64,000 nucleotides of DNA from the NCBI GenBank assembly GCA_963728205.1, contig CAVSIV010000002.1:480001-544000 (forward strand), read 5' to 3'. Every line of letters begins with the position of its first letter. Position 1 is the first letter of the stretch. This document shows, piece after piece, positions 1 through 64,000 of this stretch. The notes under the pieces are model-generated. The model had not been told where the DNA came from. It saw nothing but the letters and a program-made list of their open reading frames with translations, and did not search any database. The stretch comes from an uncultured Chloroflexia bacterium. GTDB taxonomy: Bacteria > Chloroflexota > Dehalococcoidia > UBA2979. The position numbers were made by a program, and so were the translations under genes.

Positions 1-1345
1 CTCGCCGGTCCAGCCGGGAACGACGAACTGCCGGCCCGCCGTCGACGCCCGCACCGGCACGCGGCCGCGGTAGAGGAAGCCGACGTTCCCCTCGACGTCC
101 GCGCTCAGCAGCGCGTTCACCGGCTCCTCCCAGCCGCGCTGCGTCTCGTGCAACGCGCCGACCGTGTGCGCGGTGAGCATCGGCCGCAGGGTCTCCCACT
201 GCCGGTTGGGCCGGTCGGTCGCGGTGTAGCGCATCGCGATGGCGCGTCCGTCGGCGGGGTCTCCGGCGATCACCGCGCCGTGGCGGGTCACCGTCACCGC
301 GATCGGCTCGCTCGCCGCGCCGCGCACGCCGATCTCGCCGCGCTCGACCTCCGCCGTCGCCCAGCCGGAGTCCGTGCGGTAGCGCGTCGGGTCGGCCGAG
401 TCGAACTCTTCGAGGTAGAGGTCCTGGTAGTCGGCCTGGCCGTGCGTGATGTTCCACGCCACCGCGCCGTTGTGCGCGAAGTGCGGGAAGGCCGGGAAGC
501 CGGGGAAGGCGCCGCCGGCGACGTTGAAGTCGGGGCAGGTCACGTGCGCCTGCCAGTAGACGTTCGGGACGTCGAGCGGGCGATGGGAGTCGTTGCAGAG
601 CACGGGGCGACCGGTCGTCGTGCGGCTGCCGGCGACGACCCACGAGTTCGACCCGCCCTCGTCGCTGGCGAGGGATCCCAGCTCGCGCGTGGCGCGGGCG
701 ATGTCGGCGGCGGCCTGGCGCACGACGCCCGCCGTCGCGCCACCGGGCGGCAGGATCACGTTGAGCCCGGCGGGCTGGAGGTGCTCCAGGCGCGCGTAGG
801 TCTCGGCGCCGACGCGGCGCAGCAGCTCGGTGCGTGCGAGCTTCACGCCGTACTTGCCCATGATCGCGTGGCGCACCTTGAACACCAGCACGGAGTGCCA
901 CGGCTCCCATGGCTCGGGCTCACTCTCGGTCAGGGCGTACTCGACCGGCCGCGGCTGGCCGGAACGCAGGAAGGCGTTCACGCCGTCCGCGTAGGCGTCG
1001 AACATCGCGCGTGTCTCCGGCGACATCGCGTCGACGTCGGCGCGGGAGGCTGCGTCGAGACGGAGGCGGCGGAAGAGCCGATCACCGTCGAGGCCGGAAG
1101 GCCCGGCGAGCTCCGACCAGCGCCCGGTGCCGCGGCGGCGGTACCACTCCATCTGCCACAGCCGGTCCTGGGCGCTCGCGAAGCCCATCCCGAACCACGC
1201 GTCGTGCTCGGTCTCCGCCTGCACGTGTGGGATGCCATGCGCGTCGCGGTGGATCGCGACGGGGCGATTCGACGCCGGGCGCCGCGAGGGTGCCGTCCTG
1301 CTGCGGGACGGCGGCGGCGAAGTCGATGGTCGTGCGGGTGGCCAT
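1..1345 (-). CDS. Penicillin acylase family Ntn-hydrolase; runs off the window start; apparent +1 frameshift at ~1268
   Basis: MATRTTIDF...; removing one T from GATTC 1266-1270 gives GVDRPVAIHRDAHGIPHVQAETEHDAWFGMGFASAQDRLWQM; beta-subunit motif GSNSWVVAG...NDSH at ~590-655. Confidence 0.88.
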
Positions 1346-1697
1346 GGGGGCGCTCCGTTCAGGCGAGCAGGGCCGTCAGGCTGCTGTTTCCGGCTGCGAC
1401 CACCGCGGCGGTGCCTCCGGCTGGGGAAATCGCGGGGCGAGGATACGCGGGCGGTCCACCCGCGGCATGCCTTCAGGCCGCGGGACGATCGCGGCGGGGA
1501 CACGTGCGCGGTCGAGCCGCGGCGGCCCAGGAGGGAGGCGTCTGCGGGGTGAGCAGGGAGACCCGCGGCGCGGGGACGTGTCCTCTGCCGGCAGCGCGTC
1601 CTTCGTCGCGAGGAGGCGCGGGTGATGCGGGATGCCGGAACCAGCGGCCTGACGACCCCTGCTCGCCGCGGCCGTGAGGTAGGCGCGGGGGAGGCCG

Positions 1698-2813
1698 CTA
1701 CTGCAGCATGCCGGCGGCGGCGATCGGCCATACCGCCTCGACCCTGCCACCGCGGACGGCATAGAGGCGGCGGTGCAGCAGGATCGTCGAGTCGGTGTAG
1801 TGCGGGATCAGCGTGACGCGGTCGCCGGGGGTCACCGTCGTGCCCTCGTCGCGATCGAAGATCGTGTGCTCGGCGTTCAGGCCACGGACGTGCAGGCCCG
1901 CGGGCGACACGACGAGCGGCTTGCCGGTGTGCATGCCCGTCGTCTTCCAGCCGGCGTCGCCGATGGCGCGGCCGGGCGTCGCGGTGCTCACGATCTGCAC
2001 GACGAGGAACAGCGCCTGGCGATGCCCGGGCACCTTCATCGCGTCCCCATACGTCTGGTCCATGAGCACGCCGCCGCCGGCCTGCAGCTCGTTGAGCGCG
2101 CCCAGCCGCGAGGCCATCCAGTAGTTGCCGGTCCCGCCGCCGCTCATCACGCGCACCGGCATGCCGGCGGCCTCCACCTGGCGGCGCGCCTCGGCGAAGA
2201 CGTCGGCGGCCAGCGACGACTTCGCCTCCTTCTCCTCGAGATCCGCGATGCCCATGACGTGACCCTCGTAGCCCATCAGCCCGCGCAGCGCGACGCCGGG
2301 CAGGTCGACGGCGAGGCGCGCGAGCGCGGGCGCCGCGTCGGGCGTGACGCCGCAGCGGTTCGCGCCGATGTTGATGTCGACGAGCACGTCGACGGTGACG
2401 CCGGCCGCGGCGGCGGCGCGCGACAGCTCGCGGAGGTTGCGCTCGTCGTCGACCGCGACGCAGAGGGCGCGCACGCGCCCGGCGAGCGCTACGAGACGCC
2501 GGATCTTGATCGGCCCCACGATCTCGTTCGCGATCAGGATGTCGTCGATGCCGCCGTCCGCCATCACCTCGGCCTCGCCGACCTTCGCGCAGGTGATGCC
2601 GACCGCGCCGCCGGCGATCAGCCGCTTCGCGAGCTCGGGCGCCTTGCTCGCCTTGACGTGCGGCCGCCACGCGACGCCGAGGCCGCGGGTGAGCCGGGCC
2701 ATCGTCGCGACGTTGTGCTCGAAGGCGTCGAGGTCGACGTAGAGCAGGGGCGTGTCGAGCGCATCGACGGGGAGGCCGATCTCGGCGGCGGGATCGGCGG
2801 CGACCTGGGTCAT
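1698..2813 (-). CDS. DSD1/D-threonine aldolase family PLP enzyme (alanine racemase fold)
   Basis: LDTPLLYVDLD, RPHVKASK, CAKVGEAE, NRCGV, GLMGYEGH, SGGGTG, NAEH. Confidence 0.88.
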   Translation of the reverse strand: MTQVAADPAAEIGLPVDALDTPLLYVDLDAFEHNVATMARLTRGLGVAWRPHVKASKAPELAKRLIAGGAVGITCAKVGEAEVMADGGIDDILIANEIVGPIKIRRLVALAGRVRALCVAVDDERNLRELSRAAAAAGVTVDVLVDINIGANRCGVTPDAAPALARLAVDLPGVALRGLMGYEGHVMGIADLEEKEAKSSLAADVFAEARRQVEAAGMPVRVMSGGGTGNYWMASRLGALNELQAGGGVLMDQTYGDAMKVPGHRQALFLVVQIVSTATPGRAIGDAGWKTTGMHTGKPLVVSPAGLHVRGLNAEHTIFDRDEGTTVTPGDRVTLIPHYTDSTILLHRRLYAVRGGRVEAVWPIAAAGMLQ

Positions 2814-2947
2814 GGGACGGCTCCTGTGCGCGCGGCGGGTGGCGATGGAGGCACGATAGCAGCGCATGCACGGCGCGCGGCGGCGTTGCCGACCATCCTG
2901 CGGCCAGACGGGCAGGTCGGGACGCCGGCGAGTAACGCGTGCCGGAG

Positions 2948-4165
2948 CTACCCGCGAGGCAGCCCCAGCCCGCGCGTCGCGATCACGTTGCGCTGGATCT
3001 CGGACGTCCCGGCGCCAATCGTCTCCGACAGCGACGCGAGGTAGTACGTCCCCCACACGGCGCGGTCCGGCGTGCGCGGGTCGTTCTCGTCGTAGAGCAT
3101 CCCGTACGGGCCGAGCGCGCGCATCGCCGTGTTCGCCAGGCGCTGGTGCAGCTCGCTCGAGAACAGCTTCTGCACGCTCGCCTCGTAGTTCGGGATCACG
3201 CCGCGGTTCTGCAGCGTGATGATGCGGTTCGAGAAGTTACGGGCGACCTCGACCTCGGTCGCCCGCTCGGCCAGCGCCGCGCGCACCGGTGCGGAACGGC
3301 CCAGCGTCGTCCGGCCGCTGCCGGCGTCGCGCTCCGCGCGCAGCAGGCCGGTGAGCGCGTCGATCTTGTGCTTGAAGCCGACCGCCGAGCCGATCGACGA
3401 GCGCTCGAAGTCGAGGTGCGTCGCGCCCACGTACCAGCCGCGGTTCACCTCGCCGACGGCGTTCGACACCGGCACGCGCACGTCCTCGAAGAACACCTCG
3501 TTGAACGCCTTCGCGCCGCTGATCTGCTCGAGCGGGCGCACGGTGATGCCCGGCGTCTGCATCGACAGCAGCAGGTAGGTGATGCCGCGGTGTTTCGGCG
3601 CATCGGGGTCGGTGCGCACGAGCGCGAACATCATGTCGGCGATCGCCGCGCCCGACGTCCAGATCTTCTGGCCGTTGACGACAAAGTCGTCGCCGTCGCG
3701 CACGGCGCGCGTCTGGACCGACGCGAGGTCGGAGCCGGCGCCCGGCTCCGAGTAGCCCTGGCACCAGAACTCCTTGCCCTCGATCAGGGGCGGGATATAG
3801 CGGCGCTTCTGCTCGTCGCTGCCGTGCACGAGGATCGTCGATCCGACGTCGTGCACGCCCGCGACGGGCGCCTGCGACTCCGAGAAGACCTCGCGCAAGA
3901 TGAACTGCTGCATCGGCGACATGCCGGCGCCGCCGTACTCCTTCGGCCACGCCGGCGCGATCCAGCCGCGGTCGAGGATCGCCTTGCGCCAGGTGTCCAT
4001 TAGCGCGCGGCGGCGCTCCGTGGGCAGCGTGCCGCGGTGCATGCCGCCGAGCGTGCCCGCGTAGCGGGCGTCGTCGCGCAGCTCCCGCGGCAGATGCTCG
4101 TCGATGAAGCGCTGGACCTCGGCGCGCCAGGCCGCGTCCTCGGGGGTGTCGGCGAAGTCGACCAT
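2948..4165 (-). CDS. Acyl-CoA dehydrogenase
   Basis: WCQGYSEPGAGSDLAS, VNGQKIWTS, FNEVFFEDVRVP, GTSEIQRNVIA. Confidence 0.95.
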   Translation of the reverse strand: MVDFADTPEDAAWRAEVQRFIDEHLPRELRDDARYAGTLGGMHRGTLPTERRRALMDTWRKAILDRGWIAPAWPKEYGGAGMSPMQQFILREVFSESQAPVAGVHDVGSTILVHGSDEQKRRYIPPLIEGKEFWCQGYSEPGAGSDLASVQTRAVRDGDDFVVNGQKIWTSGAAIADMMFALVRTDPDAPKHRGITYLLLSMQTPGITVRPLEQISGAKAFNEVFFEDVRVPVSNAVGEVNRGWYVGATHLDFERSSIGSAVGFKHKIDALTGLLRAERDAGSGRTTLGRSAPVRAALAERATEVEVARNFSNRIITLQNRGVIPNYEASVQKLFSSELHQRLANTAMRALGPYGMLYDENDPRTPDRAVWGTYYLASLSETIGAGTSEIQRNVIATRGLGLPRG

Positions 4166-4209
4166 GCGGGGGCCTCCTCGGTGTGGAGCGCATGCTACGA
4201 CCGTTCCGG

Positions 4210-4241
4210 GCGCGCGGCAGGCGTCCGAGCCTGCCGTGTGC
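4210..4241. repeat. Small hairpin repeat, family B (GCGCGCGGCAGGC-N-GCCTGCCGTGTGC)
   Basis: Both arms recur identically at 15718-15748. Confidence 0.55.
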
Positions 4242-4398
4242 CATGGCAGGCTCATGACACGGGAGCGTGCCACCTCGCACCTGCGGAGGCTGCCACAGCA
4301 CACGGCGGGCTCGGACGCCCGCCGCGCACCGGAGCGTCCGAGCGCATCGCCGTAGAATCTCCCGCGCCACTTCGTCCACGCAGTCGCCCGGGGTGCCC

Positions 4399-5601
4399 AT
4401 GGCTCGTCTTCCGTCCTCCTCGCTCACCCACCTGCAGTGCGCCGTCTGCGGCGAGCTGCACAAGGCCGCGGTGCCGCAGACCGTCTGCACCGCCTGCGGC
4501 CGGCCGCTGTACGCGCGCTACGACCTCGAACAGGCGCGCCGCACGTTCTCGCTTGACGCGCTCGCGGGGCGGCCGTGGGACATGTGGCGCTACGCCGAGG
4601 TGATGCCCGTCCTCGACCGCACCTTCGTCGTCTCGCTCGGCGAGGGGATGACGCCGCTGCTCCACCTCCCGCGCCTCGGCGCGACCATGGGCGTGCCGCA
4701 GCTGCACCTCAAGGACGAGGGCCAGAACCCGACCGGCACGTTCAAGGCGCGCGGCCTCTCCGCCGCGGTGTCGAAGGCGGCCGAGCTCGGCATCGGCGAC
4801 GTCGGCGTGCCGACCGCCGGCAACGCCGGCGCCGCGGCGGCCGCCTACGCGGCGCGCGCCGGCATCCGCGCGCACATCGCGATGCCGCGCGACGCGCCGC
4901 CGATGGTGATCGACGAGGTGCGCGCCTACGGAGGCGAGCTGGCGCTGGTCGACGGCCTGATCACCGACGCCGGGAAGCTGGTCGCCGCCGGCGTGCGCGA
5001 GAACGGCTGGCTCGACCTCTCGACGCTGAAGGAGCCGTACCGCGTCGAGGGCAAGAAGACGATGGGCTACGAGCTCTGGGAGCAGCTGGGCGGCGCGCTG
5101 CCGCAGGCGATCGTCTACCCCACGGGCGGCGGCACCGGCCTGATCGGCATGTGGAAGGCGTTCGACGAGCTCCAGCAGATGGGGCTGATCGGCCGCGAGC
5201 GCCCGCAGATGATCGCGGTGCAGGCCGAGGGCTGCGCGCCGATCGTGCGCGCGTTCGAGGCCGGCGCCGAGCGCGCGGAGCCGTGGGAGGGCGCGACGAC
5301 GATCGCGCCCGGCATCCGCGTCCCGGCGCCGTTCGCCGACGACCTCATCCTGCGCATCCTGCGCGAGAGCAACGGCACCGCGGTCGCCGTCTCCGACGAC
5401 GACATCCTCGAGGCGATGGGCACGCTCGCGGCGGAAGAGGGTGTCGACGCCTGCCCGGAGGGCGCGGCGACCGTCGCGGGGCTGCAGCGCCTGCTCGACA
5501 TCGGACGGGTCGACCCCGACATCAACATCGTGCTGTTCAACACCGGGACGGGTCTCAAGCACCCGGAGCTGCGGGAGCGCGTGCGCGGGGAGAGTGACTG
5601 A
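4399..5601 (+). CDS. thrC: Threonine synthase-like fold-type II PLP enzyme with N-terminal Zn ribbon
   Basis: CxxC...CxxC, SLGEGMTPL, NPTGTFKARG, TAGNAG, EGKKTMGYE, PTGGGTG; stop overlaps next start (TGATG). Confidence 0.85.
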   Translation: MARLPSSSLTHLQCAVCGELHKAAVPQTVCTACGRPLYARYDLEQARRTFSLDALAGRPWDMWRYAEVMPVLDRTFVVSLGEGMTPLLHLPRLGATMGVPQLHLKDEGQNPTGTFKARGLSAAVSKAAELGIGDVGVPTAGNAGAAAAAYAARAGIRAHIAMPRDAPPMVIDEVRAYGGELALVDGLITDAGKLVAAGVRENGWLDLSTLKEPYRVEGKKTMGYELWEQLGGALPQAIVYPTGGGTGLIGMWKAFDELQQMGLIGRERPQMIAVQAEGCAPIVRAFEAGAERAEPWEGATTIAPGIRVPAPFADDLILRILRESNGTAVAVSDDDILEAMGTLAAEEGVDACPEGAATVAGLQRLLDIGRVDPDINIVLFNTGTGLKHPELRERVRGESD

Positions 5602-7092
5602 TGCCGGAGCAGTTCGATTCTCGTGATCCGCGGCGGCACCGTCGTCGACGGCACGGGCGCGCCGGCCGTGCGCGGCGACGTCGCCGTGCGCGGCGACCGC
5701 GTGGTGCGCGTCGGCGACGTGTCGGCGGACGCCGACGCCGGGGAGACCGTCGACGCCGCCGGCCACGTGGTGTGCCCGGGTTTCATCGACGTGCACGCCC
5801 ACGACGACACGCTCGTGCTGATCGAGCCCGACAACGAGGGCAAGGTCATGCAGGGCGTGACCACCGTGATCAACGGCAACTGCGGCGCCGGCGTGGTGCC
5901 GCCCGCCGAGAGCCGCCGCGTCCAGGAGCGCGCGGAGGCGATCCCCGCGTGGGACTCGTATCCCGGCTACTTCGACGCGATCGCGCGACAGCCCCCGTCG
6001 CAGAACGTCGCGACGCTCGTCGGCTTCGGGACCATGCGCGCCGGCGCGATCGGCGGCGCGGCCGTGCAGCGGCCGGCGACGCCCGACGAGGTCGAGCGCA
6101 TGCGCGGCTGGCTGCGGGACGCGCTCGCCGCCGGCGCCGTCGGCATGTCGACGGGGCTGATCTACGAGCCGGACCGCTACGCGACGACCGACGAGATCGT
6201 CGCGGTGGGTGCGCCGCTCGCCGAGTACGGGGCGCTGTACGCGTCGCACGTGCGCGGCGAGGGCGAGACGCTGCTCGCGGCGCACGCGGAGGCGATGACG
6301 GTGGGGCGGCGCATCGGCGTCGGCGTCGAGATCTCGCACCACAAGGCGAGTGGCCGCCCGTGGTGGGGGCGCGTGCGCGACTCGCTGCGGCAGATCGAGG
6401 GGGCGCGCGCGGCCGGCGAGGCGGTGAGCGCGGACCAGTACCCGTACACGGCCGGCAGCACGCGCCTCGCCGCGATGATCCAGAACGGCTGGTTCGCGCC
6501 CGGCGGCGACGCCGATCGCGGCATGGAGGTGCTGCTGGCGTCGGTGCCGCGTCGCCCCGAGTGGGAGGGGCGCTCGGTCGCGGCGCTGGCCGCCGAGCTC
6601 GACCTGCCGCTCGACCAGGCCGCGCAGCGGCTCGTCGAGGAGGGCGGGCCGTCGACCTTCGCGGTGATGTTCTCGATGGACGAGGACGACGTGCGCACGG
6701 TGATGCGGCACGAGTCGACGATGATCGGCACCGACGGCATCGGCTTCGGCTCGAAGCCGCACCCGCGGCACTACGGCACGTACCCGCGCATCCTCGGCCG
6801 CTACGTGCGCGAGGCGGGCGTGCTCACGCTCGAGCAGGCCGTCCACAAGATGACCGGCATGCCGGCGGCGAAGTTCGACCTGCCCGGGCGCGGGGTGCTG
6901 CGCGAGGGCGCGATCGCGGACCTCGTGGTGTTCGATCCCGAGACGGTGATCGACGTGGCGACGTACGAGGACCCGCGGCGGCCGCCGCTGGGAATGCCGT
7001 TCGTCTTCGTCAACGGCACGGCGGTCGTGCGCGACGGCCGGCACACGCACGCGCGCGTCGGGCGACCGGTGCGGCGCGGCGTCGACGGCTGA
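5601..7092 (+). CDS. N-acyl-D-amino-acid deacylase; apparent +1 frameshift at ~5618
   Basis: Removing one T from GATTC 5616-5620 gives MPEQFDLVIRGGTVVDGTG; PGFIDVHAHD, GNCG, SHVRGE, SHHK, DQYPY, HPRHYGTYPR. Confidence 0.92.
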
Positions 7093-7099
7093 GGTCGGC

Positions 7100-8281
7100 A
7101 TGGGGGCGGGAGCCGGCGCGGGACCCGACGCCGTCCGCCTCGCGGTGGTGCGCGCGGCGATGGAGCGCTTCGCGCGCGGCGAAGCCGTCGCCCAGCGCTC
7201 GCCGCTGTACGCGCACCTTGCGGCGCTGGCCGCGCGCGACGACGCGCTCTGCGCGGTCGCGGCCGACGCGCGCCCGGGCCAGCCGCCGCCCAACCTCTTC
7301 TTCGCCGCGGTGCACGCGCTGTTGCTGGCCGGCGCGGGGGACGGCGACGGCGGCGGCGACGGCGACAACGACGCGGGGGTCGAGCGGCGCCTCGCCGCGT
7401 ACTACCCGAGCGTCGGCGGGACGCGCGCGCCGGACGCCGCGCTCGACGACGCATTCCGCGCGTTCGTCGACGCGCGACGCGACCCGCTGCGCGTGTTGCT
7501 GCGCACGCGGCTGGTGCAGACGAACGAGGTGCGCCGCTGCGCGCTGCTGCTCCCCGCGCTGCGTGCGATCAGCGACGACGCGGCCATCACCGGGGGCGGC
7601 GCGCCACTGGCGCTGATCGAGATCGGGCCGTCCGCCGGGCTCAACCTGCTCCCCGACCGCTATGCCTACGACTACGCCGGCACGGCCGCCGGCGACCCCG
7701 CGTCGCCGCTGCGGCTCGCGACCGAGGTGCGCGGCGAGCAGCCGCCCGTCGCGCCGGTGCCGCGCGTGGCGTCGCGCCTCGGCATCGACCTGCACGCGCT
7801 GGACGTGCGCAACGACCACGACGTGCGCTGGCTCGAGGCGCTGACATGGCCCGAGCACGACGAGCGCCGGCGCGTGCTGCGCGCGGCGGTCGGGGTCGCG
7901 CGCGCGAATCCGCCGACGGTCGTCGGCGGCGACCTCTTCGAGCTGCTCCCGGCCGCCTTCGCCGACGCGCCGCGCGACGCCGCCGCCACGCTGATCGCGA
8001 CGTTCGTGCTCAACCAGTTCTCGCGGGAGATGCTCGACCGGCTCCGCGACCTCGTGCTCGCCGCGTCGCGGCGCCGCCCGATCTGGATGGTGCTGCTCGC
8101 GGCGAACCACTGGATCGGCGCGCCGTCGCCGCCCGACGGCACGGCCGATCTCTGGCTGGTGCGCGTGCGCAACGGCGAGGGCGTCGCGCAGTCGCTCGCG
8201 CGTGTCGACCCGCACGGCTGGTGGATCGAGTGGCACCCCGGGCCGGGCCTGGCGTGGCCGCCGGGACGGTTCATGGGATAG
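7100..8281 (+). CDS. DUF2332 family protein
   Basis: SPLY, FAAVHAL, VQTNEVRRC, EIGPSAGLNL, WPEHDERR, PHG. Confidence 0.85.
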   Translation: MGAGAGAGPDAVRLAVVRAAMERFARGEAVAQRSPLYAHLAALAARDDALCAVAADARPGQPPPNLFFAAVHALLLAGAGDGDGGGDGDNDAGVERRLAAYYPSVGGTRAPDAALDDAFRAFVDARRDPLRVLLRTRLVQTNEVRRCALLLPALRAISDDAAITGGGAPLALIEIGPSAGLNLLPDRYAYDYAGTAAGDPASPLRLATEVRGEQPPVAPVPRVASRLGIDLHALDVRNDHDVRWLEALTWPEHDERRRVLRAAVGVARANPPTVVGGDLFELLPAAFADAPRDAAATLIATFVLNQFSREMLDRLRDLVLAASRRRPIWMVLLAANHWIGAPSPPDGTADLWLVRVRNGEGVAQSLARVDPHGWWIEWHPGPGLAWPPGRFMG

Positions 8282-8320
8282 CCGTCGGCCGCGCGCCGGC
8301 GCATCACCGGCGAGCGCGTG

Positions 8321-9526
8321 CTACCACGTGTGCTCCGCCTCGTACGGGACGTACTTCGTGCGCAGCGCGACGTCCCAGCGGGCGAGCGCGCGGTCGTCGT
8401 GGACGTCGAGCAGGCCGGCGCGCGCGGCGTCGGTCGCGCTGATCCGGCCCCACACCATCGACGCCAGCGTGTCCGGGGTAAGCGTGAGGTCCGGGTCGCG
8501 GCCGTCGGCGCGCGTCACCGCGCTCGCCTCGGGGTCGGTCTCGAGCTGCCAGCGGCCGGCGTTCCACGGACAGAGCTCGTCGCGCAGCTCGAAGCGGAGC
8601 GTCTCGCGCACCGGGTACGGGCGCTGGGTCAGCGCGTCCTCGACCGTGACCAGGCGGGCCATGATGCCGTCGCGCGTGTGCGTGTTGAGCATGCGCGGCT
8701 CGACCAGCATGTTCGGCAGCGGATCGTCGGGCGCGGCGTTCTCCCAGCGGATCTCCCGGACGTTGTCGTAGGTGCCGAGGATGCGCCACAGCGCCTGGTG
8801 GGCCGCCGGCGTGAGCGCGAAGAAGTCCATCACGCGCAGGTAGTGTCCCGGGCCGGGACCATCATCAAAGTTCCCGGGGCCGGCGTGGTAGATGACATAA
8901 CCCAACGGCTCGCCGGCCTCTTCGTAGGCGAGGATCGTGCGCCGGTGCCCGATCGGCGGGTCGGAGAGGGGCCCGGCGTCCCACATCGCGCGGCCGCGAT
9001 GCACGAGGCCCGTGCGGTCCTCGCGGAAGCGGCGGTAGACGTCGACGAGCAGGCCGAACTCCGTCTCGAGGTCGACCTCGCGCACGCCGCCCGTGACCTC
9101 GACCGGGTGCGCGAACTGGATGTGCCGTGGCTCGACGCGGTACGCGAAGCGCGTGTTCACGGTGCCGTAGCCGTAGCGCTGGTAGATCGCCATCCAGGCG
9201 GGGTGGAGGCCGGACATCGCGACCTCGCGCCGCTCGTGGAGCTGCTCGAAGTGCATGCGATGGATCGCGCGGAGGAAGCCGCGGCGGCGGTAGGCGGGGT
9301 GCGTCGAGACCCAGGTCACGCCGGCGACGGGCGCGGGCGGGCCGTTGAAGCGAATCTGCAGCGGCCACGCCGCGTAGGTCGTGACGACGTGCCCGTCCTC
9401 GAAGGCGCACAGCGTCCAGTCGGGGTGCATGCCCTGGAACATCTCGGGCGACAGCCCGAGCTGGCGCGACGCCTGCTGCGCGACCTCCGACAGCTCCTCG
9501 GCGCGGGCGGGGCGGATCTCGACCAT
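8321..9526 (-). CDS. Eis-like GNAT acetyltransferase (tandem GNAT plus SCP2-like C-terminus)
   Basis: VSTHPAYRRRG, IYQRYGYG, MARLVTVEDAL, DELCPWNAG. Confidence 0.88.
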   Translation of the reverse strand: MVEIRPARAEELSEVAQQASRQLGLSPEMFQGMHPDWTLCAFEDGHVVTTYAAWPLQIRFNGPPAPVAGVTWVSTHPAYRRRGFLRAIHRMHFEQLHERREVAMSGLHPAWMAIYQRYGYGTVNTRFAYRVEPRHIQFAHPVEVTGGVREVDLETEFGLLVDVYRRFREDRTGLVHRGRAMWDAGPLSDPPIGHRRTILAYEEAGEPLGYVIYHAGPGNFDDGPGPGHYLRVMDFFALTPAAHQALWRILGTYDNVREIRWENAAPDDPLPNMLVEPRMLNTHTRDGIMARLVTVEDALTQRPYPVRETLRFELRDELCPWNAGRWQLETDPEASAVTRADGRDPDLTLTPDTLASMVWGRISATDAARAGLLDVHDDRALARWDVALRTKYVPYEAEHTW

Positions 9527-9566
9527 GGGGGCTCCTGTCGTAGTGCGCGTGCTTCGAGCGGGGCGG

Positions 9567-9983
9567 CTACGCCGGCTTGAACTGCGGGACGAAGACGCCT
9601 GGCGCCATCTCCACGAACGTCGCCTGCACCGGCATACCCACGCGGATCGCGTCGTTGTCGACCTCGACCAGGTTCGCGTTCACGCGCGGGCCCTCGGCCA
9701 GCTCGACGACCGCGAGGTTGTACGGCACCTCCCGTGCGAACGCCGGATGGTAGACGCGGTGCATCACCCCGAACGTGTGCACGGTGCCGCGGCCCGACGC
9801 CTCGGTCCACTCGAGGTCCGACCGCAGGCACTCGCTGCACACCTCGCGCACGGGCGCGAGGTACGTCCCGCAGTCGCGGCAGCGCTGGATCATCAGCGCG
9901 CCGCGCGCGGCGCCGTCGAAGAACGGCGCGGAGGCGTCGTCCGGGGCGGGCGCGGGGCGGTCGGTCGCGGCGGGCGTCGTCAT
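9567..9983 (-). CDS. DUF35 Zn-ribbon/OB-fold protein, partner of thiolase-like enzyme
   Basis: PFFDGAARGALMIQRCRDCG...CSEC...ASGRGTV...VELAEGPR; overlaps upstream gene by 4 nt. Confidence 0.92.
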   Translation of the reverse strand: MTTPAATDRPAPAPDDASAPFFDGAARGALMIQRCRDCGTYLAPVREVCSECLRSDLEWTEASGRGTVHTFGVMHRVYHPAFAREVPYNLAVVELAEGPRVNANLVEVDNDAIRVGMPVQATFVEMAPGVFVPQFKPA

Positions 9984-11194
9984 CGGTGCGCTCCGTTCGC
10001 GGTGCCGGCGGTGGCGTCCGGCGACAGGATCAGCGTCGCGTGGTGGTCGAGGATGCCGCCCTGCGTGCTCACGAGGACGACGTCGTGCTGGGGTACCTGT
10101 CGGTCGCCGGCCTGGCCGCGCGCCTGGATCACGCCCTCGGAGACCGGCGTCATGCCCCACATGTAGTAGCCGGAGAGCTGGCCGCCGCCGGTGTTGGTCG
10201 GCAGCGCGCCGCCCGGACCGAGCTTCCCGTCCTGGACGAAGGCGCCGCCCTCGCCCTTCTTGCAGAAGCCGTAGTCCTCGAGCGTCACCATCGTCGTGTA
10301 CGTGTAGCAGTCGTACAGCTCGCGCACGTCGACGTCGTCGACGCCGACGCCGGCCATCGCAAACGCGGTCTCCTTCGCCTGCACGGCGCCGGTGTTGACC
10401 TCGTTCTCGAAGCCGGCACGGCGCGGGTTGCCGGGGTGCCCCTGGCCCATGCCGATCACGTAGACGGGCGGCTGCGCGAGGTCGCGCGCGCGCTCGGCGG
10501 AGGTGACGACCACCGCGATGGCGCCGTTCGTGACGAGCGTGCAGTCGAAGAGGTGGAACGGCTCCACGATCCAGCGCGAGTTGAGGTAGTCCTCGAGCGT
10601 CATCGGCTCGCGCTGCATCGCTGCCGGGTTCATCGTCGCCCACGCACGGGTCGACACGGCGACGGCGCCGAGCTGCTCCTGCGTCGTGCCGTAGAGCGAC
10701 ATGTGCCGCCGCGCGGCGAGCGCGTACTGGGTGTTCGCGGCGCCGAAGAACCCGTACGCCGCGGTGAGGCTGGCCATGCCGGTCGGCCGGCCGCCCCCTC
10801 CGCCGTACGCCGCGCCGGCGCTCACGCCCGGCCGCAGCGGCGCGTCGGCAAAGACGCACACCACCGCAGAAGCGAGCCCCGCCTGGATGGCGAGCGACGA
10901 GAACTGCACCATCTGGCCCGCGGTCGAGCCCTGGCCGTTCATGTGGTTGACCAGCCGCAAATTGCGGAAGCCGAGCTGCGACTGCAGCCCGGTGGAGATC
11001 GCGTTCGTGACGCCCGCGTTGATCAGCAGGCCGTCGATCTCGTCCTTCTGCAGGCCGGCGTCTTCGATCGCCCGGCGGATCGCCTCCGCGGCGAGCCCGG
11101 ACGCGCTCAGGGTGTAGTCGCGCGTCATCGCGGTGATGCCGAGCCCGGCGATCGCCGCTCCGCCGCTCGGGTTGAAGCTGGCGCTGTACGTCAT
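9980..11194 (-). CDS. SCP2/Ltp2-type thiolase-like protein (probable aldolase)
   Basis: NPAA, PFHLFDC, ELYDCYT, NTGGGQLS, QARG; no Cys at the usual thiolase acyl-enzyme position (NGQGST). Confidence 0.88.
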   Translation of the reverse strand: MTYSASFNPSGGAAIAGLGITAMTRDYTLSASGLAAEAIRRAIEDAGLQKDEIDGLLINAGVTNAISTGLQSQLGFRNLRLVNHMNGQGSTAGQMVQFSSLAIQAGLASAVVCVFADAPLRPGVSAGAAYGGGGGRPTGMASLTAAYGFFGAANTQYALAARRHMSLYGTTQEQLGAVAVSTRAWATMNPAAMQREPMTLEDYLNSRWIVEPFHLFDCTLVTNGAIAVVVTSAERARDLAQPPVYVIGMGQGHPGNPRRAGFENEVNTGAVQAKETAFAMAGVGVDDVDVRELYDCYTYTTMVTLEDYGFCKKGEGGAFVQDGKLGPGGALPTNTGGGQLSGYYMWGMTPVSEGVIQARGQAGDRQVPQHDVVLVSTQGGILDHHATLILSPDATAGTANGAHR

Positions 11195-11310
11195 CGGTGC
11201 CCCCTCGTCCGCCGGGCCGCGCGCCCGGTGCGCGGGGATGATAGCGCGGGAGCCCGCGGGCGCCGCTCGAACCGAATCGGTACGCTGTGCGTGAGGATCA
11301 AGGTCACGCC

Positions 11311-11463
11311 ATGTTCTGGATCCTGTTCGCGCTGATCGGCCTGAACTCCGACCGCTATCCGCGGGTCGCCGAGCACCGGCGACACGTCGTGATGACCGCC
11401 ATCGCGCTGCTCTTCCTCGTCGCCGCCGTGGCGATCTTCATCCAGGCGGCTCTCTCGAACTGA
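11311..11463 (+). CDS. 50-aa small membrane protein (not in the ORF track)
   Basis: MFWILFALIGLNSDRYPRVAEHRRHVVMTAIALLFLVAAVAIFIQAALSN*; GC-rich third positions, hydrophobic segments, upstream AAGG. Confidence 0.6.
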   Translation: MFWILFALIGLNSDRYPRVAEHRRHVVMTAIALLFLVAAVAIFIQAALSN

Positions 11464-11545
11464 GCGCCCTTCCCCCGGGCGAAGCGATATGCGACGCGTG
11501 ACATACTCCGGCACGCCGGGCGGTGGTCATCCAGGGGGTGCTTCC

Positions 11546-12409
11546 ATGTTCTTCATCAGCGTCATCAAGCAGTACGAGCGGGCCGTCGTCTTCCGGCTCG
11601 GGCGCTACGTCGGCACCCGCGGGCCGGGGCTCATCATCCTCATCCCGTTCGTCGACCGCGCCCTGCGCGTCGACATGCGCGAGCAGGTGCTCGGCGAGCC
11701 GGCGCAGTCATCGATCACGCAGGACAACGCGCTCGTCGACATCGACTACGTCGTCTACATGCGGGTGGTCGACGCCGAGGCCGCGATCATCAACGTGCAG
11801 GACTACTTCCAGGCGGTGCGCAACCTCGCCACCACGACGCTGCGCTCGGTGATCGGCGACATCACCGTCGAGCAGGTGCTGTCGCAGCGCGAGCAGATCA
11901 ACCAGGTGCTGCAATCGAAGCTGTCGGCGGAAACCGTGCGGTGGGGCGTCGAGGTGAAAGCGGTCGAGATCCGCGAGATCACGCCGCAGCACGACATCCA
12001 GCAGGCGATGACGCGCCTGCTGACGGCCGACCGCACGAAGCGCGCGCTGATCACGGAGTCGGAGGGCGATCGGCAGGCGGCGATCAACCGCGCCGAGGGG
12101 GCGAAGCAGGCCGCGATCCTCGAAGCGGAGGGCGAGCGCGAGGCGTCGATCCTGCGCGCGGAGGGCGCACGCCAGGCGGCCATCCTCAACGCCGAGGGCT
12201 ACGCGATGGGCCTCGACCGCATCTTCCAGGTCGCCGCGCGGGTCGACTCGAACACGATGGGCCTCCAGTACCTCGAGATGATGAAGCAGCTCGGCCAGGG
12301 CGCGTCGACGAAGTGGATCATCCCGATGGATCTCGCCTCGGTCGCCGGTCCGCTGGGCGAGGCACTGGGCGGCATCGGGCGGGGTGCGAACGGCTCCGGC
12401 ACGGCGTAG
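11546..12409 (+). CDS. SPFH/band-7 (stomatin-like) protein
   Basis: QYERAVVFRLGR, GPGL..LIPFVD, ITQDN, TTLRSVIG, RWGVEV..VEI, AEG repeats. Confidence 0.93.
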   Translation: MFFISVIKQYERAVVFRLGRYVGTRGPGLIILIPFVDRALRVDMREQVLGEPAQSSITQDNALVDIDYVVYMRVVDAEAAIINVQDYFQAVRNLATTTLRSVIGDITVEQVLSQREQINQVLQSKLSAETVRWGVEVKAVEIREITPQHDIQQAMTRLLTADRTKRALITESEGDRQAAINRAEGAKQAAILEAEGEREASILRAEGARQAAILNAEGYAMGLDRIFQVAARVDSNTMGLQYLEMMKQLGQGASTKWIIPMDLASVAGPLGEALGGIGRGANGSGTA

Positions 12410-12466
12410 GCCGCGTTCGCCGCGGCGAGCGGCAGGCGCAAGTCCTGCCGAGCGCTGCGCCGGATG

Positions 12467-12560
12467 ACGGCGAAGCCCACGTCAGCGCCGACGGCGACGC
12501 CCGCGCGTTCGGGTAACGGCGACGCACACGCGTTTGGTTCACGGCGACGCCCACGGCAGT
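12467..12560. repeat. Four degenerate 24-25 bp tandem repeats (core ACGGCGA(C/A)GC)
   Basis: Cores start at 12467, 12491, 12516, 12541. Confidence 0.6.
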
Positions 12561-12592
12561 CAGCATGCCCCGGGGCGCCGTGCGCGCATGGA

Positions 12593-12701
12593 CGTCACCC
12601 AAAGCGGCGGCAGATATGCCGCCGACAGGACGCGGACGCAGTCCGCGGCGGGCGCCGCGCTTCTGTCGGCATATCTGCCGCCGCTTTGACGTTCCGACGA
12701 G
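12593..12701. repeat. REP/REPIN-like inverted pair, family A, copy 1
   Basis: AAAGCGGCGGCAGATATGCCGCCGACAG, 34-bp spacer, inverted arm; lies between convergent genes. Confidence 0.88.
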
Positions 12702-12721
12702 CGCCGACGGCTGCCGCCCGC

Positions 12722-13933
12722 CTACAGCAGCCGCCCGCCCGGTTCCTCCGTGCGCGCCATGTAGCCGCGCGCGACGACGACGAACGCCGCGGTCACGAGC
12801 AGCACGAGCGTGCCCGCGACGATCGCCAGCGTGGCCGCGAGCTGGCGCAGCGTCAGCGCCGTCGAGCGCTGACCGAGGATGATGCTGAGACCGATTACGA
12901 TCGCCAGCGCCGCACCCGCCCCGAGCACGCCGCCACTGGGCACGAAGAACTCCATCGCGAACAGGACGGCCCCGACGAGGATCAGCGCGATCGCCGCCTC
13001 GCCCGGGAGCAGCGTGCCGAGCCCGAGGAACGCCAGCAGCAGCGAGATCACGCCGACCGTCCCCGGCAGGATCGTCCCCGTGAGGAAGATCTCCCCGGCG
13101 ATCCCCGCGATCCCGAGCAGCAGCAGCAGCGACACCACGAGCGGGTCGCTCACCACCTGCAGCAGCCGCTCATACGCGTTGCGGCGCAACTGCACCTGCG
13201 GCGCCGCCGCGACGTCGAGCGTCACCTTGTCGGCGTTGAGCAGCGTGACGGTCTTGCCCTGGACCGCGGCGAGCAGGTTCTCGAGCGTCGGCGCCGTGAG
13301 GTCGACGACGTGCTGGTCGACGGCCTCCTGCGGCGTCGCCGAGACGGCGTCGCGTACGGCCCGCTCGGCCCAGTCCGCGTTCCGCCCGCGCAGCTGGGCC
13401 ACGCCGCGCGCGAACGCCACGGTGTCGTTCTCGACCTTGCGTCCCTCGGTGCCGGTGATGTCGCCGCCGGTGTTCGTCACCGGCGAGGCCGCGCCGATCG
13501 TCGTGTTCGGCGCCATCGCCGCGACGTGGCCGGCCATCGCGATGAACGTTCCGGCCGACGCCGCCTCCGCGCCCGGGGGGCCGACCCAGGTGATCACCGG
13601 CACGCGCGAGCGCTCGATCCGCCCGACGATCTGCTTCATCGCGCTGATCTCGCCGCCGGGCGTGTCGATACGCAGCACGACCGCCGGCGCGGACACCTGT
13701 TCCGCCTGCGCGATCGCGCGGTCGACGTAGCGCGCCATCACGCCGTCCACCGTCCCGGTGACGGGCACGACGTAGAGCGCGCCGCGCTCCGGCGCCTGTG
13801 CGCAGCCCGCGAGCAGAAGCACCGCGATCAGCGCCGGCAGCACCCTCCGGGTCGCCTTCCGGGCCGCCCGCCGAGAGGCGTCCTCGGCCGAACGCACAGG
13901 CGTCCCGGGAGGCTCGCTCGTTCCTTCTGACAT
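12722..13933 (-). CDS. nfeD: Long-form NfeD membrane serine protease (ClpP-like plus TM domain), C-terminal OB domain absent
   Basis: Lipobox-like LLAGC, IDTPGG, AASAGTFIAMA..AMAP.TTIGAASPV, KVEND, RGRN..WA; multi-TM C-half; start uncertain. Confidence 0.88.
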   Translation of the reverse strand: MSEGTSEPPGTPVRSAEDASRRAARKATRRVLPALIAVLLLAGCAQAPERGALYVVPVTGTVDGVMARYVDRAIAQAEQVSAPAVVLRIDTPGGEISAMKQIVGRIERSRVPVITWVGPPGAEAASAGTFIAMAGHVAAMAPNTTIGAASPVTNTGGDITGTEGRKVENDTVAFARGVAQLRGRNADWAERAVRDAVSATPQEAVDQHVVDLTAPTLENLLAAVQGKTVTLLNADKVTLDVAAAPQVQLRRNAYERLLQVVSDPLVVSLLLLLGIAGIAGEIFLTGTILPGTVGVISLLLAFLGLGTLLPGEAAIALILVGAVLFAMEFFVPSGGVLGAGAALAIVIGLSIILGQRSTALTLRQLAATLAIVAGTLVLLVTAAFVVVARGYMARTEEPGGRLL

Positions 13934-14038
13934 TCGTTCACACATATCCGCAGGGTTATACTCCGCCGGAACTTCGCCCGTCCGCTTCGCGCCGCCGCCC
14001 CGGTCCGCGCGTCGAAGCCCGCGCCAGAGGGGGACTGC

Positions 14039-15673
14039 TTGCGACCGATCGCCGACGTCGCCGCCACCATGGGCCTCGCCTGGGACGACCTCGAGCCGTA
14101 CGGGCGGGACAGGGCGAAAGTCCCGCTCCACGTCTTCCCCGAATCCTCGAACCCCGCTCACCTCGTCGTCGTCACTGCCATCACCCCCACCCCGGCCGGC
14201 GAGGGCAAGACCACGACGTCGGTCGGTCTCGTCGACGGCCTCGCGAAGATCGGCAAGCGGCCGGTGCTCACGATCCGCCAGCCGTCGCTCGGCCCGCTGT
14301 TCGGCCGCAAGGGCGGCGGCACCGGCGGCGGCCGCGCCGTCGTGCAGCCGGCGAACGACATCAACCTGCACTTCAACGGCGACTTCCACGCTATCGAGTC
14401 CGCGCACAACTTCCTCGCCGCGATGGCCGACAACGGCGCCTACACCGGCGACATCGCGGGCTTCACCGGCGAGAGCATCTCGTGGCGCCGCGTCACCGAC
14501 GCCGAGGACCGCGCGCTGCGCCGCATCGTCTCCGGCGTCGGCGGCCGCGCCGACGGCCCGCTGCGCGAGACCGGCTTCGACATCTCCGCCGCCTCCGAGA
14601 TCATGGCGATCCTCGCGCTGGCGTCCGACTACGACGACCTGCGCGCGCGCCTCAGCGACATCGTGGTCGGCTGGGCGAACGACCAGCAGCCGGTGACTGC
14701 GGCCGACCTCAAGGCCGTCGGCTCGATGATGGTGCTCCTCAAGGATGCGCTGAAGCCGAACCTCGTGCAGACGAGCGAGGGCACCCCGGCGGTCGTGCAC
14801 ACCGGGCCGTTCGGGAACATCGCGCACGGCTGCTCGTCGATCGTCGCCGACCGGCTGGCACGCGCGTGCGGCGACTACGTCGTGACCGAGGCGGGCTTCG
14901 GCGCGGACCTCGGCTTCGAGAAGTTCATGGACATCAAGGTGCGACAGGGCGGCGCGAAGCCGTCGGCGGCGGTGGTCGTGGCGACCGTGCGCGGGCTGAA
15001 GTGGCACGGCGGGGTCGAGATGGACGCGATGGAGACGCCGAACGTGCAGGCCGTGCACGACGGCAGCGCGAACCTGCGCCACGCGATCTCGATCGTGAAG
15101 CGCTACGGGCTGCCCGCCGTGGTCGCGATCAACCGCTTCCCTCAGGACACGCCCGACGAGATCGCGGAGCTGAAGCGCGCGGCGCTCGAGGCCGGCGCGC
15201 TGGCGGCGGTCGAGGCGAAGGGCTTCGCCGACGGCGGCGACGGGATGACCGAGCTGGCCGAGGCCGTGGTGAGCGCGGTCGAGGGCGGCTCGGCGAACGT
15301 GCAGCTCCTCTACGACGACGGCGACCGCATCCGGAAGAAGGTCGAAACGCTGGCGTCGAAGCTGTTCATGGCGGCCGAGGTCACGTGGGGGCCGCGCACG
15401 CTGACGACGTCGCGCCGCTTCGAGCAGAACGGATGGGACTTCCCGATCTGCATCGCGAAGACGCACCTCTCGATCTCCGCGAACCCGCGCCTGCGCGGTG
15501 CGCCGGAGGGCCACATCTTTCCCGTGACGGAAATGCGCATCGCCGCCGGCGCGCGCCAGGTGATCTGCCTCGCCGGCGACATCATGACGCTGCCCGGTCT
15601 CCCCGCGACCCCGAACGCCTACGACATCGACCTCACGCCCGAGGGCGAGGTCGACGGGCTGCTCGGGACGTAG
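14039..15673 (+). CDS. fhs: Formate--tetrahydrofolate ligase
   Basis: TPTPAGEGKTT, RQPSLGP.FG.KGG, INLHFNGD, GPFGNIAHG, TEAGFGADLGFEKF, IMTLPGLP. Confidence 0.97.
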   Translation: MRPIADVAATMGLAWDDLEPYGRDRAKVPLHVFPESSNPAHLVVVTAITPTPAGEGKTTTSVGLVDGLAKIGKRPVLTIRQPSLGPLFGRKGGGTGGGRAVVQPANDINLHFNGDFHAIESAHNFLAAMADNGAYTGDIAGFTGESISWRRVTDAEDRALRRIVSGVGGRADGPLRETGFDISAASEIMAILALASDYDDLRARLSDIVVGWANDQQPVTAADLKAVGSMMVLLKDALKPNLVQTSEGTPAVVHTGPFGNIAHGCSSIVADRLARACGDYVVTEAGFGADLGFEKFMDIKVRQGGAKPSAAVVVATVRGLKWHGGVEMDAMETPNVQAVHDGSANLRHAISIVKRYGLPAVVAINRFPQDTPDEIAELKRAALEAGALAAVEAKGFADGGDGMTELAEAVVSAVEGGSANVQLLYDDGDRIRKKVETLASKLFMAAEVTWGPRTLTTSRRFEQNGWDFPICIAKTHLSISANPRLRGAPEGHIFPVTEMRIAAGARQVICLAGDIMTLPGLPATPNAYDIDLTPEGEVDGLLGT

Positions 15674-15717
15674 ACCGGGCCCCGGTCCGCGCGCGGCAGG
15701 CTTCGGCCCGCCGGTCG

Positions 15718-15748
15718 GCGCGCGGCAGGCTTCAGGCCTGCCGTGTGC
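15718..15748. repeat. Small hairpin repeat, family B (partial tandem copy at ~15689-15713)
   Basis: GCGCGCGGCAGGC-TTCAG-GCCTGCCGTGTGC; matches 4210-4241. Confidence 0.55.
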
Positions 15749-15852
15749 ATTGGCTCCCTCCGATCACGAGAGGTGGCCACTCCGGGTCTGCGAAGCCGGC
15801 CACGATCCCACGGAGTCGCCATGACCCGGTTGGGGCGCCGTCCGCGCACGAT

Positions 15853-15964
15853 CGTCACCCAAAGCGGCGGTAGATATGCCGCCGACAGCAGCGCGGCGCC
15901 AGCCGCGGACTGCGTCCGCGTCCTGTCGGCGGCATATCTGCCGCCGCTTTGACGTTCCGACGAG
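15853..15964. repeat. REP/REPIN-like inverted pair, family A, copy 2
   Basis: Same arms and flanks as 12593-12701; spacer is the reverse complement. Confidence 0.88.
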
Positions 15965-15995
15965 GGCTGAACCCTGCCGCGCCGGCCGGCGCGGT

Positions 15996-17198
15996 CTACT
16001 CCGCGACCCGGATCGCGCCCTCGTCCTGCAGCGCGGCGAGCGCCTTCGTATCCAGGCCCAGCTCCGCGGACAGCACCTCCGCCGTGTGCTCGGCGATCAG
16101 CGGCGCACGGCCCTGCGGCACGGCGCCTTCCATGCGCAGCGGGTGGCGCATCAGCTGCACCCGGCCATTCTCCGGGTGGTCGACCTCCTGGATGAAGTCG
16201 CGCGCCACCAGGTGCTCGTCGGTGAACAGGTCGTAGGTGTCGAAGACGTATGAGCACGGCACGCCGGCGCCGGCAAGGATGTGCATCACCTCCTGCTTGG
16301 TGTGCTGCGCCGTCCAGTGCGCGATCTCGCCGCGCAGCGCGTCGACGTGCTCCATGCGGAATGCGGGGTTCTCGAAGCGCGGGTCGGCGAGCAGGTCCGC
16401 GCGGTCCATCGCCGCCACCATCGCGTCGAACATGCGGGTGGTGGCGGGGAAGATGAAGACCCAGTCGTTCGGCCCGCCGCCCTTGCACCGGTACAGCCCG
16501 CCGCCCGTGCGGCCGCGCTGTGAGCCGTGGCGGAGCGCCGGAGACTTGCCCCAGTTCGCGAGGTCGAGCGTGCGCATGAACATGGTCACGGCCTCCTGCA
16601 TGGAGAGCTCGATGACCTGGCCCCTGCCGGTGCGCTGCTGCTCGACGTACGCCGCCGTGATCCCGAGCGCCGCCTGGATGCCGGTGCCGGTGTCGCCCAT
16701 CGTCGGGCCGACGATCTGCGGCGGGCCGTCGGCGTCGCCGGTCGTCGAGAACGAGCCGGCCGCGGCCTGCGCCACCCAGTCGTAGACCTTGTAGTCCTTA
16801 TAGGGGCCCGACAGGCCGAAGCCCTTGATGCGCGTGTAGATGAGGCGCGGGTTCAGCGCGCACAGGACATCCGGACCGAGGTCGAGCGCCTCGATCACGC
16901 CGGGCCCGTAGTTCTCGACGAACGCGTCGAACTTCGGCACGAGGTCGAGGAAGAGCTGCCGGCCGCGGGCGTGCTTGAGGTTGAGGACGACCGAGCGCTT
17001 GTTGCCGTTGTAGTTCATGAAGTACTGCGGGTCGCCGGGATGGCCGTCCAGGCCGCGGCCGGTATAGCGGCCGGGGTCGCCGGTCGGGCCCTCCACCTTG
17101 ACGACGTCGGCGCCGAGCCACGCGAGGTACTGCGTGCACGAGGTGCCGGCCTCGTACTGGGTCATGTCGAGAACGCGCATGCCATCGAGGGCGGGCAT
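15996..17198 (-). CDS. Family III CoA transferase (CaiB/BaiF, formyl-CoA transferase-like)
   Basis: LDGMRVLDMTQYEAGTSCTQ.LAWLGADVVKVE, NGNKRS, ENYGPG, IKGFG, GD..TG, TGRGQ. Confidence 0.92.
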   Translation of the reverse strand: MPALDGMRVLDMTQYEAGTSCTQYLAWLGADVVKVEGPTGDPGRYTGRGLDGHPGDPQYFMNYNGNKRSVVLNLKHARGRQLFLDLVPKFDAFVENYGPGVIEALDLGPDVLCALNPRLIYTRIKGFGLSGPYKDYKVYDWVAQAAAGSFSTTGDADGPPQIVGPTMGDTGTGIQAALGITAAYVEQQRTGRGQVIELSMQEAVTMFMRTLDLANWGKSPALRHGSQRGRTGGGLYRCKGGGPNDWVFIFPATTRMFDAMVAAMDRADLLADPRFENPAFRMEHVDALRGEIAHWTAQHTKQEVMHILAGAGVPCSYVFDTYDLFTDEHLVARDFIQEVDHPENGRVQLMRHPLRMEGAVPQGRAPLIAEHTAEVLSAELGLDTKALAALQDEGAIRVAE

Positions 17199-17281
17199 CG
17201 AGGGGCTCCTTTCGACGCCGGGGGCGAGGGGCCGGCCGGAACGCCCGCATGGTAGCGGACGCCGTCCCGGTGCACGTCCGC

Positions 17282-18568
17282 CTACCGCCGGTCCTGCGCG
17301 GCGAACGTCGGGCCCTCCGGCAGCTCCACGCCCATCTCGCGCGCGGTGGTGTGGTAGATGCCCACCGCCATCGTGGAGCGCTCGCGGCCGGCGCGCGCCA
17401 GGTACACGCGGCCGCGCGCGGCGCGCACCGCGGCGTCGTCCGGCGCCGCGAGGTGCGCCCAGTCCGCCAGGTGGCACGCCAGCCGGTCGTCGCCCGCGGC
17501 CGACAGCGCCTCGGCGCGCGCGGACAGCGCGCCGGCCCCGCCGGCGAGCGACGCGATCTCCTCGGCCTGCGCCTGCTCCGACGCCGGCTTGAGGTGCGAC
17601 GGCTGCCCGTCGTACCAGCCGCCGTACAGCCGCCACACGTTGCGCACGATGAACTCCGGCTCGTCGTAGACCGGCTGCAGGTACGGGCGCGCGATGAGGT
17701 GCTCCGGTGGAAGCACCTGCTGCAGCAGGTCGTCGAGCGACGCGCCCTGGTTCATGAGCGCGAGCGACTGCCGCTCCAGCGACTCCAGGTACTCCGCCGT
17801 CTCCTCGAGCGCCTGCCGCACGCGGTCGCGCCCGGCGATCGGCGGGCCGTGGCCGGGCAGCAGCAGCTCTGCCTCGCGCGCCGCCATCTCGCGCAGCGCG
17901 ACGGCCCACGCCGCGGCGTAGCGCTGCACCTTCTGCGGGTTCCCGGCGTTCGGCGCGACCCAGACGAAGAGGTCGCCGGTGCACAGCACTCCGCGCGACG
18001 GCACCCACACCCACGTCGCGTCGTCGGTCTCGCCCCGGCCGTGGCGGAGGTCGAACGTTTCGCCGCCGATCGTGACGACGAGGCGGTCGCGGTAGGTGGT
18101 GTCGGGGTACCAGTAGTCGGTCGGCCACTGCGGCGCGCCGGCGCCGCCGCGGAACTGGCGCTGGTTGATGATGCCGTTCCAGCCGACGGTCTTGCGGTAT
18201 CGCTCGAACCGCGGCGGGACGGCCTCGTGGGCGATCACGCGCGGCGGCGGCCAGCCGCGCTCGCGCGACTCGGCGGCGTAGCGGTCGGCGCCCCACACGT
18301 GATCCATGTGTCCGTGGGTGTACACCGCTGTGTGCAGCGGCCGGTCGCTGACCGCGCGCACCGCCGCGTGCTTGTCGGCGGCGTTGTTGCGCGCACCCGG
18401 GTCGACCACGACGAGGCCGTCGTCGGTGTCGAAGATCGTCGAGTTCGCGAAGCCGCTGTAGAACCACGTGCGCGGCGCGACCGCCTCGAGGCTGTTCGTC
18501 GCCCGCCACGGATGCCGCTCGTTCGCGCCGGCCCACGCTTGCTCCGCCAGGTCCATGATCTCGCCCAC
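17282..18568 (-). CDS. Alkyl/aryl sulfatase (metallo-beta-lactamase fold with dimerisation domain)
   Basis: YTHGHMDHVWG, GETDD, PNAGNPQKVQRY, PGHG, RLYGGWYDG.P. Confidence 0.9.
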   Translation of the reverse strand: MGEIMDLAEQAWAGANERHPWRATNSLEAVAPRTWFYSGFANSTIFDTDDGLVVVDPGARNNAADKHAAVRAVSDRPLHTAVYTHGHMDHVWGADRYAAESRERGWPPPRVIAHEAVPPRFERYRKTVGWNGIINQRQFRGGAGAPQWPTDYWYPDTTYRDRLVVTIGGETFDLRHGRGETDDATWVWVPSRGVLCTGDLFVWVAPNAGNPQKVQRYAAAWAVALREMAAREAELLLPGHGPPIAGRDRVRQALEETAEYLESLERQSLALMNQGASLDDLLQQVLPPEHLIARPYLQPVYDEPEFIVRNVWRLYGGWYDGQPSHLKPASEQAQAEEIASLAGGAGALSARAEALSAAGDDRLACHLADWAHLAAPDDAAVRAARGRVYLARAGRERSTMAVGIYHTTAREMGVELPEGPTFAAQDRR

Positions 18569-18770
18569 CGGTGGCCCTCCCTTCGACCGCAGCGATGGTG
18601 ATGGTAGGGGCGGAGCCGCGCGGACAGTCGTGCCGAACTCCTCACCGCCCTCGCCCGAGTCCACAAGACCGCGATATAAGCCCGTCATCCGGGGCAGTCG
18701 CTCCGTTAGATCAATGCAACACTTGCATCGGGGGCCGTTGACGATCCTGCAATCATTTCAGGGGACCACG

Positions 18771-19619
18771 ATGCGAAATCGCAAGATCAGCCGCCGCCAG
18801 GCATTGCGGCTCGCCGGCGGCTCGGCGCTCGCGGCGCTGCTGTTTCCGACCGCCAACGCCGTTGCCGCGCAACTGTCCGGGTCATCGACGTCGACGGCCG
18901 GCACATCGTTTGCGCCAGCGATGCAGGTGAACCTCGACCAGGACACGGTGTTCGCGACGGCCACGGGCGGCGCGCGCGCCGAGGCGCCGTACCACGCCCT
19001 CGACACCGACTTCGGCGCGGCCGGCGTCCAGGGTCAGCGGTGGTTCGACGCCGCGAAGCGCGCCGGCTACGATGGCCTGATCACGACGCTGCACACGTAC
19101 TGGGGCGGCAACCCGGTCGCCTGGGGGTCGGCGCCGCTGGTGCTCGAACGCGCGCTCGCCGCCGGCCTGTGGATCGGCGCCTACGGGCGGCCCGCCGCGT
19201 ACTGGCGCGAGGCGCTCGCGCCGCTGCCGACGGAGCTGCGTGAGCGGCTCAAGTTCTACGCGCTCGACATCGAGGTCGAGCCCGGCAACACCCAGTTCCC
19301 GATGCAGCGTGCCTACGCGGACGGCGTCGCCGACGAGTTCGGCGTGCGGCCGGTCGTCTACACCGGGTGGGGCATGTGGGGGGACGTGATGGGCTACGGC
19401 TCCGGCGGGTTCGCCGACCTGCCGTTGTGGGACTTCTCCGGGGATCGCGCCGACTGGCCGGCAGCGCTCAGCGACGACGCGCTCGTGCCCTTCGCCGGCT
19501 GGAACACCGCCGACAATCTGCGCACGGGCTGGCAGGTGCAGATGCAGACGCCCGCGACCCTCAACGGCGTCACGATCGACCGCGACCTCTTCTCGCGCGC
19601 CTTTATCGACGCCGTCTAG
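18771..19619 (+). CDS. Tat-secreted GH25 (muramidase-like) glycoside hydrolase
   Basis: ISRRQALR Tat motif; GLWIGAY, ALDIE (DxE), PVVYT, LPLW, GWQ, IDRD match the GH25 pattern. Confidence 0.7.
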   Translation: MRNRKISRRQALRLAGGSALAALLFPTANAVAAQLSGSSTSTAGTSFAPAMQVNLDQDTVFATATGGARAEAPYHALDTDFGAAGVQGQRWFDAAKRAGYDGLITTLHTYWGGNPVAWGSAPLVLERALAAGLWIGAYGRPAAYWREALAPLPTELRERLKFYALDIEVEPGNTQFPMQRAYADGVADEFGVRPVVYTGWGMWGDVMGYGSGGFADLPLWDFSGDRADWPAALSDDALVPFAGWNTADNLRTGWQVQMQTPATLNGVTIDRDLFSRAFIDAV

Positions 19620-19638
19620 CCGCCGCCTCCGTCGCGGG

Positions 19639-21477
19639 CTACTCGACCGTCACCGTCTTCGCGAGGTTCCGCGGCTGATCGACGTCGGCGCCGCGGATCG
19701 CGGCAACGTGGTACGAGAGCAGCTGCAGCGGCACGGCCGCCACGATCGGGACGAGGAACGGGTCGACCTCCGGTATCTCGAGGACGTCGTTCGCGAGCGT
19801 GTCGCAGGAGTGGTCGCTCTGCGTCACCAGCGCGAGCACCCGGCCGCGCCGCGAGCGGACCTGCTCGATGTTCGACAGCATCTTGTCGCGGAGGCCGTCT
19901 CGCGGGGCGAGCGCGACCGTGGCGATACGCTCGTCGATCAGCGCGATCGGGCCGTGCTTCATCTCCGCTGCTCCGTACCCCTCCGCGTGGACGTAGGCGA
20001 TCTCCTTGAGCTTCAGCGCGCCTTCGAGCGCCAGCGGATAGCCGAGGCCCCGGCCGAGGACGAAACAGTCCTCGTACTGGGCGTACCGCTGCGCGACGCG
20101 CTCGACTTCCGCGGCCGATTCCAGCGCAGCCTGGACGCGCCCGGGCATCGCCAGGGCCTCGCGCACCTGGCGCTCTTCGAGCGCCGGGTCGAGGGTTCCG
20201 CGCAGCCTCCCGAGGGTGAGCGCGAGCCCGTGCAGCATTAGCAGGGACGCCAGGAACGTCTTCGTCGACGCAACGGCCACCTCCGGGCCGGCGCGCAACA
20301 GGATCGTGCCGTCGGCGATCCGGGTCGTCTGTGCGCCGGGGGTATTGCAGAGCGTGATCTGCGGCGCGCCGCGGCGGCGTGCCTCGTCCATCGCCGCGAG
20401 TGTGTCGACCGTCTCGCCGGACTGCGTCACGGAGATGACGAGCGTGTCCCGCCCCAGGAGGGGCGCGCGATAGCGGAACTCGGCGGCGTTGTCGACCTCC
20501 GCCGGCAGCCGCGCGAAGCGCTCGATGTAGTGGCGGCCGATCATCGCCGCGTGCATCGACGTGCCCATCCCGATCAGGACGACGCGACGCAGTGAGCGCA
20601 CGCGGGCCGCGTCGAGCGGCAGGTCGTCGAACGTCGTGCGCGCGGGTGACGCGTGGTACCGCCCGCGCAGCGCGTCGGCGAGCGCCGCGGGCTGCTCGAA
20701 TATCTCCTTGAGCATGAAGTGGCGATACGGCCCGCGCGCCGCCGCCACGGGATCGTACGGGAGCACCTGGACGGACTTCTCGAGCGCCCACCCGGCGGCG
20801 TCGACGTACGTCACGGCGTCCGGGCGGACGTCCGCGACCTCGCCCGGCTCCAGGAACACGACCCGCCGCGCAACCGGAAGCACCGCGCCGACGTCAGAGG
20901 CGACGACGTGCTCGTGGTTGCCGCAGCCAATCACGATGCCGCCCGCGTTGCCCGCGCGGGCGGCGACCAGCCGCCCGGGTTGGTCGCGCGCGACTGCAAC
21001 CACCGAGAAGGCGCCCTCCGTGAGCGCGACCGTGTCCCGCATCGCGTCCAACAGGTCCTGCCCGCGCTCGAGGCACGCGGCCAGCATGTGCGCGAGGACC
21101 TCCGTGTCGGTGTCGGAAGCGAAGTCGCCCCGTGCAAACTGCGCACGCAGCGCGTCGTGATTCTCGACCACGCCGTTGTGCACGACGGCGACGAGGCCGT
21201 CGGGGTCGAGGTGCGGGTGCGCGTTTCGATCGCTCGGCTCCCCATGGGTCGCCCAGCGCGTGTGTCCGATGCCGCTATGACTGTCCGGCAGCGCACCTTC
21301 GAGGCGCTGCACGAGCGTGTCGAGCTTCCCCGCCGACCGCGCGACGTAGAAGTCCCCGTCGGCGCCCGCGAGCGCCAGCCCCGCCGAGTCGTAGCCGCGA
21401 TATTCGACGCGTCGCAACCCATCGAGGATGACCGCCCCCGCTGCCTGGTAGCCGGTGTAGCCGACGATGCCGCACAT
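19639..21477 (-). CDS. glmS: Glutamine--fructose-6-phosphate aminotransferase
   Basis: MCGIVGY, EYRGYDSAG, GIGHTRWATHG, SQ/TQSGETVDT, ALKLKE, DQPRNLAKTVTVE. Confidence 0.98.
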   Translation of the reverse strand: MCGIVGYTGYQAAGAVILDGLRRVEYRGYDSAGLALAGADGDFYVARSAGKLDTLVQRLEGALPDSHSGIGHTRWATHGEPSDRNAHPHLDPDGLVAVVHNGVVENHDALRAQFARGDFASDTDTEVLAHMLAACLERGQDLLDAMRDTVALTEGAFSVVAVARDQPGRLVAARAGNAGGIVIGCGNHEHVVASDVGAVLPVARRVVFLEPGEVADVRPDAVTYVDAAGWALEKSVQVLPYDPVAAARGPYRHFMLKEIFEQPAALADALRGRYHASPARTTFDDLPLDAARVRSLRRVVLIGMGTSMHAAMIGRHYIERFARLPAEVDNAAEFRYRAPLLGRDTLVISVTQSGETVDTLAAMDEARRRGAPQITLCNTPGAQTTRIADGTILLRAGPEVAVASTKTFLASLLMLHGLALTLGRLRGTLDPALEERQVREALAMPGRVQAALESAAEVERVAQRYAQYEDCFVLGRGLGYPLALEGALKLKEIAYVHAEGYGAAEMKHGPIALIDERIATVALAPRDGLRDKMLSNIEQVRSRRGRVLALVTQSDHSCDTLANDVLEIPEVDPFLVPIVAAVPLQLLSYHVAAIRGADVDQPRNLAKTVTVE

Positions 21478-21536
21478 GGAGCGGACCCTTCTGTCGCATC
21501 GAGAACGCACGTTCCTGACTGACTCCCCGTGGGGGG

Positions 21537-21728
21537 TTACGTGGAGGGCCACTTCCACAGTTCGAGCCACATACGCACGCGCCAATCGCGCACCCAGCGG
21601 TACCACCACGGCACCGCCGGGTGAGGTTCGGCGGGGATGTTTGCTCGACCGCTCGCGGCCAGTCCAGGACTGCGGCTTCGTTGCTCCCATCCTTGTGGGG
21701 CCTGACGACGCGTCATATGCTGCTGCAC
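21537..21728 (-). CDS. Putative 63-aa Trp/Arg-rich micropeptide
   Basis: GTG 9 nt after AAGGA; VQQHMTRRQAPQGWEQRSRSPGLAASGRANIPAEPHPAVPWWYRWVRDWRVRMWLELWKWPST*. Confidence 0.5.
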   Translation of the reverse strand: MQQHMTRRQAPQGWEQRSRSPGLAASGRANIPAEPHPAVPWWYRWVRDWRVRMWLELWKWPST

Positions 21729-21736
21729 GGTGCTTG

Positions 21737-21800
21737 TTCCTTGTCGTAAGGGGGCGATCACCGACGGGACGGCTGGTGCTCGAACACCAGCCGTCCTCCT
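21737..21800 (-). promoter_or_regulatory. Structured leader motif, copy A (candidate cis-regulatory RNA or operator)
   Basis: Minus strand AGGAGGACG-GCT-GGTGTTCGAGCACC...GCCCCCTTACGAC-AAGGA; 12-bp stem 21767-21796; repeated at 26598-26691. Confidence 0.6.
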
Positions 21801-23014
21801 CACCTCCGAATGCTGGACTGCTGGGTGTCGACGGATGGCGGACGCTGCGGCTGGCCGGCAGCGTCCGCTTCGTCGAGCAAGCGATGCGCCGCGTCGACCA
21901 ATGCTGCGTTTCCGCCGGCTTCGATATGCGGCAGTTGATCGCGCACGAGCGCGTCGATGCGCGCGACGTCCGCGCCGACGTTCTCTCCGTCGACCCGCTC
22001 GGCGAGCCGGGCGAAGGTCAGCGCGTCTTGCATGTGCAACACGAGGCTCCACGGCGCCCCGACGTACGTCCGCGCCGCGCGCGGCGAGAGGTAGAGCTCG
22101 CGCAGGGCGCGGTAGCGGGCGAGCGCCGACGTCTTGCCGTCGGTCACCCGCAGCATGTCGGCGACCAGGCCGGTCTTGAGCGCCGGCGTGTCCGCGTCGC
22201 GGCGGGGGTCGACGGCGGAGAGGGCGAGAAAGACGCGCAGGGACGGTTCGTAGCCGTTCGCGCGGCGCACGCGCGGGACGGCGCGGTCCGCGATCGTCGA
22301 TCCGTGCACGGCCGACACGCCCGACGTGTAGCGCGCGTAGGCCTCGTCGTTGGAGGTCACGTCCGGCATCGCGTAGATGCTGCGCATCACGATGGCTGCG
22401 AGCGTCACGTTCTGCCGCGGCTCCCAGATGCTCGTGGAGGCCTGGAACCCCGCGACATGGTAGGGACTGTGCGCGTCCGCCGCCCAGGCGGACGCGGTTC
22501 GCTCCGAGGCGAACGAGACCTGGCCGAGCCCGCGGTCGCCCGGCTCGGGGCCCTGCGCGAGCGGGTCGAGGGCCGACTCCGACGCCAGCGCCTGGAAGAG
22601 GAAGAGCGGCCCGATGCCGACGCGATCGGCGGCGTCGAACACGAGCGGCCGGATTGCGAGGAAGCGGCCAAACTCCACCTCGTTCCACGGACCGAGCGCT
22701 TCCGCCTGTGCGAGAAGCGCCGGACCGTCGGTCCGCGCCCACGCCTCGAGCATCGCGCCGCTCTCGACCGATACGTGGATCGGCAGGTCTCGCGCGCTCG
22801 TCACCGCCGGTCTCTCGGCCGGGCGCGCCACGAAGGGTGCCGCCGGGACGCGCAGGCCCAGCGACGTCGAACCCGGCACGCGGTCGAGGGGGCGCGCCGA
22901 GACCGCGAACCCCGTGTTGACGTGGAGCAGGGCGATGGCGATCACCGAGAGGATCAGCACGCCGGACAGCGTGCTCGCCACGCGGGACGTCGCGGAGGGC
23001 TCGAAGGCGTTCAC
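21800..23014 (-). CDS. Membrane-anchored or secreted SLT-like lytic transglycosylase domain protein
   Basis: N-terminal hydrophobic helix; ASESALDP (ES), DRGLGQV, IWEPRQNV.LAA, AYARYTSG; GTGA overlap with GT2 stop. Confidence 0.72.
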   Translation of the reverse strand: MNAFEPSATSRVASTLSGVLILSVIAIALLHVNTGFAVSARPLDRVPGSTSLGLRVPAAPFVARPAERPAVTSARDLPIHVSVESGAMLEAWARTDGPALLAQAEALGPWNEVEFGRFLAIRPLVFDAADRVGIGPLFLFQALASESALDPLAQGPEPGDRGLGQVSFASERTASAWAADAHSPYHVAGFQASTSIWEPRQNVTLAAIVMRSIYAMPDVTSNDEAYARYTSGVSAVHGSTIADRAVPRVRRANGYEPSLRVFLALSAVDPRRDADTPALKTGLVADMLRVTDGKTSALARYRALRELYLSPRAARTYVGAPWSLVLHMQDALTFARLAERVDGENVGADVARIDALVRDQLPHIEAGGNAALVDAAHRLLDEADAAGQPQRPPSVDTQQSSIRR

Positions 23015-24237
23015 GCGGCATCCGCCCGCAGCGGGCCGCCGGCGCGGGCGCGTTCCGGCGGTTCGTGCGCGGCGGCGGGGACGACCCGGCGCCGCGCGGG
23101 GCTCTCCCACGCAGAGGAGAGGTGCTCACCGTCGCCGCCGGAGGGCCGCCGCGGGAACGCATGGTGCAGCACGCTGGCGAGCGCGCGAACGCTGTTCGCG
23201 AACTCGAGGAGCATGAGCGCGACCACGAACGGCGCCAGCACCACCATCGCGAAGCGCCCCGTGGCGATCGCTCCGATGAGCACGACCGCCAGCAGGAACG
23301 CGAGCTGGATCGCCAGGTGCAGCGCCAGCGCGTCGCGGCCGCCCGGATAGGCGAACTGCGGCGGCTCGTGCGGCAGAACGAGCAGCACCGGTATCGCGAA
23401 GAGACGCAGGAAGAAGGTCGCCATCAAGACGATCACGACCGCGTTGACGATGTCGAGGCCGCTGGGGCGCAGCCGTCCCACGGGGTCGCGACGCAGCCAG
23501 CACAGGCCCACGCGGTCGATCCGCACGACCTCCCACCATGCCCGGTTCCACCGGTACGTCTGACGCACGAACGCCCGCAGGCCGCGGGGGTCCTGCGTCC
23601 ACACCACCGCGCCCGCGACGTATCTGATCCGTCCCAGGCGCTGGCGATGCGTGGCGATCGAGAGGTGAAAGTCCTCGGTCGAGAGGCGATGGTCGAACCG
23701 GATCTGGCGGAGCGCGCTGACCCGCCACGTGCTGGCGCAGCCCGGCGCGATCGCGACGGCATCGAAGACGCTCTGGAGTCGCTTGAACAATGCCTGCCAG
23801 AAGAAGTAGAGGCACGCACGGTAGATCGAGACGAGGTTGGCCCCGTCGGGGCGTGACTTCACCTGGCCCGCCGCGCACGCCACGCGGTCGTCCGCGAGCG
23901 CGGCGAGCGCGCGTTCGCGGTACCGCGGCTCCATCGTCGTGTCCGCGTCCAGGATCGTGACGAACTCGTAGCCGGACGGGTACACGTCGCGCGTCAGCGC
24001 GTACTCGAGCCCGCGCGACTTGCCGACGTTTGCGGCGTGCCGGATGACGTTGCGTGCCGGCAGATACCGCTCGGCGATGTCCGCCGTGCCGTCGTCGCTG
24101 GCGTCGTCGAAGAGGAAGACGTCGTCCGGCGCGTACGCCTCGAGCACCGACTCGAGCGTCGCCGCGATCGTGAGGCGCTCGTTGTGCGCCGCAACCAGGA
24201 CGGCGGCTCGCCCGGCGGCGACCGCCTCGGTGCTCAC
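23011..24237 (-). CDS. Processive membrane GT2 glycan synthase (PgaC/hyaluronan/chitin-synthase-like)
   Basis: AHNE, DDASDD, GKSRGL, LDADT, PGC, STED, QTYRW (QxxRW), C-terminal TM helices. Confidence 0.9.
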   Translation of the reverse strand: MSTEAVAAGRAAVLVAAHNERLTIAATLESVLEAYAPDDVFLFDDASDDGTADIAERYLPARNVIRHAANVGKSRGLEYALTRDVYPSGYEFVTILDADTTMEPRYRERALAALADDRVACAAGQVKSRPDGANLVSIYRACLYFFWQALFKRLQSVFDAVAIAPGCASTWRVSALRQIRFDHRLSTEDFHLSIATHRQRLGRIRYVAGAVVWTQDPRGLRAFVRQTYRWNRAWWEVVRIDRVGLCWLRRDPVGRLRPSGLDIVNAVVIVLMATFFLRLFAIPVLLVLPHEPPQFAYPGGRDALALHLAIQLAFLLAVVLIGAIATGRFAMVVLAPFVVALMLLEFANSVRALASVLHHAFPRRPSGGDGEHLSSAWESPARRRVVPAAAHEPPERARAGGPLRADAA

Positions 24238-25217
24238 GCCGGTCCCCCGACGAGCTCGCGCGTCGCGCGGCGCGCCAGCCGCCGCGCGATGTCGTCGATC
24301 GTGTACCCCAGGCCCTCCTCGAGGGGCACGGTCGGCCGCCAGCCAAGCTCCTGCTCTGCACGCGTCGTGTCGGGAAGCCGAGCGTCGTGGTCGTGCGCGG
24401 CCCGGGGCACCTCGACAATCTCGCTGCGCGAGCCGGTCAAGGCGACGATCGTCTCGGCCAGGACACGCACGGTCTCGGACTCGTGCGACCCGAGGTTGTA
24501 CGCCCTGCCCGCCGCTCCGTCGCGGAGCACGCGTCGCAGACCATCGACCAGGTCGTCGACATACGTGTGGCAGCGCCGCTGCTCGCCGCGTCCGTGTACC
24601 CGCACCGGCGTCCCGCACAGCGCCGCGCGCACGAACGCGGGCACTACGCGCGTCTCGCGGAGCGACATCCCCGGCCCGTACGTGTTGAAGATGCGAGCGA
24701 CCTTCGCCGCTACGCCGTAGCGCTCCGCGTAGATGCCGCACAGCGTCTCCGCGACGCGCTTGCCCTCCTCGTAGCCGTTGCGCGGTCCCAGCGTGTCGAC
24801 GTTCCCGGTGTACGTCTCGGGCTGCGGCGACACGGTCGGGTTGCCGTAGACCTCGGCCGTCGAGGCCAGCACGACGCGCGCCCCGCAGGCGCGTGCGACA
24901 TCGAGGACCGCGCGCGTCCCGTCGAAGCTTGTCTCCAGCATCTCCAGGGCGAGCGGCCCGAGGTTGGGCACGCCCGTCGGACAGGCAAGGTGGTAGATCT
25001 CCTCGGCACCCGCGCGTCGAGCGATGTCGCGAAAGGCGTCGCTCGTCACGTCCAGCTCGTGGAAGTCGAAGCCCGGCTCCCGCAGCAGGGGAACGAGATC
25101 ATCGCGGTCGCTGGTGATGAAGTTGTCGAAGCCGACGACGGCGTGTCCCTCCGCGATGAGGCCGGCCACCACGTGACGGCCGATGAAGCCCGCGGCACCG
25201 GTGACGATGGCGGTCAT
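24234..25217 (-). CDS. UDP-glucuronate decarboxylase (UXS)-like SDR
   Basis: TGAAGFIG, DNF, IYHLACP, STAEVYG, GNV..LGPR..YEEGKR.AE, RIFNTYGP, YVDDLV.GL. Confidence 0.88.
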   Translation of the reverse strand: MTAIVTGAAGFIGRHVVAGLIAEGHAVVGFDNFITSDRDDLVPLLREPGFDFHELDVTSDAFRDIARRAGAEEIYHLACPTGVPNLGPLALEMLETSFDGTRAVLDVARACGARVVLASTAEVYGNPTVSPQPETYTGNVDTLGPRNGYEEGKRVAETLCGIYAERYGVAAKVARIFNTYGPGMSLRETRVVPAFVRAALCGTPVRVHGRGEQRRCHTYVDDLVDGLRRVLRDGAAGRAYNLGSHESETVRVLAETIVALTGSRSEIVEVPRAAHDHDARLPDTTRAEQELGWRPTVPLEEGLGYTIDDIARRLARRATRELVGGPA

Positions 25218-26590
25218 CGTCGGCCCTTCCCGCCCGCGGCCGACCGCGGCGCCGATGCCGGCCCGCCCGTCGCGCCGTCGGTCAGCCGGAGCGTTCGCCA
25301 GCCGCGCGACGCCATCGCCTCCGCGTCGAAGGCACGATGGTCGACGAGCATCACCGCCAGGTCGTACGCCGCCGGATCGGCCGACGCGAGGTTCACGGAG
25401 GATCGCCCCGCGAACTCCGAGACGTAGGGGTCGTGGAAATCGACACGCGCCCCGGCCTGCTCCAGGAGCCCCATGATCGCGAGGGCCGGTGAGCGGCGCG
25501 TATCTCCGATCTCCGGCTTGTACGTCACGCCGAGCAGCAGCACCCGCGCACCCTCGAGGCCCCCCTCGAGCCGCTCGGCGATCCGCTGCACGACCACGCT
25601 CGCTCGCGACTCATGGTTCGCCATCGCCGCCGCAAGCACCGGCGCGGCGACGTCGCCCTCGCGCATCGAGTCGTGGAGGAAGTAGGGGTCCTCCGCGATG
25701 CAGTGGCCGCCGACGCCGGCGCCGGCAAAGAAGGGCATGAAGCCGAACGGCTTGGTCGCGGCCAGCCGGGTGACCTCGTGCGAGTTGAGGTTGCGCGCGT
25801 GGCAGTACTCGTCGAACTCCTGCGCGAAGGCGATGTTCACGAAGCGGAACGTGTTTTCGAGGAGCTTCGTCGCCTCCGCCGCCTCCATGCTCGAGGCGGG
25901 CACCACGTCGTCCACGATCTCTCGGTAGAAGCGCAGCGTGAGAGCCGCCGCGCGATCGTCCGCGCCGCTGGTGACCTTCGGGATCTGCTCGAGCTCGAAG
26001 CGCTGGTTGCCGGGGTCGATACGCTCCGGCGAGTAGCCCACCGCGACCTCGCTCGCGGACCCGCGCGGGGCGAGAATCGGCATCACCACGTTCCGGGTCG
26101 TGCCGGGTGCGTACGTGCTCTCGCTCACGATCAGCCGCGGACGGTCGTCCGTCGCGATCTGCGAAGCAACGACCTCCGCCGCGGCCGTGACCAGGGAGAG
26201 ATCGGAGCGACGCGAGCCATCTTCGACGCGCGTCGGCGTGGGAACCGCAATCAGGATGACGTCGCAGCCCCCGAGCACGGCCGCATCCGCGGTGGCGTCG
26301 TACGGCTTGCCCGCCGCGTTCTGCGCGACGCACCGCCGCACCGCTACGGGGTCAATGTCGACACCGAACGTACGGAACCCGACGGTGGCCGCGCGCTGAG
26401 CGAGACCGAACCCCACGTATCCCTGCCCGACGACGCCGACAGTCGCGGTGTGAGAGGCAATGGCGCATTCCAGCGGGTCGGCGGGGTCCGGCCGGAGCGG
26501 CGGCCGCAGACGATCCGGTTCGGAGAGGCGCGCGCGCAGTCGAAGGGGCCCGCGCCCCGGCCGTGACGGGACGACAACTTCTCGTGGCAC
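25214..26590 (-). CDS. UDP-N-acetylhexosamine dehydrogenase (WecC/WbpO/TviB type)
   Basis: GQGYVG, AVPTP, SPERIDPGN, KLLENTFR.VNIA, TKPFGFMPF, GGHCI..DP, YKP...DTR.SP. Confidence 0.92.
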   Translation of the reverse strand: MPREVVVPSRPGRGPLRLRARLSEPDRLRPPLRPDPADPLECAIASHTATVGVVGQGYVGFGLAQRAATVGFRTFGVDIDPVAVRRCVAQNAAGKPYDATADAAVLGGCDVILIAVPTPTRVEDGSRRSDLSLVTAAAEVVASQIATDDRPRLIVSESTYAPGTTRNVVMPILAPRGSASEVAVGYSPERIDPGNQRFELEQIPKVTSGADDRAAALTLRFYREIVDDVVPASSMEAAEATKLLENTFRFVNIAFAQEFDEYCHARNLNSHEVTRLAATKPFGFMPFFAGAGVGGHCIAEDPYFLHDSMREGDVAAPVLAAAMANHESRASVVVQRIAERLEGGLEGARVLLLGVTYKPEIGDTRRSPALAIMGLLEQAGARVDFHDPYVSEFAGRSSVNLASADPAAYDLAVMLVDHRAFDAEAMASRGWRTLRLTDGATGGPASAPRSAAGGKGRR

Positions 26591-26597
26591 TGTAAAT

Positions 26598-26691
26598 TTC
26601 CTTCGTCGTAAGGGGGCTGATTGCCGGCGGCAGGTGCTCGAACACCCGTTTGGGCCGCGCGGTCGCTTGCTCTACTCGATAACGTCCTCCT
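26598..26691 (-). promoter_or_regulatory. Structured leader motif, copy B, ahead of the first gene of the glycan operon
   Basis: AGGAGGACG...GGTGTTCGAGCACC...GCCCCCTTACGAC-G-AAGGA, 8 nt before GTG 26590. Confidence 0.6.
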
Positions 26692-27103
26692 GTGGCACGT
26701 GATCGGCGCGTGAAGTCGCCTGATTCGCGCACATCAAGCGTGGCCGGTTGACCCCGCGCTCAAATGGTATGGATTCATCATTCCTCCCCGGGGCTCACCA
26801 ACGGATCACATATGACAGCGACGAGTATCCGTTCGCTCTCATTTTCGACGTATGCAAAATTGTTCTATCCGAAGGCTCGGGGGATCTTCGAGCCACGCGC
26901 CTCGCGAGGTCCGGATGAGACGCGAGCAGCCCATTCGCTGGCGACGCTGGACGGGCCGGGGTTGTGACCGGGGCGAGCACACGACACATCCGGTGCTCGC
27001 CGTCGGTCGCGCCGCGTGCCGATGAGTCGAGGGCGCGCCGCAACCGGGCGCCGCACCTATCATCCCCGCGGCGAGACGCACCACGGAGACGAACGGGGAA
27101 CGC

Positions 27104-27904
27104 ATGGCCGTGCTCGAGACCACGCAGGACGGACACGTCCGCATCATCCGGCTCAATCGGCCGGAGAAGAAGAACGCGCTCTCCCAGGAGCTCGCGTGGG
27201 GCATCATCCACGCCGTCGAGGACGCCGCCGCGGACGACGACGCCTGGGTCGTCGCGATCACCGGCACCGACGACGCCTTCTGCTCCGGCCTCGACCTCTC
27301 GCCGGAGGACGACGGTCGCGACCACACCGGCCTCACCCCGCAGGCTGCCTACCTCGACGACCTGAGCTGGGTCAGCCGCTTCCCGCTCGTCTTGCGCGAG
27401 CGCTGCGACAAGCCGGTCGTCGCCGGCCTCAACGGCGTCGCGGTCGGCGCCGGGCTGTCGCTCGCGATGGCCTCCGACATCCGCCTCATGGCGCAGAGCG
27501 CGCGCCTGATCGCCGGCTACCCGCGCATCGGCGGCTCGCCCGACGGCGGCCTGTCGTGGACGCTGCCGCAGACGATGGGCTACGAGCAGGCGATGCGCTT
27601 CCTCCTCGAGAACCGCACGGTCGGCGCCGACGAGGCGCTGCGGCTCGGCATGGTCGGCGAGGTCGTGCCGGACGATCGCTTCGCGACGCGCTTCGCCGAG
27701 TACTGCGCGTCGCTCACGCACCTCTCGCCGATCACGGCGCGACTGACGAAGCGCGTGGTGCGCCACGCGACGGCGCTTGCCGACCCCGAGGGCCACATGC
27801 GCTACGAGCTGCTCAACATCGGCAGGGCGTTCGGAAGCGACGACGGGAAAGAGGCGCGCCGCGCGTTCCTCGAGCGGCGCGAGCCGCGCTTCGAGGGTCG
27901 CTGA
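27104..27904 (+). CDS. Enoyl-CoA hydratase/isomerase
   Basis: LNRPEKKNAL, AFCSGLDL, KPVVAGLNGVAVGAGLSLAMASDIR, PDGG. Confidence 0.95.
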   Translation: MAVLETTQDGHVRIIRLNRPEKKNALSQELAWGIIHAVEDAAADDDAWVVAITGTDDAFCSGLDLSPEDDGRDHTGLTPQAAYLDDLSWVSRFPLVLRERCDKPVVAGLNGVAVGAGLSLAMASDIRLMAQSARLIAGYPRIGGSPDGGLSWTLPQTMGYEQAMRFLLENRTVGADEALRLGMVGEVVPDDRFATRFAEYCASLTHLSPITARLTKRVVRHATALADPEGHMRYELLNIGRAFGSDDGKEARRAFLERREPRFEGR

Positions 27905-27930
27905 GCGGGCGCGCACGAAGGGAGACGGAC

Positions 27931-28854
27931 ATGGACATCGGACTGATCGCGCTCGGCGGACGGCTCGAGTCGCTCGTGCAGGGCGCCGCCGACGCCGAGC
28001 GGGACGGCTTCGCGTCGTACGCGATGGCAAACATCTTCGGCCACGACGCGATCGGCACGCTGACGCTCGCGGGCACGCGCACGTCGCGCATCGAGCTGAT
28101 GACGGCGGTGGTGCCGACCTACCCGCGGCACCCGGCCGCGATCGCGCAGCAGGCGCTGACCGCGGCCACGGCGGCGGGCGGGCGGTTCACGCTCGGCATC
28201 GGACTCTCGCACCAGGTGGTGATCGAGGGCATGTACGGCTACTCGTACGACCGCCCTGCACGACCGATGCGCGAGTACCTGTCGATCCTCCTGCCGCTGC
28301 TGCGCGGCGAGCCGGTGCAGGTGGCGGGCGAGCACTACACGTTCCGCGGCGGCCTGCGCGCCGCCGACGTCCCGTACCCCGTGCCCTGCGTGATCGCGGC
28401 GATGGCGCCGGTCATGCTCCGCCTCGCCGGCGAGCTGGCCGACGGCACGGTGCTGTGGATGACCGGCGCGAAGGCCGTCCGCGACCACGTCGCGCCGCGC
28501 GTCCGCGCCGCCGCGCGCGACGCCGGCCGCCCCGAGCCGCGCATCGTCGCCTCGCTGCCCATGGCGCTGACGAGCGACGTCGCCGCCGCGCGCGCGGCGG
28601 CGAACCAGCAGTTCGAGAACTACGGCCGGCTGCCGTCCTATCGCGCGATGCTCGACAAGCAGGGGGCGCCGAACCCCGGCGACGCCGCGCTGATCGGCGA
28701 CGAGGCGGCGCTCGACGCGGCGCTGCGCGAGATGGAGGAGGCCGGCGCGACGACCTTCAACGGCGCGCCCTTCGACGACGGCACCGGGTCGCTGGCCCGC
28801 ACCCACGCGTACCTCGCGTCGCGCGCACGCGAGCGGGCGTCCGCTCGTGCGTGA
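27931..28854 (+). CDS. LLM-class, probably F420-dependent, oxidoreductase
   Basis: TSRIELMTAVVPTYPRHP..IAQQA, GRFTLGIGLSH, AAMAP.ML.LAGELADG, LPSYRAML. Confidence 0.9.
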   Translation: MDIGLIALGGRLESLVQGAADAERDGFASYAMANIFGHDAIGTLTLAGTRTSRIELMTAVVPTYPRHPAAIAQQALTAATAAGGRFTLGIGLSHQVVIEGMYGYSYDRPARPMREYLSILLPLLRGEPVQVAGEHYTFRGGLRAADVPYPVPCVIAAMAPVMLRLAGELADGTVLWMTGAKAVRDHVAPRVRAAARDAGRPEPRIVASLPMALTSDVAAARAAANQQFENYGRLPSYRAMLDKQGAPNPGDAALIGDEAALDAALREMEEAGATTFNGAPFDDGTGSLARTHAYLASRARERASARA

Positions 28855-29245
28855 CCCCGGCGCCGGCGACGACACGCTGCGCGTCTGGCGCGTCTACACC
28901 GGCGATGACGCGCAGACGCACGTCGAGACGCTCGACGTGCCGCTCGCCGCGACCGGTCGCGGCGGCGCGATGTCGCGGCTGCTCGCGGGCAGCGGCGTGA
29001 TCCTGCGGCGCACCGGGCTGGAGTACGACCTCGACTGGCACCCCGCGCCGCGCCGCCAGTTCGTCGTCACGATCTCGGGCCGCGGCGAGATGGAGACCAG
29101 CGACGGCACGGTGCTGCCGCTCGAGCCCGGGACGATCGTGCTGGTCGAGGACGTCGACGGCATCGGCCACCGCTCGCGCGCCGTCGGCGACGAGCCGCGC
29201 GTGTCGCTCTTCCTGCCGCTGGACGACGCGACGGAGGTGCCGTAG
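28847..29245 (+). CDS. Small cupin-fold protein
   Basis: RVYTGDD..THVE, DWHPAPRRQ, SDG, EDVDG.GH.S. Confidence 0.82.
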   Translation: MRDPGAGDDTLRVWRVYTGDDAQTHVETLDVPLAATGRGGAMSRLLAGSGVILRRTGLEYDLDWHPAPRRQFVVTISGRGEMETSDGTVLPLEPGTIVLVEDVDGIGHRSRAVGDEPRVSLFLPLDDATEVP

Positions 29246-29279
29246 GCGCGCAGGCGGCAGGGCCCGTCGAAGGCGCGTC

Positions 29280-29366
29280 CACCACAGCGGCGGCAGATAT
29301 GCCGCCGACGCCAACGCGACCCGGGGGCCGCGATCTGTCGGCGGCATGTCTGCCGCCGCTGTGGTG
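29280..29366. repeat. REP-like inverted pair, family A, copy 3
   Basis: CACCACAGCGGCGGCAGATATGCCGCCGAC ... GTCGGCGGCATGTCTGCCGCCGCTGTGGTG between convergent genes. Confidence 0.85.
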
Positions 29367-29384
29367 TCGTCCGCGGCCCACCCG

Positions 29385-30512
29385 CTACTCCGTCAGCGCG
29401 AACGCGTCCGCGTCGGTGATCGCGGCCGCGAGGCGCGCGAGGCCGACGTCGTGCACCGTGCGCATGCGGCCGCTCGGCGGCGCGCCGGCGGCGCCGATCA
29501 CGAAGGTGGCGAACGTGAGGAGCAGCCCCAGCGCGTAGTCGCGGCGCGCGGCGTGCGCGTCGTAACCGCGCACGCCGGCTGCGGCGAGCGCGTCGAGGTA
29601 GGCGGCGATCAGTGCCGCCTCGTGCTGCCGGCGCGCGTCGGGTTGCAGGTCGAGCGCGATGAAGTAAGCCACGTCGTACATCGGCCGGCAGCGCGCGGTG
29701 AACTGCCAGTCGATGGCCTTCGCGCGGCGCTCGCCGTCGCGCGTCACGAAGAAGAGGTTGTCGAGCCGGTAGTCGCCGTGGATCACGCTCACGGGCGGGG
29801 TCGCCGCCGCGGCGAGCAGCGCGGGGTAGCGCTCGATCACCGCCGGCACGCGCGCGGCGAACCCCGCGGGCTCCCGCAGCGCCGGCGCGACGACATCCCA
29901 GGCGCGCCCGAACGCGCCCTGCACCGGCCGTGCGTGGTCGAGCCCGACGGTCGTTTCCGGCAGCCAGTCGAGCGCGTCGCCGAGCTCGGGCGCGTTCCAC
30001 CAGCGCGCGTGCAGCGTCGCGATCGTCTCGACCGCCAGTCGCGCGTCGTCGGCGCTGCACCCGGCGAGCTGGTCGCCCTGCGAGCGCGCGCCGAGGTCCT
30101 CGAGCAGCAGCAGGAAGCCGTCGCTCGTCAGCTCGCCGAAGAAGCAGACCGGCATCGGGAGCGTCGCGGGCGCCGCGGGATGCGCGGCCGAGAGCGCGGC
30201 GAGCTCGCGATAGGCCCGCACCTCGCGCTCGTACCAGCGCTGGAACGCCGCGACCCCGCGCGCGGACGGCGCGCTCGCCGGGAACTTCGCGATCAGCGTC
30301 AGCGGCCCCGCCGCCGCGGAGTACCGCGGCAGCAGTCGAAAGACGTCGCCGTTCACGCCGCCGAGGTCGACCGGGCCGACGCGCACCGACAGCACGCGCG
30401 ACGCCGGGTCGAGCACGCCTGCGTCATGCAGGACGTCGGTGAGCCACGCGGGCGTGATCGCGCCCGGCGCGAGCGGGATGCGTGGCCCGAGCCCGGGTTC
30501 GTGCTGCGGCAA
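29385..30512 (-). CDS. Aminoglycoside phosphotransferase/choline-kinase-like small-molecule kinase
   Basis: LIAK, REV..Y, LLLEDL, HGDYRLDNLFF, IDWQ, DVAYF. Confidence 0.85.
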   Translation of the reverse strand: MPQHEPGLGPRIPLAPGAITPAWLTDVLHDAGVLDPASRVLSVRVGPVDLGGVNGDVFRLLPRYSAAAGPLTLIAKFPASAPSARGVAAFQRWYEREVRAYRELAALSAAHPAAPATLPMPVCFFGELTSDGFLLLLEDLGARSQGDQLAGCSADDARLAVETIATLHARWWNAPELGDALDWLPETTVGLDHARPVQGAFGRAWDVVAPALREPAGFAARVPAVIERYPALLAAAATPPVSVIHGDYRLDNLFFVTRDGERRAKAIDWQFTARCRPMYDVAYFIALDLQPDARRQHEAALIAAYLDALAAAGVRGYDAHAARRDYALGLLLTFATFVIGAAGAPPSGRMRTVHDVGLARLAAAITDADAFALTE

Positions 30513-30525
30513 CGCGGCGCCCGCC

Positions 30526-31899
30526 TCAGCCCTGCGCCGGCAGCGCGGCCGAGAGGACGTCGCCCACGCCGACCGCCCACCCGAGCAGCGCCTCGTCGTG
30601 CCCGTAGCGCGCGCACAGCTGGAGGCCGAGCGGCAGCCCGCCCTCCGCGGCGCCCGCGGGGAGCACGACCGCCGGCATGCCGGCGTGCGTCCACGGCAGG
30701 TTCATCGCCGGGTCGCCCGTCGCGCCGAGCCCCAGCGGCGCCGGGCCCGGCGCGGCGGGCGACGCCCACGCGTCGACGCCGTGCTCCGCCATGAGCGCCT
30801 CCAGCCGAGCGCGCAACTCCCCGCGGCCGGCCAGGCCGGCGCGAAAGGCGTCGTCGTCGATCGCCGGCGCGCGGTCCATCAACGTGGCGCTCCCCGGGCG
30901 GAACAGCGCGGCGTACGCGCGGAAGCGCTCCGCGTGCACCTCCGCGAACTCGCGCGTGGTCAGCGCGCGGTGGCGGGCGGTGATGGCGTCGATGTCGTCG
31001 AGCGCCGGCACGCGTCGCACCACGTAGCCCGCGGCGCGCAGCGCGTCGAGCGCGCGCTCGAAGCCGGCCAGCCCGTCGGCGGCGGCCTGCGCGAGGTAGG
31101 CGCCGTCGGGCACGCCGAGCACCGGCCGACGCGCGGTCGGCGCGGCGACCTCCGCCTCCCGCCAGCCATCGACCAGCACGCGCGCGGCGATCGGCGCGTC
31201 GGCCGCGCGCTGCACGAACCAGCCGACGGTGTCGACCGAGCGCGAGTACGGCAGCACGCCGTCGCTCGGCACGCGCCCGTAGCTCGGCTTCACGCCGACG
31301 ACGCCACAGAACGCCGCCGGCCGGATCACCGAGCCCACCGTCTGCGTGCCGAGCGCCAGCGCGGCAATCCCCGCCGCGACCGCCGCCGCGGAGCCGCTGC
31401 TCGAACCGCCGGGCGTGCGCGCGGGCGCGTGCGGGTTCGTCGTCGGACCCGGGTCGAAGTACGCGAACTCCGTGGTGACGGTCTTGCCGACGATCAGCGC
31501 GCCGGCCGCCCGCAGCCGCGCGACGACCGGCGCCTCGGGCATCGCGAAGGACGCCGCCGGCACCATCGACCCGGCGCGCGTCGGCAGCCCGTCGACCGCA
31601 ATGATGTCCTTCACCCCCACCGGAGTCCCGAAGAGCGGCGGGCGCGCCGCCGGGTCGGGCCAGCGGCGTTCGAGCGCGGCCGCGTCGCGGAGCAGCCGCT
31701 CGCGGCGGCCGGGCTCGGGCAGCAGCGCGCGCAGGCGCGGCTCGACGGCCTGGATGCGGTCGCAGAGCGCCTCGACGTACCCCGCCAGCCCCCCGGGCGC
31801 GCGCGCCGCAGCGTCCAGCGGAGCGTCCGCGAGCAGCGGCGCCTCCGTGTCAGCGGCGGCCGGGGCGGCGGGTGCGCGGTGGGCGCGAGGTGCGGTCAT
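30526..31899 (-). CDS. Amidase-signature family enzyme
   Basis: PLFG.PVGVKD, GKTVTTEFA, TPGGSSSGSAAAVAAG, GTQTVGSVIRPAAFCG. Confidence 0.95.
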   Translation of the reverse strand: MTAPRAHRAPAAPAAADTEAPLLADAPLDAAARAPGGLAGYVEALCDRIQAVEPRLRALLPEPGRRERLLRDAAALERRWPDPAARPPLFGTPVGVKDIIAVDGLPTRAGSMVPAASFAMPEAPVVARLRAAGALIVGKTVTTEFAYFDPGPTTNPHAPARTPGGSSSGSAAAVAAGIAALALGTQTVGSVIRPAAFCGVVGVKPSYGRVPSDGVLPYSRSVDTVGWFVQRAADAPIAARVLVDGWREAEVAAPTARRPVLGVPDGAYLAQAAADGLAGFERALDALRAAGYVVRRVPALDDIDAITARHRALTTREFAEVHAERFRAYAALFRPGSATLMDRAPAIDDDAFRAGLAGRGELRARLEALMAEHGVDAWASPAAPGPAPLGLGATGDPAMNLPWTHAGMPAVVLPAGAAEGGLPLGLQLCARYGHDEALLGWAVGVGDVLSAALPAQG

Positions 31900-31953
31900 C
31901 CGCGCGATGATAGCGGCCGTGTCCGGAGCCGGACGTCGCGGTACCATCCCGCG

Positions 31954-33234
31954 ATGCAGCACGCCTCGCCCGCGACCCCGCCGCCGCCCGAGCCGTTTCG
32001 CCTGCGCCCGCTCATCCTCACGGTCTACCTTCCGACCTTTCTGATCGCGATCGGCCAGGGCGCCGTGCTGCCCGTCATCCCGCTGTTCGCGAAGGACCTC
32101 GGCGCGAGCATCGGCGTCGCCGGGTTCGTGTTCGCGCTGCGCGGCCTCGGGACGATGGTGTTCGACGTCCCGGCCGGCGTCGCGGCCTCGCGGTTCGGCG
32201 ACCGCCGCACGCTGATCGTCGGCGCCGCGGTGATCGTGATCGTCGGCATCGGGTCCGGCACGAGCCACTCGGTCGCGCAGCTCGCGCTGTTCACGTTCGT
32301 CTTCGGTGCCGGCAACGCGGTCTTCCAGGTGGGCCGCCTCGCTTACATCAGCGAGGTCGCGCCGGTGCACTACCGCGGCCGCGTGATCTCGCTGATGGGC
32401 GGCACGAACCGCGTCGCGACCTTCATCGGCCCGATCCTCGGCGGCTTCCTGGCGAAGGGGTTCGGGTTCCCCGCGGCGTTCTTCCTGCAGGCGGTCGTCG
32501 GCGGTAGCGCCGCGCTGATCTTCTTCCTCTTCATCCGCGGCAACGAGGCGCAGCCGATCGTCTCCGAGCACAACGTCTACCGGCGCGTCGGCGAGACCAT
32601 GCGCCAGCACCGCGGCAGCTTCCTCACGTGGGGCCTCGCGGTGATCACGCTGCAGGTGCTGCGCAGCGGCCGGCAGATCCTGATCCCGCTGTGGGGCGAC
32701 CACGTCGGGCTCGACGTCGCGGCGATCGGCCTCGTGGTCGGCATGTCGTCGGGCATCGACATGCTGCTCTTCTACCCGGTCGGCGTCGTGATGGACCGCT
32801 TCGGCCGGAAGTGGGTCGCGGTGCCGAGCCTCGTCGTGCTCTCGATCGGGCTCGCGCTGATCCCGCTCGCGCGCACGTTCCCGGTGCTGCTGCTCGTCGG
32901 CGTGCTCACCGGGTTCGGGAACGGGCTCGGCACGGGCATCGTGATGACGCTCGGCGCCGACCTCTCGCCGCCGATCGGTCGCGGCGAGTTCCTCGGGGTG
33001 TGGCGTCTCGTGGGCGACGTCGGCACGGCCGGCGGGCCGTTCGTGATCGGCGCAATCGCGCAGGTGCTGACGCTCGGCGCGGCGTCGCTGACGGCGGCCG
33101 GCGTGGGGATGGTCGGCGCGGTGTTCATGCTGCTGCGAGCGCGCGAGACGCTGACACGCGAGCCGTCGGCGCGCGGCGACCCCGGCGGTGCCGCCGAGAC
33201 GAGCGAGACCGGCGCGCCGCGCGGCGGCGGCTGA
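31954..33234 (+). CDS. MFS transporter
   Basis: About 12 TM helices; RFGDRR and DRFGRK loop motifs. Confidence 0.92.
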   Translation: MQHASPATPPPPEPFRLRPLILTVYLPTFLIAIGQGAVLPVIPLFAKDLGASIGVAGFVFALRGLGTMVFDVPAGVAASRFGDRRTLIVGAAVIVIVGIGSGTSHSVAQLALFTFVFGAGNAVFQVGRLAYISEVAPVHYRGRVISLMGGTNRVATFIGPILGGFLAKGFGFPAAFFLQAVVGGSAALIFFLFIRGNEAQPIVSEHNVYRRVGETMRQHRGSFLTWGLAVITLQVLRSGRQILIPLWGDHVGLDVAAIGLVVGMSSGIDMLLFYPVGVVMDRFGRKWVAVPSLVVLSIGLALIPLARTFPVLLLVGVLTGFGNGLGTGIVMTLGADLSPPIGRGEFLGVWRLVGDVGTAGGPFVIGAIAQVLTLGAASLTAAGVGMVGAVFMLLRARETLTREPSARGDPGGAAETSETGAPRGGG

Positions 33235-33265
33235 GCGGCGGGCGACCGGCGGCTACGATGAGGCC

Positions 33266-33643
33266 ATGAGCGATCCCAACACGCGGCTCGTCTACTCCAG
33301 CGACGGCGGTCGCGTGCGTCCGCCCCGCGAGACGCCGCCGGCGAAGGGTCGCGGCGGGCGGTCGGGCGGCGGCAGCGCGAACGCGCTCCCCGAAGATCCC
33401 GGCGACGGCGTCGTGCGGCTGCACCGCGGCAAGTCCGCGCGGGGCGGCAAGCCCGGCACGCTCGTCGTCGGCCTGCCCGGCACCGACGCCGAGCTCGACG
33501 CCGTGCTCAAGCGCGTGAAGCAGCGCCTCGGCACCGGCGGCACGCGGCAGGGGCGGGTGCTCGTGATCCAGGGCGACCACCGCGAGCCGCTGCGCGCGAT
33601 GCTCCAGGCCGACGGCCTCCGCGTGAAGCTGGCCGGCGGCTAG
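33266..33643 (+). CDS. SUI1/YciH translation initiation factor-like protein
   Basis: RLVYSSD.G, DGVVRL, GK..T.V.GL, K.RLGTGGT, IQGDHR, VKLAGG. Confidence 0.9.
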   Translation: MSDPNTRLVYSSDGGRVRPPRETPPAKGRGGRSGGGSANALPEDPGDGVVRLHRGKSARGGKPGTLVVGLPGTDAELDAVLKRVKQRLGTGGTRQGRVLVIQGDHREPLRAMLQADGLRVKLAGG

Positions 33644-34041
33644 CCGGCGACGAACGACAGCCGCACCTGCCGGTGCGCGTTGTCGACGTTCGTGTCGACC
33701 ATCACCACGCTCTGCCACGTGCCCAGCGCCGGCTCGCCGTCGAAGACGGGCAGCACCAGCGACGGGCTCACGAGCACCGGCAGCAGGTGGTCGGCGCCGT
33801 GGCCCTGCGCGCCGTGCGCGTGACGGTAGCGGTCGTCGCGCGGCAGCAGCCGGTCGAGCGCGGCCTCGAGGTCGGGCTCCGAGCCGGAGCCGGTCTCCAT
33901 CAGCGCGAGCCCCGCGGTCGCGTGCGGCGCGAAGACGTGCACGAGCCCGTCGCCGCGATCCCGGCAGAACGCGACGACGTCCGACGTGAGGTCGGCGACG
34001 CGCCGCCGCGAGGTGTCCACGTCGATCAGGGTGGTGTCCAC
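33640..34041 (-). CDS. yjbQ: YjbQ (UPF0047) family protein
   Basis: FAPHATAG, YRHAHG..GHGADH, LGTWQ. Confidence 0.88.
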   Translation of the reverse strand: MDTTLIDVDTSRRRVADLTSDVVAFCRDRGDGLVHVFAPHATAGLALMETGSGSEPDLEAALDRLLPRDDRYRHAHGAQGHGADHLLPVLVSPSLVLPVFDGEPALGTWQSVVMVDTNVDNAHRQVRLSFVAG

Positions 34042-34076
34042 CGGCGGTTCCCTTCGCGCGCGAATCCAGTATCGCA

Positions 34077-34268
34077 AGCGGCGGCAGACACGCCGCCGAT
34101 TTCCCGAGGGGCGTCCGCGCTGCGGCATGGCGTCGCCACCGCGCCCCACCGCGGCGGCAGACATGCCGCCGACAGGGCGGCGTGCGCCGGCGCGTCGGTC
34201 GTGCGCGACGCCGTCAGCGATTGGAAGCGGTCGCGGCGTGTCGGCGGCATGTCTGCCGCCGCTGTGGG
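34077..34268. repeat. REP-like cluster, family A: single arm 34077-34099 plus inverted pair 34145-34174 / 34239-34268
   Basis: GCGGCGGCAGACA(C/T)GCCGCCGA arms. Confidence 0.82.
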
Positions 34269-34332
34269 TTCGCCGCCCCGGCCGCCGCAGAATGGCGCCC
34301 CGTCCGGCTGCGGGAACGGCGCGCCGGACCGC

Positions 34333-35640
34333 CTACTGGTACGGCGCGAGTTGATCGCGGATCACGGCGGCGTCACCGACGGCGACGATCGTCATCTCGT
34401 CGCCGCGCAGGTACGCGGCGGTCACGCGACGCACCTCGTCGGGCGTCACCGCGTAGGCGCGGTCCACGTAGCCCTCGGCAAACGACTCCGGAAGGCCGTG
34501 GAGCTCCAGGAACGCCAGCTGCTCGGCGACGCCGCTCGGCGTGGCGTAGTGCATCATGTACGTGCCCGCGACATAACGCTGGATGCTCTCCAGCTCCTCG
34601 GCGCCGGGCGCCGTCCCGCGGAGCCGCTCGATCTCCGCGAACACCTCTTGCAGCGACGCGCCGGTGACGTTCGTCGTCACGTCGGCGATCTCCATCCAGT
34701 GGGCGTCGCGCCGGCGCAGCGAGAGGTAGCTGTGCGGCGAGTACGTGTACCCCTTGTCCTCGCGGAGGTTCATCGTGATGCGCGAGTAGAAGGCGCCGCC
34801 GAGCAGGGCGTTCGTCACCGCGAGCGGCACCCAGTCCGCGTGGAGCGGGCTCGGCACGGGCAGGCCCACGAACAGCGTGGTCTGCTCGGCGCCCGGCCGG
34901 TCGACGAGCCGCACGACGCGACCGCTGCGCGGGTGGGGCGGCCGGTCCGTTCGTGCCGCGCCGGCATCCCAGCCCGCGAAGGCGTCGCGGATCGCGCCTG
35001 ACACCACGGCCGCGTCGAAGCGGCCGGCGACGTACAGCGCCGCCGTCGCGCCGCCGGTGTTGCGCCGGTAGAAGTCGCGCGCTGCGGCGGCGGTGAACGA
35101 CGCGATGACGCCGTCGGCGGGGAACACGCGACCGTAGGGGTGGTCGCCGTAGAGCGCCGCGCGGAACTCCGCGAGTGCCAGCATCTGCGGCCGCACGCGC
35201 GCGAGGGCCAGCCGTCGCTCGAGGTCCGCCTTCAGCCGCGCCTCCGCCGCCTCGGGGAACGTCGACTCGCGCGCGACCTCGGCGAGCAGCGCCACGGCCG
35301 CCGACGCGTGCTCCGACAGCACGCGGATGCGCACCACCGTCGTGTCGTCGTCGCTGTCGACCTCGAGCTCGCCGCCCAGGTCGGCCGCCGCGTCGGCGAG
35401 CGCCTCGGCGCTCCGCGCGGACGTGCCCTCCTTGAGGTATTCGGCCGCGAGCCGCGACAGCCACGTCTCTCCGGGTGCCTCGTTGATGTCGCCGACGTCG
35501 AGCACCAGCCGCAGCTCGACCTTCGGCACCGAGCCGACGGCGACGAGCGTCGCCTGCAGCCCGTTGTCGAGCCGCAGCCGCTCGGTTGGTGGCAGCGCGA
35601 ACGCCGGCGGGCGGCCGAGCGTCGGCCGCGCGGCGGTCAC
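34333..35640 (-). CDS. M16 peptidase, non-catalytic subunit
   Basis: LDNGL, EGT, DHPY, LGG.FYSRI..NLREDKGYTY; no HxxEH. Confidence 0.9.
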   Translation of the reverse strand: MTAARPTLGRPPAFALPPTERLRLDNGLQATLVAVGSVPKVELRLVLDVGDINEAPGETWLSRLAAEYLKEGTSARSAEALADAAADLGGELEVDSDDDTTVVRIRVLSEHASAAVALLAEVARESTFPEAAEARLKADLERRLALARVRPQMLALAEFRAALYGDHPYGRVFPADGVIASFTAAAARDFYRRNTGGATAALYVAGRFDAAVVSGAIRDAFAGWDAGAARTDRPPHPRSGRVVRLVDRPGAEQTTLFVGLPVPSPLHADWVPLAVTNALLGGAFYSRITMNLREDKGYTYSPHSYLSLRRRDAHWMEIADVTTNVTGASLQEVFAEIERLRGTAPGAEELESIQRYVAGTYMMHYATPSGVAEQLAFLELHGLPESFAEGYVDRAYAVTPDEVRRVTAAYLRGDEMTIVAVGDAAVIRDQLAPYQ

Positions 35641-36983
35641 GCCGCACCCCCGGCCCCGGCGTCCGCGCCCTCGGCGGCCAGCCCCGGCACCAGCTCGAGC
35701 ACCGTCCGGTTCTCCGGCCGCAGGTACTCGCGTGCCGCCTCGAGCACGATCTCCGGCGTCAGCGCCTCGAAGCGCGCCGGCACGGCGTTGATGCGCGCGG
35801 GGTCGTCGTCGAACAGCGCGAAGCTCGCGAGCAGGTTCGCCCGACCGAAGCCCGGGTAGTAGAAGCCCGCCATTGACTCGTAGTACGCCGAGCGCGCCTT
35901 CACGACCGCGCGCGCGAACGTCGCGGCGTCCAGCGGCGCCTCGCGTACGCGGTCAATCACGCCGTCGATCGACTGGAGGATCGAGTCGGCGGAGGCGCCC
36001 GGGTCGTGGATCAGCGACGCCGTCCACAGCAGCGGCGTCTGCGCGTCGTACATGTTGCCGAGGAAGTTGATGCCGCCGTCGACGTGGCTCGTCACGGCGC
36101 GCCGCTTCACCAGCTCCTGCGCCAGCGCCGCGTCGTCGCCGCGCAGCAGCGCCTGCGTGAGCAGCCCGAGCGCGTAGTAGGCGTCTGTGCCGCGCTCGGG
36201 CGTGTGGTACGACACGGCGAGCGCGGGGCGGTTCGCGTGCTCGTCGGTGATCGACGCGCGCCGCTCCGCCGCCTGGCGCGGCTCGGTGAGGTCGGGCAGC
36301 GGCGGCGCCGGCCGCGCCGGCAGGTCGAAGTAGCGCGTCGCGAGCTCCAGCGCGCGGTCGGGCTCGAAGTCGCCGGTCACGACCAGCACGGCGTTGGACG
36401 GGCCGTAGTAGTCGTCGAAGAAGCGCTGCACGTCGCCGAGGCTCGCGGCGTCGAGGTCGGCCATGTCGCCGTAGCCGTTGTGGGCGTTCTGCCAGTTCGT
36501 ATAGGCGTGCTCCGCCATGTGGATCCACGGGAAGCCGCCATATGGCTGGTTCAGCACGTTGACGCGGATCTCGTTCTTCACCACATCGCGCTGGTTATCG
36601 AGCTCCTCCTGCGTGATGCGCGGGCCGCGCATGCGCTCGGCCTCGATCCACAGCGCCAGGTCCAGCGCGTGGGCCGGCAGCACCTCGAAGTAGTTCGTGA
36701 AGTTGTAGGCAGTGGAGCCGTTGAGCTGGCCGCCGTTCTGCTCGACCAGCCGCACGACCTCCATCTTCTCGAGCTGCCCCGACCCCTGGAACATCAGGTG
36801 CTCGAAGAGGTGGGCGAACCCGGTGCGGCCACGCGGCTCGAGGCGCATGCCGACGTGGTAGTAGACGGCGACCGTGACGACGGGCGCCGAGCGATCGGGC
36901 GACAGCACGACCCGCAGCCCGTTGGCGAGCCGGTGATCGTGGACGGGGATGGCGAGCGCGAACGACTGAGCCCCCGGAACCAC
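35637..36983 (-). CDS. M16 zinc peptidase, catalytic subunit
   Basis: LANGLRV, GRTGFAHLFEHLMFQGS, NQPYG. Confidence 0.93.
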   Translation of the reverse strand: MVPGAQSFALAIPVHDHRLANGLRVVLSPDRSAPVVTVAVYYHVGMRLEPRGRTGFAHLFEHLMFQGSGQLEKMEVVRLVEQNGGQLNGSTAYNFTNYFEVLPAHALDLALWIEAERMRGPRITQEELDNQRDVVKNEIRVNVLNQPYGGFPWIHMAEHAYTNWQNAHNGYGDMADLDAASLGDVQRFFDDYYGPSNAVLVVTGDFEPDRALELATRYFDLPARPAPPLPDLTEPRQAAERRASITDEHANRPALAVSYHTPERGTDAYYALGLLTQALLRGDDAALAQELVKRRAVTSHVDGGINFLGNMYDAQTPLLWTASLIHDPGASADSILQSIDGVIDRVREAPLDAATFARAVVKARSAYYESMAGFYYPGFGRANLLASFALFDDDPARINAVPARFEALTPEIVLEAAREYLRPENRTVLELVPGLAAEGADAGAGGAA

Positions 36984-37074
36984 GCACTCCCCCTCACACC
37001 GGCACGAACGACCATGCTAGCGCACGGGGTCGCGAGGGGCTCCGGCCGAGACCGGCTGGTTCGAGCGGCTCCTG

Positions 37075-38895
37075 CTACTCGATCGACACGAGCGCGGCGC
37101 GGGCGCGCATCACGGCCTCGGTCGTGCCCCACAGCAGGAGGCGGTCGCCACGCTGCAGCACCGTGTTGCCGTGCGGGATCACCTCCTGGTCGCCGCGCCG
37201 CACCAGCAGCACGAGCACCCGCTCGGGCAACCCCAGCTGGCGTACCGCGCGACCCGCGAGCCCGCTGCCGACCGGCACCTCGAGCGACAGCCGCTCGCCC
37301 CCGGCGGAGAGCGCGTCGTGGAGCACGGGCGTGCCGATCACGTCCATGAACGCCTGCGCCACCGCGTCGGCCTCCGAGACCGCGTGGATGCCCGCGTTGC
37401 GGAAGGCCTCGGCGGCGTCGGCCTGGTGCACGCGGGCGAACGTCTGCGCCTCGGGGTTCTCCGCCCGCACGTACTGGCAGAACAGCAGATTCGCCTGGTC
37501 GCTGTCCGTCGCGCCGACCGCGATCTGCGCGCGGTTCGCCTCCACGCTGCGGAGGAAGTGCACGCTCGTGGCGTCGCCCAGCTGCGCGTCGAGCCCGGCG
37601 GCCCGCGCGCGCTCGACGGAGTCCGGGAACGGGTCGATCAGCGTGACGTCGAACCCGCCGCCGGCGAGGTGCGTCGCCAGCTGGCGCGCGAGCCGCCCAC
37701 TGCCGGCGATCACGGCTTTCATCGCCCGCACCTCGAGCACCCGCGCGAGCCATCCTGCATAGGTGGACTGTACGGCAACGGTCAGCGCGATCGTCAGGAA
37801 CACGAGCGCCGTCAGCGCGTGCCCCCCGGCCGCCTCGCCCAGGCGCTCGCCGGCCAGCGCCGCGAGCGCCGCTGCCACCACGCCGCGCGGGCCCATGAGC
37901 CCCACGTACGCCCGCTCGCGCCACGTCAGGTCCGAGCGGAACGCGCACGCCAGCGCCACCGCCGGCCGCACCAGCACCATCAGCGCCAGCACGACCAGCA
38001 CGCCGCCGGGCCACAGCACCCGCAGCGCGTGCACGTCGACGCTCGCCGCCGCGAGCACGTAGACCGCCGCGATCATCAACCGCGAGAGGTCGTCCTCGAA
38101 CGCGCGCACCGATTCGGCGTGCGGCACGCCGGCCGCCGCGAGCCCCACGCCCATCACCACCATTGCCGAGAGCCCGCTGTTCGGCAGCAGCCGCTCGGCC
38201 AGCGCGAACACGCCGATGCTCATCCCGAACAGCAGGAGCGCGCTCTCGCGGCTCGACGACCCGCGGTTGAGCCACAGGACGACGCGCACCGCGCCGACCC
38301 CGGCGAGCCCGAGCGCCGCGCCCCCGCCGAGCCGCGACGCCGCCCACAGCAGCGGCACCGGCTGGACGCCCGACAGCACGAACTCCAGCGCAACCACCAC
38401 GACGACCGCGCCGAGCGGATCGATCAGCACGGCCTCGCCGAGGAGCACCGCGCGCACGTGATCGTTGAGCCGTACGGACCGCACCAGCGGCGTGATCACC
38501 GTCGGTCCCGTCACGGTCACCAGCGCGCCGAAGAGCACGGCCGCGTGCCACGGCAGCAGCCCGGTCGCGCCGACCAGCAGCGCGCCGGCGGCGAACGTGA
38601 GCACCAGTCCGATCGTCAGCAGGTTGCGCACCACGCGGCCGACGCGCCGCAGGTACACGAGGTCGATCGAGAACGCGCCCTCGAACACGATCATCGCGAC
38701 GAGCAGCTCGAGCGCGACCTCGAACGGCTTGCCGATGACGTGCGCGTCGACGAGCCCGAGCACGGACGGCCCCGCGAGGATCCCGACCAGCAGGTAGAGC
38801 AGGATCGCGGGGACGCGCAGGCGCCGCGCCAGGATCTGCCCGACCGCAACGGCGAAGCCCACGGTGCCCACCGCGGACAGCAGGGCCGCCTGCAT
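37075..38895 (-). CDS. CPA1 (NhaP-type) cation:proton antiporter with RCK/TrkA-N and TrkA-C domains
   Basis: FEG, VTGPTVI.PL, EAVLIDPLG, VRP, GPRGVVAAA; then GSGRLA, GDAT, PHGNTVLQRGD. Confidence 0.9.
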   Translation of the reverse strand: MQAALLSAVGTVGFAVAVGQILARRLRVPAILLYLLVGILAGPSVLGLVDAHVIGKPFEVALELLVAMIVFEGAFSIDLVYLRRVGRVVRNLLTIGLVLTFAAGALLVGATGLLPWHAAVLFGALVTVTGPTVITPLVRSVRLNDHVRAVLLGEAVLIDPLGAVVVVVALEFVLSGVQPVPLLWAASRLGGGAALGLAGVGAVRVVLWLNRGSSSRESALLLFGMSIGVFALAERLLPNSGLSAMVVMGVGLAAAGVPHAESVRAFEDDLSRLMIAAVYVLAAASVDVHALRVLWPGGVLVVLALMVLVRPAVALACAFRSDLTWRERAYVGLMGPRGVVAAALAALAGERLGEAAGGHALTALVFLTIALTVAVQSTYAGWLARVLEVRAMKAVIAGSGRLARQLATHLAGGGFDVTLIDPFPDSVERARAAGLDAQLGDATSVHFLRSVEANRAQIAVGATDSDQANLLFCQYVRAENPEAQTFARVHQADAAEAFRNAGIHAVSEADAVAQAFMDVIGTPVLHDALSAGGERLSLEVPVGSGLAGRAVRQLGLPERVLVLLVRRGDQEVIPHGNTVLQRGDRLLLWGTTEAVMRARAALVSIE

Positions 38896-38929
38896 CGCGC
38901 CTCCCAGCGCCTGCCCGACTCAGCTCAGG

Positions 38930-39892
38930 CTATCCGCTGCCGCCGCCGAGCACGCGCGCGAGCGCCGCGCTCAACTCGTCCTGCGTGACGAACGACTCGA
39001 ACCGCGCGGCGATCCTGCCGTCGGCGCCGACGATGAACGTCCACTCGTCCGTCGGGATGCGCCACTGCTTCAGCACAGGGTTGCGGACCGCCCGGGCGAG
39101 GTCGCCGTGGATCTGGTCGGGGTTCTCGTAGATGTCGACGTGGAGGAAGTCCGCGCGCCCCGCGAACTGCTGCGCCAGCGCACTCGCCACGTCGACCTCG
39201 GGACCGCACAGCGGGTTCGTGCAGAACGCGGGGCTCGCGAAGACGACGACGAACGGCGTATGCGCCGCGAGCGCGCCGGCGATGCTCACCCGGTAGAGCG
39301 CGGGGTCGGGCGTGCTCGCGGTCGTGAGCTGCGCGAGCGACGACACGTCGGCGGCGGTGCGGTTCTGCGACGGCGGCGCGGCGTCGCCGACGTCGAGCGC
39401 CTGCGTGTGCTCCGCCACGTCGAACGTGAACGAGACGACGGCCGTGCTGCCGCCCGGCCGCGGGACGTGCACGTCGAGGCCCCAGCGGCCGGCGCGGTCG
39501 AAGTCGAGCGACAGCACGTCGAGGCCGCGCGACCCGTCGGGAAACGGGGTGAAGCGCGCGGTCACGCGCTGGACCGGGCCCTCACGCGGGCCGCTGGCCG
39601 GATCGAAGAAGCTGTCGACCTGGAGCGCCGGCAGCGCGATCACCCCCTGCGCGTCGCTCATCGTGAACGCAACGCGGCGCGCGCCGACGGCGAGGTCGGG
39701 CGTGCCGAGGATCGTGCGGATGCCGGTGGCGGCGTCGCTGTACGTCGGGTAGCCGGCGCCGAAGAGCGGCGCTGGCGTCGCGGTCGGGGTCGCGGGCCCG
39801 CCGCGGGCGCCGCATGCCGAGAGCGCCGCGAGCGCCGCCGCGAGCAGGAGCGTCGCGAGCGCCGAGCGCCGCAGTCGCCGAAGCCGAATCAC
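38930..39892 (-). CDS. Lipoprotein with C-terminal thioredoxin-like fold
   Basis: Lipobox LSAC; VVVFASPAFCTNPLCGP, HVDIYENP, EWTFIVG.DG.I..RFE. Confidence 0.72.
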   Translation of the reverse strand: MIRLRRLRRSALATLLLAAALAALSACGARGGPATPTATPAPLFGAGYPTYSDAATGIRTILGTPDLAVGARRVAFTMSDAQGVIALPALQVDSFFDPASGPREGPVQRVTARFTPFPDGSRGLDVLSLDFDRAGRWGLDVHVPRPGGSTAVVSFTFDVAEHTQALDVGDAAPPSQNRTAADVSSLAQLTTASTPDPALYRVSIAGALAAHTPFVVVFASPAFCTNPLCGPEVDVASALAQQFAGRADFLHVDIYENPDQIHGDLARAVRNPVLKQWRIPTDEWTFIVGADGRIAARFESFVTQDELSAALARVLGGGSG

Positions 39893-40040
39893 GGCCTCGC
39901 CCGGTTGAGCTCGAACCTCACCGCGTACATCGCGCAGCCCTCCGCGTTCGACGCCGGCGGCAGCTCGTGCGCACCGGGTGCCGGCAGCAACACGATCTCG
40001 TACATCCGCGCCTGCGTCACGTTCCTCGCGCCGACGGCGG
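39889..40040 (-). pseudogene. Possible 3' remnant of a DipZ-like C-terminal domain gene
   Basis: VTQARMYEIVLLPAPGAHEL...SNAEGCAMYAVRF; stop overlaps the next start (GTGA); upstream part looks non-coding. Confidence 0.35.
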
Positions 40041-40145
40041 TCGCGTTCGGACTTCGCCCCGCGCGCCTCCGCCGCGCGCGCCGCCGTCGCCACCACGCGC
40101 GACCGCGATCACGCACTATGCTCCCGCCGCTCGGAAGGAGTCCCC

Positions 40146-41297
40146 GTGGAATTCGTACTGGACGGCGGCCGCGTCTGGACCGGCGGCGCCGCCGACGCCG
40201 CCGCGAGCGGCACGGTCGCCGTGCGCGACGGCCTGGTCGCCGAGCACGCCTCCGGCGATGCCGCGGCGATCGACGTGCGCGGCTGCACCGTCATCCCCGG
40301 CCTGATCGAGGCGCACGCGCACCTCTGCTTCAACGCGCGCCCCGACTGGCGCACCGTCTACGACGCCGACACCCCGTCGCGCATGCTGCTGCGCATGGCG
40401 CACCACGGTCGCGCGATGCTGCGCGCCGGCGTCACGACCGTGCGCGACCTCGGCGCGCCCACCACGCTTGCGGTCGAGCTGCGCGACGCGGTGCGCGCGG
40501 GCCTGATCGAGGCGCCGGACCTGCTCGTCGCCGGCGCGCCGGTCACCACCACCGGCGGCCACTGCTGGTTCATGGGCGGCGAGGCCGATGGCGAGCTCGG
40601 CGTGCGCGTCGGCGTGCGGGAGCGCGTGAAGGCCGGCGTCGACTGGATCAAGGTGATGGCGTCCGGCGGCAACATGACGCCGGGCACGAACCCGTTCCGC
40701 GCGCAGTACACCGTCGACGAGCTGCGCGCCGTGGTCGACGAGGCGCACCGCCTGGGTAAGCGCGTGGCCGCGCACTGCCACGGCGTCGAGGGCATCCGCG
40801 TCGCCGTCGAGGCGGAGGTCGACACGCTCGAGCACTGCTCGTTCCAGACGCCCGACGGCTCCCGCAAGGACGACGCCCTGATCGACGCCATCGCCGCGAA
40901 GGGCCTGATCGTCTCGCCGACGACTTCGGTGTCGCTCGCGCGCATGCCCGACCGCGACCGCTACGAGCGGCGCGCCGACGTCCTGCGCCAGCTCTTCGCC
41001 GCCGGCTGCCGCGTGGTGATGAGCACCGACTGCGGCATCCCGAACGTCCCGCACGAGGCGCTCGCGGGCGGCATCGCCGCGCTGGCCGCGGCCGCCGGCC
41101 TCGCGCCCGCCGCCGCGCTCCGCCTCGCGACGAGCACGTCCGCGGAGCTGCTCGATCTCGACGACCGGGGCGTCGTCGCCCCGGGCAAGCGCGCGGACCT
41201 GCTGGTGGTGGACGGCGACCCGACCGAGGACCTCGCCGCGCTCGAGCGCGTGCGGCTCGTGGTCGCCGGCGGGCGCGTGGTCTACCGGGCGACATAA
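40146..41297 (+). CDS. Amidohydrolase family metalloenzyme (prolidase/imidazolonepropionase-like)
   Basis: PGLIEAHAH, GVTTVRDLG, TGGH, IKVMASGG, AHCHG, EHC, TDCG; AAGGAG RBS. Confidence 0.92.
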   Translation: MEFVLDGGRVWTGGAADAAASGTVAVRDGLVAEHASGDAAAIDVRGCTVIPGLIEAHAHLCFNARPDWRTVYDADTPSRMLLRMAHHGRAMLRAGVTTVRDLGAPTTLAVELRDAVRAGLIEAPDLLVAGAPVTTTGGHCWFMGGEADGELGVRVGVRERVKAGVDWIKVMASGGNMTPGTNPFRAQYTVDELRAVVDEAHRLGKRVAAHCHGVEGIRVAVEAEVDTLEHCSFQTPDGSRKDDALIDAIAAKGLIVSPTTSVSLARMPDRDRYERRADVLRQLFAAGCRVVMSTDCGIPNVPHEALAGGIAALAAAAGLAPAAALRLATSTSAELLDLDDRGVVAPGKRADLLVVDGDPTEDLAALERVRLVVAGGRVVYRAT

Positions 41298-41448
41298 CGC
41301 GGCCGGTCCCGTCACGGGCTTGCACGGCCAACCTGCTCGAGCCCGACCGCGTGCCTTCGCTGCGCCCGCTGCTGCGCCGGGATCCCGAGCCCCGCTCCTG
41401 GCGGCGCTGGCCGCCCCGGTAACATAAAGAGTCCGGCGGAGGTCGTGC

Positions 41449-42231
41449 ATGCAACCCACGGACAATCTCCTGCTCCGTGCGCTGCCCGATGCGGAGCGAG
41501 AGCGACTCATCGCTCTCAGCTCCACCATCGAGTTCGCGCTCGGCGATGTCCTGTACGAGCAGGACCAGGAGATCGAGACCGTCCACTTCCTCACGTCGGG
41601 CTGCGCGTCGGTCCTGATCGCCATGGAGGACGGGCGCGCGCTCGAGCCGGCCGTCGTCGGTCGCGAGGGCGTGCTCGGCTTCCCGCTCGCGCTCGGAGAC
41701 AACCGGTCGCGCTGGCGATGCGTCATCGAACTCCCGGGCGAGGCGTATGTCATCCCCCGCCGGCGGCTGGCCGGCCTGCTCCGCGAATCAGGGGATCTCG
41801 GTCCGCTCCTCATGCACTACGCCAGCCTCCTCATCACCTTCGTTGCGCAATCCGCGGCCTGCACGCAGTTCCATCCGGTGGAGCAGCGCGCCGCGCGCTG
41901 GCTCCTCCTGCTGCACGAGCGCGCCGGGGTGGACCAGTTCCCGATCACGCACGAGTGGCTCGCCTACATGCTCGGCATCCAGCGCCCGTCGGTCTCCGTT
42001 GCCCTCGAGAGCCTCGCCCGCACGGGCGCCATCCGGCAGCGGCGCGGATTGGTCGAGGTGCTCGATCGCGCTCGGCTCCAGGAGCTGGCCTGCGAGTGCT
42101 ACGAGCGCGTGCAGGCCCCGTTCCGGGAGATCGTGACGGTGATGCGCCGCGGGTCGGAGGGCGGCGTGTACCAGCCCGGCGGACCCGGGGCCGAACAAGC
42201 AGGACTGGCGGAGCGTCGGGACCGGCCGTGA
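41449..42231 (+). CDS. Crp/Fnr family transcriptional regulator
   Basis: NLLL.ALP, VVGREG, AQSAAC..FH.VEQR.ARWLL, ITHE.LA.MLG..RPSVS (HTH). Confidence 0.93.
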
Positions 42232-42442
42232 CCGCCGGCTCGGAACCCGACCGCTCGATGCGCGCACCGAGCGCGGCCGCAATTTCGTCATGCGATATGG
42301 CGGATTATCAATTCTTAGCACTATGGTGTTGAGCAGCGGTGGAGGGCCGCCGGCCGAATACCCCGCCCGCACCGGCGTGCCCTCCACCCTCTTCCTGCCT
42401 GTCTGCCGTCGCGCCGACGAGCGTCGACCCGGAGGAACCGCC

Positions 42443-43549
42443 GTGACGAACGAGAATACGAACCTGCCTCCCATCAAGGTGATCGGCGTCGGCGGCGGCG
42501 GCTGCAATGCGGTGAGTCGCATGGTCCGGGAGCGCCTTTCCGGGGTCGAGTACGTGGCCGTGAACACCGACCTGCAGGCGCTGACGCGAAGCGAGGCCGA
42601 CGTCAGGGTGCAGATCGGCGACCGCGTCACGCGCGGACTCGGTGCCGGAGCGGATCCGGCGCGGGGGGGTCAGGCCGCCGAGGAGTCGGTCACGCTGCTC
42701 GAGGCGGCAATCGCGGGCGCGGGGATGGTGTTCGTTGCCACCGGCCTCGGGGGCGGGACCGGCACCGGGGCCGCGCCCGTCGTCGCGCGCATCGCGCGCG
42801 CGGCAGGCGCCCTCACCATCGGCGTGGCGACGAGGCCGTTCGCCTTCGAGGGCGCGAAGCGGCGCCTTCAGGCGGAGCAGGGCGCGCAGGCGCTGCGCGA
42901 GCAGGTCGACACGCTGATCCTGATTCCCAACGATCGCCTGCTCGAGATCGGCGACGTCGAAGCCTCGGTCGTGAAGGGATTCGAACGCGCCGACGCCGTG
43001 CTCCGCGACGGCATCCAGGGCATCAGCGAACTGATCACGCAGCCCGGGATGGTGAACCTGGACTTCGCCGACGTGCGCAAGGTGATGTCCGACGCCGGGC
43101 CGGCCGTGATGGCCGTGGGGAGCGCGCGCGGCGCCGATCGCGCCGTCGAGGCCGCCCGCCAGGCGGCGGCGAGCCCGCTCGTCGAGGCGAGCATCGCCGG
43201 CGCGTCGCGGGTGCTCTTCAACATCACCGCGTCGGCCGACCTGAGACTGCGCGAGGTCGAGGCGGCCGCGCGCGTGATCGCCGAGACGGTCGATCCCGAC
43301 GCCGAGATCGTCTTCGGGACGTGCGTCGACCGCGCGGCCGGCGACGAACTGCGCCTGACGTTGATCGCCACCGGGCTGCGCTCCGCCGCGGGGCAGCTCG
43401 CCGCGGCCACTGGGGAGGCGCTCCCGGCGCCGGCCGAACGCCGGCCGGGACCCACGCGCAGCGCGCTGCCCCCGATCCCGGCGCTCGACGACGCCGGCGG
43501 CCTCGAGCTTCCGAGCTTCCTCCGACGGCGCGCGTCACGAGGCGCGTGA
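42443..43549 (+). CDS. ftsZ: Cell division protein FtsZ
   Basis: [48 protein letters not shown]-terminal [10 protein letters not shown]; GGAGG RBS. Confidence 0.97.
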
Positions 43550-43780
43550 CGTCGTTCGGATGGAAGGCGTGTGGCGCCGCCGTCTGCCACGGCACGTTCG
43601 GTGGCGAGGACCGGCCAAGGCGCACGTAGGCGGCGCCGCGATCACGCGCCCGACGCGGGCCCCACGCTCGGGTCGCTGGGGCGGTCGGGGCCGCTCTCGC
43701 AGTCCCGTGCCCGCCGGGCAGCGCGCCGTCCGCCGCTTTCGTGGCCGCTATCTGGTCGCTTGTGTATTCTCAGGCCCCGT

Positions 43781-43856
43781 GCCGAGGTAGCTCAGTTGGT
43801 AGAGCACGCGACTGAAAATCGCGGTGTCCCCGGTTCAAATCCGGGCCTCGGCACCA
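43781..43856 (+). tRNA. tRNA-Phe (GAA)
   Basis: GCCGAGG/CCTCGGC acceptor stem, D-arm, CGCGA-CTGAAAA-TCGCG anticodon arm, GGTTCAAATCC T-arm, encoded CCA. Confidence 0.98.
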
Positions 43857-43910
43857 CCTCCTGACACGCCGCTCCACCGCCCGCTGCCGCGGCTGCCGTC
43901 CGCACCCGGG

Positions 43911-46900
43911 TCAGTGACGTCCGCCCGACCCGCCTGCGGCCCCGGGCCCGGCGTCTTCTGAGTGCTTCGGCCCGCCGTCGCCTGGCTCGCCGTCGCCCGT
44001 CCCGGCCGTGCCGGCGTCGCGTCCATGCTCCTTCGCCGCGGGATCCGTCAGCTCGATGGCAACGCTGTACGACCGGCCGTCGTCGAGCGACACCTCAATC
44101 GCCGCCGTCCCCGCCGGGATGCCCGTCGTGTCGATGACGTACGAGTACTGTCCGCCACGCTCGTCGTGCGTCGCGCCCCGACCGTGTCCCCGGCCCGGGT
44201 CCGGCGCCGGCCCATTGCCGTCAACATGGCCGCTGTTCCGGAGCCGCGCGGGCGCGCCGTTGACCGTGACCGTCACCGCGGCCCCGTCCACGGCGTGGTG
44301 CCGCGCGTCGAAGAGCCGGAACTTCAGCGGCACCGCCTGCCCGACCTCGAAGTGCGCTTGCTTTCCCAGCGGCGGCTCGAATCCGCCCCAGCCGTAGGTC
44401 ACGCTGTACGCGACCGTCACCTGGTTCGTGTTCCCGGCCACGTCGCTCGCCGTCACGGTGTACGTGTACTGGCCCACGCCGGTCGCGGTCGGCGGCGCGG
44501 AGAGCACGCCGTCGCAGGCGCCGGCCAGGCCGGACGCGTCCGCACCCGGGTCCGCCGCCTCGCAGGCGGGGTCGGCCCCGCCGACGACGTACGAGCCGCC
44601 GGCGTCGACGCCCGAGATCGTGATTTGCGGCGCCGCCTGGTCGACCCTGAACGCAAGCTGCCGCACCGGCTCCACGTTCCCGGCGGCGTCCACCGAGAAG
44701 TACGCCACGCTATAGACGCCGTCGGGGAACGTCACCGGGCCGCTGTACGGCTGCTCGTCGCCGCCGTTCACCCGGTACGCCGTCCGCGCCACGCCCGACG
44801 CCGCGTCGGTCGCCGTCAGCGTCAGCACGACGGGCGAGCCCGCGATGTACCAGCCGTCGTTGCCGGTCGTGCCGGCCAGCGACGCCGTCGTCGCCGGCGC
44901 TTTCTGGTCGATCTCGACGTCGACCGACTGCGCGGCCTCGATGTTGCCGGCCAGGTCGCTGGACCGGAACTGCACCGAGTGCGAGCCGTCGGCGGTCAGC
45001 GCGATGGGCGCGTCGTAGGGCTGCCATCCCGCGCCGTCGACGTTGACCTCGGTCGAGGCGACGCCGGAGAGCGCGTCGGCGGCGCCGAGCGATACCGAGA
45101 CCGGACCGGTGTACCAGCCGCCGTCGCCGACCGGGCCGTCTACGGTCGCGGTCGTGACCGGGGCCGTGAGGTCGACGCGGATGCCGTCGAGCGTCGCGGA
45201 GGCCACGTTGCCCGCCTCGTCCGCGCAGCTCACGGTCGCCGACTGTGCGTCGCCCTCGTCGCTCAGCGTGACCGTCGTGCAGCTCGCCGCGTCGATGCCC
45301 GAGAGGGCGTCGGTGCCGGCGCCGGTGACGGTCACCGGCGCGCGGTTCCACCCCGCCGCGTTGGGCGCGGGCGACTGCGCCGCCGTCACGTCCGGCGGCG
45401 TGCGGTCGACGTTGATGTCGCCCGCCGTCGCCGTGGCGACGTTGCCCGCCTGGTCGGTCGCCGTGCCGGTCACCGACTGGCCCGCGCCCTCGGCGCCGAC
45501 GGTCGCGTCGCCGTCGCAGCTCGCCACGCCGGACGCGTCATCGCTGCACGTGAACGTGACCGACACGTCGTCGACGTTCCAGCCGTTCGCGTTCGCGTCC
45601 GGCGTGCGTGTCGACGTGATGGTCGGCGGCGACTGGTCGACCTTCACCTCCAGCGTTTGCGCGTCCTCCACGTTCCCGGCCTCATCCATCGAGAAGAACG
45701 TGAGGTTGTGCACGCCGTCGGTGAGCGTCAGCGGGCCCGCGTAGTCTGCCGGCGACCCGCCGTCGACGGTGACGGTCGTGGACGCCACCCCCGAGCGGTC
45801 GTCCGCCGCGCTCAGCGTCACCACCACCGGATCGCCCGCCATGTACCAGCCGTCGCGGCCGGCGGTGCCGCTGACCGAGGCGGTCGTGATGGGAGGCGTG
45901 CCATCGGGGACCGTCATCGCGAAGGCGGTGCCGGTGAGCGACGTGATGCTCGGTGTGCTGGTCGCGTCGAGCGTGACCGTGAAGCGGCCGCCCGACGTCG
46001 TGCCGTCGAGGTTGTCCGCCGTGTCCATCACCGGCGCGGCGCCGCCGCTGCCGAGGACGGGCTGCCAGGCGGCGCCGTCGAAGTACCAGAGCTCGAGCAG
46101 CCCCTCCCGGGCCGGCGTCACGCTCGACGGGTAGTACATCCGCACCGTCGCGGAGTCGCCGGGGTCCGCGCCGGTCACGCGCAAGTCGACATAACCACCA
46201 TCGACCCCGAAGGCGACGCCGCCGATCGGGTTGTGGCTGTAGGTCGCGACCGCGGCCCAGACGTCGCTCGCGGCCACCCCGCCGGGCGCGGGCGCGCCCG
46301 TGTCGGTGACGCCGGCGGCGATACCGGCGCCATCGGGGCCTGACGGCATGAGCGAGACGGTGGTCGTCCCGGCGAGCGCGCCCGGCGCGCCGGTCACGGC
46401 CTCCACGGCCGGCCCGACGACGAAGACGGGAACCGCGTCCGACGCGTTGAGGAGGAGGCCGCGCGCGGACTGGCCGAGCCTGACGTCAACGTGCCGGTAG
46501 TGCCCGCCCGCCGACGCCACGAGGTCGGCAGGCACGGTCGCCTGGACGTGCGAGGCGTCGATCGCCGTGGCGTCCAGCAGCGTGCCGTCCCAGCTCACCC
46601 CGAGTGGCCCCTGCGCCGGGTCCGTGAAGTCGGCCAGCACGTCGCCGGTCAGCGTCAGCGTGAGGTCGCCGCTGCCGGCCGCGATGCGCGACGGGCTCGC
46701 CTCGACAATCGCGTACGGGCCGACCGCGCGCGTCGTGAGCGAAACGACCGCCGTGTCGTTGGATGCATCGGCGTCGACCACGGACTCATCCGGCGTGAGC
46801 GAGGCCGTGGCTTCGAACGAGGCCTCGCCCGCGCGCGTACAGGCGACCGTGAAGTCGAGCGGGACGCTTGTCGTCTCACCCGCGTCCAGGGTGATCGGTT

Positions 46901-49900
46901 CCGCCTCCGGCGCGCCGACCACCGCGCAGGCGCCCGAGACGTCCAGCGTCGCGCCGACCATGAAGCCGGCGCCGTCCGCGGGGCCGGCGTTCGTGACGTC
47001 GGCGGTGACGGTGACGGTGCTGTTCCCCACGGTCGACGGCGCGGCTCCGCTCGTGACCGCAACCGTCGCGCTCACCTGGCCGTCGGCCGGCAGCACGAAG
47101 GGCATCATGACGAAGTCCTGCTGCGTGTTGTTCGCGAGGTCGGGATCGGGCACGTCCGGCGTCTCGCCGCCGGCCGGCTGCACGTCGGCCGAGACGTCAA
47201 TCTCGTGGGCGCCGCCCCCATCGCAATGCACCTGGAACGTCGCCGTCACGGGCGCGGAGTCGCCGGAGTTCAGCGTGAGGTCCAGCGTCTTCGGGTTCTC
47301 GTCGCTGATGGTGCACCCGGTTCCGACGGCCGGCGTCGCCAAGAGCGTCGCGACGTAGTCGGCTGGACCGTACGGCCCGTGGCTCACGACCGTCGCGTCG
47401 ACCGTGAGCGTGGCGTCCGAGCCGGCCGCGGTCGGGTCTGCCGGCGGCACCAGGGTGAGATCCATGAGCTCGGCGTCGGCCCCCGCGAATGTGATCGTCG
47501 CGCTCGCCGAGGCCTCGTCGTTCGCATGGTTCTCGTCCGGCTGCGCGACGGCGTCGACCGGCGCGACCCCGGCCGCCACCGAGACGTCGTATTCCCCCGG
47601 CGCGTCGCACGCGATCGCGAACTCCCCGTGCACGGGTGCGGACGCGCCGGCGGCAAGCTCGTCGACCGCGATCGTCTGCGTCGCGTCGCCCGACACGGCG
47701 CAGCCGTCTGGAGAGCGCCGGCGTGAGCGTCACCGCGAAGTCGGCGAGGTCGAGCGGCCCGTGGTTCGTCACGGCCGCGTCGACGGTGAGCGTCGCGCTG
47801 CCCGCCGGTGCGCCGAGCACCGGATCCGCCGGTGGCGTGAGCGTGAGGTCGCTCAGCTCGGCGTCGGCCATGTTCGGGTTGGGCGCAATCCGGAAGTCGA
47901 GCGCGAACCCGCCGCCCGCCGCGCCGTCGTAGTCGCCGTCGAGCGCGGCACCGTGGCTGTCGGTCACCCCGGCGCACGCGATCAGCCGGTATGCCGCGTC
48001 GTCCGGCAGCCGCACGCCGCCGTTCGCCCGCAGGCTCACGGTCGCCGCGGCGGCGTCGAACTGCAGGGCGTCGAGCGGGATGGCGAGGTCGTCGCCGGCG
48101 GGTGCGTCGCAGGCGGCGGTCTGCGCCACGCCGTCTGGTCCGTCGTCCACGAGCGCGTAGTTGGCCGGGTCGCTGGCGGTCGTGGCCATCCACTCGCTGA
48201 AGCGCAGCGTGAACTGCGTCAGGAGCTGGTCGCCCGGATAGAGCGAGCCGTCGAAGAGCGCGCCGTCGGGCGCGGCCTCGGTGGTGACGGCGTCGAGCAC
48301 CGTCGGCGGGCCGCTCTCCACGGCGAAGTCGCGGTGGAAGTCGGCACCGCCGGCGATCCCGTTGCCGAAGCCGTCGAGGCGGTGCCCGACCAGGTCCTTG
48401 ATGGCCGGGAGGTCCGGCTGCGTGCCATCCCCATCGCTGGCGCACACGACCAGCCGATAGGTGCCGTCGCGCAGCCCCTCGCCGCCGTTGACCGCGAGCA
48501 GGGCGGTGTGACCGGCGGCGTCATACGCCACCGAGTCGACGGGAATCCCGGCGGGGATGCTCGCGGCATCGGACCGGCAGTCCACATACGGGAGGACGCC
48601 GTCGGGGCCGGCCGCGTAGAGCCGGTAGAGGCCGGGGTTCGTCACGTCGTACGGGTCGGTGTCGCCTGCGGGGTCGGCCACCGGCTCGGAGAAATGGACG
48701 CCCAGCGTCGCGGGTCCGGTGGCAGTCGTCGCGCCCTCGGCCAGGACCCCGCCGCCGCCCCCGGCACCGACGGCGGTTACGGACCGGACCTTCGGCGCCG
48801 TGTCGTCGACCACGATGAAGTCCCGCGTGAAGTCGTCGCCCTGCTGGCCGTCGCCGTTGCCGTCGAGCACGTTGCCCGCGGGATCGGCGACGGACGCGTG
48901 GCCGCTGCAGACGACGAGGCGGTAGGCGCCCTGCGGGAGCGCATCGCCGAGCACCGAGTAGCCGGGGAACTCGACGTTCGCGCCCGCGGCGGCGCCGCCG
49001 ACGCTGGAGTTGAAGACGTGGACGAGCGAGGCGCGGATCGCCGCGTCGTCGCCCTGGACGGGACCGCAGCCGGGCGTCTCGAACGTACCGTCCGCGCCCG
49101 GGGTGAGCAGCTCGTAATTCGCGGGGTTGCTGATGTCGCCCGCCCCGTCGTCGCCCGCGGGGTTCTGCACGGACTTGCTGAACCCGACCACCGCGTGCAC
49201 CGGGTGCTTCGAGTCGGGGACCGTCGCGCCCGGGTCCATGACGTCGACCGACGGGCCGACGCCCTGGATCGCGGCGCCGACGACGCTCGGCGCGGTGTTC
49301 AGCGTCTGGAAGCCGCGCGAGACGTCTCCGCCCGGCAGGCCGTCGCGGTCGCCGTCCAGGGGGTGGCCGGCGAGGTCGATCAGGGCCACGCCGGCGGCAT
49401 CGCCGCTGCAGACCAGGAGCCGGTAGCCGCCCGCCGGGAGCGGCCAGCCGCCGTTGAGGTGCAGCGTCGCCGTGGTCGTCGCGGCGTCGTAGGTCACCGC
49501 GTCGATCGGCACGGCGCTGTCGCCCGCCGCCAGCGGGCCGCATTCGGCCTCCTGCGGAACGTCCGACGACCCTGAGCCGACCACGAGATAGTGCGCGGGA
49601 TTCGTCACGTCCTGCGCATCGGTGTCGCCGTAGCGGTCGAGCATCGGCTCGCTGAACGTGACGTCCAGGGTGGAGGCCGCCCCGATGTACGGGTCGGCGG
49701 GGAAGCCGCTGATCGTGGACGACGCCACGTACGGCGCGACGACGTCTCCGCCGCTGCCGAAGTCGAGCGCGAAGGCGTCACCCGCGGTGCCGTCACCGTC
49801 GCCGTCGAGCGGGTTCCCGGCGGCGTCCTGTGCAGCGCACACGAGGAGCCGGTACACGCCGCTCGGCAGCTGCGCGCCGCCGTTGAGGGCCAGGGTCGCG

Positions 49901-52900
49901 ACCGTGCCGCGCTGCGAGACGGTCACGCCGTCGACGGCGATCGCCACGTCGTCGGACTGCGGTGCGCCGCAGGCGTTGCTCGCGACCGCTCCGTCGGGTC
50001 CCGCCCCGAACAGCGCGTAGCTCGCAGGATTGGTGACGTCGTGCGGCAGGGTGTCGCCGGCCGGGTCGCTCATCGGTTCGCTGAAGCTCACGGCGAGCGA
50101 CGCGACCGGGTGGGTCTCCGGCACGACGTCGCCGTCCGCGATCGCCCCGCGCAGTTCGGACACGCCCGTCACCGCCGGCGGCTGCCAGTTGAGCGCGAAG
50201 TCACGGATGTAGTCGGCGACGCCGGACAGGCCGTTGCCGTAGCCGTCCAGGCGCCGGCCATTGAGATCGGCGATCGCGAACGGGGCGTCGGCCGAGCCGC
50301 ACACGAGCAGACGGTAGCTGCCGTCCGGCAGCGACGCGCCGCCGTTGAGCGACAGCGTCGCGGTCTGCGTGGCGTCGTCGTACGTCACGCCGTCGATCGC
50401 GACCGTGCTCGCCACTTGCTGGGCGCAGGCACCCGCCGGGAAGCCGCCGCCGAAGCCGGCGCCGTAGAGGCGGTACGCCTCCGGGTTCGTCGCGTCCGTC
50501 AGGCCGACATCGCCATCCGGGTCGTTGACGCGCTTGTTGAAGGTGACGCTGATCCGCGAGAGCGGGTCCGTCACGAGCACGTCGCCGCCGGCGCCGCCAT
50601 GGGGATCCACATGGATCGAGCCGGTGACGCCCGCGCCGCCGTAGCTCAACGTCGTCACCACCGGCGGCCCCTGCGTGCCGTCGACGCGGAAGGTCCGCGC
50701 GAAGTCGTCGCCGGGCACGCCGTCGCCGTTGCCGTCGATCGCGGTGCCGTCGGCGTTCACGACGCCGTCGAAGCCGCGCACGAAGAGCCGGTAGGTCTGG
50801 TCCGCGGGCAGCGCGACGCCGCCGTTCAGCGCCAGCGTCGCCGTCGCGGTCGCGGCGTCGTAGATGACGCCGTCGATGGCGATCACCGCGTCGTCGCCGA
50901 TGAACCCGAAGCCGGGCTCGCTGGCGGCGGCGTCGTAGTACGTCTTGAACAGCTGCGTGTAGCCGCTGCTGAACAGCGCCGCATGGTCGTGGCTCGTTTC
51001 GACGTCGATCGACTGCGCAGGGGCGGTCACGCTGCCGGCGCCGATCACGCGGAACGTGTAGGTGCTGCCCGCGTTGAGATTCGCGTGGATCGGCACGATG
51101 TTCCAGCCGGGCGTCAGGGTGATGTCCTGGCTCGCCATCGGCGCGTCTCCGGGCATGACGAAGTTCGGTCCCGGCGCGCCGGCGTACAGCTCGAACGTCG
51201 CGGCGTCGCCCTCCGCGCTGTCGATGTCGAACGCGACCTGCGACAGCCAGCCGGAGTAGCGGGCGTGGAACACCTCGCCGAAGTGCGGCTCGACCACGCC
51301 GATCGACCCCGTGTGCGAGACCAGCTCGGCCTGGCCCGCGACGAGGCACGGCGACGCCGTTGCGCACAGCGCCGTCGAGATCACGCCGTCGTCGCCGGCG
51401 CCGACGAGCACGTAGTTCGCCGGGTTGGTGACGTCGCCGGACGCGGTGTCGCCGTCCGGGTTCCTCATCGGCTCGTCGAACGCGACCCGGAGGTCGGTGA
51501 TCGGCGCGCGCGTGGACGCGCCGTCCTCGACGTTGCCCGCGGACGAGGATCCGACCCCTGTCACGTACGGCGCGGTGGCGCTGATCGAGAAGTCGCGCGT
51601 GAAGTCGTCGCCGCCCACGCCGTCCGCGCTGCCGTCGAGCGCGTTCCCGGCCGTGTCGCGCAACCCGCGTGCACCGCGCGCGATCAGGCGGTAGCCGCCG
51701 CCCGGCAGCGGGTTGCCGCCATTCACGGTGAGCGTGACGCGCTGTGTCGCAGCGTCGTACGTGACGGCGTCGACCGCGATGCGGGCGCCGTCGCCGAGCG
51801 CCCCGAACGGTGCCTGGGCGCCCGGCAGGGCGACCCACGTCTCGAAGAGGAAGTCGAAACCGGGGTTCGCGAGCGTGCGTCCGCCGACATATGTGTGCCC
51901 GTTGTTCCCAACGTCGGGCGCATAGATGTCCCCGCCGGTGACCGTGAACGTGTAGGTGCTGCCCGCCGTGACCGGCAGCGGGGCCGCCAGCACGAGGTCG
52001 TTCCATCCACCGTGCAGCGAGACCGCCTGCGATCGCAGCGCGGGGGTCGTCGCCGGCGCGTACCCGACCGTCGCATCCCCAATGATGCCGTCCTGGAAGA
52101 CCTTGAGGGTGTACGTCCGGTCGGGCTGCGCCCGATTGAGCAGCACCGAGATGGCGGCGAGGCTGCCCGTGCGCCCCGCCGTGAACGACTGGCCGAAGTC
52201 GCCGTCGGCGTGGCCGACGCCGCATCCCTCGAAGTCGGTTTCGGGGCAGTCGGCCACGACCTGCCGCTGATCGCTCGTCGCGCAGGTGGTGCCCATCGGC
52301 GCGCAGCTGGCGGCGTCGACGGTCGTGCCGGGCGAACGCACCAGCAGGTAGTTGCCCGGGTTCGTCACGTCGGAGGCGCCGGCGTCACCCGGGGAATCGA
52401 TCATCGCCTCGCTGAACGTCAGACCGAGCTGAGACACGTGGACGTCCTGCAGCGCGTCGCCGGCGCCGAGCGTGACGGCGCCGGCCGGCCCGGCATAGGA
52501 GACCTCCGTGACCCGCGGCGGGACGGCGTCGACCGTGACCGTGCGGGACGACGTCCACGTGTGCTGATCCGCCGGGCGGATCGCCGCGGTCAGCGCTTCC
52601 TTCACGGTCAGCGTCGCCGCGTACGCGCCGCTCGACCGGTACACGTGATCGACCACGCGATTCAGCGCGTCGGAGTTCGTGGGATCGACGGTCGTCCCGT
52701 CGCCGAAGTCCCACCAGTATTCGAGCTCCTGTCCGCCCGGGTTCGGCACGGTGAACGCCTCGAATCGGACGCCCTGGTTCTGCACGGCCGTGCTCGGCGC
52801 GGCGAAGTCGCCGCTGCCGCCCGGGCGCGGATCGAGCACGACGGGCGAACCCGCGTACGGGTTGAACCCCTGCAGCGTCCACTGCTGGCCCGTCGCCCCG

Positions 52901-54360
52901 TGCTGCATCGTCCGCTGCGTCGCTGGGAGGTCGAGCGTCTCGTCGTCCTCGGGCCCCCACGACTCGCTGATCTCCGGCGACTTCACCGCCGGCGTGACCG
53001 TGTGGCCGGCGACCTTCACCGCGGGCACGACCGTGTACTTCGGAATGTCGAAGCTGAATTCGCCCGCAACCTGGTGGATCGAGCGCTGATTGGAGATGGT
53101 CGTGGTGTTCGTGAAGGTGTTGCCCGGGATCTGGAAGGTCGGGTCTACCGACCAGCCGAAGTTCGGGTCGATGGCCGGCGCGACGAACTCGATGTCCTCG
53201 CCCACCGTGACCGTGATCGTGTCGGAGTTCCCCGTGCTCACCACGTCGTGCGTCGCGTGATCGCGCACCGTGTACTGGAGCGCCTGCGGGAAGCGCAGCG
53301 TCACCTGCATCGGGTCGGGGTGGAGTTCCAGCGACTGCCCCAGGCTGAACTTCAGCCACTCCTTCTCGTCGAGCAGCGTGTACGAGGCGCTGATGTCATG
53401 CGTGGCGACCTCGAAGCCCTTGTTCGACGCGCTCAGCGGGATCTTGTTGCCCACCGCCATCGAGTAGTACTTGTCCAGGTCCAGGCTCAGGTCGATGAAG
53501 TCCTCGCTGGAGCCGAAGTACGAGGACACCCCCGAGTTCGCGTATGAGAGATCCGGGAGGTGGTAGTGGCCGCCGACGCCCGACAGGAACTCGGCGAGGA
53601 ACGGGATCTTCGTATCGGCCTGGTTGTCGATGGTGTAGGGCGGCAGGAGCGATCCGGTGAGGTCGCCCGTGTTCGCGTCGAACGGCGGGATCAGCGGGAG
53701 ATTGAGGGATCGGTTGAACGACGGCAGCAGGCTGTCGAAGTGCTTGCAGTCGAAGATGCAGAACCGGATGTCCGCAGAGACGTCGAGGTCACCGGTCGCC
53801 GTGACGTCGATCTGTCCCTTCGGGAACTCGGGGTCCATCTGCGGCCGGTCGTACGCGCCGAACGTCTCAATGGTGACGGTGTCGCCGGGCACGAACGAGT
53901 CCTTGCGCGGCACGAAGAGCCACGCGTTCGCCGGGAGCCTGACTGAGAGGTTGCCGGTGCCGAAGTCGTGGAAGGTGGCGTTGAACCCGAAGTCGCCGTC
54001 GACGTTGAGGGTCACGTCGGCGCCGAACTTCTCGCCGGCTACGTCGACCACGTGGCCATCCGAGAGTTGCGCATGCACGGAGTTGGGCTCGAGCGGTAGC
54101 TGCATGGTGTCCGGCGTCGCCTCCGTGCCGGGGCCCCACAGACTCTGGTCCTTCGCCTCGAAGGTGGTCTGGTAGTAGTACATGTCGTGCGTGCTCAGGA
54201 GTGACTGGAGCTCGTCCTGAGTGAGCACGCCCGGCGGCGGGTCGGGCGGCCCGTCCGCGGCCGCGCGCAGCATGCGCGGGCCGACCGTCCCGAGAACGAG
54301 TGCGACGGCGAGCAGGGCGATGAGCGCGGGCAGGATGCGTGTGACGAGCGCGCGGAGCAT
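43911..54360 (-). CDS. Giant (~3480 aa) secreted multi-domain surface protein; apparent +1 frameshift at ~47709
   Basis: Signal peptide; unique N-domain; PKD; 8 Ig-like repeats with DxDGDG loops; 3 CARDB/DUF11-like repeats (one spans the junction ...LTPALS/DGCAVSGD...); IPT-like; DxTPP/GWY/SGV repeats; PxKF-like C-terminus (GFEPPL...VPLKF). Confidence 0.85.
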
Positions 54361-54577
54361 GTGGCGTCTCTCGGCCTAGGCGCGCACCGGGGCGGCTTGC
54401 GCTCCGCGAACCTAGCCGAGGGCCCTCGCGACCCGAATCAGCCGAAAGTTAGAACTCGTGAGAGAACCGGTCAGATCATTGGATGACCGGCGGGGCAGGC
54501 GCGCTCCGTCCGGATCGCAGAGCCGCGGCACATGGTGAGGTCGCGAGGGCGGAGGTCCGCCCCCGCGACCGTCCCTG

Positions 54578-56287
54578 CTACGAGTTGATCCAGATGTTGC
54601 GGACGTTCCAGTAGTCGATCGACGTACCCGGCCCGTGCGTTCGGTTCATGATGTCGTTGTAGACGACCGTGTTCGTCCCCACGCCGAAGACGTTGATGAA
54701 CGGCGGTGCCTTCGACGCGATCACCTTCTGCGCGTCGATGTAAGCCGCCTTGCGCTCGGCCTCGTCGAGCGTCGACGCCGCCTTGTCGATCGCCGCGTCC
54801 ACGTCCGGGTCGGAGAACTTCGTGTCGTAGTGCCCGTTGCCCGTGATGCCGCCCGTGTGGAACCACTGCAGCGTCGCGTCGGGCGTCTTGTATGACTGGT
54901 TCAGCGAGAAGCTCGCCTCGAGCTTGCCCTGGAAGTACGCGGCAACCCACGTCCCGGCGTCCTGCGGCTGTGGCTTCGCGGTCACGCCGATCTTCTGCAG
55001 CTGCTGGACCATGATGTTGACGTAGTCGTTCATGTTGCTGCTCGTGGGGTGGTTGAAGGTGATCTCCTTCACCCCCGCGGCATCGAACATCTTCTTCGCG
55101 TCGTCCGGATTGTATGGCTGCGCCGCCTTGAGGGCGTCGCCGCTCAGCGCGTATTCCCCGAACACCGTGTTCACCGAGCCAATCGGCTCGCCCTGGCCCT
55201 TCCCGATGATCTGGATGTACTGGTTGCGGTCCATCGAGAGGTTCATCGCGTTGCGCACGCGCTCGTCGTCCCATGGCTTCGCGTCGACGCGCATCCAGAA
55301 CGAGTCGAAGCCGGTGCTCTTGTCCTCGAGGCGCACCGTGTTCTTCACCGACTTCTCGAGCTGCTTAGCCTCGTCAATGTCGGGCGGCACGTAGATGTCA
55401 ATCTGGCGCGTCGTGAACGCGGTGCGCTCGGTGGCCAGGTCCTGGAACGCCAGGATCGTCTCCTGGTCGAGGTAGGGCTTGCCCTTCTCCCAGTAGTTCG
55501 GGTTGCGAACCATGACCGCGCGCTGGCCCTCGGTCAGCTCCTTGAGCATGAACGGACCGGCGCCGACGGCGTCCTTCTTGAGGTCTGCGCTGGCCAGCCA
55601 CTCCTTGGGCACAATCGCGCCCTGGAGGTTGTCGCCGAGCACCTCGAGCACCCACGCGAACGGCTTCTTCGTGATCACGCGGACGGTCGACGCGTCCGGC
55701 GCGTCGTACTTGTCGACCCAGCGGTTGAAGAACGTGTAGCCGTTCGAGCCCGACTTCGGGTCGGCGATGCGGTCGAACGTCTTCAGGACGTCCTCGGAGT
55801 CCATCGGCCGCTCCGGCACGTCGTGCTGGTTCGGCGCGATCTTCACGTTGTCGCGCAGCTTGAACACCCACGTGAGCTTGTCGGACTGCAGCGCCTGGCT
55901 GGCCGCGAGCAGCTGGATGGTCCCCGCCTCGGGGCGGAAGACTTCCTTGCGCACCAGGTAGGTGTAGACCTGCGGGACGATGCCCGAACCGCCGTACACG
56001 GAGTTGTGCGGGTCGACGCCGGCGAACGGGCCGGTGAATCCGGTGCGATAGTTGCCGCCGGTCTTCGGCGTCTGCGTCGCCGTGGCGGCGGCCGTGGCGC
56101 TCGCTCCGCCGGCGGCGGTGGCCGCCTGCGTGGGCGCCGCCACGGTCGGCGTACCCTTGTTGCTGCTGCCGCAGCCGATCAGTGCCGCGCCGGCCAGGCC
56201 GGCGGCTCCCAGGGCTCCGCCGCGCAGCATCGCACGGCGCGAGGCCCGGCCCCTCAGCGCTCGATTCCAGTAGCCCTGCTCTTCCAC
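54578..56287 (-). CDS. ABC transporter family-5 substrate-binding lipoprotein, Tat-exported
   Basis: SRRAMLRG, LIGC lipobox, T/A-rich linker, GAGPF.L, RNPNYW.KG.PYLD, PW.DERVR.A. Confidence 0.93.
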   Translation of the reverse strand: MEEQGYWNRALRGRASRRAMLRGGALGAAGLAGAALIGCGSSNKGTPTVAAPTQAATAAGGASATAAATATQTPKTGGNYRTGFTGPFAGVDPHNSVYGGSGIVPQVYTYLVRKEVFRPEAGTIQLLAASQALQSDKLTWVFKLRDNVKIAPNQHDVPERPMDSEDVLKTFDRIADPKSGSNGYTFFNRWVDKYDAPDASTVRVITKKPFAWVLEVLGDNLQGAIVPKEWLASADLKKDAVGAGPFMLKELTEGQRAVMVRNPNYWEKGKPYLDQETILAFQDLATERTAFTTRQIDIYVPPDIDEAKQLEKSVKNTVRLEDKSTGFDSFWMRVDAKPWDDERVRNAMNLSMDRNQYIQIIGKGQGEPIGSVNTVFGEYALSGDALKAAQPYNPDDAKKMFDAAGVKEITFNHPTSSNMNDYVNIMVQQLQKIGVTAKPQPQDAGTWVAAYFQGKLEASFSLNQSYKTPDATLQWFHTGGITGNGHYDTKFSDPDVDAAIDKAASTLDEAERKAAYIDAQKVIASKAPPFINVFGVGTNTVVYNDIMNRTHGPGTSIDYWNVRNIWINS

Positions 56288-56562
56288 AGTCCCCTCCGTT
56301 TGCGCCCACGGGCCACGTTCGGCCCGGCGCTGCTTGGGTCACATACCGGCAGTCTGTCCGCGCGGCTCAACCCGTGTGAATGGCGGCAACCTACTACACG
56401 CGTCATCCTTTTTCACCTGTACGCGCACAAGACCACGAGGGGATTCATCGACCCCATCGCACGCCACGTGACAGGTTTGCGAGCGCCTCTGCCGCGCCCA
56501 GCTAGACTCGGCGATATGCGTCGTCCGCCCCGCGGACACGCGAGTGCAGGCAGGGGGACCAG

Positions 56563-57072
56563 ATGGACGTCTTTACCGCGGTGCGCACCGTCCGCGCCGT
56601 GCGCGCGTACGAGGACCGACCGGTGTCGCCCGACGTCGTGCACCGGGTGCTCGAGGCAGCCCACCTCACGGCCAGCAGCCGCAACGGGCAGCCGTGGCAC
56701 TTCATCGTCGTCGAGGGGCGCGACGCGCTCAGCGCCCTCGCCAATCACACGCCGACGGGCGTGTACACGAAGGACGCCGCCTTCGCGGTCGTGGTCGCCG
56801 TCGATCACGACTCGCCCTACGGCGTCTCCGACGCGAGCCGCGCGATTCAGTCGATGGTGCTCGTGGCGTGGGAGCAGGGCGTCGGCTCGAACTGGGTCGG
56901 GTTCAACAACCTCGACAGCCTGAAGGCGATGCTCGGCATCCCTGCCGGCATCGACGTCGTCGCCGTCGTCCCGTTCGGGTACCCGGTCGAGGCGCGCGCG
57001 AAGGGGAAGAAGCAGCGCAAGCCGTTCGGTGAGGTCGTCTACCGCGGTCGGTTCGGCGAACCGTTCGCCTGA
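56563..57072 (+). CDS. Nitroreductase family protein
   Basis: RAVRAY...PV, TASSRNGQPWHF, GVGSNWVG, PFGYP, KQRKP. Confidence 0.92.
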   Translation: MDVFTAVRTVRAVRAYEDRPVSPDVVHRVLEAAHLTASSRNGQPWHFIVVEGRDALSALANHTPTGVYTKDAAFAVVVAVDHDSPYGVSDASRAIQSMVLVAWEQGVGSNWVGFNNLDSLKAMLGIPAGIDVVAVVPFGYPVEARAKGKKQRKPFGEVVYRGRFGEPFA

Positions 57073-57160
57073 CCCGGCGTTCGCTCCCGGCCCCGGGCGT
57101 ACGGCGAGCCGCGGATGGCCCCGCGGCTCGCCTGCGTCCTGAGCCGGTCCCCGTAGTCCT

Positions 57161-57721
57161 CTAGCCGCTGTACGGCCAGGGGATGTCCGCCGACGTCAGC
57201 GGCTGGTCGCTCGTCTCGACCCGCGCGTCGATCACGTGGCCGACCACGACCGTGTGGTCGCCGACGTCGATGAACTGCTCCGCGGTGCAGTCGAGCCACA
57301 TCAACGCGCCGTCGAGGATCGGGCACCCGCGGTCCGTCGTCCGGTAGTCCACCGCGTCGAGCTTCTCGTAGGTGCTCGAGACCAGCGGCTGCCCGCGGCC
57401 CTTCACCTTCGACGCCCGGTGCGGCTGGATGAAGTGTTGCGCGAGCGCCATGCCGGCCCCGTTGGCGCGCGCCAGCAGGTTCACCGTGTACGCGCCGTTC
57501 GCGCGGATGCTGCCGAGGCTGAACGAGTCGTTCTCGAACGAGAGCGCCACGCGGTGCGGGCGGAAGGCGACCTGCATCACCCAGTCCGCGATCATCCCGT
57601 TCGGCTCGCCGTCGCGCGTCGAGCCGACGATGTAGACGCCGTACGGCATCTCCTCGACGGCGCGTGCGATGTCGCCGTGCTCGGCCTTGAGGTCGCTGAG
57701 ATCGAGTTCCGTGGTCATCAT
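57161..57721 (-). CDS. Flavin reductase-like protein
   Basis: PYGVYIVG, NGMIADWVMQVAF.P, GCPIL..A..W.DC, GDHT. Confidence 0.9.
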   Translation of the reverse strand: MMTTELDLSDLKAEHGDIARAVEEMPYGVYIVGSTRDGEPNGMIADWVMQVAFRPHRVALSFENDSFSLGSIRANGAYTVNLLARANGAGMALAQHFIQPHRASKVKGRGQPLVSSTYEKLDAVDYRTTDRGCPILDGALMWLDCTAEQFIDVGDHTVVVGHVIDARVETSDQPLTSADIPWPYSG

Positions 57722-57915
57722 GCCATCTCCTCCACGCCCGGGCTCGCGGGGCCGCCCCCCGGGCTCCCCTCAAGCTTGACGGGCGTGATGGAGACGGACA
57801 GGGCCGATCGGCCCCGTTGCGGGTGGACTATCGCCCGCCCGCTGCGCGTGTGACCACGCAGCGGGCGGGAACGGCAGGGATCGGGCGAGGACGGCTGCGG
57901 CGGTCGCCGCGGTCG

Positions 57916-58518
57916 CTAGCCGCCGCAGTTCTGCGTGACCCAGGCGTCGATGTGCTGCGTCGCCTGCTCGAACTTCGGGTCGTTCAGCGCCTGGAAGGCG
58001 GCCTGCACGGTCGGGTCCGTGGCGACCTTCGTGAAGTCGTAGTTCGCCTTCGCCATCGCCGAGGCGAACTGCGTCCAGAACTGCGCATAGACCTGGAAGT
58101 CCGCCTTGATCTCGGACGGCGCGTTGTTGCTCAGCGCCTGCACGAAGGCGGTCGTCTGCTCGATGCTCGTCTTCATGTCGGTCGGCGTGCCCGACGCCGA
58201 CGCGCTGCCGAGGCCGGTGGCCGCCGCCGCGTTCACGACCATCTTGCCCCAGTCGCCGCAGAAGCCGGCGGCGGCGGACGCACCGGCGCCGGACGACCCG
58301 CCGCCGGCGGCCGTGCCCGACGCTGCCGCCGTCGCGGTCGCGGCCGCCGCGGTCGCGGCCGTCGTCGGCGCGGCGGTCGGCGTCGCCGTCGCCTTGCCGC
58401 CACCGCAGGCGGCGAGCAGCAGCGCCGCGCCGAGTCCGGCGGCGATCAGCGCCGTCGTTGCGTGCGCACCCATGGCCCGGCGCAGCCGGGAGAGCATCGA
58501 GCCGTGCATCGTGGTCAT
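57916..58518 (-). CDS. Hypothetical lipoprotein with A/T-rich linker and helical domain bounded by two Cys
   Basis: LLAAC lipobox, linker, FC...NCGG; start uncertain. Confidence 0.7.
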   Translation of the reverse strand: MTTMHGSMLSRLRRAMGAHATTALIAAGLGAALLLAACGGGKATATPTAAPTTAATAAAATATAAASGTAAGGGSSGAGASAAAGFCGDWGKMVVNAAAATGLGSASASGTPTDMKTSIEQTTAFVQALSNNAPSEIKADFQVYAQFWTQFASAMAKANYDFTKVATDPTVQAAFQALNDPKFEQATQHIDAWVTQNCGG

Positions 58519-58639
58519 CCTCTCGTGAAGCCCGCCCGGACTTCGCATGGTCTGGCATCGTCGCGCCGCGCCCGACGGCCGCGCAGAGGCCAAGGTCCCT
58601 ACGCCGCTCGGGCGCGCCTTCCAGTGTCACACGCCGCGC

Positions 58640-59386
58640 TCACAGGATCGCGAGCGCGGCCCCCAGCGCGGCGGTCGTCGCCGTCAGCGCCAGGAGCGCC
58701 ATCGACAGCCGCCGGAACGCGACCTCGGATAGCCGCGGCCGCAGCAGGCGGCCGCTCGCGATGCCGAGCGCGATCGCCGGCAGCCCCACGACCACGAAGG
58801 CCCACACGTCGGGCGTCAGGACCCCGCCGATCAGCGCCATCGGGATGCCCGGCAGGCCGAAGAACGCGAAGTAGGCAAACAGCCGGCGGCGAATCGTCGC
58901 CGCGTCGCCCCCGAGCCAGTGCTGGTAGAGGACCACCGGCGGCCCGCCCATGCCCGTCGCGCCGCGCAGCACCCCCGAGAGCAGGCCCGTGGGCACCATC
59001 AGCGCGACGCGGTTCGGGCGCGCCGGGTGCTCCCCGCCGGCGCGCCCCAGGTTGATCGCGGCGCCGGCGACCACGGCGGCACCCACCAGCACGCGCAACG
59101 CCGCCTCATTCACGTGCACGAGGAGGACGAGCCCCAGCGGGAACGCCGCCAGCCCCGGCACCACGAGCGGCGCGATCGCCCGCAGTGGCTCGCGCGGCCG
59201 GTGCTCCCAGTACACGCCGAGCGAGAGCAGCGGGCTGAGCACAATCGAAGTCGCCACCGCCGCGTGCGGCCCGACGACGAACGCCGCGAGCGGCGTGAAG
59301 ACGAGCGCGAACCCGAAGCCGAACGCGCTCTGCGTGAAGGCGGCGAGCAGCACCAGTGCGGCGACGGCGGCAAGTTCGGCGGGCAT
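58640..59386 (-). CDS. TauE/SafE family membrane transporter
   Basis: QSAFGFGFALV..P, GLLSGVL.GATGMGGPP. Confidence 0.88.
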   Translation of the reverse strand: MPAELAAVAALVLLAAFTQSAFGFGFALVFTPLAAFVVGPHAAVATSIVLSPLLSLGVYWEHRPREPLRAIAPLVVPGLAAFPLGLVLLVHVNEAALRVLVGAAVVAGAAINLGRAGGEHPARPNRVALMVPTGLLSGVLRGATGMGGPPVVLYQHWLGGDAATIRRRLFAYFAFFGLPGIPMALIGGVLTPDVWAFVVVGLPAIALGIASGRLLRPRLSEVAFRRLSMALLALTATTAALGAALAIL

Positions 59387-59612
59387 GCTCACGGCCTGCA
59401 CGGTAACCGCGCACCCGCGTGTGCGGCACCGCCCCGTCGAGCGGCGACCGGCCGCCCGCTGCCGTCCGGCCCGCGCCCCGGATTCGGCGGACGAAGGTCG
59501 AGCGCGCGCACGCCGAACGGCCCGTGATCGGCCGACGCCGGCCTGCCACCCTTGACGCATCCCTCACCGGGGACCGCAGGGCCGCGGGCCGCCGCGCCCT
59601 GCCGGAGGAGCC

Positions 59613-60722
59613 GTGGTCCGCTTCGCGCTGCGCAGCCTGCTCTACGACCGCGCCCGCCTCGCCATCGCCGTCGGCGGCGTGGGGTTCGCGGTGCTGCTCG
59701 TCCTCACCCTGCGCGGCATCTTCGACGGCACGATCGCGAAGTCGACCCTCTACACGGAGCGCGTGGGCGCCGACCTGTTCGTGACCCAGGCCGGCGTCGA
59801 GCACATGGCGCTCGCGACGCCGCTGCTCCCCGGAGCGCTGGAGGACGCGCTCGCCGCGGTCCCCGGCGTCGCGGAGGCCCGCGGCATCGTCCGCGTGCCC
59901 GCAATCGTCCGCGCCGGTGGCGCCGACATCTCGGCGAGCGTCGTCGGCTTCGACGTCGCCAGCGGCTTCGGCGGACCGTGGTCGCTCGCCGCCGGCACCG
60001 CGCGACTCGACCCCGACGGCGTCGTGCTCGACACCACCCTCGCGGCGCAGCACGGGCTGCGCCTCGGCGACACCGTCACGATCGCCGACCACGGCTTCCG
60101 GCTGGAGGGGCTCTCGCGCGACACCAACGCGCTCGCCCTCGGGCGCGACGTCTTCGTCGACCGCGACGTCGCGGCACAGTTGTTCCTTCAGCCGGGCATC
60201 GTCAACTTCGTGCTGGTGAAGGTCGCGCCCGGCGCCGACCCGCGCGCGGCGGCCGCCGCGATCGTGTCGGCGCATCCCGAGCTGGCGGCCCTTCTGCGCG
60301 ACGACCTGGTGGCGAACGATCGCGCCCTGTTCCGCGACCTCTTCGGCGTGCCCGTGAACGTGATGGCGTACATCGGCCTCGCCGTCGGGCTGCTCGTGAT
60401 CGGCCTCGCAACGTACGCGGCGGCGGTCGAGCGGGCGCACGACTTCGGCGTGCTGAAGGCGATCGGCGCATCGAACCTCTACCTGTACCGCGTCGTGATC
60501 GAGGTCGCGCTGGGCATCGGGGTCAGCGGGTTCGTGGCGGGCCTGGTGCTGGCCGTCGCGCTCGGGCCGCTGATCGTGCGCGTCGCGCCGGAGCTGGGCG
60601 TCACCGTCCGGGCGGCCTACGCCGCGCAGATCTTCGTGCTCGCGGTCGGGCTCAGCCTCGTCTCGGCGCTGCTGCCGGTCCGGCGCGTCGCCGGCCTCGA
60701 CCCCAAGGAAGCGTTCGCGTGA
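59613..60722 (+). CDS. ABC transporter permease (MacB/FtsX-like)
   Basis: N-terminal TM, extracytoplasmic domain, ER..DFGVLKAIGAS, RRVAGLDP. Confidence 0.92.
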   Translation: MVRFALRSLLYDRARLAIAVGGVGFAVLLVLTLRGIFDGTIAKSTLYTERVGADLFVTQAGVEHMALATPLLPGALEDALAAVPGVAEARGIVRVPAIVRAGGADISASVVGFDVASGFGGPWSLAAGTARLDPDGVVLDTTLAAQHGLRLGDTVTIADHGFRLEGLSRDTNALALGRDVFVDRDVAAQLFLQPGIVNFVLVKVAPGADPRAAAAAIVSAHPELAALLRDDLVANDRALFRDLFGVPVNVMAYIGLAVGLLVIGLATYAAAVERAHDFGVLKAIGASNLYLYRVVIEVALGIGVSGFVAGLVLAVALGPLIVRVAPELGVTVRAAYAAQIFVLAVGLSLVSALLPVRRVAGLDPKEAFA

Positions 60723-61438
60723 CCGCCGGCGCCGGCGGGAGCGACTGCGCAGGCACGGGCGCGCTCCCGCTGCGGCTCGTCGACGTGACGCGTCGGTACG
60801 GCGAGCCGCCGCGCGTCGTCACGGCGCTCGACCACGTGTCGCTCGAGGTGCGCACCGGCGAGGTCGTCGTCATCGTCGGTCCGTCCGGGAGCGGGAAGAC
60901 CACGCTGCTCTCCGTGGCCGGCTGCATGCTGCGACCGACGCACGGGCGCGTGGAGGTGATGGGCACGGCCGTCGACCGGCTGAGCGAGCGCCAGCTCCCG
61001 GCGGTGCGCGCGACGCACCTGGGACTGGTCTTCCAGTCGTTCAACCTGCTCGCGCCGCTGTCCGTCTTCGACAACGTGCTGATCGCGATGAACCTGGCGG
61101 GGCATCGCGGCCGCTCGGCGCGGGCGCGCGTCGAGGAGCTGCTCGCGGCGCTCGACATCGCGGACCGCGCCCGCTGGTGGCCACGCGACCTCAGCGGCGG
61201 CGAGCAACAACGCGTCGCGATCGCCCGCGCGCTCGCCAACCGGCCGGACCTCATCCTGGCCGACGAGCCGACGGCGAGCCTCGACGGCGCGGCGGGGGCG
61301 CGCGTGATGCGCCTGCTCGCCGGCGCCGTCCGCGACGGCCAGGCGCGCGCGCTCGTCGTCGTGACGCACGACCAGCGCATCCTCGACGCCGCCAATCGCG
61401 TCCTCACGATGGAGGACGGGCGGCTGTCTACGACGTAA
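60719..61438 (+). CDS. ABC transporter ATP-binding protein (LolD/MacB type)
   Basis: GPSGSGKTT, FQSFNL, LSGGEQQRVAIARAL, ADEPTASLD, VTHD. Confidence 0.95.
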   Translation: MTAGAGGSDCAGTGALPLRLVDVTRRYGEPPRVVTALDHVSLEVRTGEVVVIVGPSGSGKTTLLSVAGCMLRPTHGRVEVMGTAVDRLSERQLPAVRATHLGLVFQSFNLLAPLSVFDNVLIAMNLAGHRGRSARARVEELLAALDIADRARWWPRDLSGGEQQRVAIARALANRPDLILADEPTASLDGAAGARVMRLLAGAVRDGQARALVVVTHDQRILDAANRVLTMEDGRLSTT

Positions 61439-61647
61439 CGTCGCGGCAGGCGCCGGGCGGACTCGCAGGACTTCGCGCCGCCAGCGCCGCCTGCGCTCTT
61501 CGGCGGGTGCTGCACGCCAGATGCATCGGTGCTCGGTTGCGGTCACCCCGGGGCGCACGTAGGCTCGCGCCGAGCGCCGCGGGTGCGGCCGGCACCGCGC
61601 TCGCCCCGGCCTCACACCGATGATCGATGACGCGAACGGGGCTCCCG

Positions 61648-62493
61648 ATGTCCGTGATCGTGGTCGCAGGCACCGCCGCCGGCTCCGGCGCGACGACGAT
61701 CGCCGTCGGCATCGCCCATCGCCTCGCGTACGCCGGTCACGCGGTACGCCTCGAGCGGATCGCCGGCGACGCCGGCGCCGCGGCCGACGCTGCTTCCTTC
61801 GCCGCTCTCGAGATTGCGGGCGCCTCCGGCGCGCCGGTCGAGGCCACCGCGGTGAGCGCGCCGGCGAGCGGCGTGCTCGTGCTCGAGGCGCCCCCCGCGA
61901 GCGACTGGGCGGCGCTGGCGCAGCGGCTCGGCGCGAAGCTCGTCGTCGTGGGCGCGGAGGGCGCCCCCGCGCCCGCCGGCGGCATCGCGTTCGCCAACCA
62001 CACGCGCTCCACGGGGCTGCACGCCCTCGGCGAGGACCGCCTGCTCGCCGGCCCCACCGTGCGACGCCTGATCGAGGCGAGCGGCGCGCGCGTCCTCGCC
62101 GGCGGCGCTGACGGCGAGGACGCCGTCTGCGAGCACCTCGTCATCGGCGCCATCTCGCACGACTCCGACGAGCCCTACTTCCGCCGCTTCCCGCGCCCCG
62201 CGGTCGTCGCGCGCGCCGAGAAGGTTGACATCGCCCTCGCGGCGATGCGGGTGCGGCCCGTGTGCCTCATCCTCACCGGCGGCGGAGAGCCCAGCCCCTA
62301 CATCATCGACCGCGTCGCCTCGTCGCGAGACACGACGCTGCTGCTCGCCCCCGAGGGCACCGTCGAGACGATGCGCGACATCGAGGGCACCTTCGGCACC
62401 GTGCCGTTCTCGGGCGAGGCGAAGGTGGAGCGTGTCGGCGACCTCATGAAGATCGCCATCGATGATGCAACCGTGGCGACGCTCCTCGGCTAG
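61648..62493 (+). CDS. DRTGG-domain protein (phosphotransacetylase N-terminal-like), degenerate P-loop
   Basis: GSGATT.AVG, VIGA, DIALAA...CLILTGG. Confidence 0.72.
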   Translation: MSVIVVAGTAAGSGATTIAVGIAHRLAYAGHAVRLERIAGDAGAAADAASFAALEIAGASGAPVEATAVSAPASGVLVLEAPPASDWAALAQRLGAKLVVVGAEGAPAPAGGIAFANHTRSTGLHALGEDRLLAGPTVRRLIEASGARVLAGGADGEDAVCEHLVIGAISHDSDEPYFRRFPRPAVVARAEKVDIALAAMRVRPVCLILTGGGEPSPYIIDRVASSRDTTLLLAPEGTVETMRDIEGTFGTVPFSGEAKVERVGDLMKIAIDDATVATLLG

Positions 62494-62623
62494 GACGCCG
62501 CGCGCCGGCCCCGGCCGCCCCTACCCCGGCACCCCGCCGCCCGAGACCGCCTCTCGCCTGCCCTCCGACGTTCAGCGCGCGCGCAAGCGGCTTCGGCCCG
62601 GTGCGACGGCGTATGCTCGACGC

Positions 62624-63755
62624 ATGGACCTCAACTCGGGCCTGGTCCTCGGGCGGATCCGGGGCATCGCCATCCGCGTGCACTGGTCGTGGGCCCTCAT
62701 CTTCGCCCTCGTCGCGTGGTCGCTCGCCGACGGCGTGTTCAAGGACCTCTTCGTCAACTGGAGCGCGAGCGAGCGCTGGACCGCCGCGCTCATCACCTCG
62801 CTGGTGTTCTTCCTCTCGGTCCTCCTGCACGAGTTGTCCCACGCGTTCGTGGCACAGTCGCTGGGCATGTCCGTGCCGTCGATCACGCTGTTCATCTTCG
62901 GTGGCGTCTCCAGCCTCGGCGAGGAGATGAAGACGGCGAAGCAGGAGTTCCGCGTCGCCGTCGCCGGCCCGCTGATGTCGTGGGCGCTCGCGCTGATCTT
63001 CGGCGCGGTCTGGTTCATCTTCCGCGGCAACGACTTCGCGACGATCTCCGCGTACCTGGCGTGGATCAACTTCGTGCTCGGCGCGTTCAACCTGCTGCCC
63101 GGCTTCCCGCTCGACGGCGGTCGCGTCTTCCGCGCCATCGTGTGGTCGCGCACCAAGAGCCTCGTGCGCGCCACGCGCATCGCCTCGCGCGTCGGCTCGG
63201 GCATCGCGTGGCTGATGATCCTGCTCGGCGTCGCGGTGGTGATCTTCGGGAATCTGACCGGGCTCTGGTACGTCCTGATCGGACTCTTCCTGAAGTCGGC
63301 GTCCGAGGGCGCCTACCAGCAGATGGTCGTGGAGCGCTCGCTCGAGCACATCCGCGCGCGCGAGGTGATGCGCGATTCCGCCGGAGCCCGTCGGCGAGGA
63401 GTGGACGCTCCAGCGCATCGTCGACGAGCGCGTACTCATGCACGGCGAGCGCTGCGTGCTCGTCGGACACGACGGCGCAGTCACGGGCATCCTCACCACC
63501 TCGGATCTGACGAAGGTGCCGCGCGAGCACTGGCACGACACCGACGCGCGCGCCGCGATGGTGCCGGCAGAGCAGGTGATGGTGGTCTCGCCGAACGCGT
63601 CTGTCCTCGACGCGATGAAGCTGATGCAGCAGCACGACATCCACCAGGTGCCGGTGCTCGACGCCGGCCGTCTCGTCGGCCTGCTCACCCGCGCCGACGT
63701 GATCCGCCAGCTCGAGCTCCGCTCCGCCTTCTCCGCGGAGGCGATGCGCGGCTAA
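62624..63755 (+). CDS. M50 site-2 metalloprotease with C-terminal CBS pair; apparent +1 frameshift at ~63376
   Basis: HELSH, AGP, FNLLPGFPLDGGR; removing one T from GATTC 63374-63378 joins the CBS domains (GILTTSD, VGLLTRAD). Confidence 0.92.
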
Positions 63756-63792
63756 CGCGGCAGCCCGCGGCGGGCCCGTTCCGGGTGCGCGG

Positions 63793-64000
63793 CTACTTCC
63801 GCAGTCGCGCGAAGCTCAGCAGCAGCCGCTTCACGCCCTGGCCCTCGAAGGCCACCGTCACCTGCTGATCGCCCGGCACGATCTCGCAGGCGATCACCGT
63901 GCCGGGACCGAAGCGCTCGTGCACGACGCGCTCGCCCGCGCGGAAGGCCGGCGTCTCGACGTCGACCTCCTCCGGCTCGCGGCCGCCGCCGAAGCGGGTC
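63793..64000 (-). CDS. pcrA: C-terminal Tudor-like domain of PcrA/UvrD helicase (partial, enters from window end)
   Basis: FRAGERVVHERFGPGTV...VTVAFEGQGVKRLLLSFARLRK*. Confidence 0.85.
   Translation of the reverse strand, partial: TRFGGGREPEEVDVETPAFRAGERVVHERFGPGTVIACEIVPGDQQVTVAFEGQGVKRLLLSFARLRK

Follow-up and report, generated by a model that had tools for sequence, protein, structure and literature searches.

A leader module repeated over two ribosome-binding sites of a glycan operon in an uncultured Chloroflexia bacterium

Results and discussion

In a 64,000-nt stretch of genomic DNA from an uncultured Chloroflexia bacterium (assembly GCA_963728205.1; hereafter the window) we identified a short module that occurs twice in a sugar-polymer gene cluster, before the first enzyme gene and before the gene for a tiny conserved protein, and that, to judge from its sequence and placement, probably sets the translation of the two together. 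The module was found in no other genome searched and corresponds to no Rfam family. An earlier note on this DNA had described the element as a translational switch, or a protein-bound RNA or operator, co-regulating the operon head and a micro-ORF/glmS unit. The part of this proposal that stands is that one repeated element lies over two real Shine-Dalgarno (SD) sequences, those of the operon head and of the micro-ORF/glmS unit, whereas the switch itself finds no support.

Extent and significance of the repeat

The two copies and the blocks that they share are as follows (positions are those of the window):

21737..21788, minus strand: module copy A, palindrome to SD, 52 nt (local alignment; nhmmer E 1.9e-17)
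26598..26646, minus strand: module copy B, 49 nt (local alignment; nhmmer E 4e-16)
21792..21800, minus strand: AGGAGGACG (block 1) of copy A, overlapping the TGA of the SLT-like gene, its 3' part in the lower stem of hairpin P1
26683..26691, minus strand: AGGAGGACG (block 1) of copy B, 36 nt 5' of the palindrome
21775-21788 (A) and 26633-26646 (B), minus strand: near-palindrome GGTGTTCGAGCACC, 14 nt, the same in both copies
21743..21755, minus strand: GCCCCCTTACGAC (block 3) of copy A, its CCUU predicted to pair with the SD AAGG
26605..26617, minus strand: GCCCCCTTACGAC (block 3) of copy B, with the same CCUU:AAGG pairing predicted

Reading of the sequence confirmed the three shared blocks first described in the earlier note, on the minus strand, along with the unequal spacing between palindrome and block 3 (19 nt in A, 15 nt in B). 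Copy A follows the stop of the SLT-like gene and precedes the micro-protein start, and copy B is situated in a 513-nt divergent intergenic region, immediately 5' of the first operon gene. The repeat proper, read along the minus (coding) strand from 21788 to 21737 and from 26646 to 26598 (52/49 nt), holds two of the three blocks. Local alignment of the two intergenic regions gives a score of 53, against 22.5±2.7 (maximum 33) in 300 dinucleotide shuffles; the repeat is far beyond chance. The copies are identical in 44 of 54 aligned columns and are separated by 7 differences, with three indels falling in the linker. Similarity stops at the SD, and the flanks are unrelated both downstream (score 11 vs 11.8±1.5 for shuffles) and upstream (13 vs 14.0±2.1). 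Across the whole 4.1-Mb assembly, exact matches to the palindrome and to block 3 were confined to these two sites, and nhmmer with a two-copy profile recovered copies A and B only, the next match having an E-value of 1.2.

Block 1 is of a different kind: AGGAGGACG occurs 125 times in the 4.1-Mb assembly, and some common 9-mer was shared by two 60-nt flanks in 562 of 20000 shuffled and 6139 of 100000 random genomic pairs. Block 1 and the upstream AGGAGG/GGA are compatible with chance.

The operon and its ribosome entry sites

The genes and translation starts concerned are:

25214..26590, minus strand: nucleotide-sugar dehydrogenase, UDP-GlcNAc/ManNAc dehydrogenase-like, 458 aa (Pfam, NCBIfam and homolog names)
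24234..25217, minus strand: NAD-dependent epimerase/dehydratase, 327 aa, its start overlapping the dehydrogenase stop (ATGA)
23011..24237, minus strand: GT2 processive-synthase-like glycosyltransferase (PgaC/NodC-like), 408 aa, GTGA overlap
21800..23014, minus strand: membrane-anchored SLT-like (lytic transglycosylase) protein of a rare family, 404 aa, GTGA overlap
21537..21728, minus strand: micro-protein gene, 63 aa, core PWWYRWVRDWRVRMW (family alignment)
19639..21477, minus strand: glmS2, a second glutamine-fructose-6-phosphate transaminase, 612 aa, 59 nt after the micro-protein stop
26588..26603, minus strand: dehydrogenase gene start, with SD AAGGA (26599-26603), 8-nt A/T-rich spacer and GTG (26588-26590)
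21726..21742, minus strand: micro-protein gene start, with SD AAGGA (21738-21742), 9-nt A-rich spacer and GTG (21726-21728)

Genes 1-4 are chained by the overlaps ATGA, GTGA and GTGA, so the two GTGs are the only free-standing ribosome entry sites of the operon before glmS2. The SLT-like protein has six relatives at 45-49% identity, with PF01464 detected in two of the six. The housekeeping paralog of glmS2 (C2:560049-561887) is 64% identical to it in amino acid sequence.

The 63-aa ORF belongs to a Trp/Arg-rich micro-protein family with the core PWWYRxVRxWRxRMW (R/K at position 8). Of 99 genomes from the taxonomic family, 15 were found to encode it, and the present genome has three paralogs, the window copy included. 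The family alignment has 11 rows and 9 invariant columns. Differences by codon position number 48/30/72, mostly at the third, which is a coding-type pattern; the micro-ORF is a real, conserved gene. No Pfam or NCBIfam model matched the micro-protein, for which a helix is predicted at residues 41-58 (pLDDT 86-92).

Each AAGGA is followed by its GTG after 9 nt (A) or 8 nt (B), in agreement with the earlier reading. Both GTGs are credible starts. GTG 26590 is the first start after the in-frame stop with no alternative in frame, and residues preceding the Rossmann motif GxGYVG are found in all 32 dehydrogenase-family proteins listed (18-65 residues in 32/32, the window's own included). This stretch comprises 54 residues in the window dehydrogenase and 37-65 in its seven closest relatives, and the helix L..AI..H.A.VGVVGQGYVG is common to it and its nearest relatives. 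In the micro-protein, an N-terminal QRS/T element common to family members puts the start upstream of that element. Taken whole, both initiation regions rank among the most open ones in a prediction that took in 48 called genes of the window (0.58 and 0.44; median 0.36), which would fit a start that is strong and constitutive no less than a switch.

Predicted RNA structure

Folding of the coding-strand RNA predicts a hairpin at each palindrome:

21767..21796, minus strand: hairpin P1 of copy A, 13 pairs and a 4-nt loop, the apical 14 nt being 21775-21788 (RNA fold)
26631..26648, minus strand: hairpin P1 of copy B, the apical 14 nt (26633-26646) plus 2 pairs, C-G and G-U (RNA fold)

As had been noticed earlier, the stem around the palindrome extends in both copies with differing sequences, by 8 more pairs in A and by the said two in B; G-U pairs, at the imperfect palindrome position and in one of B's two extra pairs, form in coding-strand RNA only. 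P1 of copy A begins 4 nt past the TGA of the upstream gene, and the 96-nt segment containing it folds at -41.2 kcal/mol (z -3.19). Outside this long stem the folding z-scores are ordinary (-0.78, and -0.39 and -0.09 for the copy B segment). The CCUU/AAGG mini-hairpin over the SD envisaged in the earlier note is predicted in both copies, with a stem of 4 pairs. It is weak in each, at -2.4 kcal/mol in A (predicted unpaired probability of the SD core 0.01-0.18) and -2.9 kcal/mol in B (0.00-0.12). The companion proposal of a switch between AGGAGG and the C-tract is not supported: AGGAGG is at chance level, and in site A it lies inside the lower stem of the 13-bp hairpin. When the leader structure was checked for covariation, RNAalifold on the two copies returned 0 compensatory pairs; the helices that it retained were the invariant apical one and another of 3 pairs in the spacer, where one pair has a one-sided change. 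Of the hallmarks of SD-sequestering leaders, pairing of the SD with an upstream pyrimidine tract is predicted, and covariation and, outside the long stem of copy A, unusual stability are lacking.

A proposed leader and translation-initiation cassette

We tentatively favor, at a little short of even chances, the view that the module is a duplicated cassette of mRNA leader and translation-initiation site, through which translation at the two entry points is set jointly. The cassette would span about 50-65 nt. It would open with a GC-rich hairpin whose 14-nt apex is fixed; next, toward the 3' end, come a short linker that varies, a C5U2 tract that looks like an anti-SD and would pair weakly with the SD, then AAGGA, an A-rich spacer and GTG. 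It occupies two free-standing ribosome entry sites, the only ones that precede glmS2 in this horizontally acquired glycan operon. Since genes 2-4 are chained to gene 1, whatever acts on the cassette would set the four enzymes (copy B) and the micro-protein (copy A) in parallel. Copy B would thereby govern the output of four enzyme genes and copy A that of the micro-protein, through which an effect on glmS2 may be possible. We infer that both copies answer to one common factor or condition, and that the module works in RNA rather than DNA.

The setting of copy A bears on the last point. It lies at most 35 nt from the SD and its hairpin 4 nt past a stop codon, leaving no room for a promoter and a 5' UTR; the micro-ORF message must therefore include the hairpin. 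At the module no sigma-70-like site was found and no ECF layout of the type GGAAC/TTAACC-N-CGTT fits; the 570 nt upstream of the micro-ORF contain no TANNNT hexamer, and intergenic region B has a single one, at 118 nt upstream of the palindrome. We rejected the module as a sigma-70 or ECF promoter on account of this lack of consensus and of the block spacing, which is not fixed: a promoter would not tolerate 19 vs 15 nt, whereas an RNA linker would. The G-U pairs that form in coding-strand RNA only, and the CCUU:AAGG pairing predicted for each copy, are further points in favor of the leader reading.

A possible duplication without common regulation

A possible, if somewhat unlikely, alternative is that the repeat is a relic, a leader with its ribosome-binding site having been copied when the micro-protein/glmS2 unit joined the four-gene cassette, or the reverse. 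On this view both copies would now do no more than bind ribosomes in the usual way, copy A's hairpin would be an intercistronic stem-loop of the plain kind, and the two units would share no regulation. The extent of identity and the predicted openness of the initiation regions suit this account, and the 7 differences are no more unevenly placed than random: when they were placed at random, 17362 of 100000 trials gave two clean runs at least as long. Exact blocks around a variable spacer are accordingly not a significant pattern and do not demonstrate selection on the blocks. The island is also compositionally foreign (GC3 0.90-0.92 vs 0.96-0.98 in its flanks), and an 8.4-kb island query against three same-genus genomes matched glmS alone.

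The absence of the module from everything else searched points the same way. A 91-nt site-A query did not find it in 60 relatives, and a degenerate two-block pattern returned 14 chance matches among metagenome contigs and no module. Leaders were unrelated in both (2/2) of the orthologous dehydrogenase operons that could be read. Against a mere relic, the copied unit is oddly short and stops exactly at the start codons, bounded on either side by DNA without similarity. Although the copies differ by an indel, TTACGAC stands 14 nt from GTG in each. Furthermore, the linker has taken up three indels, yet the 14-nt apex, the 13-nt block and the SD are untouched, which is suggestive of constraint but not significant.

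A possible DNA operator

LacI-type operators are palindromes of 14-16 bp with a central CG, and LacI/GalR operators and cre roadblocks place such a palindrome between promoter and gene or between cistrons. The 14-nt near-palindrome of the module, with GGTGTT and AGCACC flanking a central CG, is symmetric at 12 of 14 positions, has the same sequence in both copies and is comparably placed, ahead of two expression units. It might be bound by a dimeric transcription factor of the LacI/GalR, GntR or TetR kind, which would repress the operon promoter at B and, at A, would either serve as a roadblock or control an internal promoter, the remaining similarity being merely a shared ribosome-binding region. 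The want of covariation behind an RNA reading adds to its appeal. We nevertheless consider an operator unlikely. Unlike the known systems, the module has no nearby cognate regulator gene: a Pfam scan of the genes from 8.3 to 43.5 kb revealed none, and no DNA-binding domain, in or beside the island, the nearest HTH protein being Crp-like and 15 kb off. Searching both strands with at most one mismatch gave 22 palindrome matches, the two sites included, and the only other near-match checked (C2:178482) is inside a coding sequence; with no further site confirmed, a host regulator would have a single target. Promoter-like hexamers are absent near both copies, the conserved stretch continues into the ribosome-binding site up to the SD, and the stem extensions flanking the palindrome differ yet still pair, once by G-U.

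Comparison with CsrA targets and other RNA systems

The leader of B. subtilis hag is controlled by CsrA, and the present genome encodes CsrA (PF02599, 66.8 bits, above the cut-off; C6:1480893-1481042) directly 3' of a FliW-like gene. It is nonetheless highly improbable that this protein recognizes the GGA motifs in the two leaders (AGGAGGA upstream, AAGGA in the SD) and so keeps the ribosome off. GGA occurs three times in each leader, once within the SD, and copy B heads a GT2 polysaccharide-synthase operon, for which repression of the E. coli pgaABCD polysaccharide operon by CsrA offers a precedent (PMC8151843); GGA-containing CsrA sites are described in PMC7652899. However, none of the module's GGA motifs is in a hairpin loop, the predicted folds placing the SD GGA in a stem and the upstream GGA of copy A in the lower stem of P1. 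In contrast, 3 of 4 flagellin leaders of this same genome show textbook CsrA sites, with a 3- to 5-bp stem and the loop AGGAU, AGGAC or AGGGAU before the GAAGGAGG SD. Neither of the two best-conserved blocks, the apex of the palindrome and the C-tract, is a feature of CsrA sites, and the upstream GGA block is at chance level.

An Rfam scan, advocated in the earlier note, uncovered no known family: with Rfam 15 the whole window at gathering threshold matched only a tRNA, and both regions, searched with E-values as high as 10, yielded only scattered matches of 12-17.5 bits, far under thresholds. The glmS ribozyme (RF00234) was not matched even at this E-value, upholding the earlier view that the module is not this ribozyme. 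The likeness is limited to a structured RNA upstream of a glmS gene, but the module is 250 nt from glmS2 with the micro-protein gene between, and copy B precedes a dehydrogenase gene.

In SD-masking leaders and RNA thermometers such as fourU and ROSE, a nearby upstream pyrimidine tract pairs with the SD in a short hairpin, as is predicted next to the start codons here. The module differs from these in having no Rfam match, a stem of only 4 pairs, and an extra conserved apical hairpin, C-run and loop. Polycistronic mRNAs may also carry stabilizing intercistronic stem-loops, for example the malEFG REP and puf hairpins, which the 13-bp GC-rich hairpin of copy A resembles in standing just past a stop codon without a U-tract. 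Its apex, however, recurs in the operon 5' region, where there is no cistron upstream, and the module is not part of a multi-copy repeat family, having 2 copies only. The housekeeping glmS has a short, plain leader.

A repeated module at two ribosome-binding sites of a glycan operon

The minus-strand glycan operon of the window carries the same short module twice, as copy B before its first gene and as copy A before a micro-ORF which precedes the second glmS gene of this genome (glmS2). Its genes are as follows:

25214-26590, minus strand: nucleotide-sugar dehydrogenase of the UDP-GlcNAc/ManNAc type, 458 aa (gene 1)
24234-25217, minus strand: NAD epimerase/dehydratase, 327 aa (gene 2)
23011-24237, minus strand: PgaC/NodC-like GT2 synthase, 408 aa (gene 3)
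21800-23014, minus strand: membrane-anchored SLT-like (lytic-transglycosylase-like) protein, 404 aa (gene 4)
21537-21728, minus strand: micro-ORF, 63 aa
19639-21477, minus strand: glmS (second copy, glmS2), 612 aa

The earlier note had described three blocks shared by the two intergenic sites:

21800-21792 and 26691-26683, minus (coding) strand: block 1, AGGAGGACG
21788-21775 and 26646-26633, minus strand: near-palindrome, GGTGTTCGAGCACC
21755-21743 and 26617-26605, minus strand: block 3, GCCCCCTTACGAC

These blocks, along with the AAGGA, GTG and spacings recorded for them, are all correct, and the placement of the repeat over two ribosome-binding sites is likewise right. AAGGA is separated from GTG by 9 nt in copy A and 8 nt in copy B, and the gap between the palindrome and block 3 is 19 nt in copy A vs 15 nt in copy B. 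Both copies have 14 nt from TTACGAC to GTG, since the shorter spacer of copy B makes up for its additional G ahead of AAGGA.

The repeat is real. Aligned locally, the two intergenic regions yield one matching stretch (21788-21737 vs 26646-26598) with a score of 53, against 22.5±2.7 and a maximum of 33 in 300 dinucleotide shuffles, and 44 of the 54 alignment columns are identical between the copies; similarity of the flanking DNA on both sides is not above that of shuffles. The palindrome and block 3 each have exact matches at just these two sites in the 4.1-Mb assembly, and an nhmmer search with a two-copy profile recovered only copies A and B (E 1.9e-17 and 4e-16), the next match being at E 1.2. 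The 9-mer of block 1 is SD-like and frequent, with 125 genomic copies, and two 60-nt flanks have some 9-mer in common in 2.8% of shuffled pairs and 6.1% of pairs drawn randomly from the genome. Nor is the arrangement of exact blocks around a variable spacer significantly uneven, being equalled in 17,362 of 100,000 trials that placed the 7 differences at random.

A candidate third copy on another contig (C6:1405120-1405170, plus strand) shows one mismatch in the block-3 13-mer (C6:1405143) and lacks the palindrome; it was dismissed as a chance match, and looser patterns were incoherent. A FliF-like gene lies some 110 nt downstream of this look-alike, which has ATC, C-run, TACGAC and GGAAC elements.

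The operon and its glmS paralog

Genes 1-4 of the operon overlap successively by ATGA, GTGA and GTGA. The housekeeping glmS (C2:560049-561887), outside the window and 60 kb off, shares 64% amino acid identity with the island copy and has a short, plain leader. A short intergenic region separates it from the preceding ORF, and the same arrangement is seen in three genus relatives. GC3 is 0.90-0.92 in the glycan cluster vs 0.96-0.98 in neighbouring genes, and apart from glmS the cluster was not found in three other genomes of the genus. This combination of low GC3 and absence from the genus genomes suggests that the cluster (18738-26590) is a horizontally acquired island, which brings its own glmS paralog. 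The repeats were also considered as attachment sites of a cassette; this was rejected, as composition puts the island limits near 18.7 and 27.1 kb, away from the repeats, and the island genes include no integrase. A gene encoding a TAT-signal-like protein of no known family (18738-19619, plus strand) has a lower GC3 like the cluster. The divergent region between the dehydrogenase gene and an enoyl-CoA hydratase gene (27104-27904, plus strand) spans 513 nt; its G+C falls to 54-57% (26700-26950), and its sole operon-strand TANNNT hexamer is TACCAT (26769-26764).

Start codons and a family of micro-proteins

Judging from the sequence, both GTGs are real starts. The GTG at 26590 is the first start past a stop in its frame, and the 49 codons ahead of the dehydrogenase Rossmann fold show a poor coding signal. 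In all 32 dehydrogenase-family proteins printed, including that of the window, 18-65 residues precede the GxGYVG motif, and a helix just before this motif is common to the nearest relatives. Some dehydrogenase relatives carry the source name Dehalococcoidia MAG, and the genome of the window lacks WhiB. For the micro-ORF, the start candidates are GTG 21728, with the AAGGA SD, or ATG 21716, without an SD; an N-terminal QRS/T element, common to the micro-protein and three relatives, requires that the start be upstream of this element.

The micro-ORF has a GC3 of 0.69 and by composition resembles non-coding DNA. Two small proteins with its C-terminal core came out of a full phmmer search, and a profile search added four. 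Six-frame searches uncovered two more copies in the genome (C6:776167-776361 and C1:405749-405895, both minus strand), giving three paralogs in total, and placed the family in 15 of the 99 genomes of the taxonomic family, spanning 6 of 21 genera. Five copies differ at 48, 30 and 72 sites at codon positions 1, 2 and 3 respectively, with synonymous changes at invariant residues. The core PWWYRxV(R/K)xWRxRMW is invariant across the family and is predicted to fold as a Trp/Arg-rich helix; AlphaFold models a helix at residues 41-58 with pLDDT 86-92. No Pfam or NCBIfam model matches the micro-protein, and literature searches with its core strings gave nothing relevant; those combining Dehalococcoidia, exopolysaccharide, glmS and UDP-GlcNAc dehydrogenase likewise yielded nothing. 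On this sequence evidence the micro-ORF is a true gene and belongs to a new micro-protein family. The paralogs occur in other gene contexts, with small hydrophobic membrane-protein ORFs following at three loci (L047, L054 and L061), and the module is present neither at the paralogs nor at the housekeeping glmS genes of the genus. The firmer gain of this analysis is in annotation, namely the recognition of this undescribed micro-protein family, rich in Trp and Arg and confined to this Chloroflexota lineage, and of the island's own glmS paralog.

Several further ideas on the reading of these regions were rejected. A -1 frameshift leading from the SLT-like gene to the frame of the micro-ORF lacks a slippery heptamer ahead of the hairpin. 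A leader peptide starting in the palindrome would have AGGAGG-N7-GTG and a 9-codon ORF in copy A, and the GTG of copy B is without an SD. A third idea, that the 3' end of the micro-ORF masks the glmS2 start (21465-21575, minus strand), has a pairing predicted with p 0.72-0.89, at an ordinary energy equalled by 82 shuffles out of 1000 and by 9 of 46 other sequence windows; if real, this pairing of the last micro-ORF codons with the glmS2 SD and start would couple their translation. A terminator scan found none.

A putative leader acting in the message

Ahead of glmS2 the operon has just two free-standing ribosome entry sites, one at copy A and one at copy B, while genes 2-4 would rely on gene 1 via their stop/start overlaps. 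In copy A, the hairpin is set off from the upstream stop by 4 nt and from the SD by 24 nt; wedged between the two, it therefore lies within the micro-ORF message. No promoter-like hexamers were found in or near either copy by sigma-70, TANNNT and ECF scans, and the unequal block spacing also counts against a promoter. G-U pairs, available to the coding-strand RNA only, occupy the imperfect palindrome position and one of the two extra pairs of copy B. Further, the C5U2 tract is anti-SD-like, with a predicted pairing to AAGG in both copies. The position in the message, the lack of a promoter, the spacing, the G-U pairs and the C-tract together favour an RNA cassette. Hence, the mechanism we infer, tentatively and with a little less than an even chance of being right, is that the module is a duplicated mRNA leader and translation-initiation cassette which would tie the output of both units together. 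As a cis-acting leader at translation starts the element belongs to a known kind, of which it is a new orphan case, and it is not demonstrably a new class; as an orphan with two copies in an uncultured organism its wider importance is limited.

Several results argue against the translational switch proposed in the earlier note. What RNAalifold retains is limited to the invariant apex plus a 3-pair helix in the spacer, with 0 compensatory pairs. Folding energies are ordinary outside the long stem of copy A, the SD hairpins come to -2.4 and -2.9 kcal/mol, and both initiation regions, with their A-rich spacers, rank among the most open relative to the 48 called genes of the window. The upstream AGGAGG does not bear out its supposed role as the alternative partner of the C-tract, being a chance-level block that in copy A is held within the lower stem of the 13-bp hairpin. 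A long-range helix over the start codon (5 bp in copy A, 4 bp in copy B) was discarded, as its 3' strands are offset by 4 nt and hence give no covariation. The cassette may simply combine a strong start and a protective hairpin.

It is improbable in our estimate that the module is a locus-specific riboregulator, whose apex and C-tract would sense one signal and switch glmS2 supply and polymer synthesis together at the translational level. Candidates for such a signal would be an amino-sugar nucleotide of the pathway, an RNA-binding protein or the micro-protein itself in feedback. The signal would gate both entry sites of the acquired GlcNAc/GlcNAcA-polymer island, reaching glmS2 by way of the micro-protein cistron, and polymer synthesis by way of the four coupled genes. 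If regulatory, the module would represent a compact post-transcriptional control of an entire polysaccharide island, which combines four overlap-chained genes with one reusable leader per remaining ribosome entry point.

Comparative searches and alternative explanations

No Rfam family matches the module, and a 91-nt query from site A matched in 0 of 60 relatives. The SLT-like protein was detected only in its own genome, both among 401 class genomes and among 401 phylum genomes sampled. A search of metagenome contigs with its alignment recovered 0 relatives among 371 stretches, viral contigs yielded 0 of 56, and plasmids gave no match; there are six database relatives, one of them on an 18,226-nt contig together with the closest dehydrogenase relative, and a contig search gave one weak partial match in a Steroidobacteraceae MAG. 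A degenerate motif scan of metagenome contigs returned 14 loci, none extending into CGAC-AAGGA, which were judged to be due to chance; the best two (L007 and L012) fall in the final codons of a hydrolase-like ORF. Readable orthologous dehydrogenase-epimerase-GT2 operons were found in 2 of 400 genomes, at 54-57% identity, from another family of the class (L064 in G066 and L065 in G141). Conservation in homologous loci, by which the switch was to be judged, did not emerge from these: the long AT-rich leaders of both operons are alike mutually and unrelated to the module.

This absence of conservation, like the non-significant clustering of the differences, fits a relic of duplication that left merely two ribosome-binding sites. 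We regard such an origin as unlikely; the short length of the copies and their exact end at two start codons would go unexplained. A DNA operator, for which the 14-bp palindrome with its central CG has the right look, is also unlikely, as the locus contains no regulator gene and no further site was confirmed, the single near-match checked falling in coding sequence. Control by CsrA is very improbable: the genome encodes CsrA and FliW, and polysaccharide operons are classic targets, but GGA is displayed in hairpin loops in 3 of 4 of its own flagellin leaders and not in the module.

The four flagellin genes lie at C6:1386935-1398700. Three of their leaders have a short hairpin whose loop contains AGGAU, AGGAC or AGGGAU, followed by a GAAGGAGG SD, and are preceded by CTTAAGG/CTAAGG and GCCGATGA boxes that are sigma-28 promoter-like. 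A row of FlgL-like, FliW-like and CsrA genes (C6:1479377-1481042) is located 90 kb from the flagellin genes. Elsewhere in the window, a Crp-like HTH gene adjoins an FtsZ-family gene (41623-43549), and a tRNA gene (43781-43853) is followed by two very long minus-strand ORFs of 1261 and 2387 aa (43911-54360).
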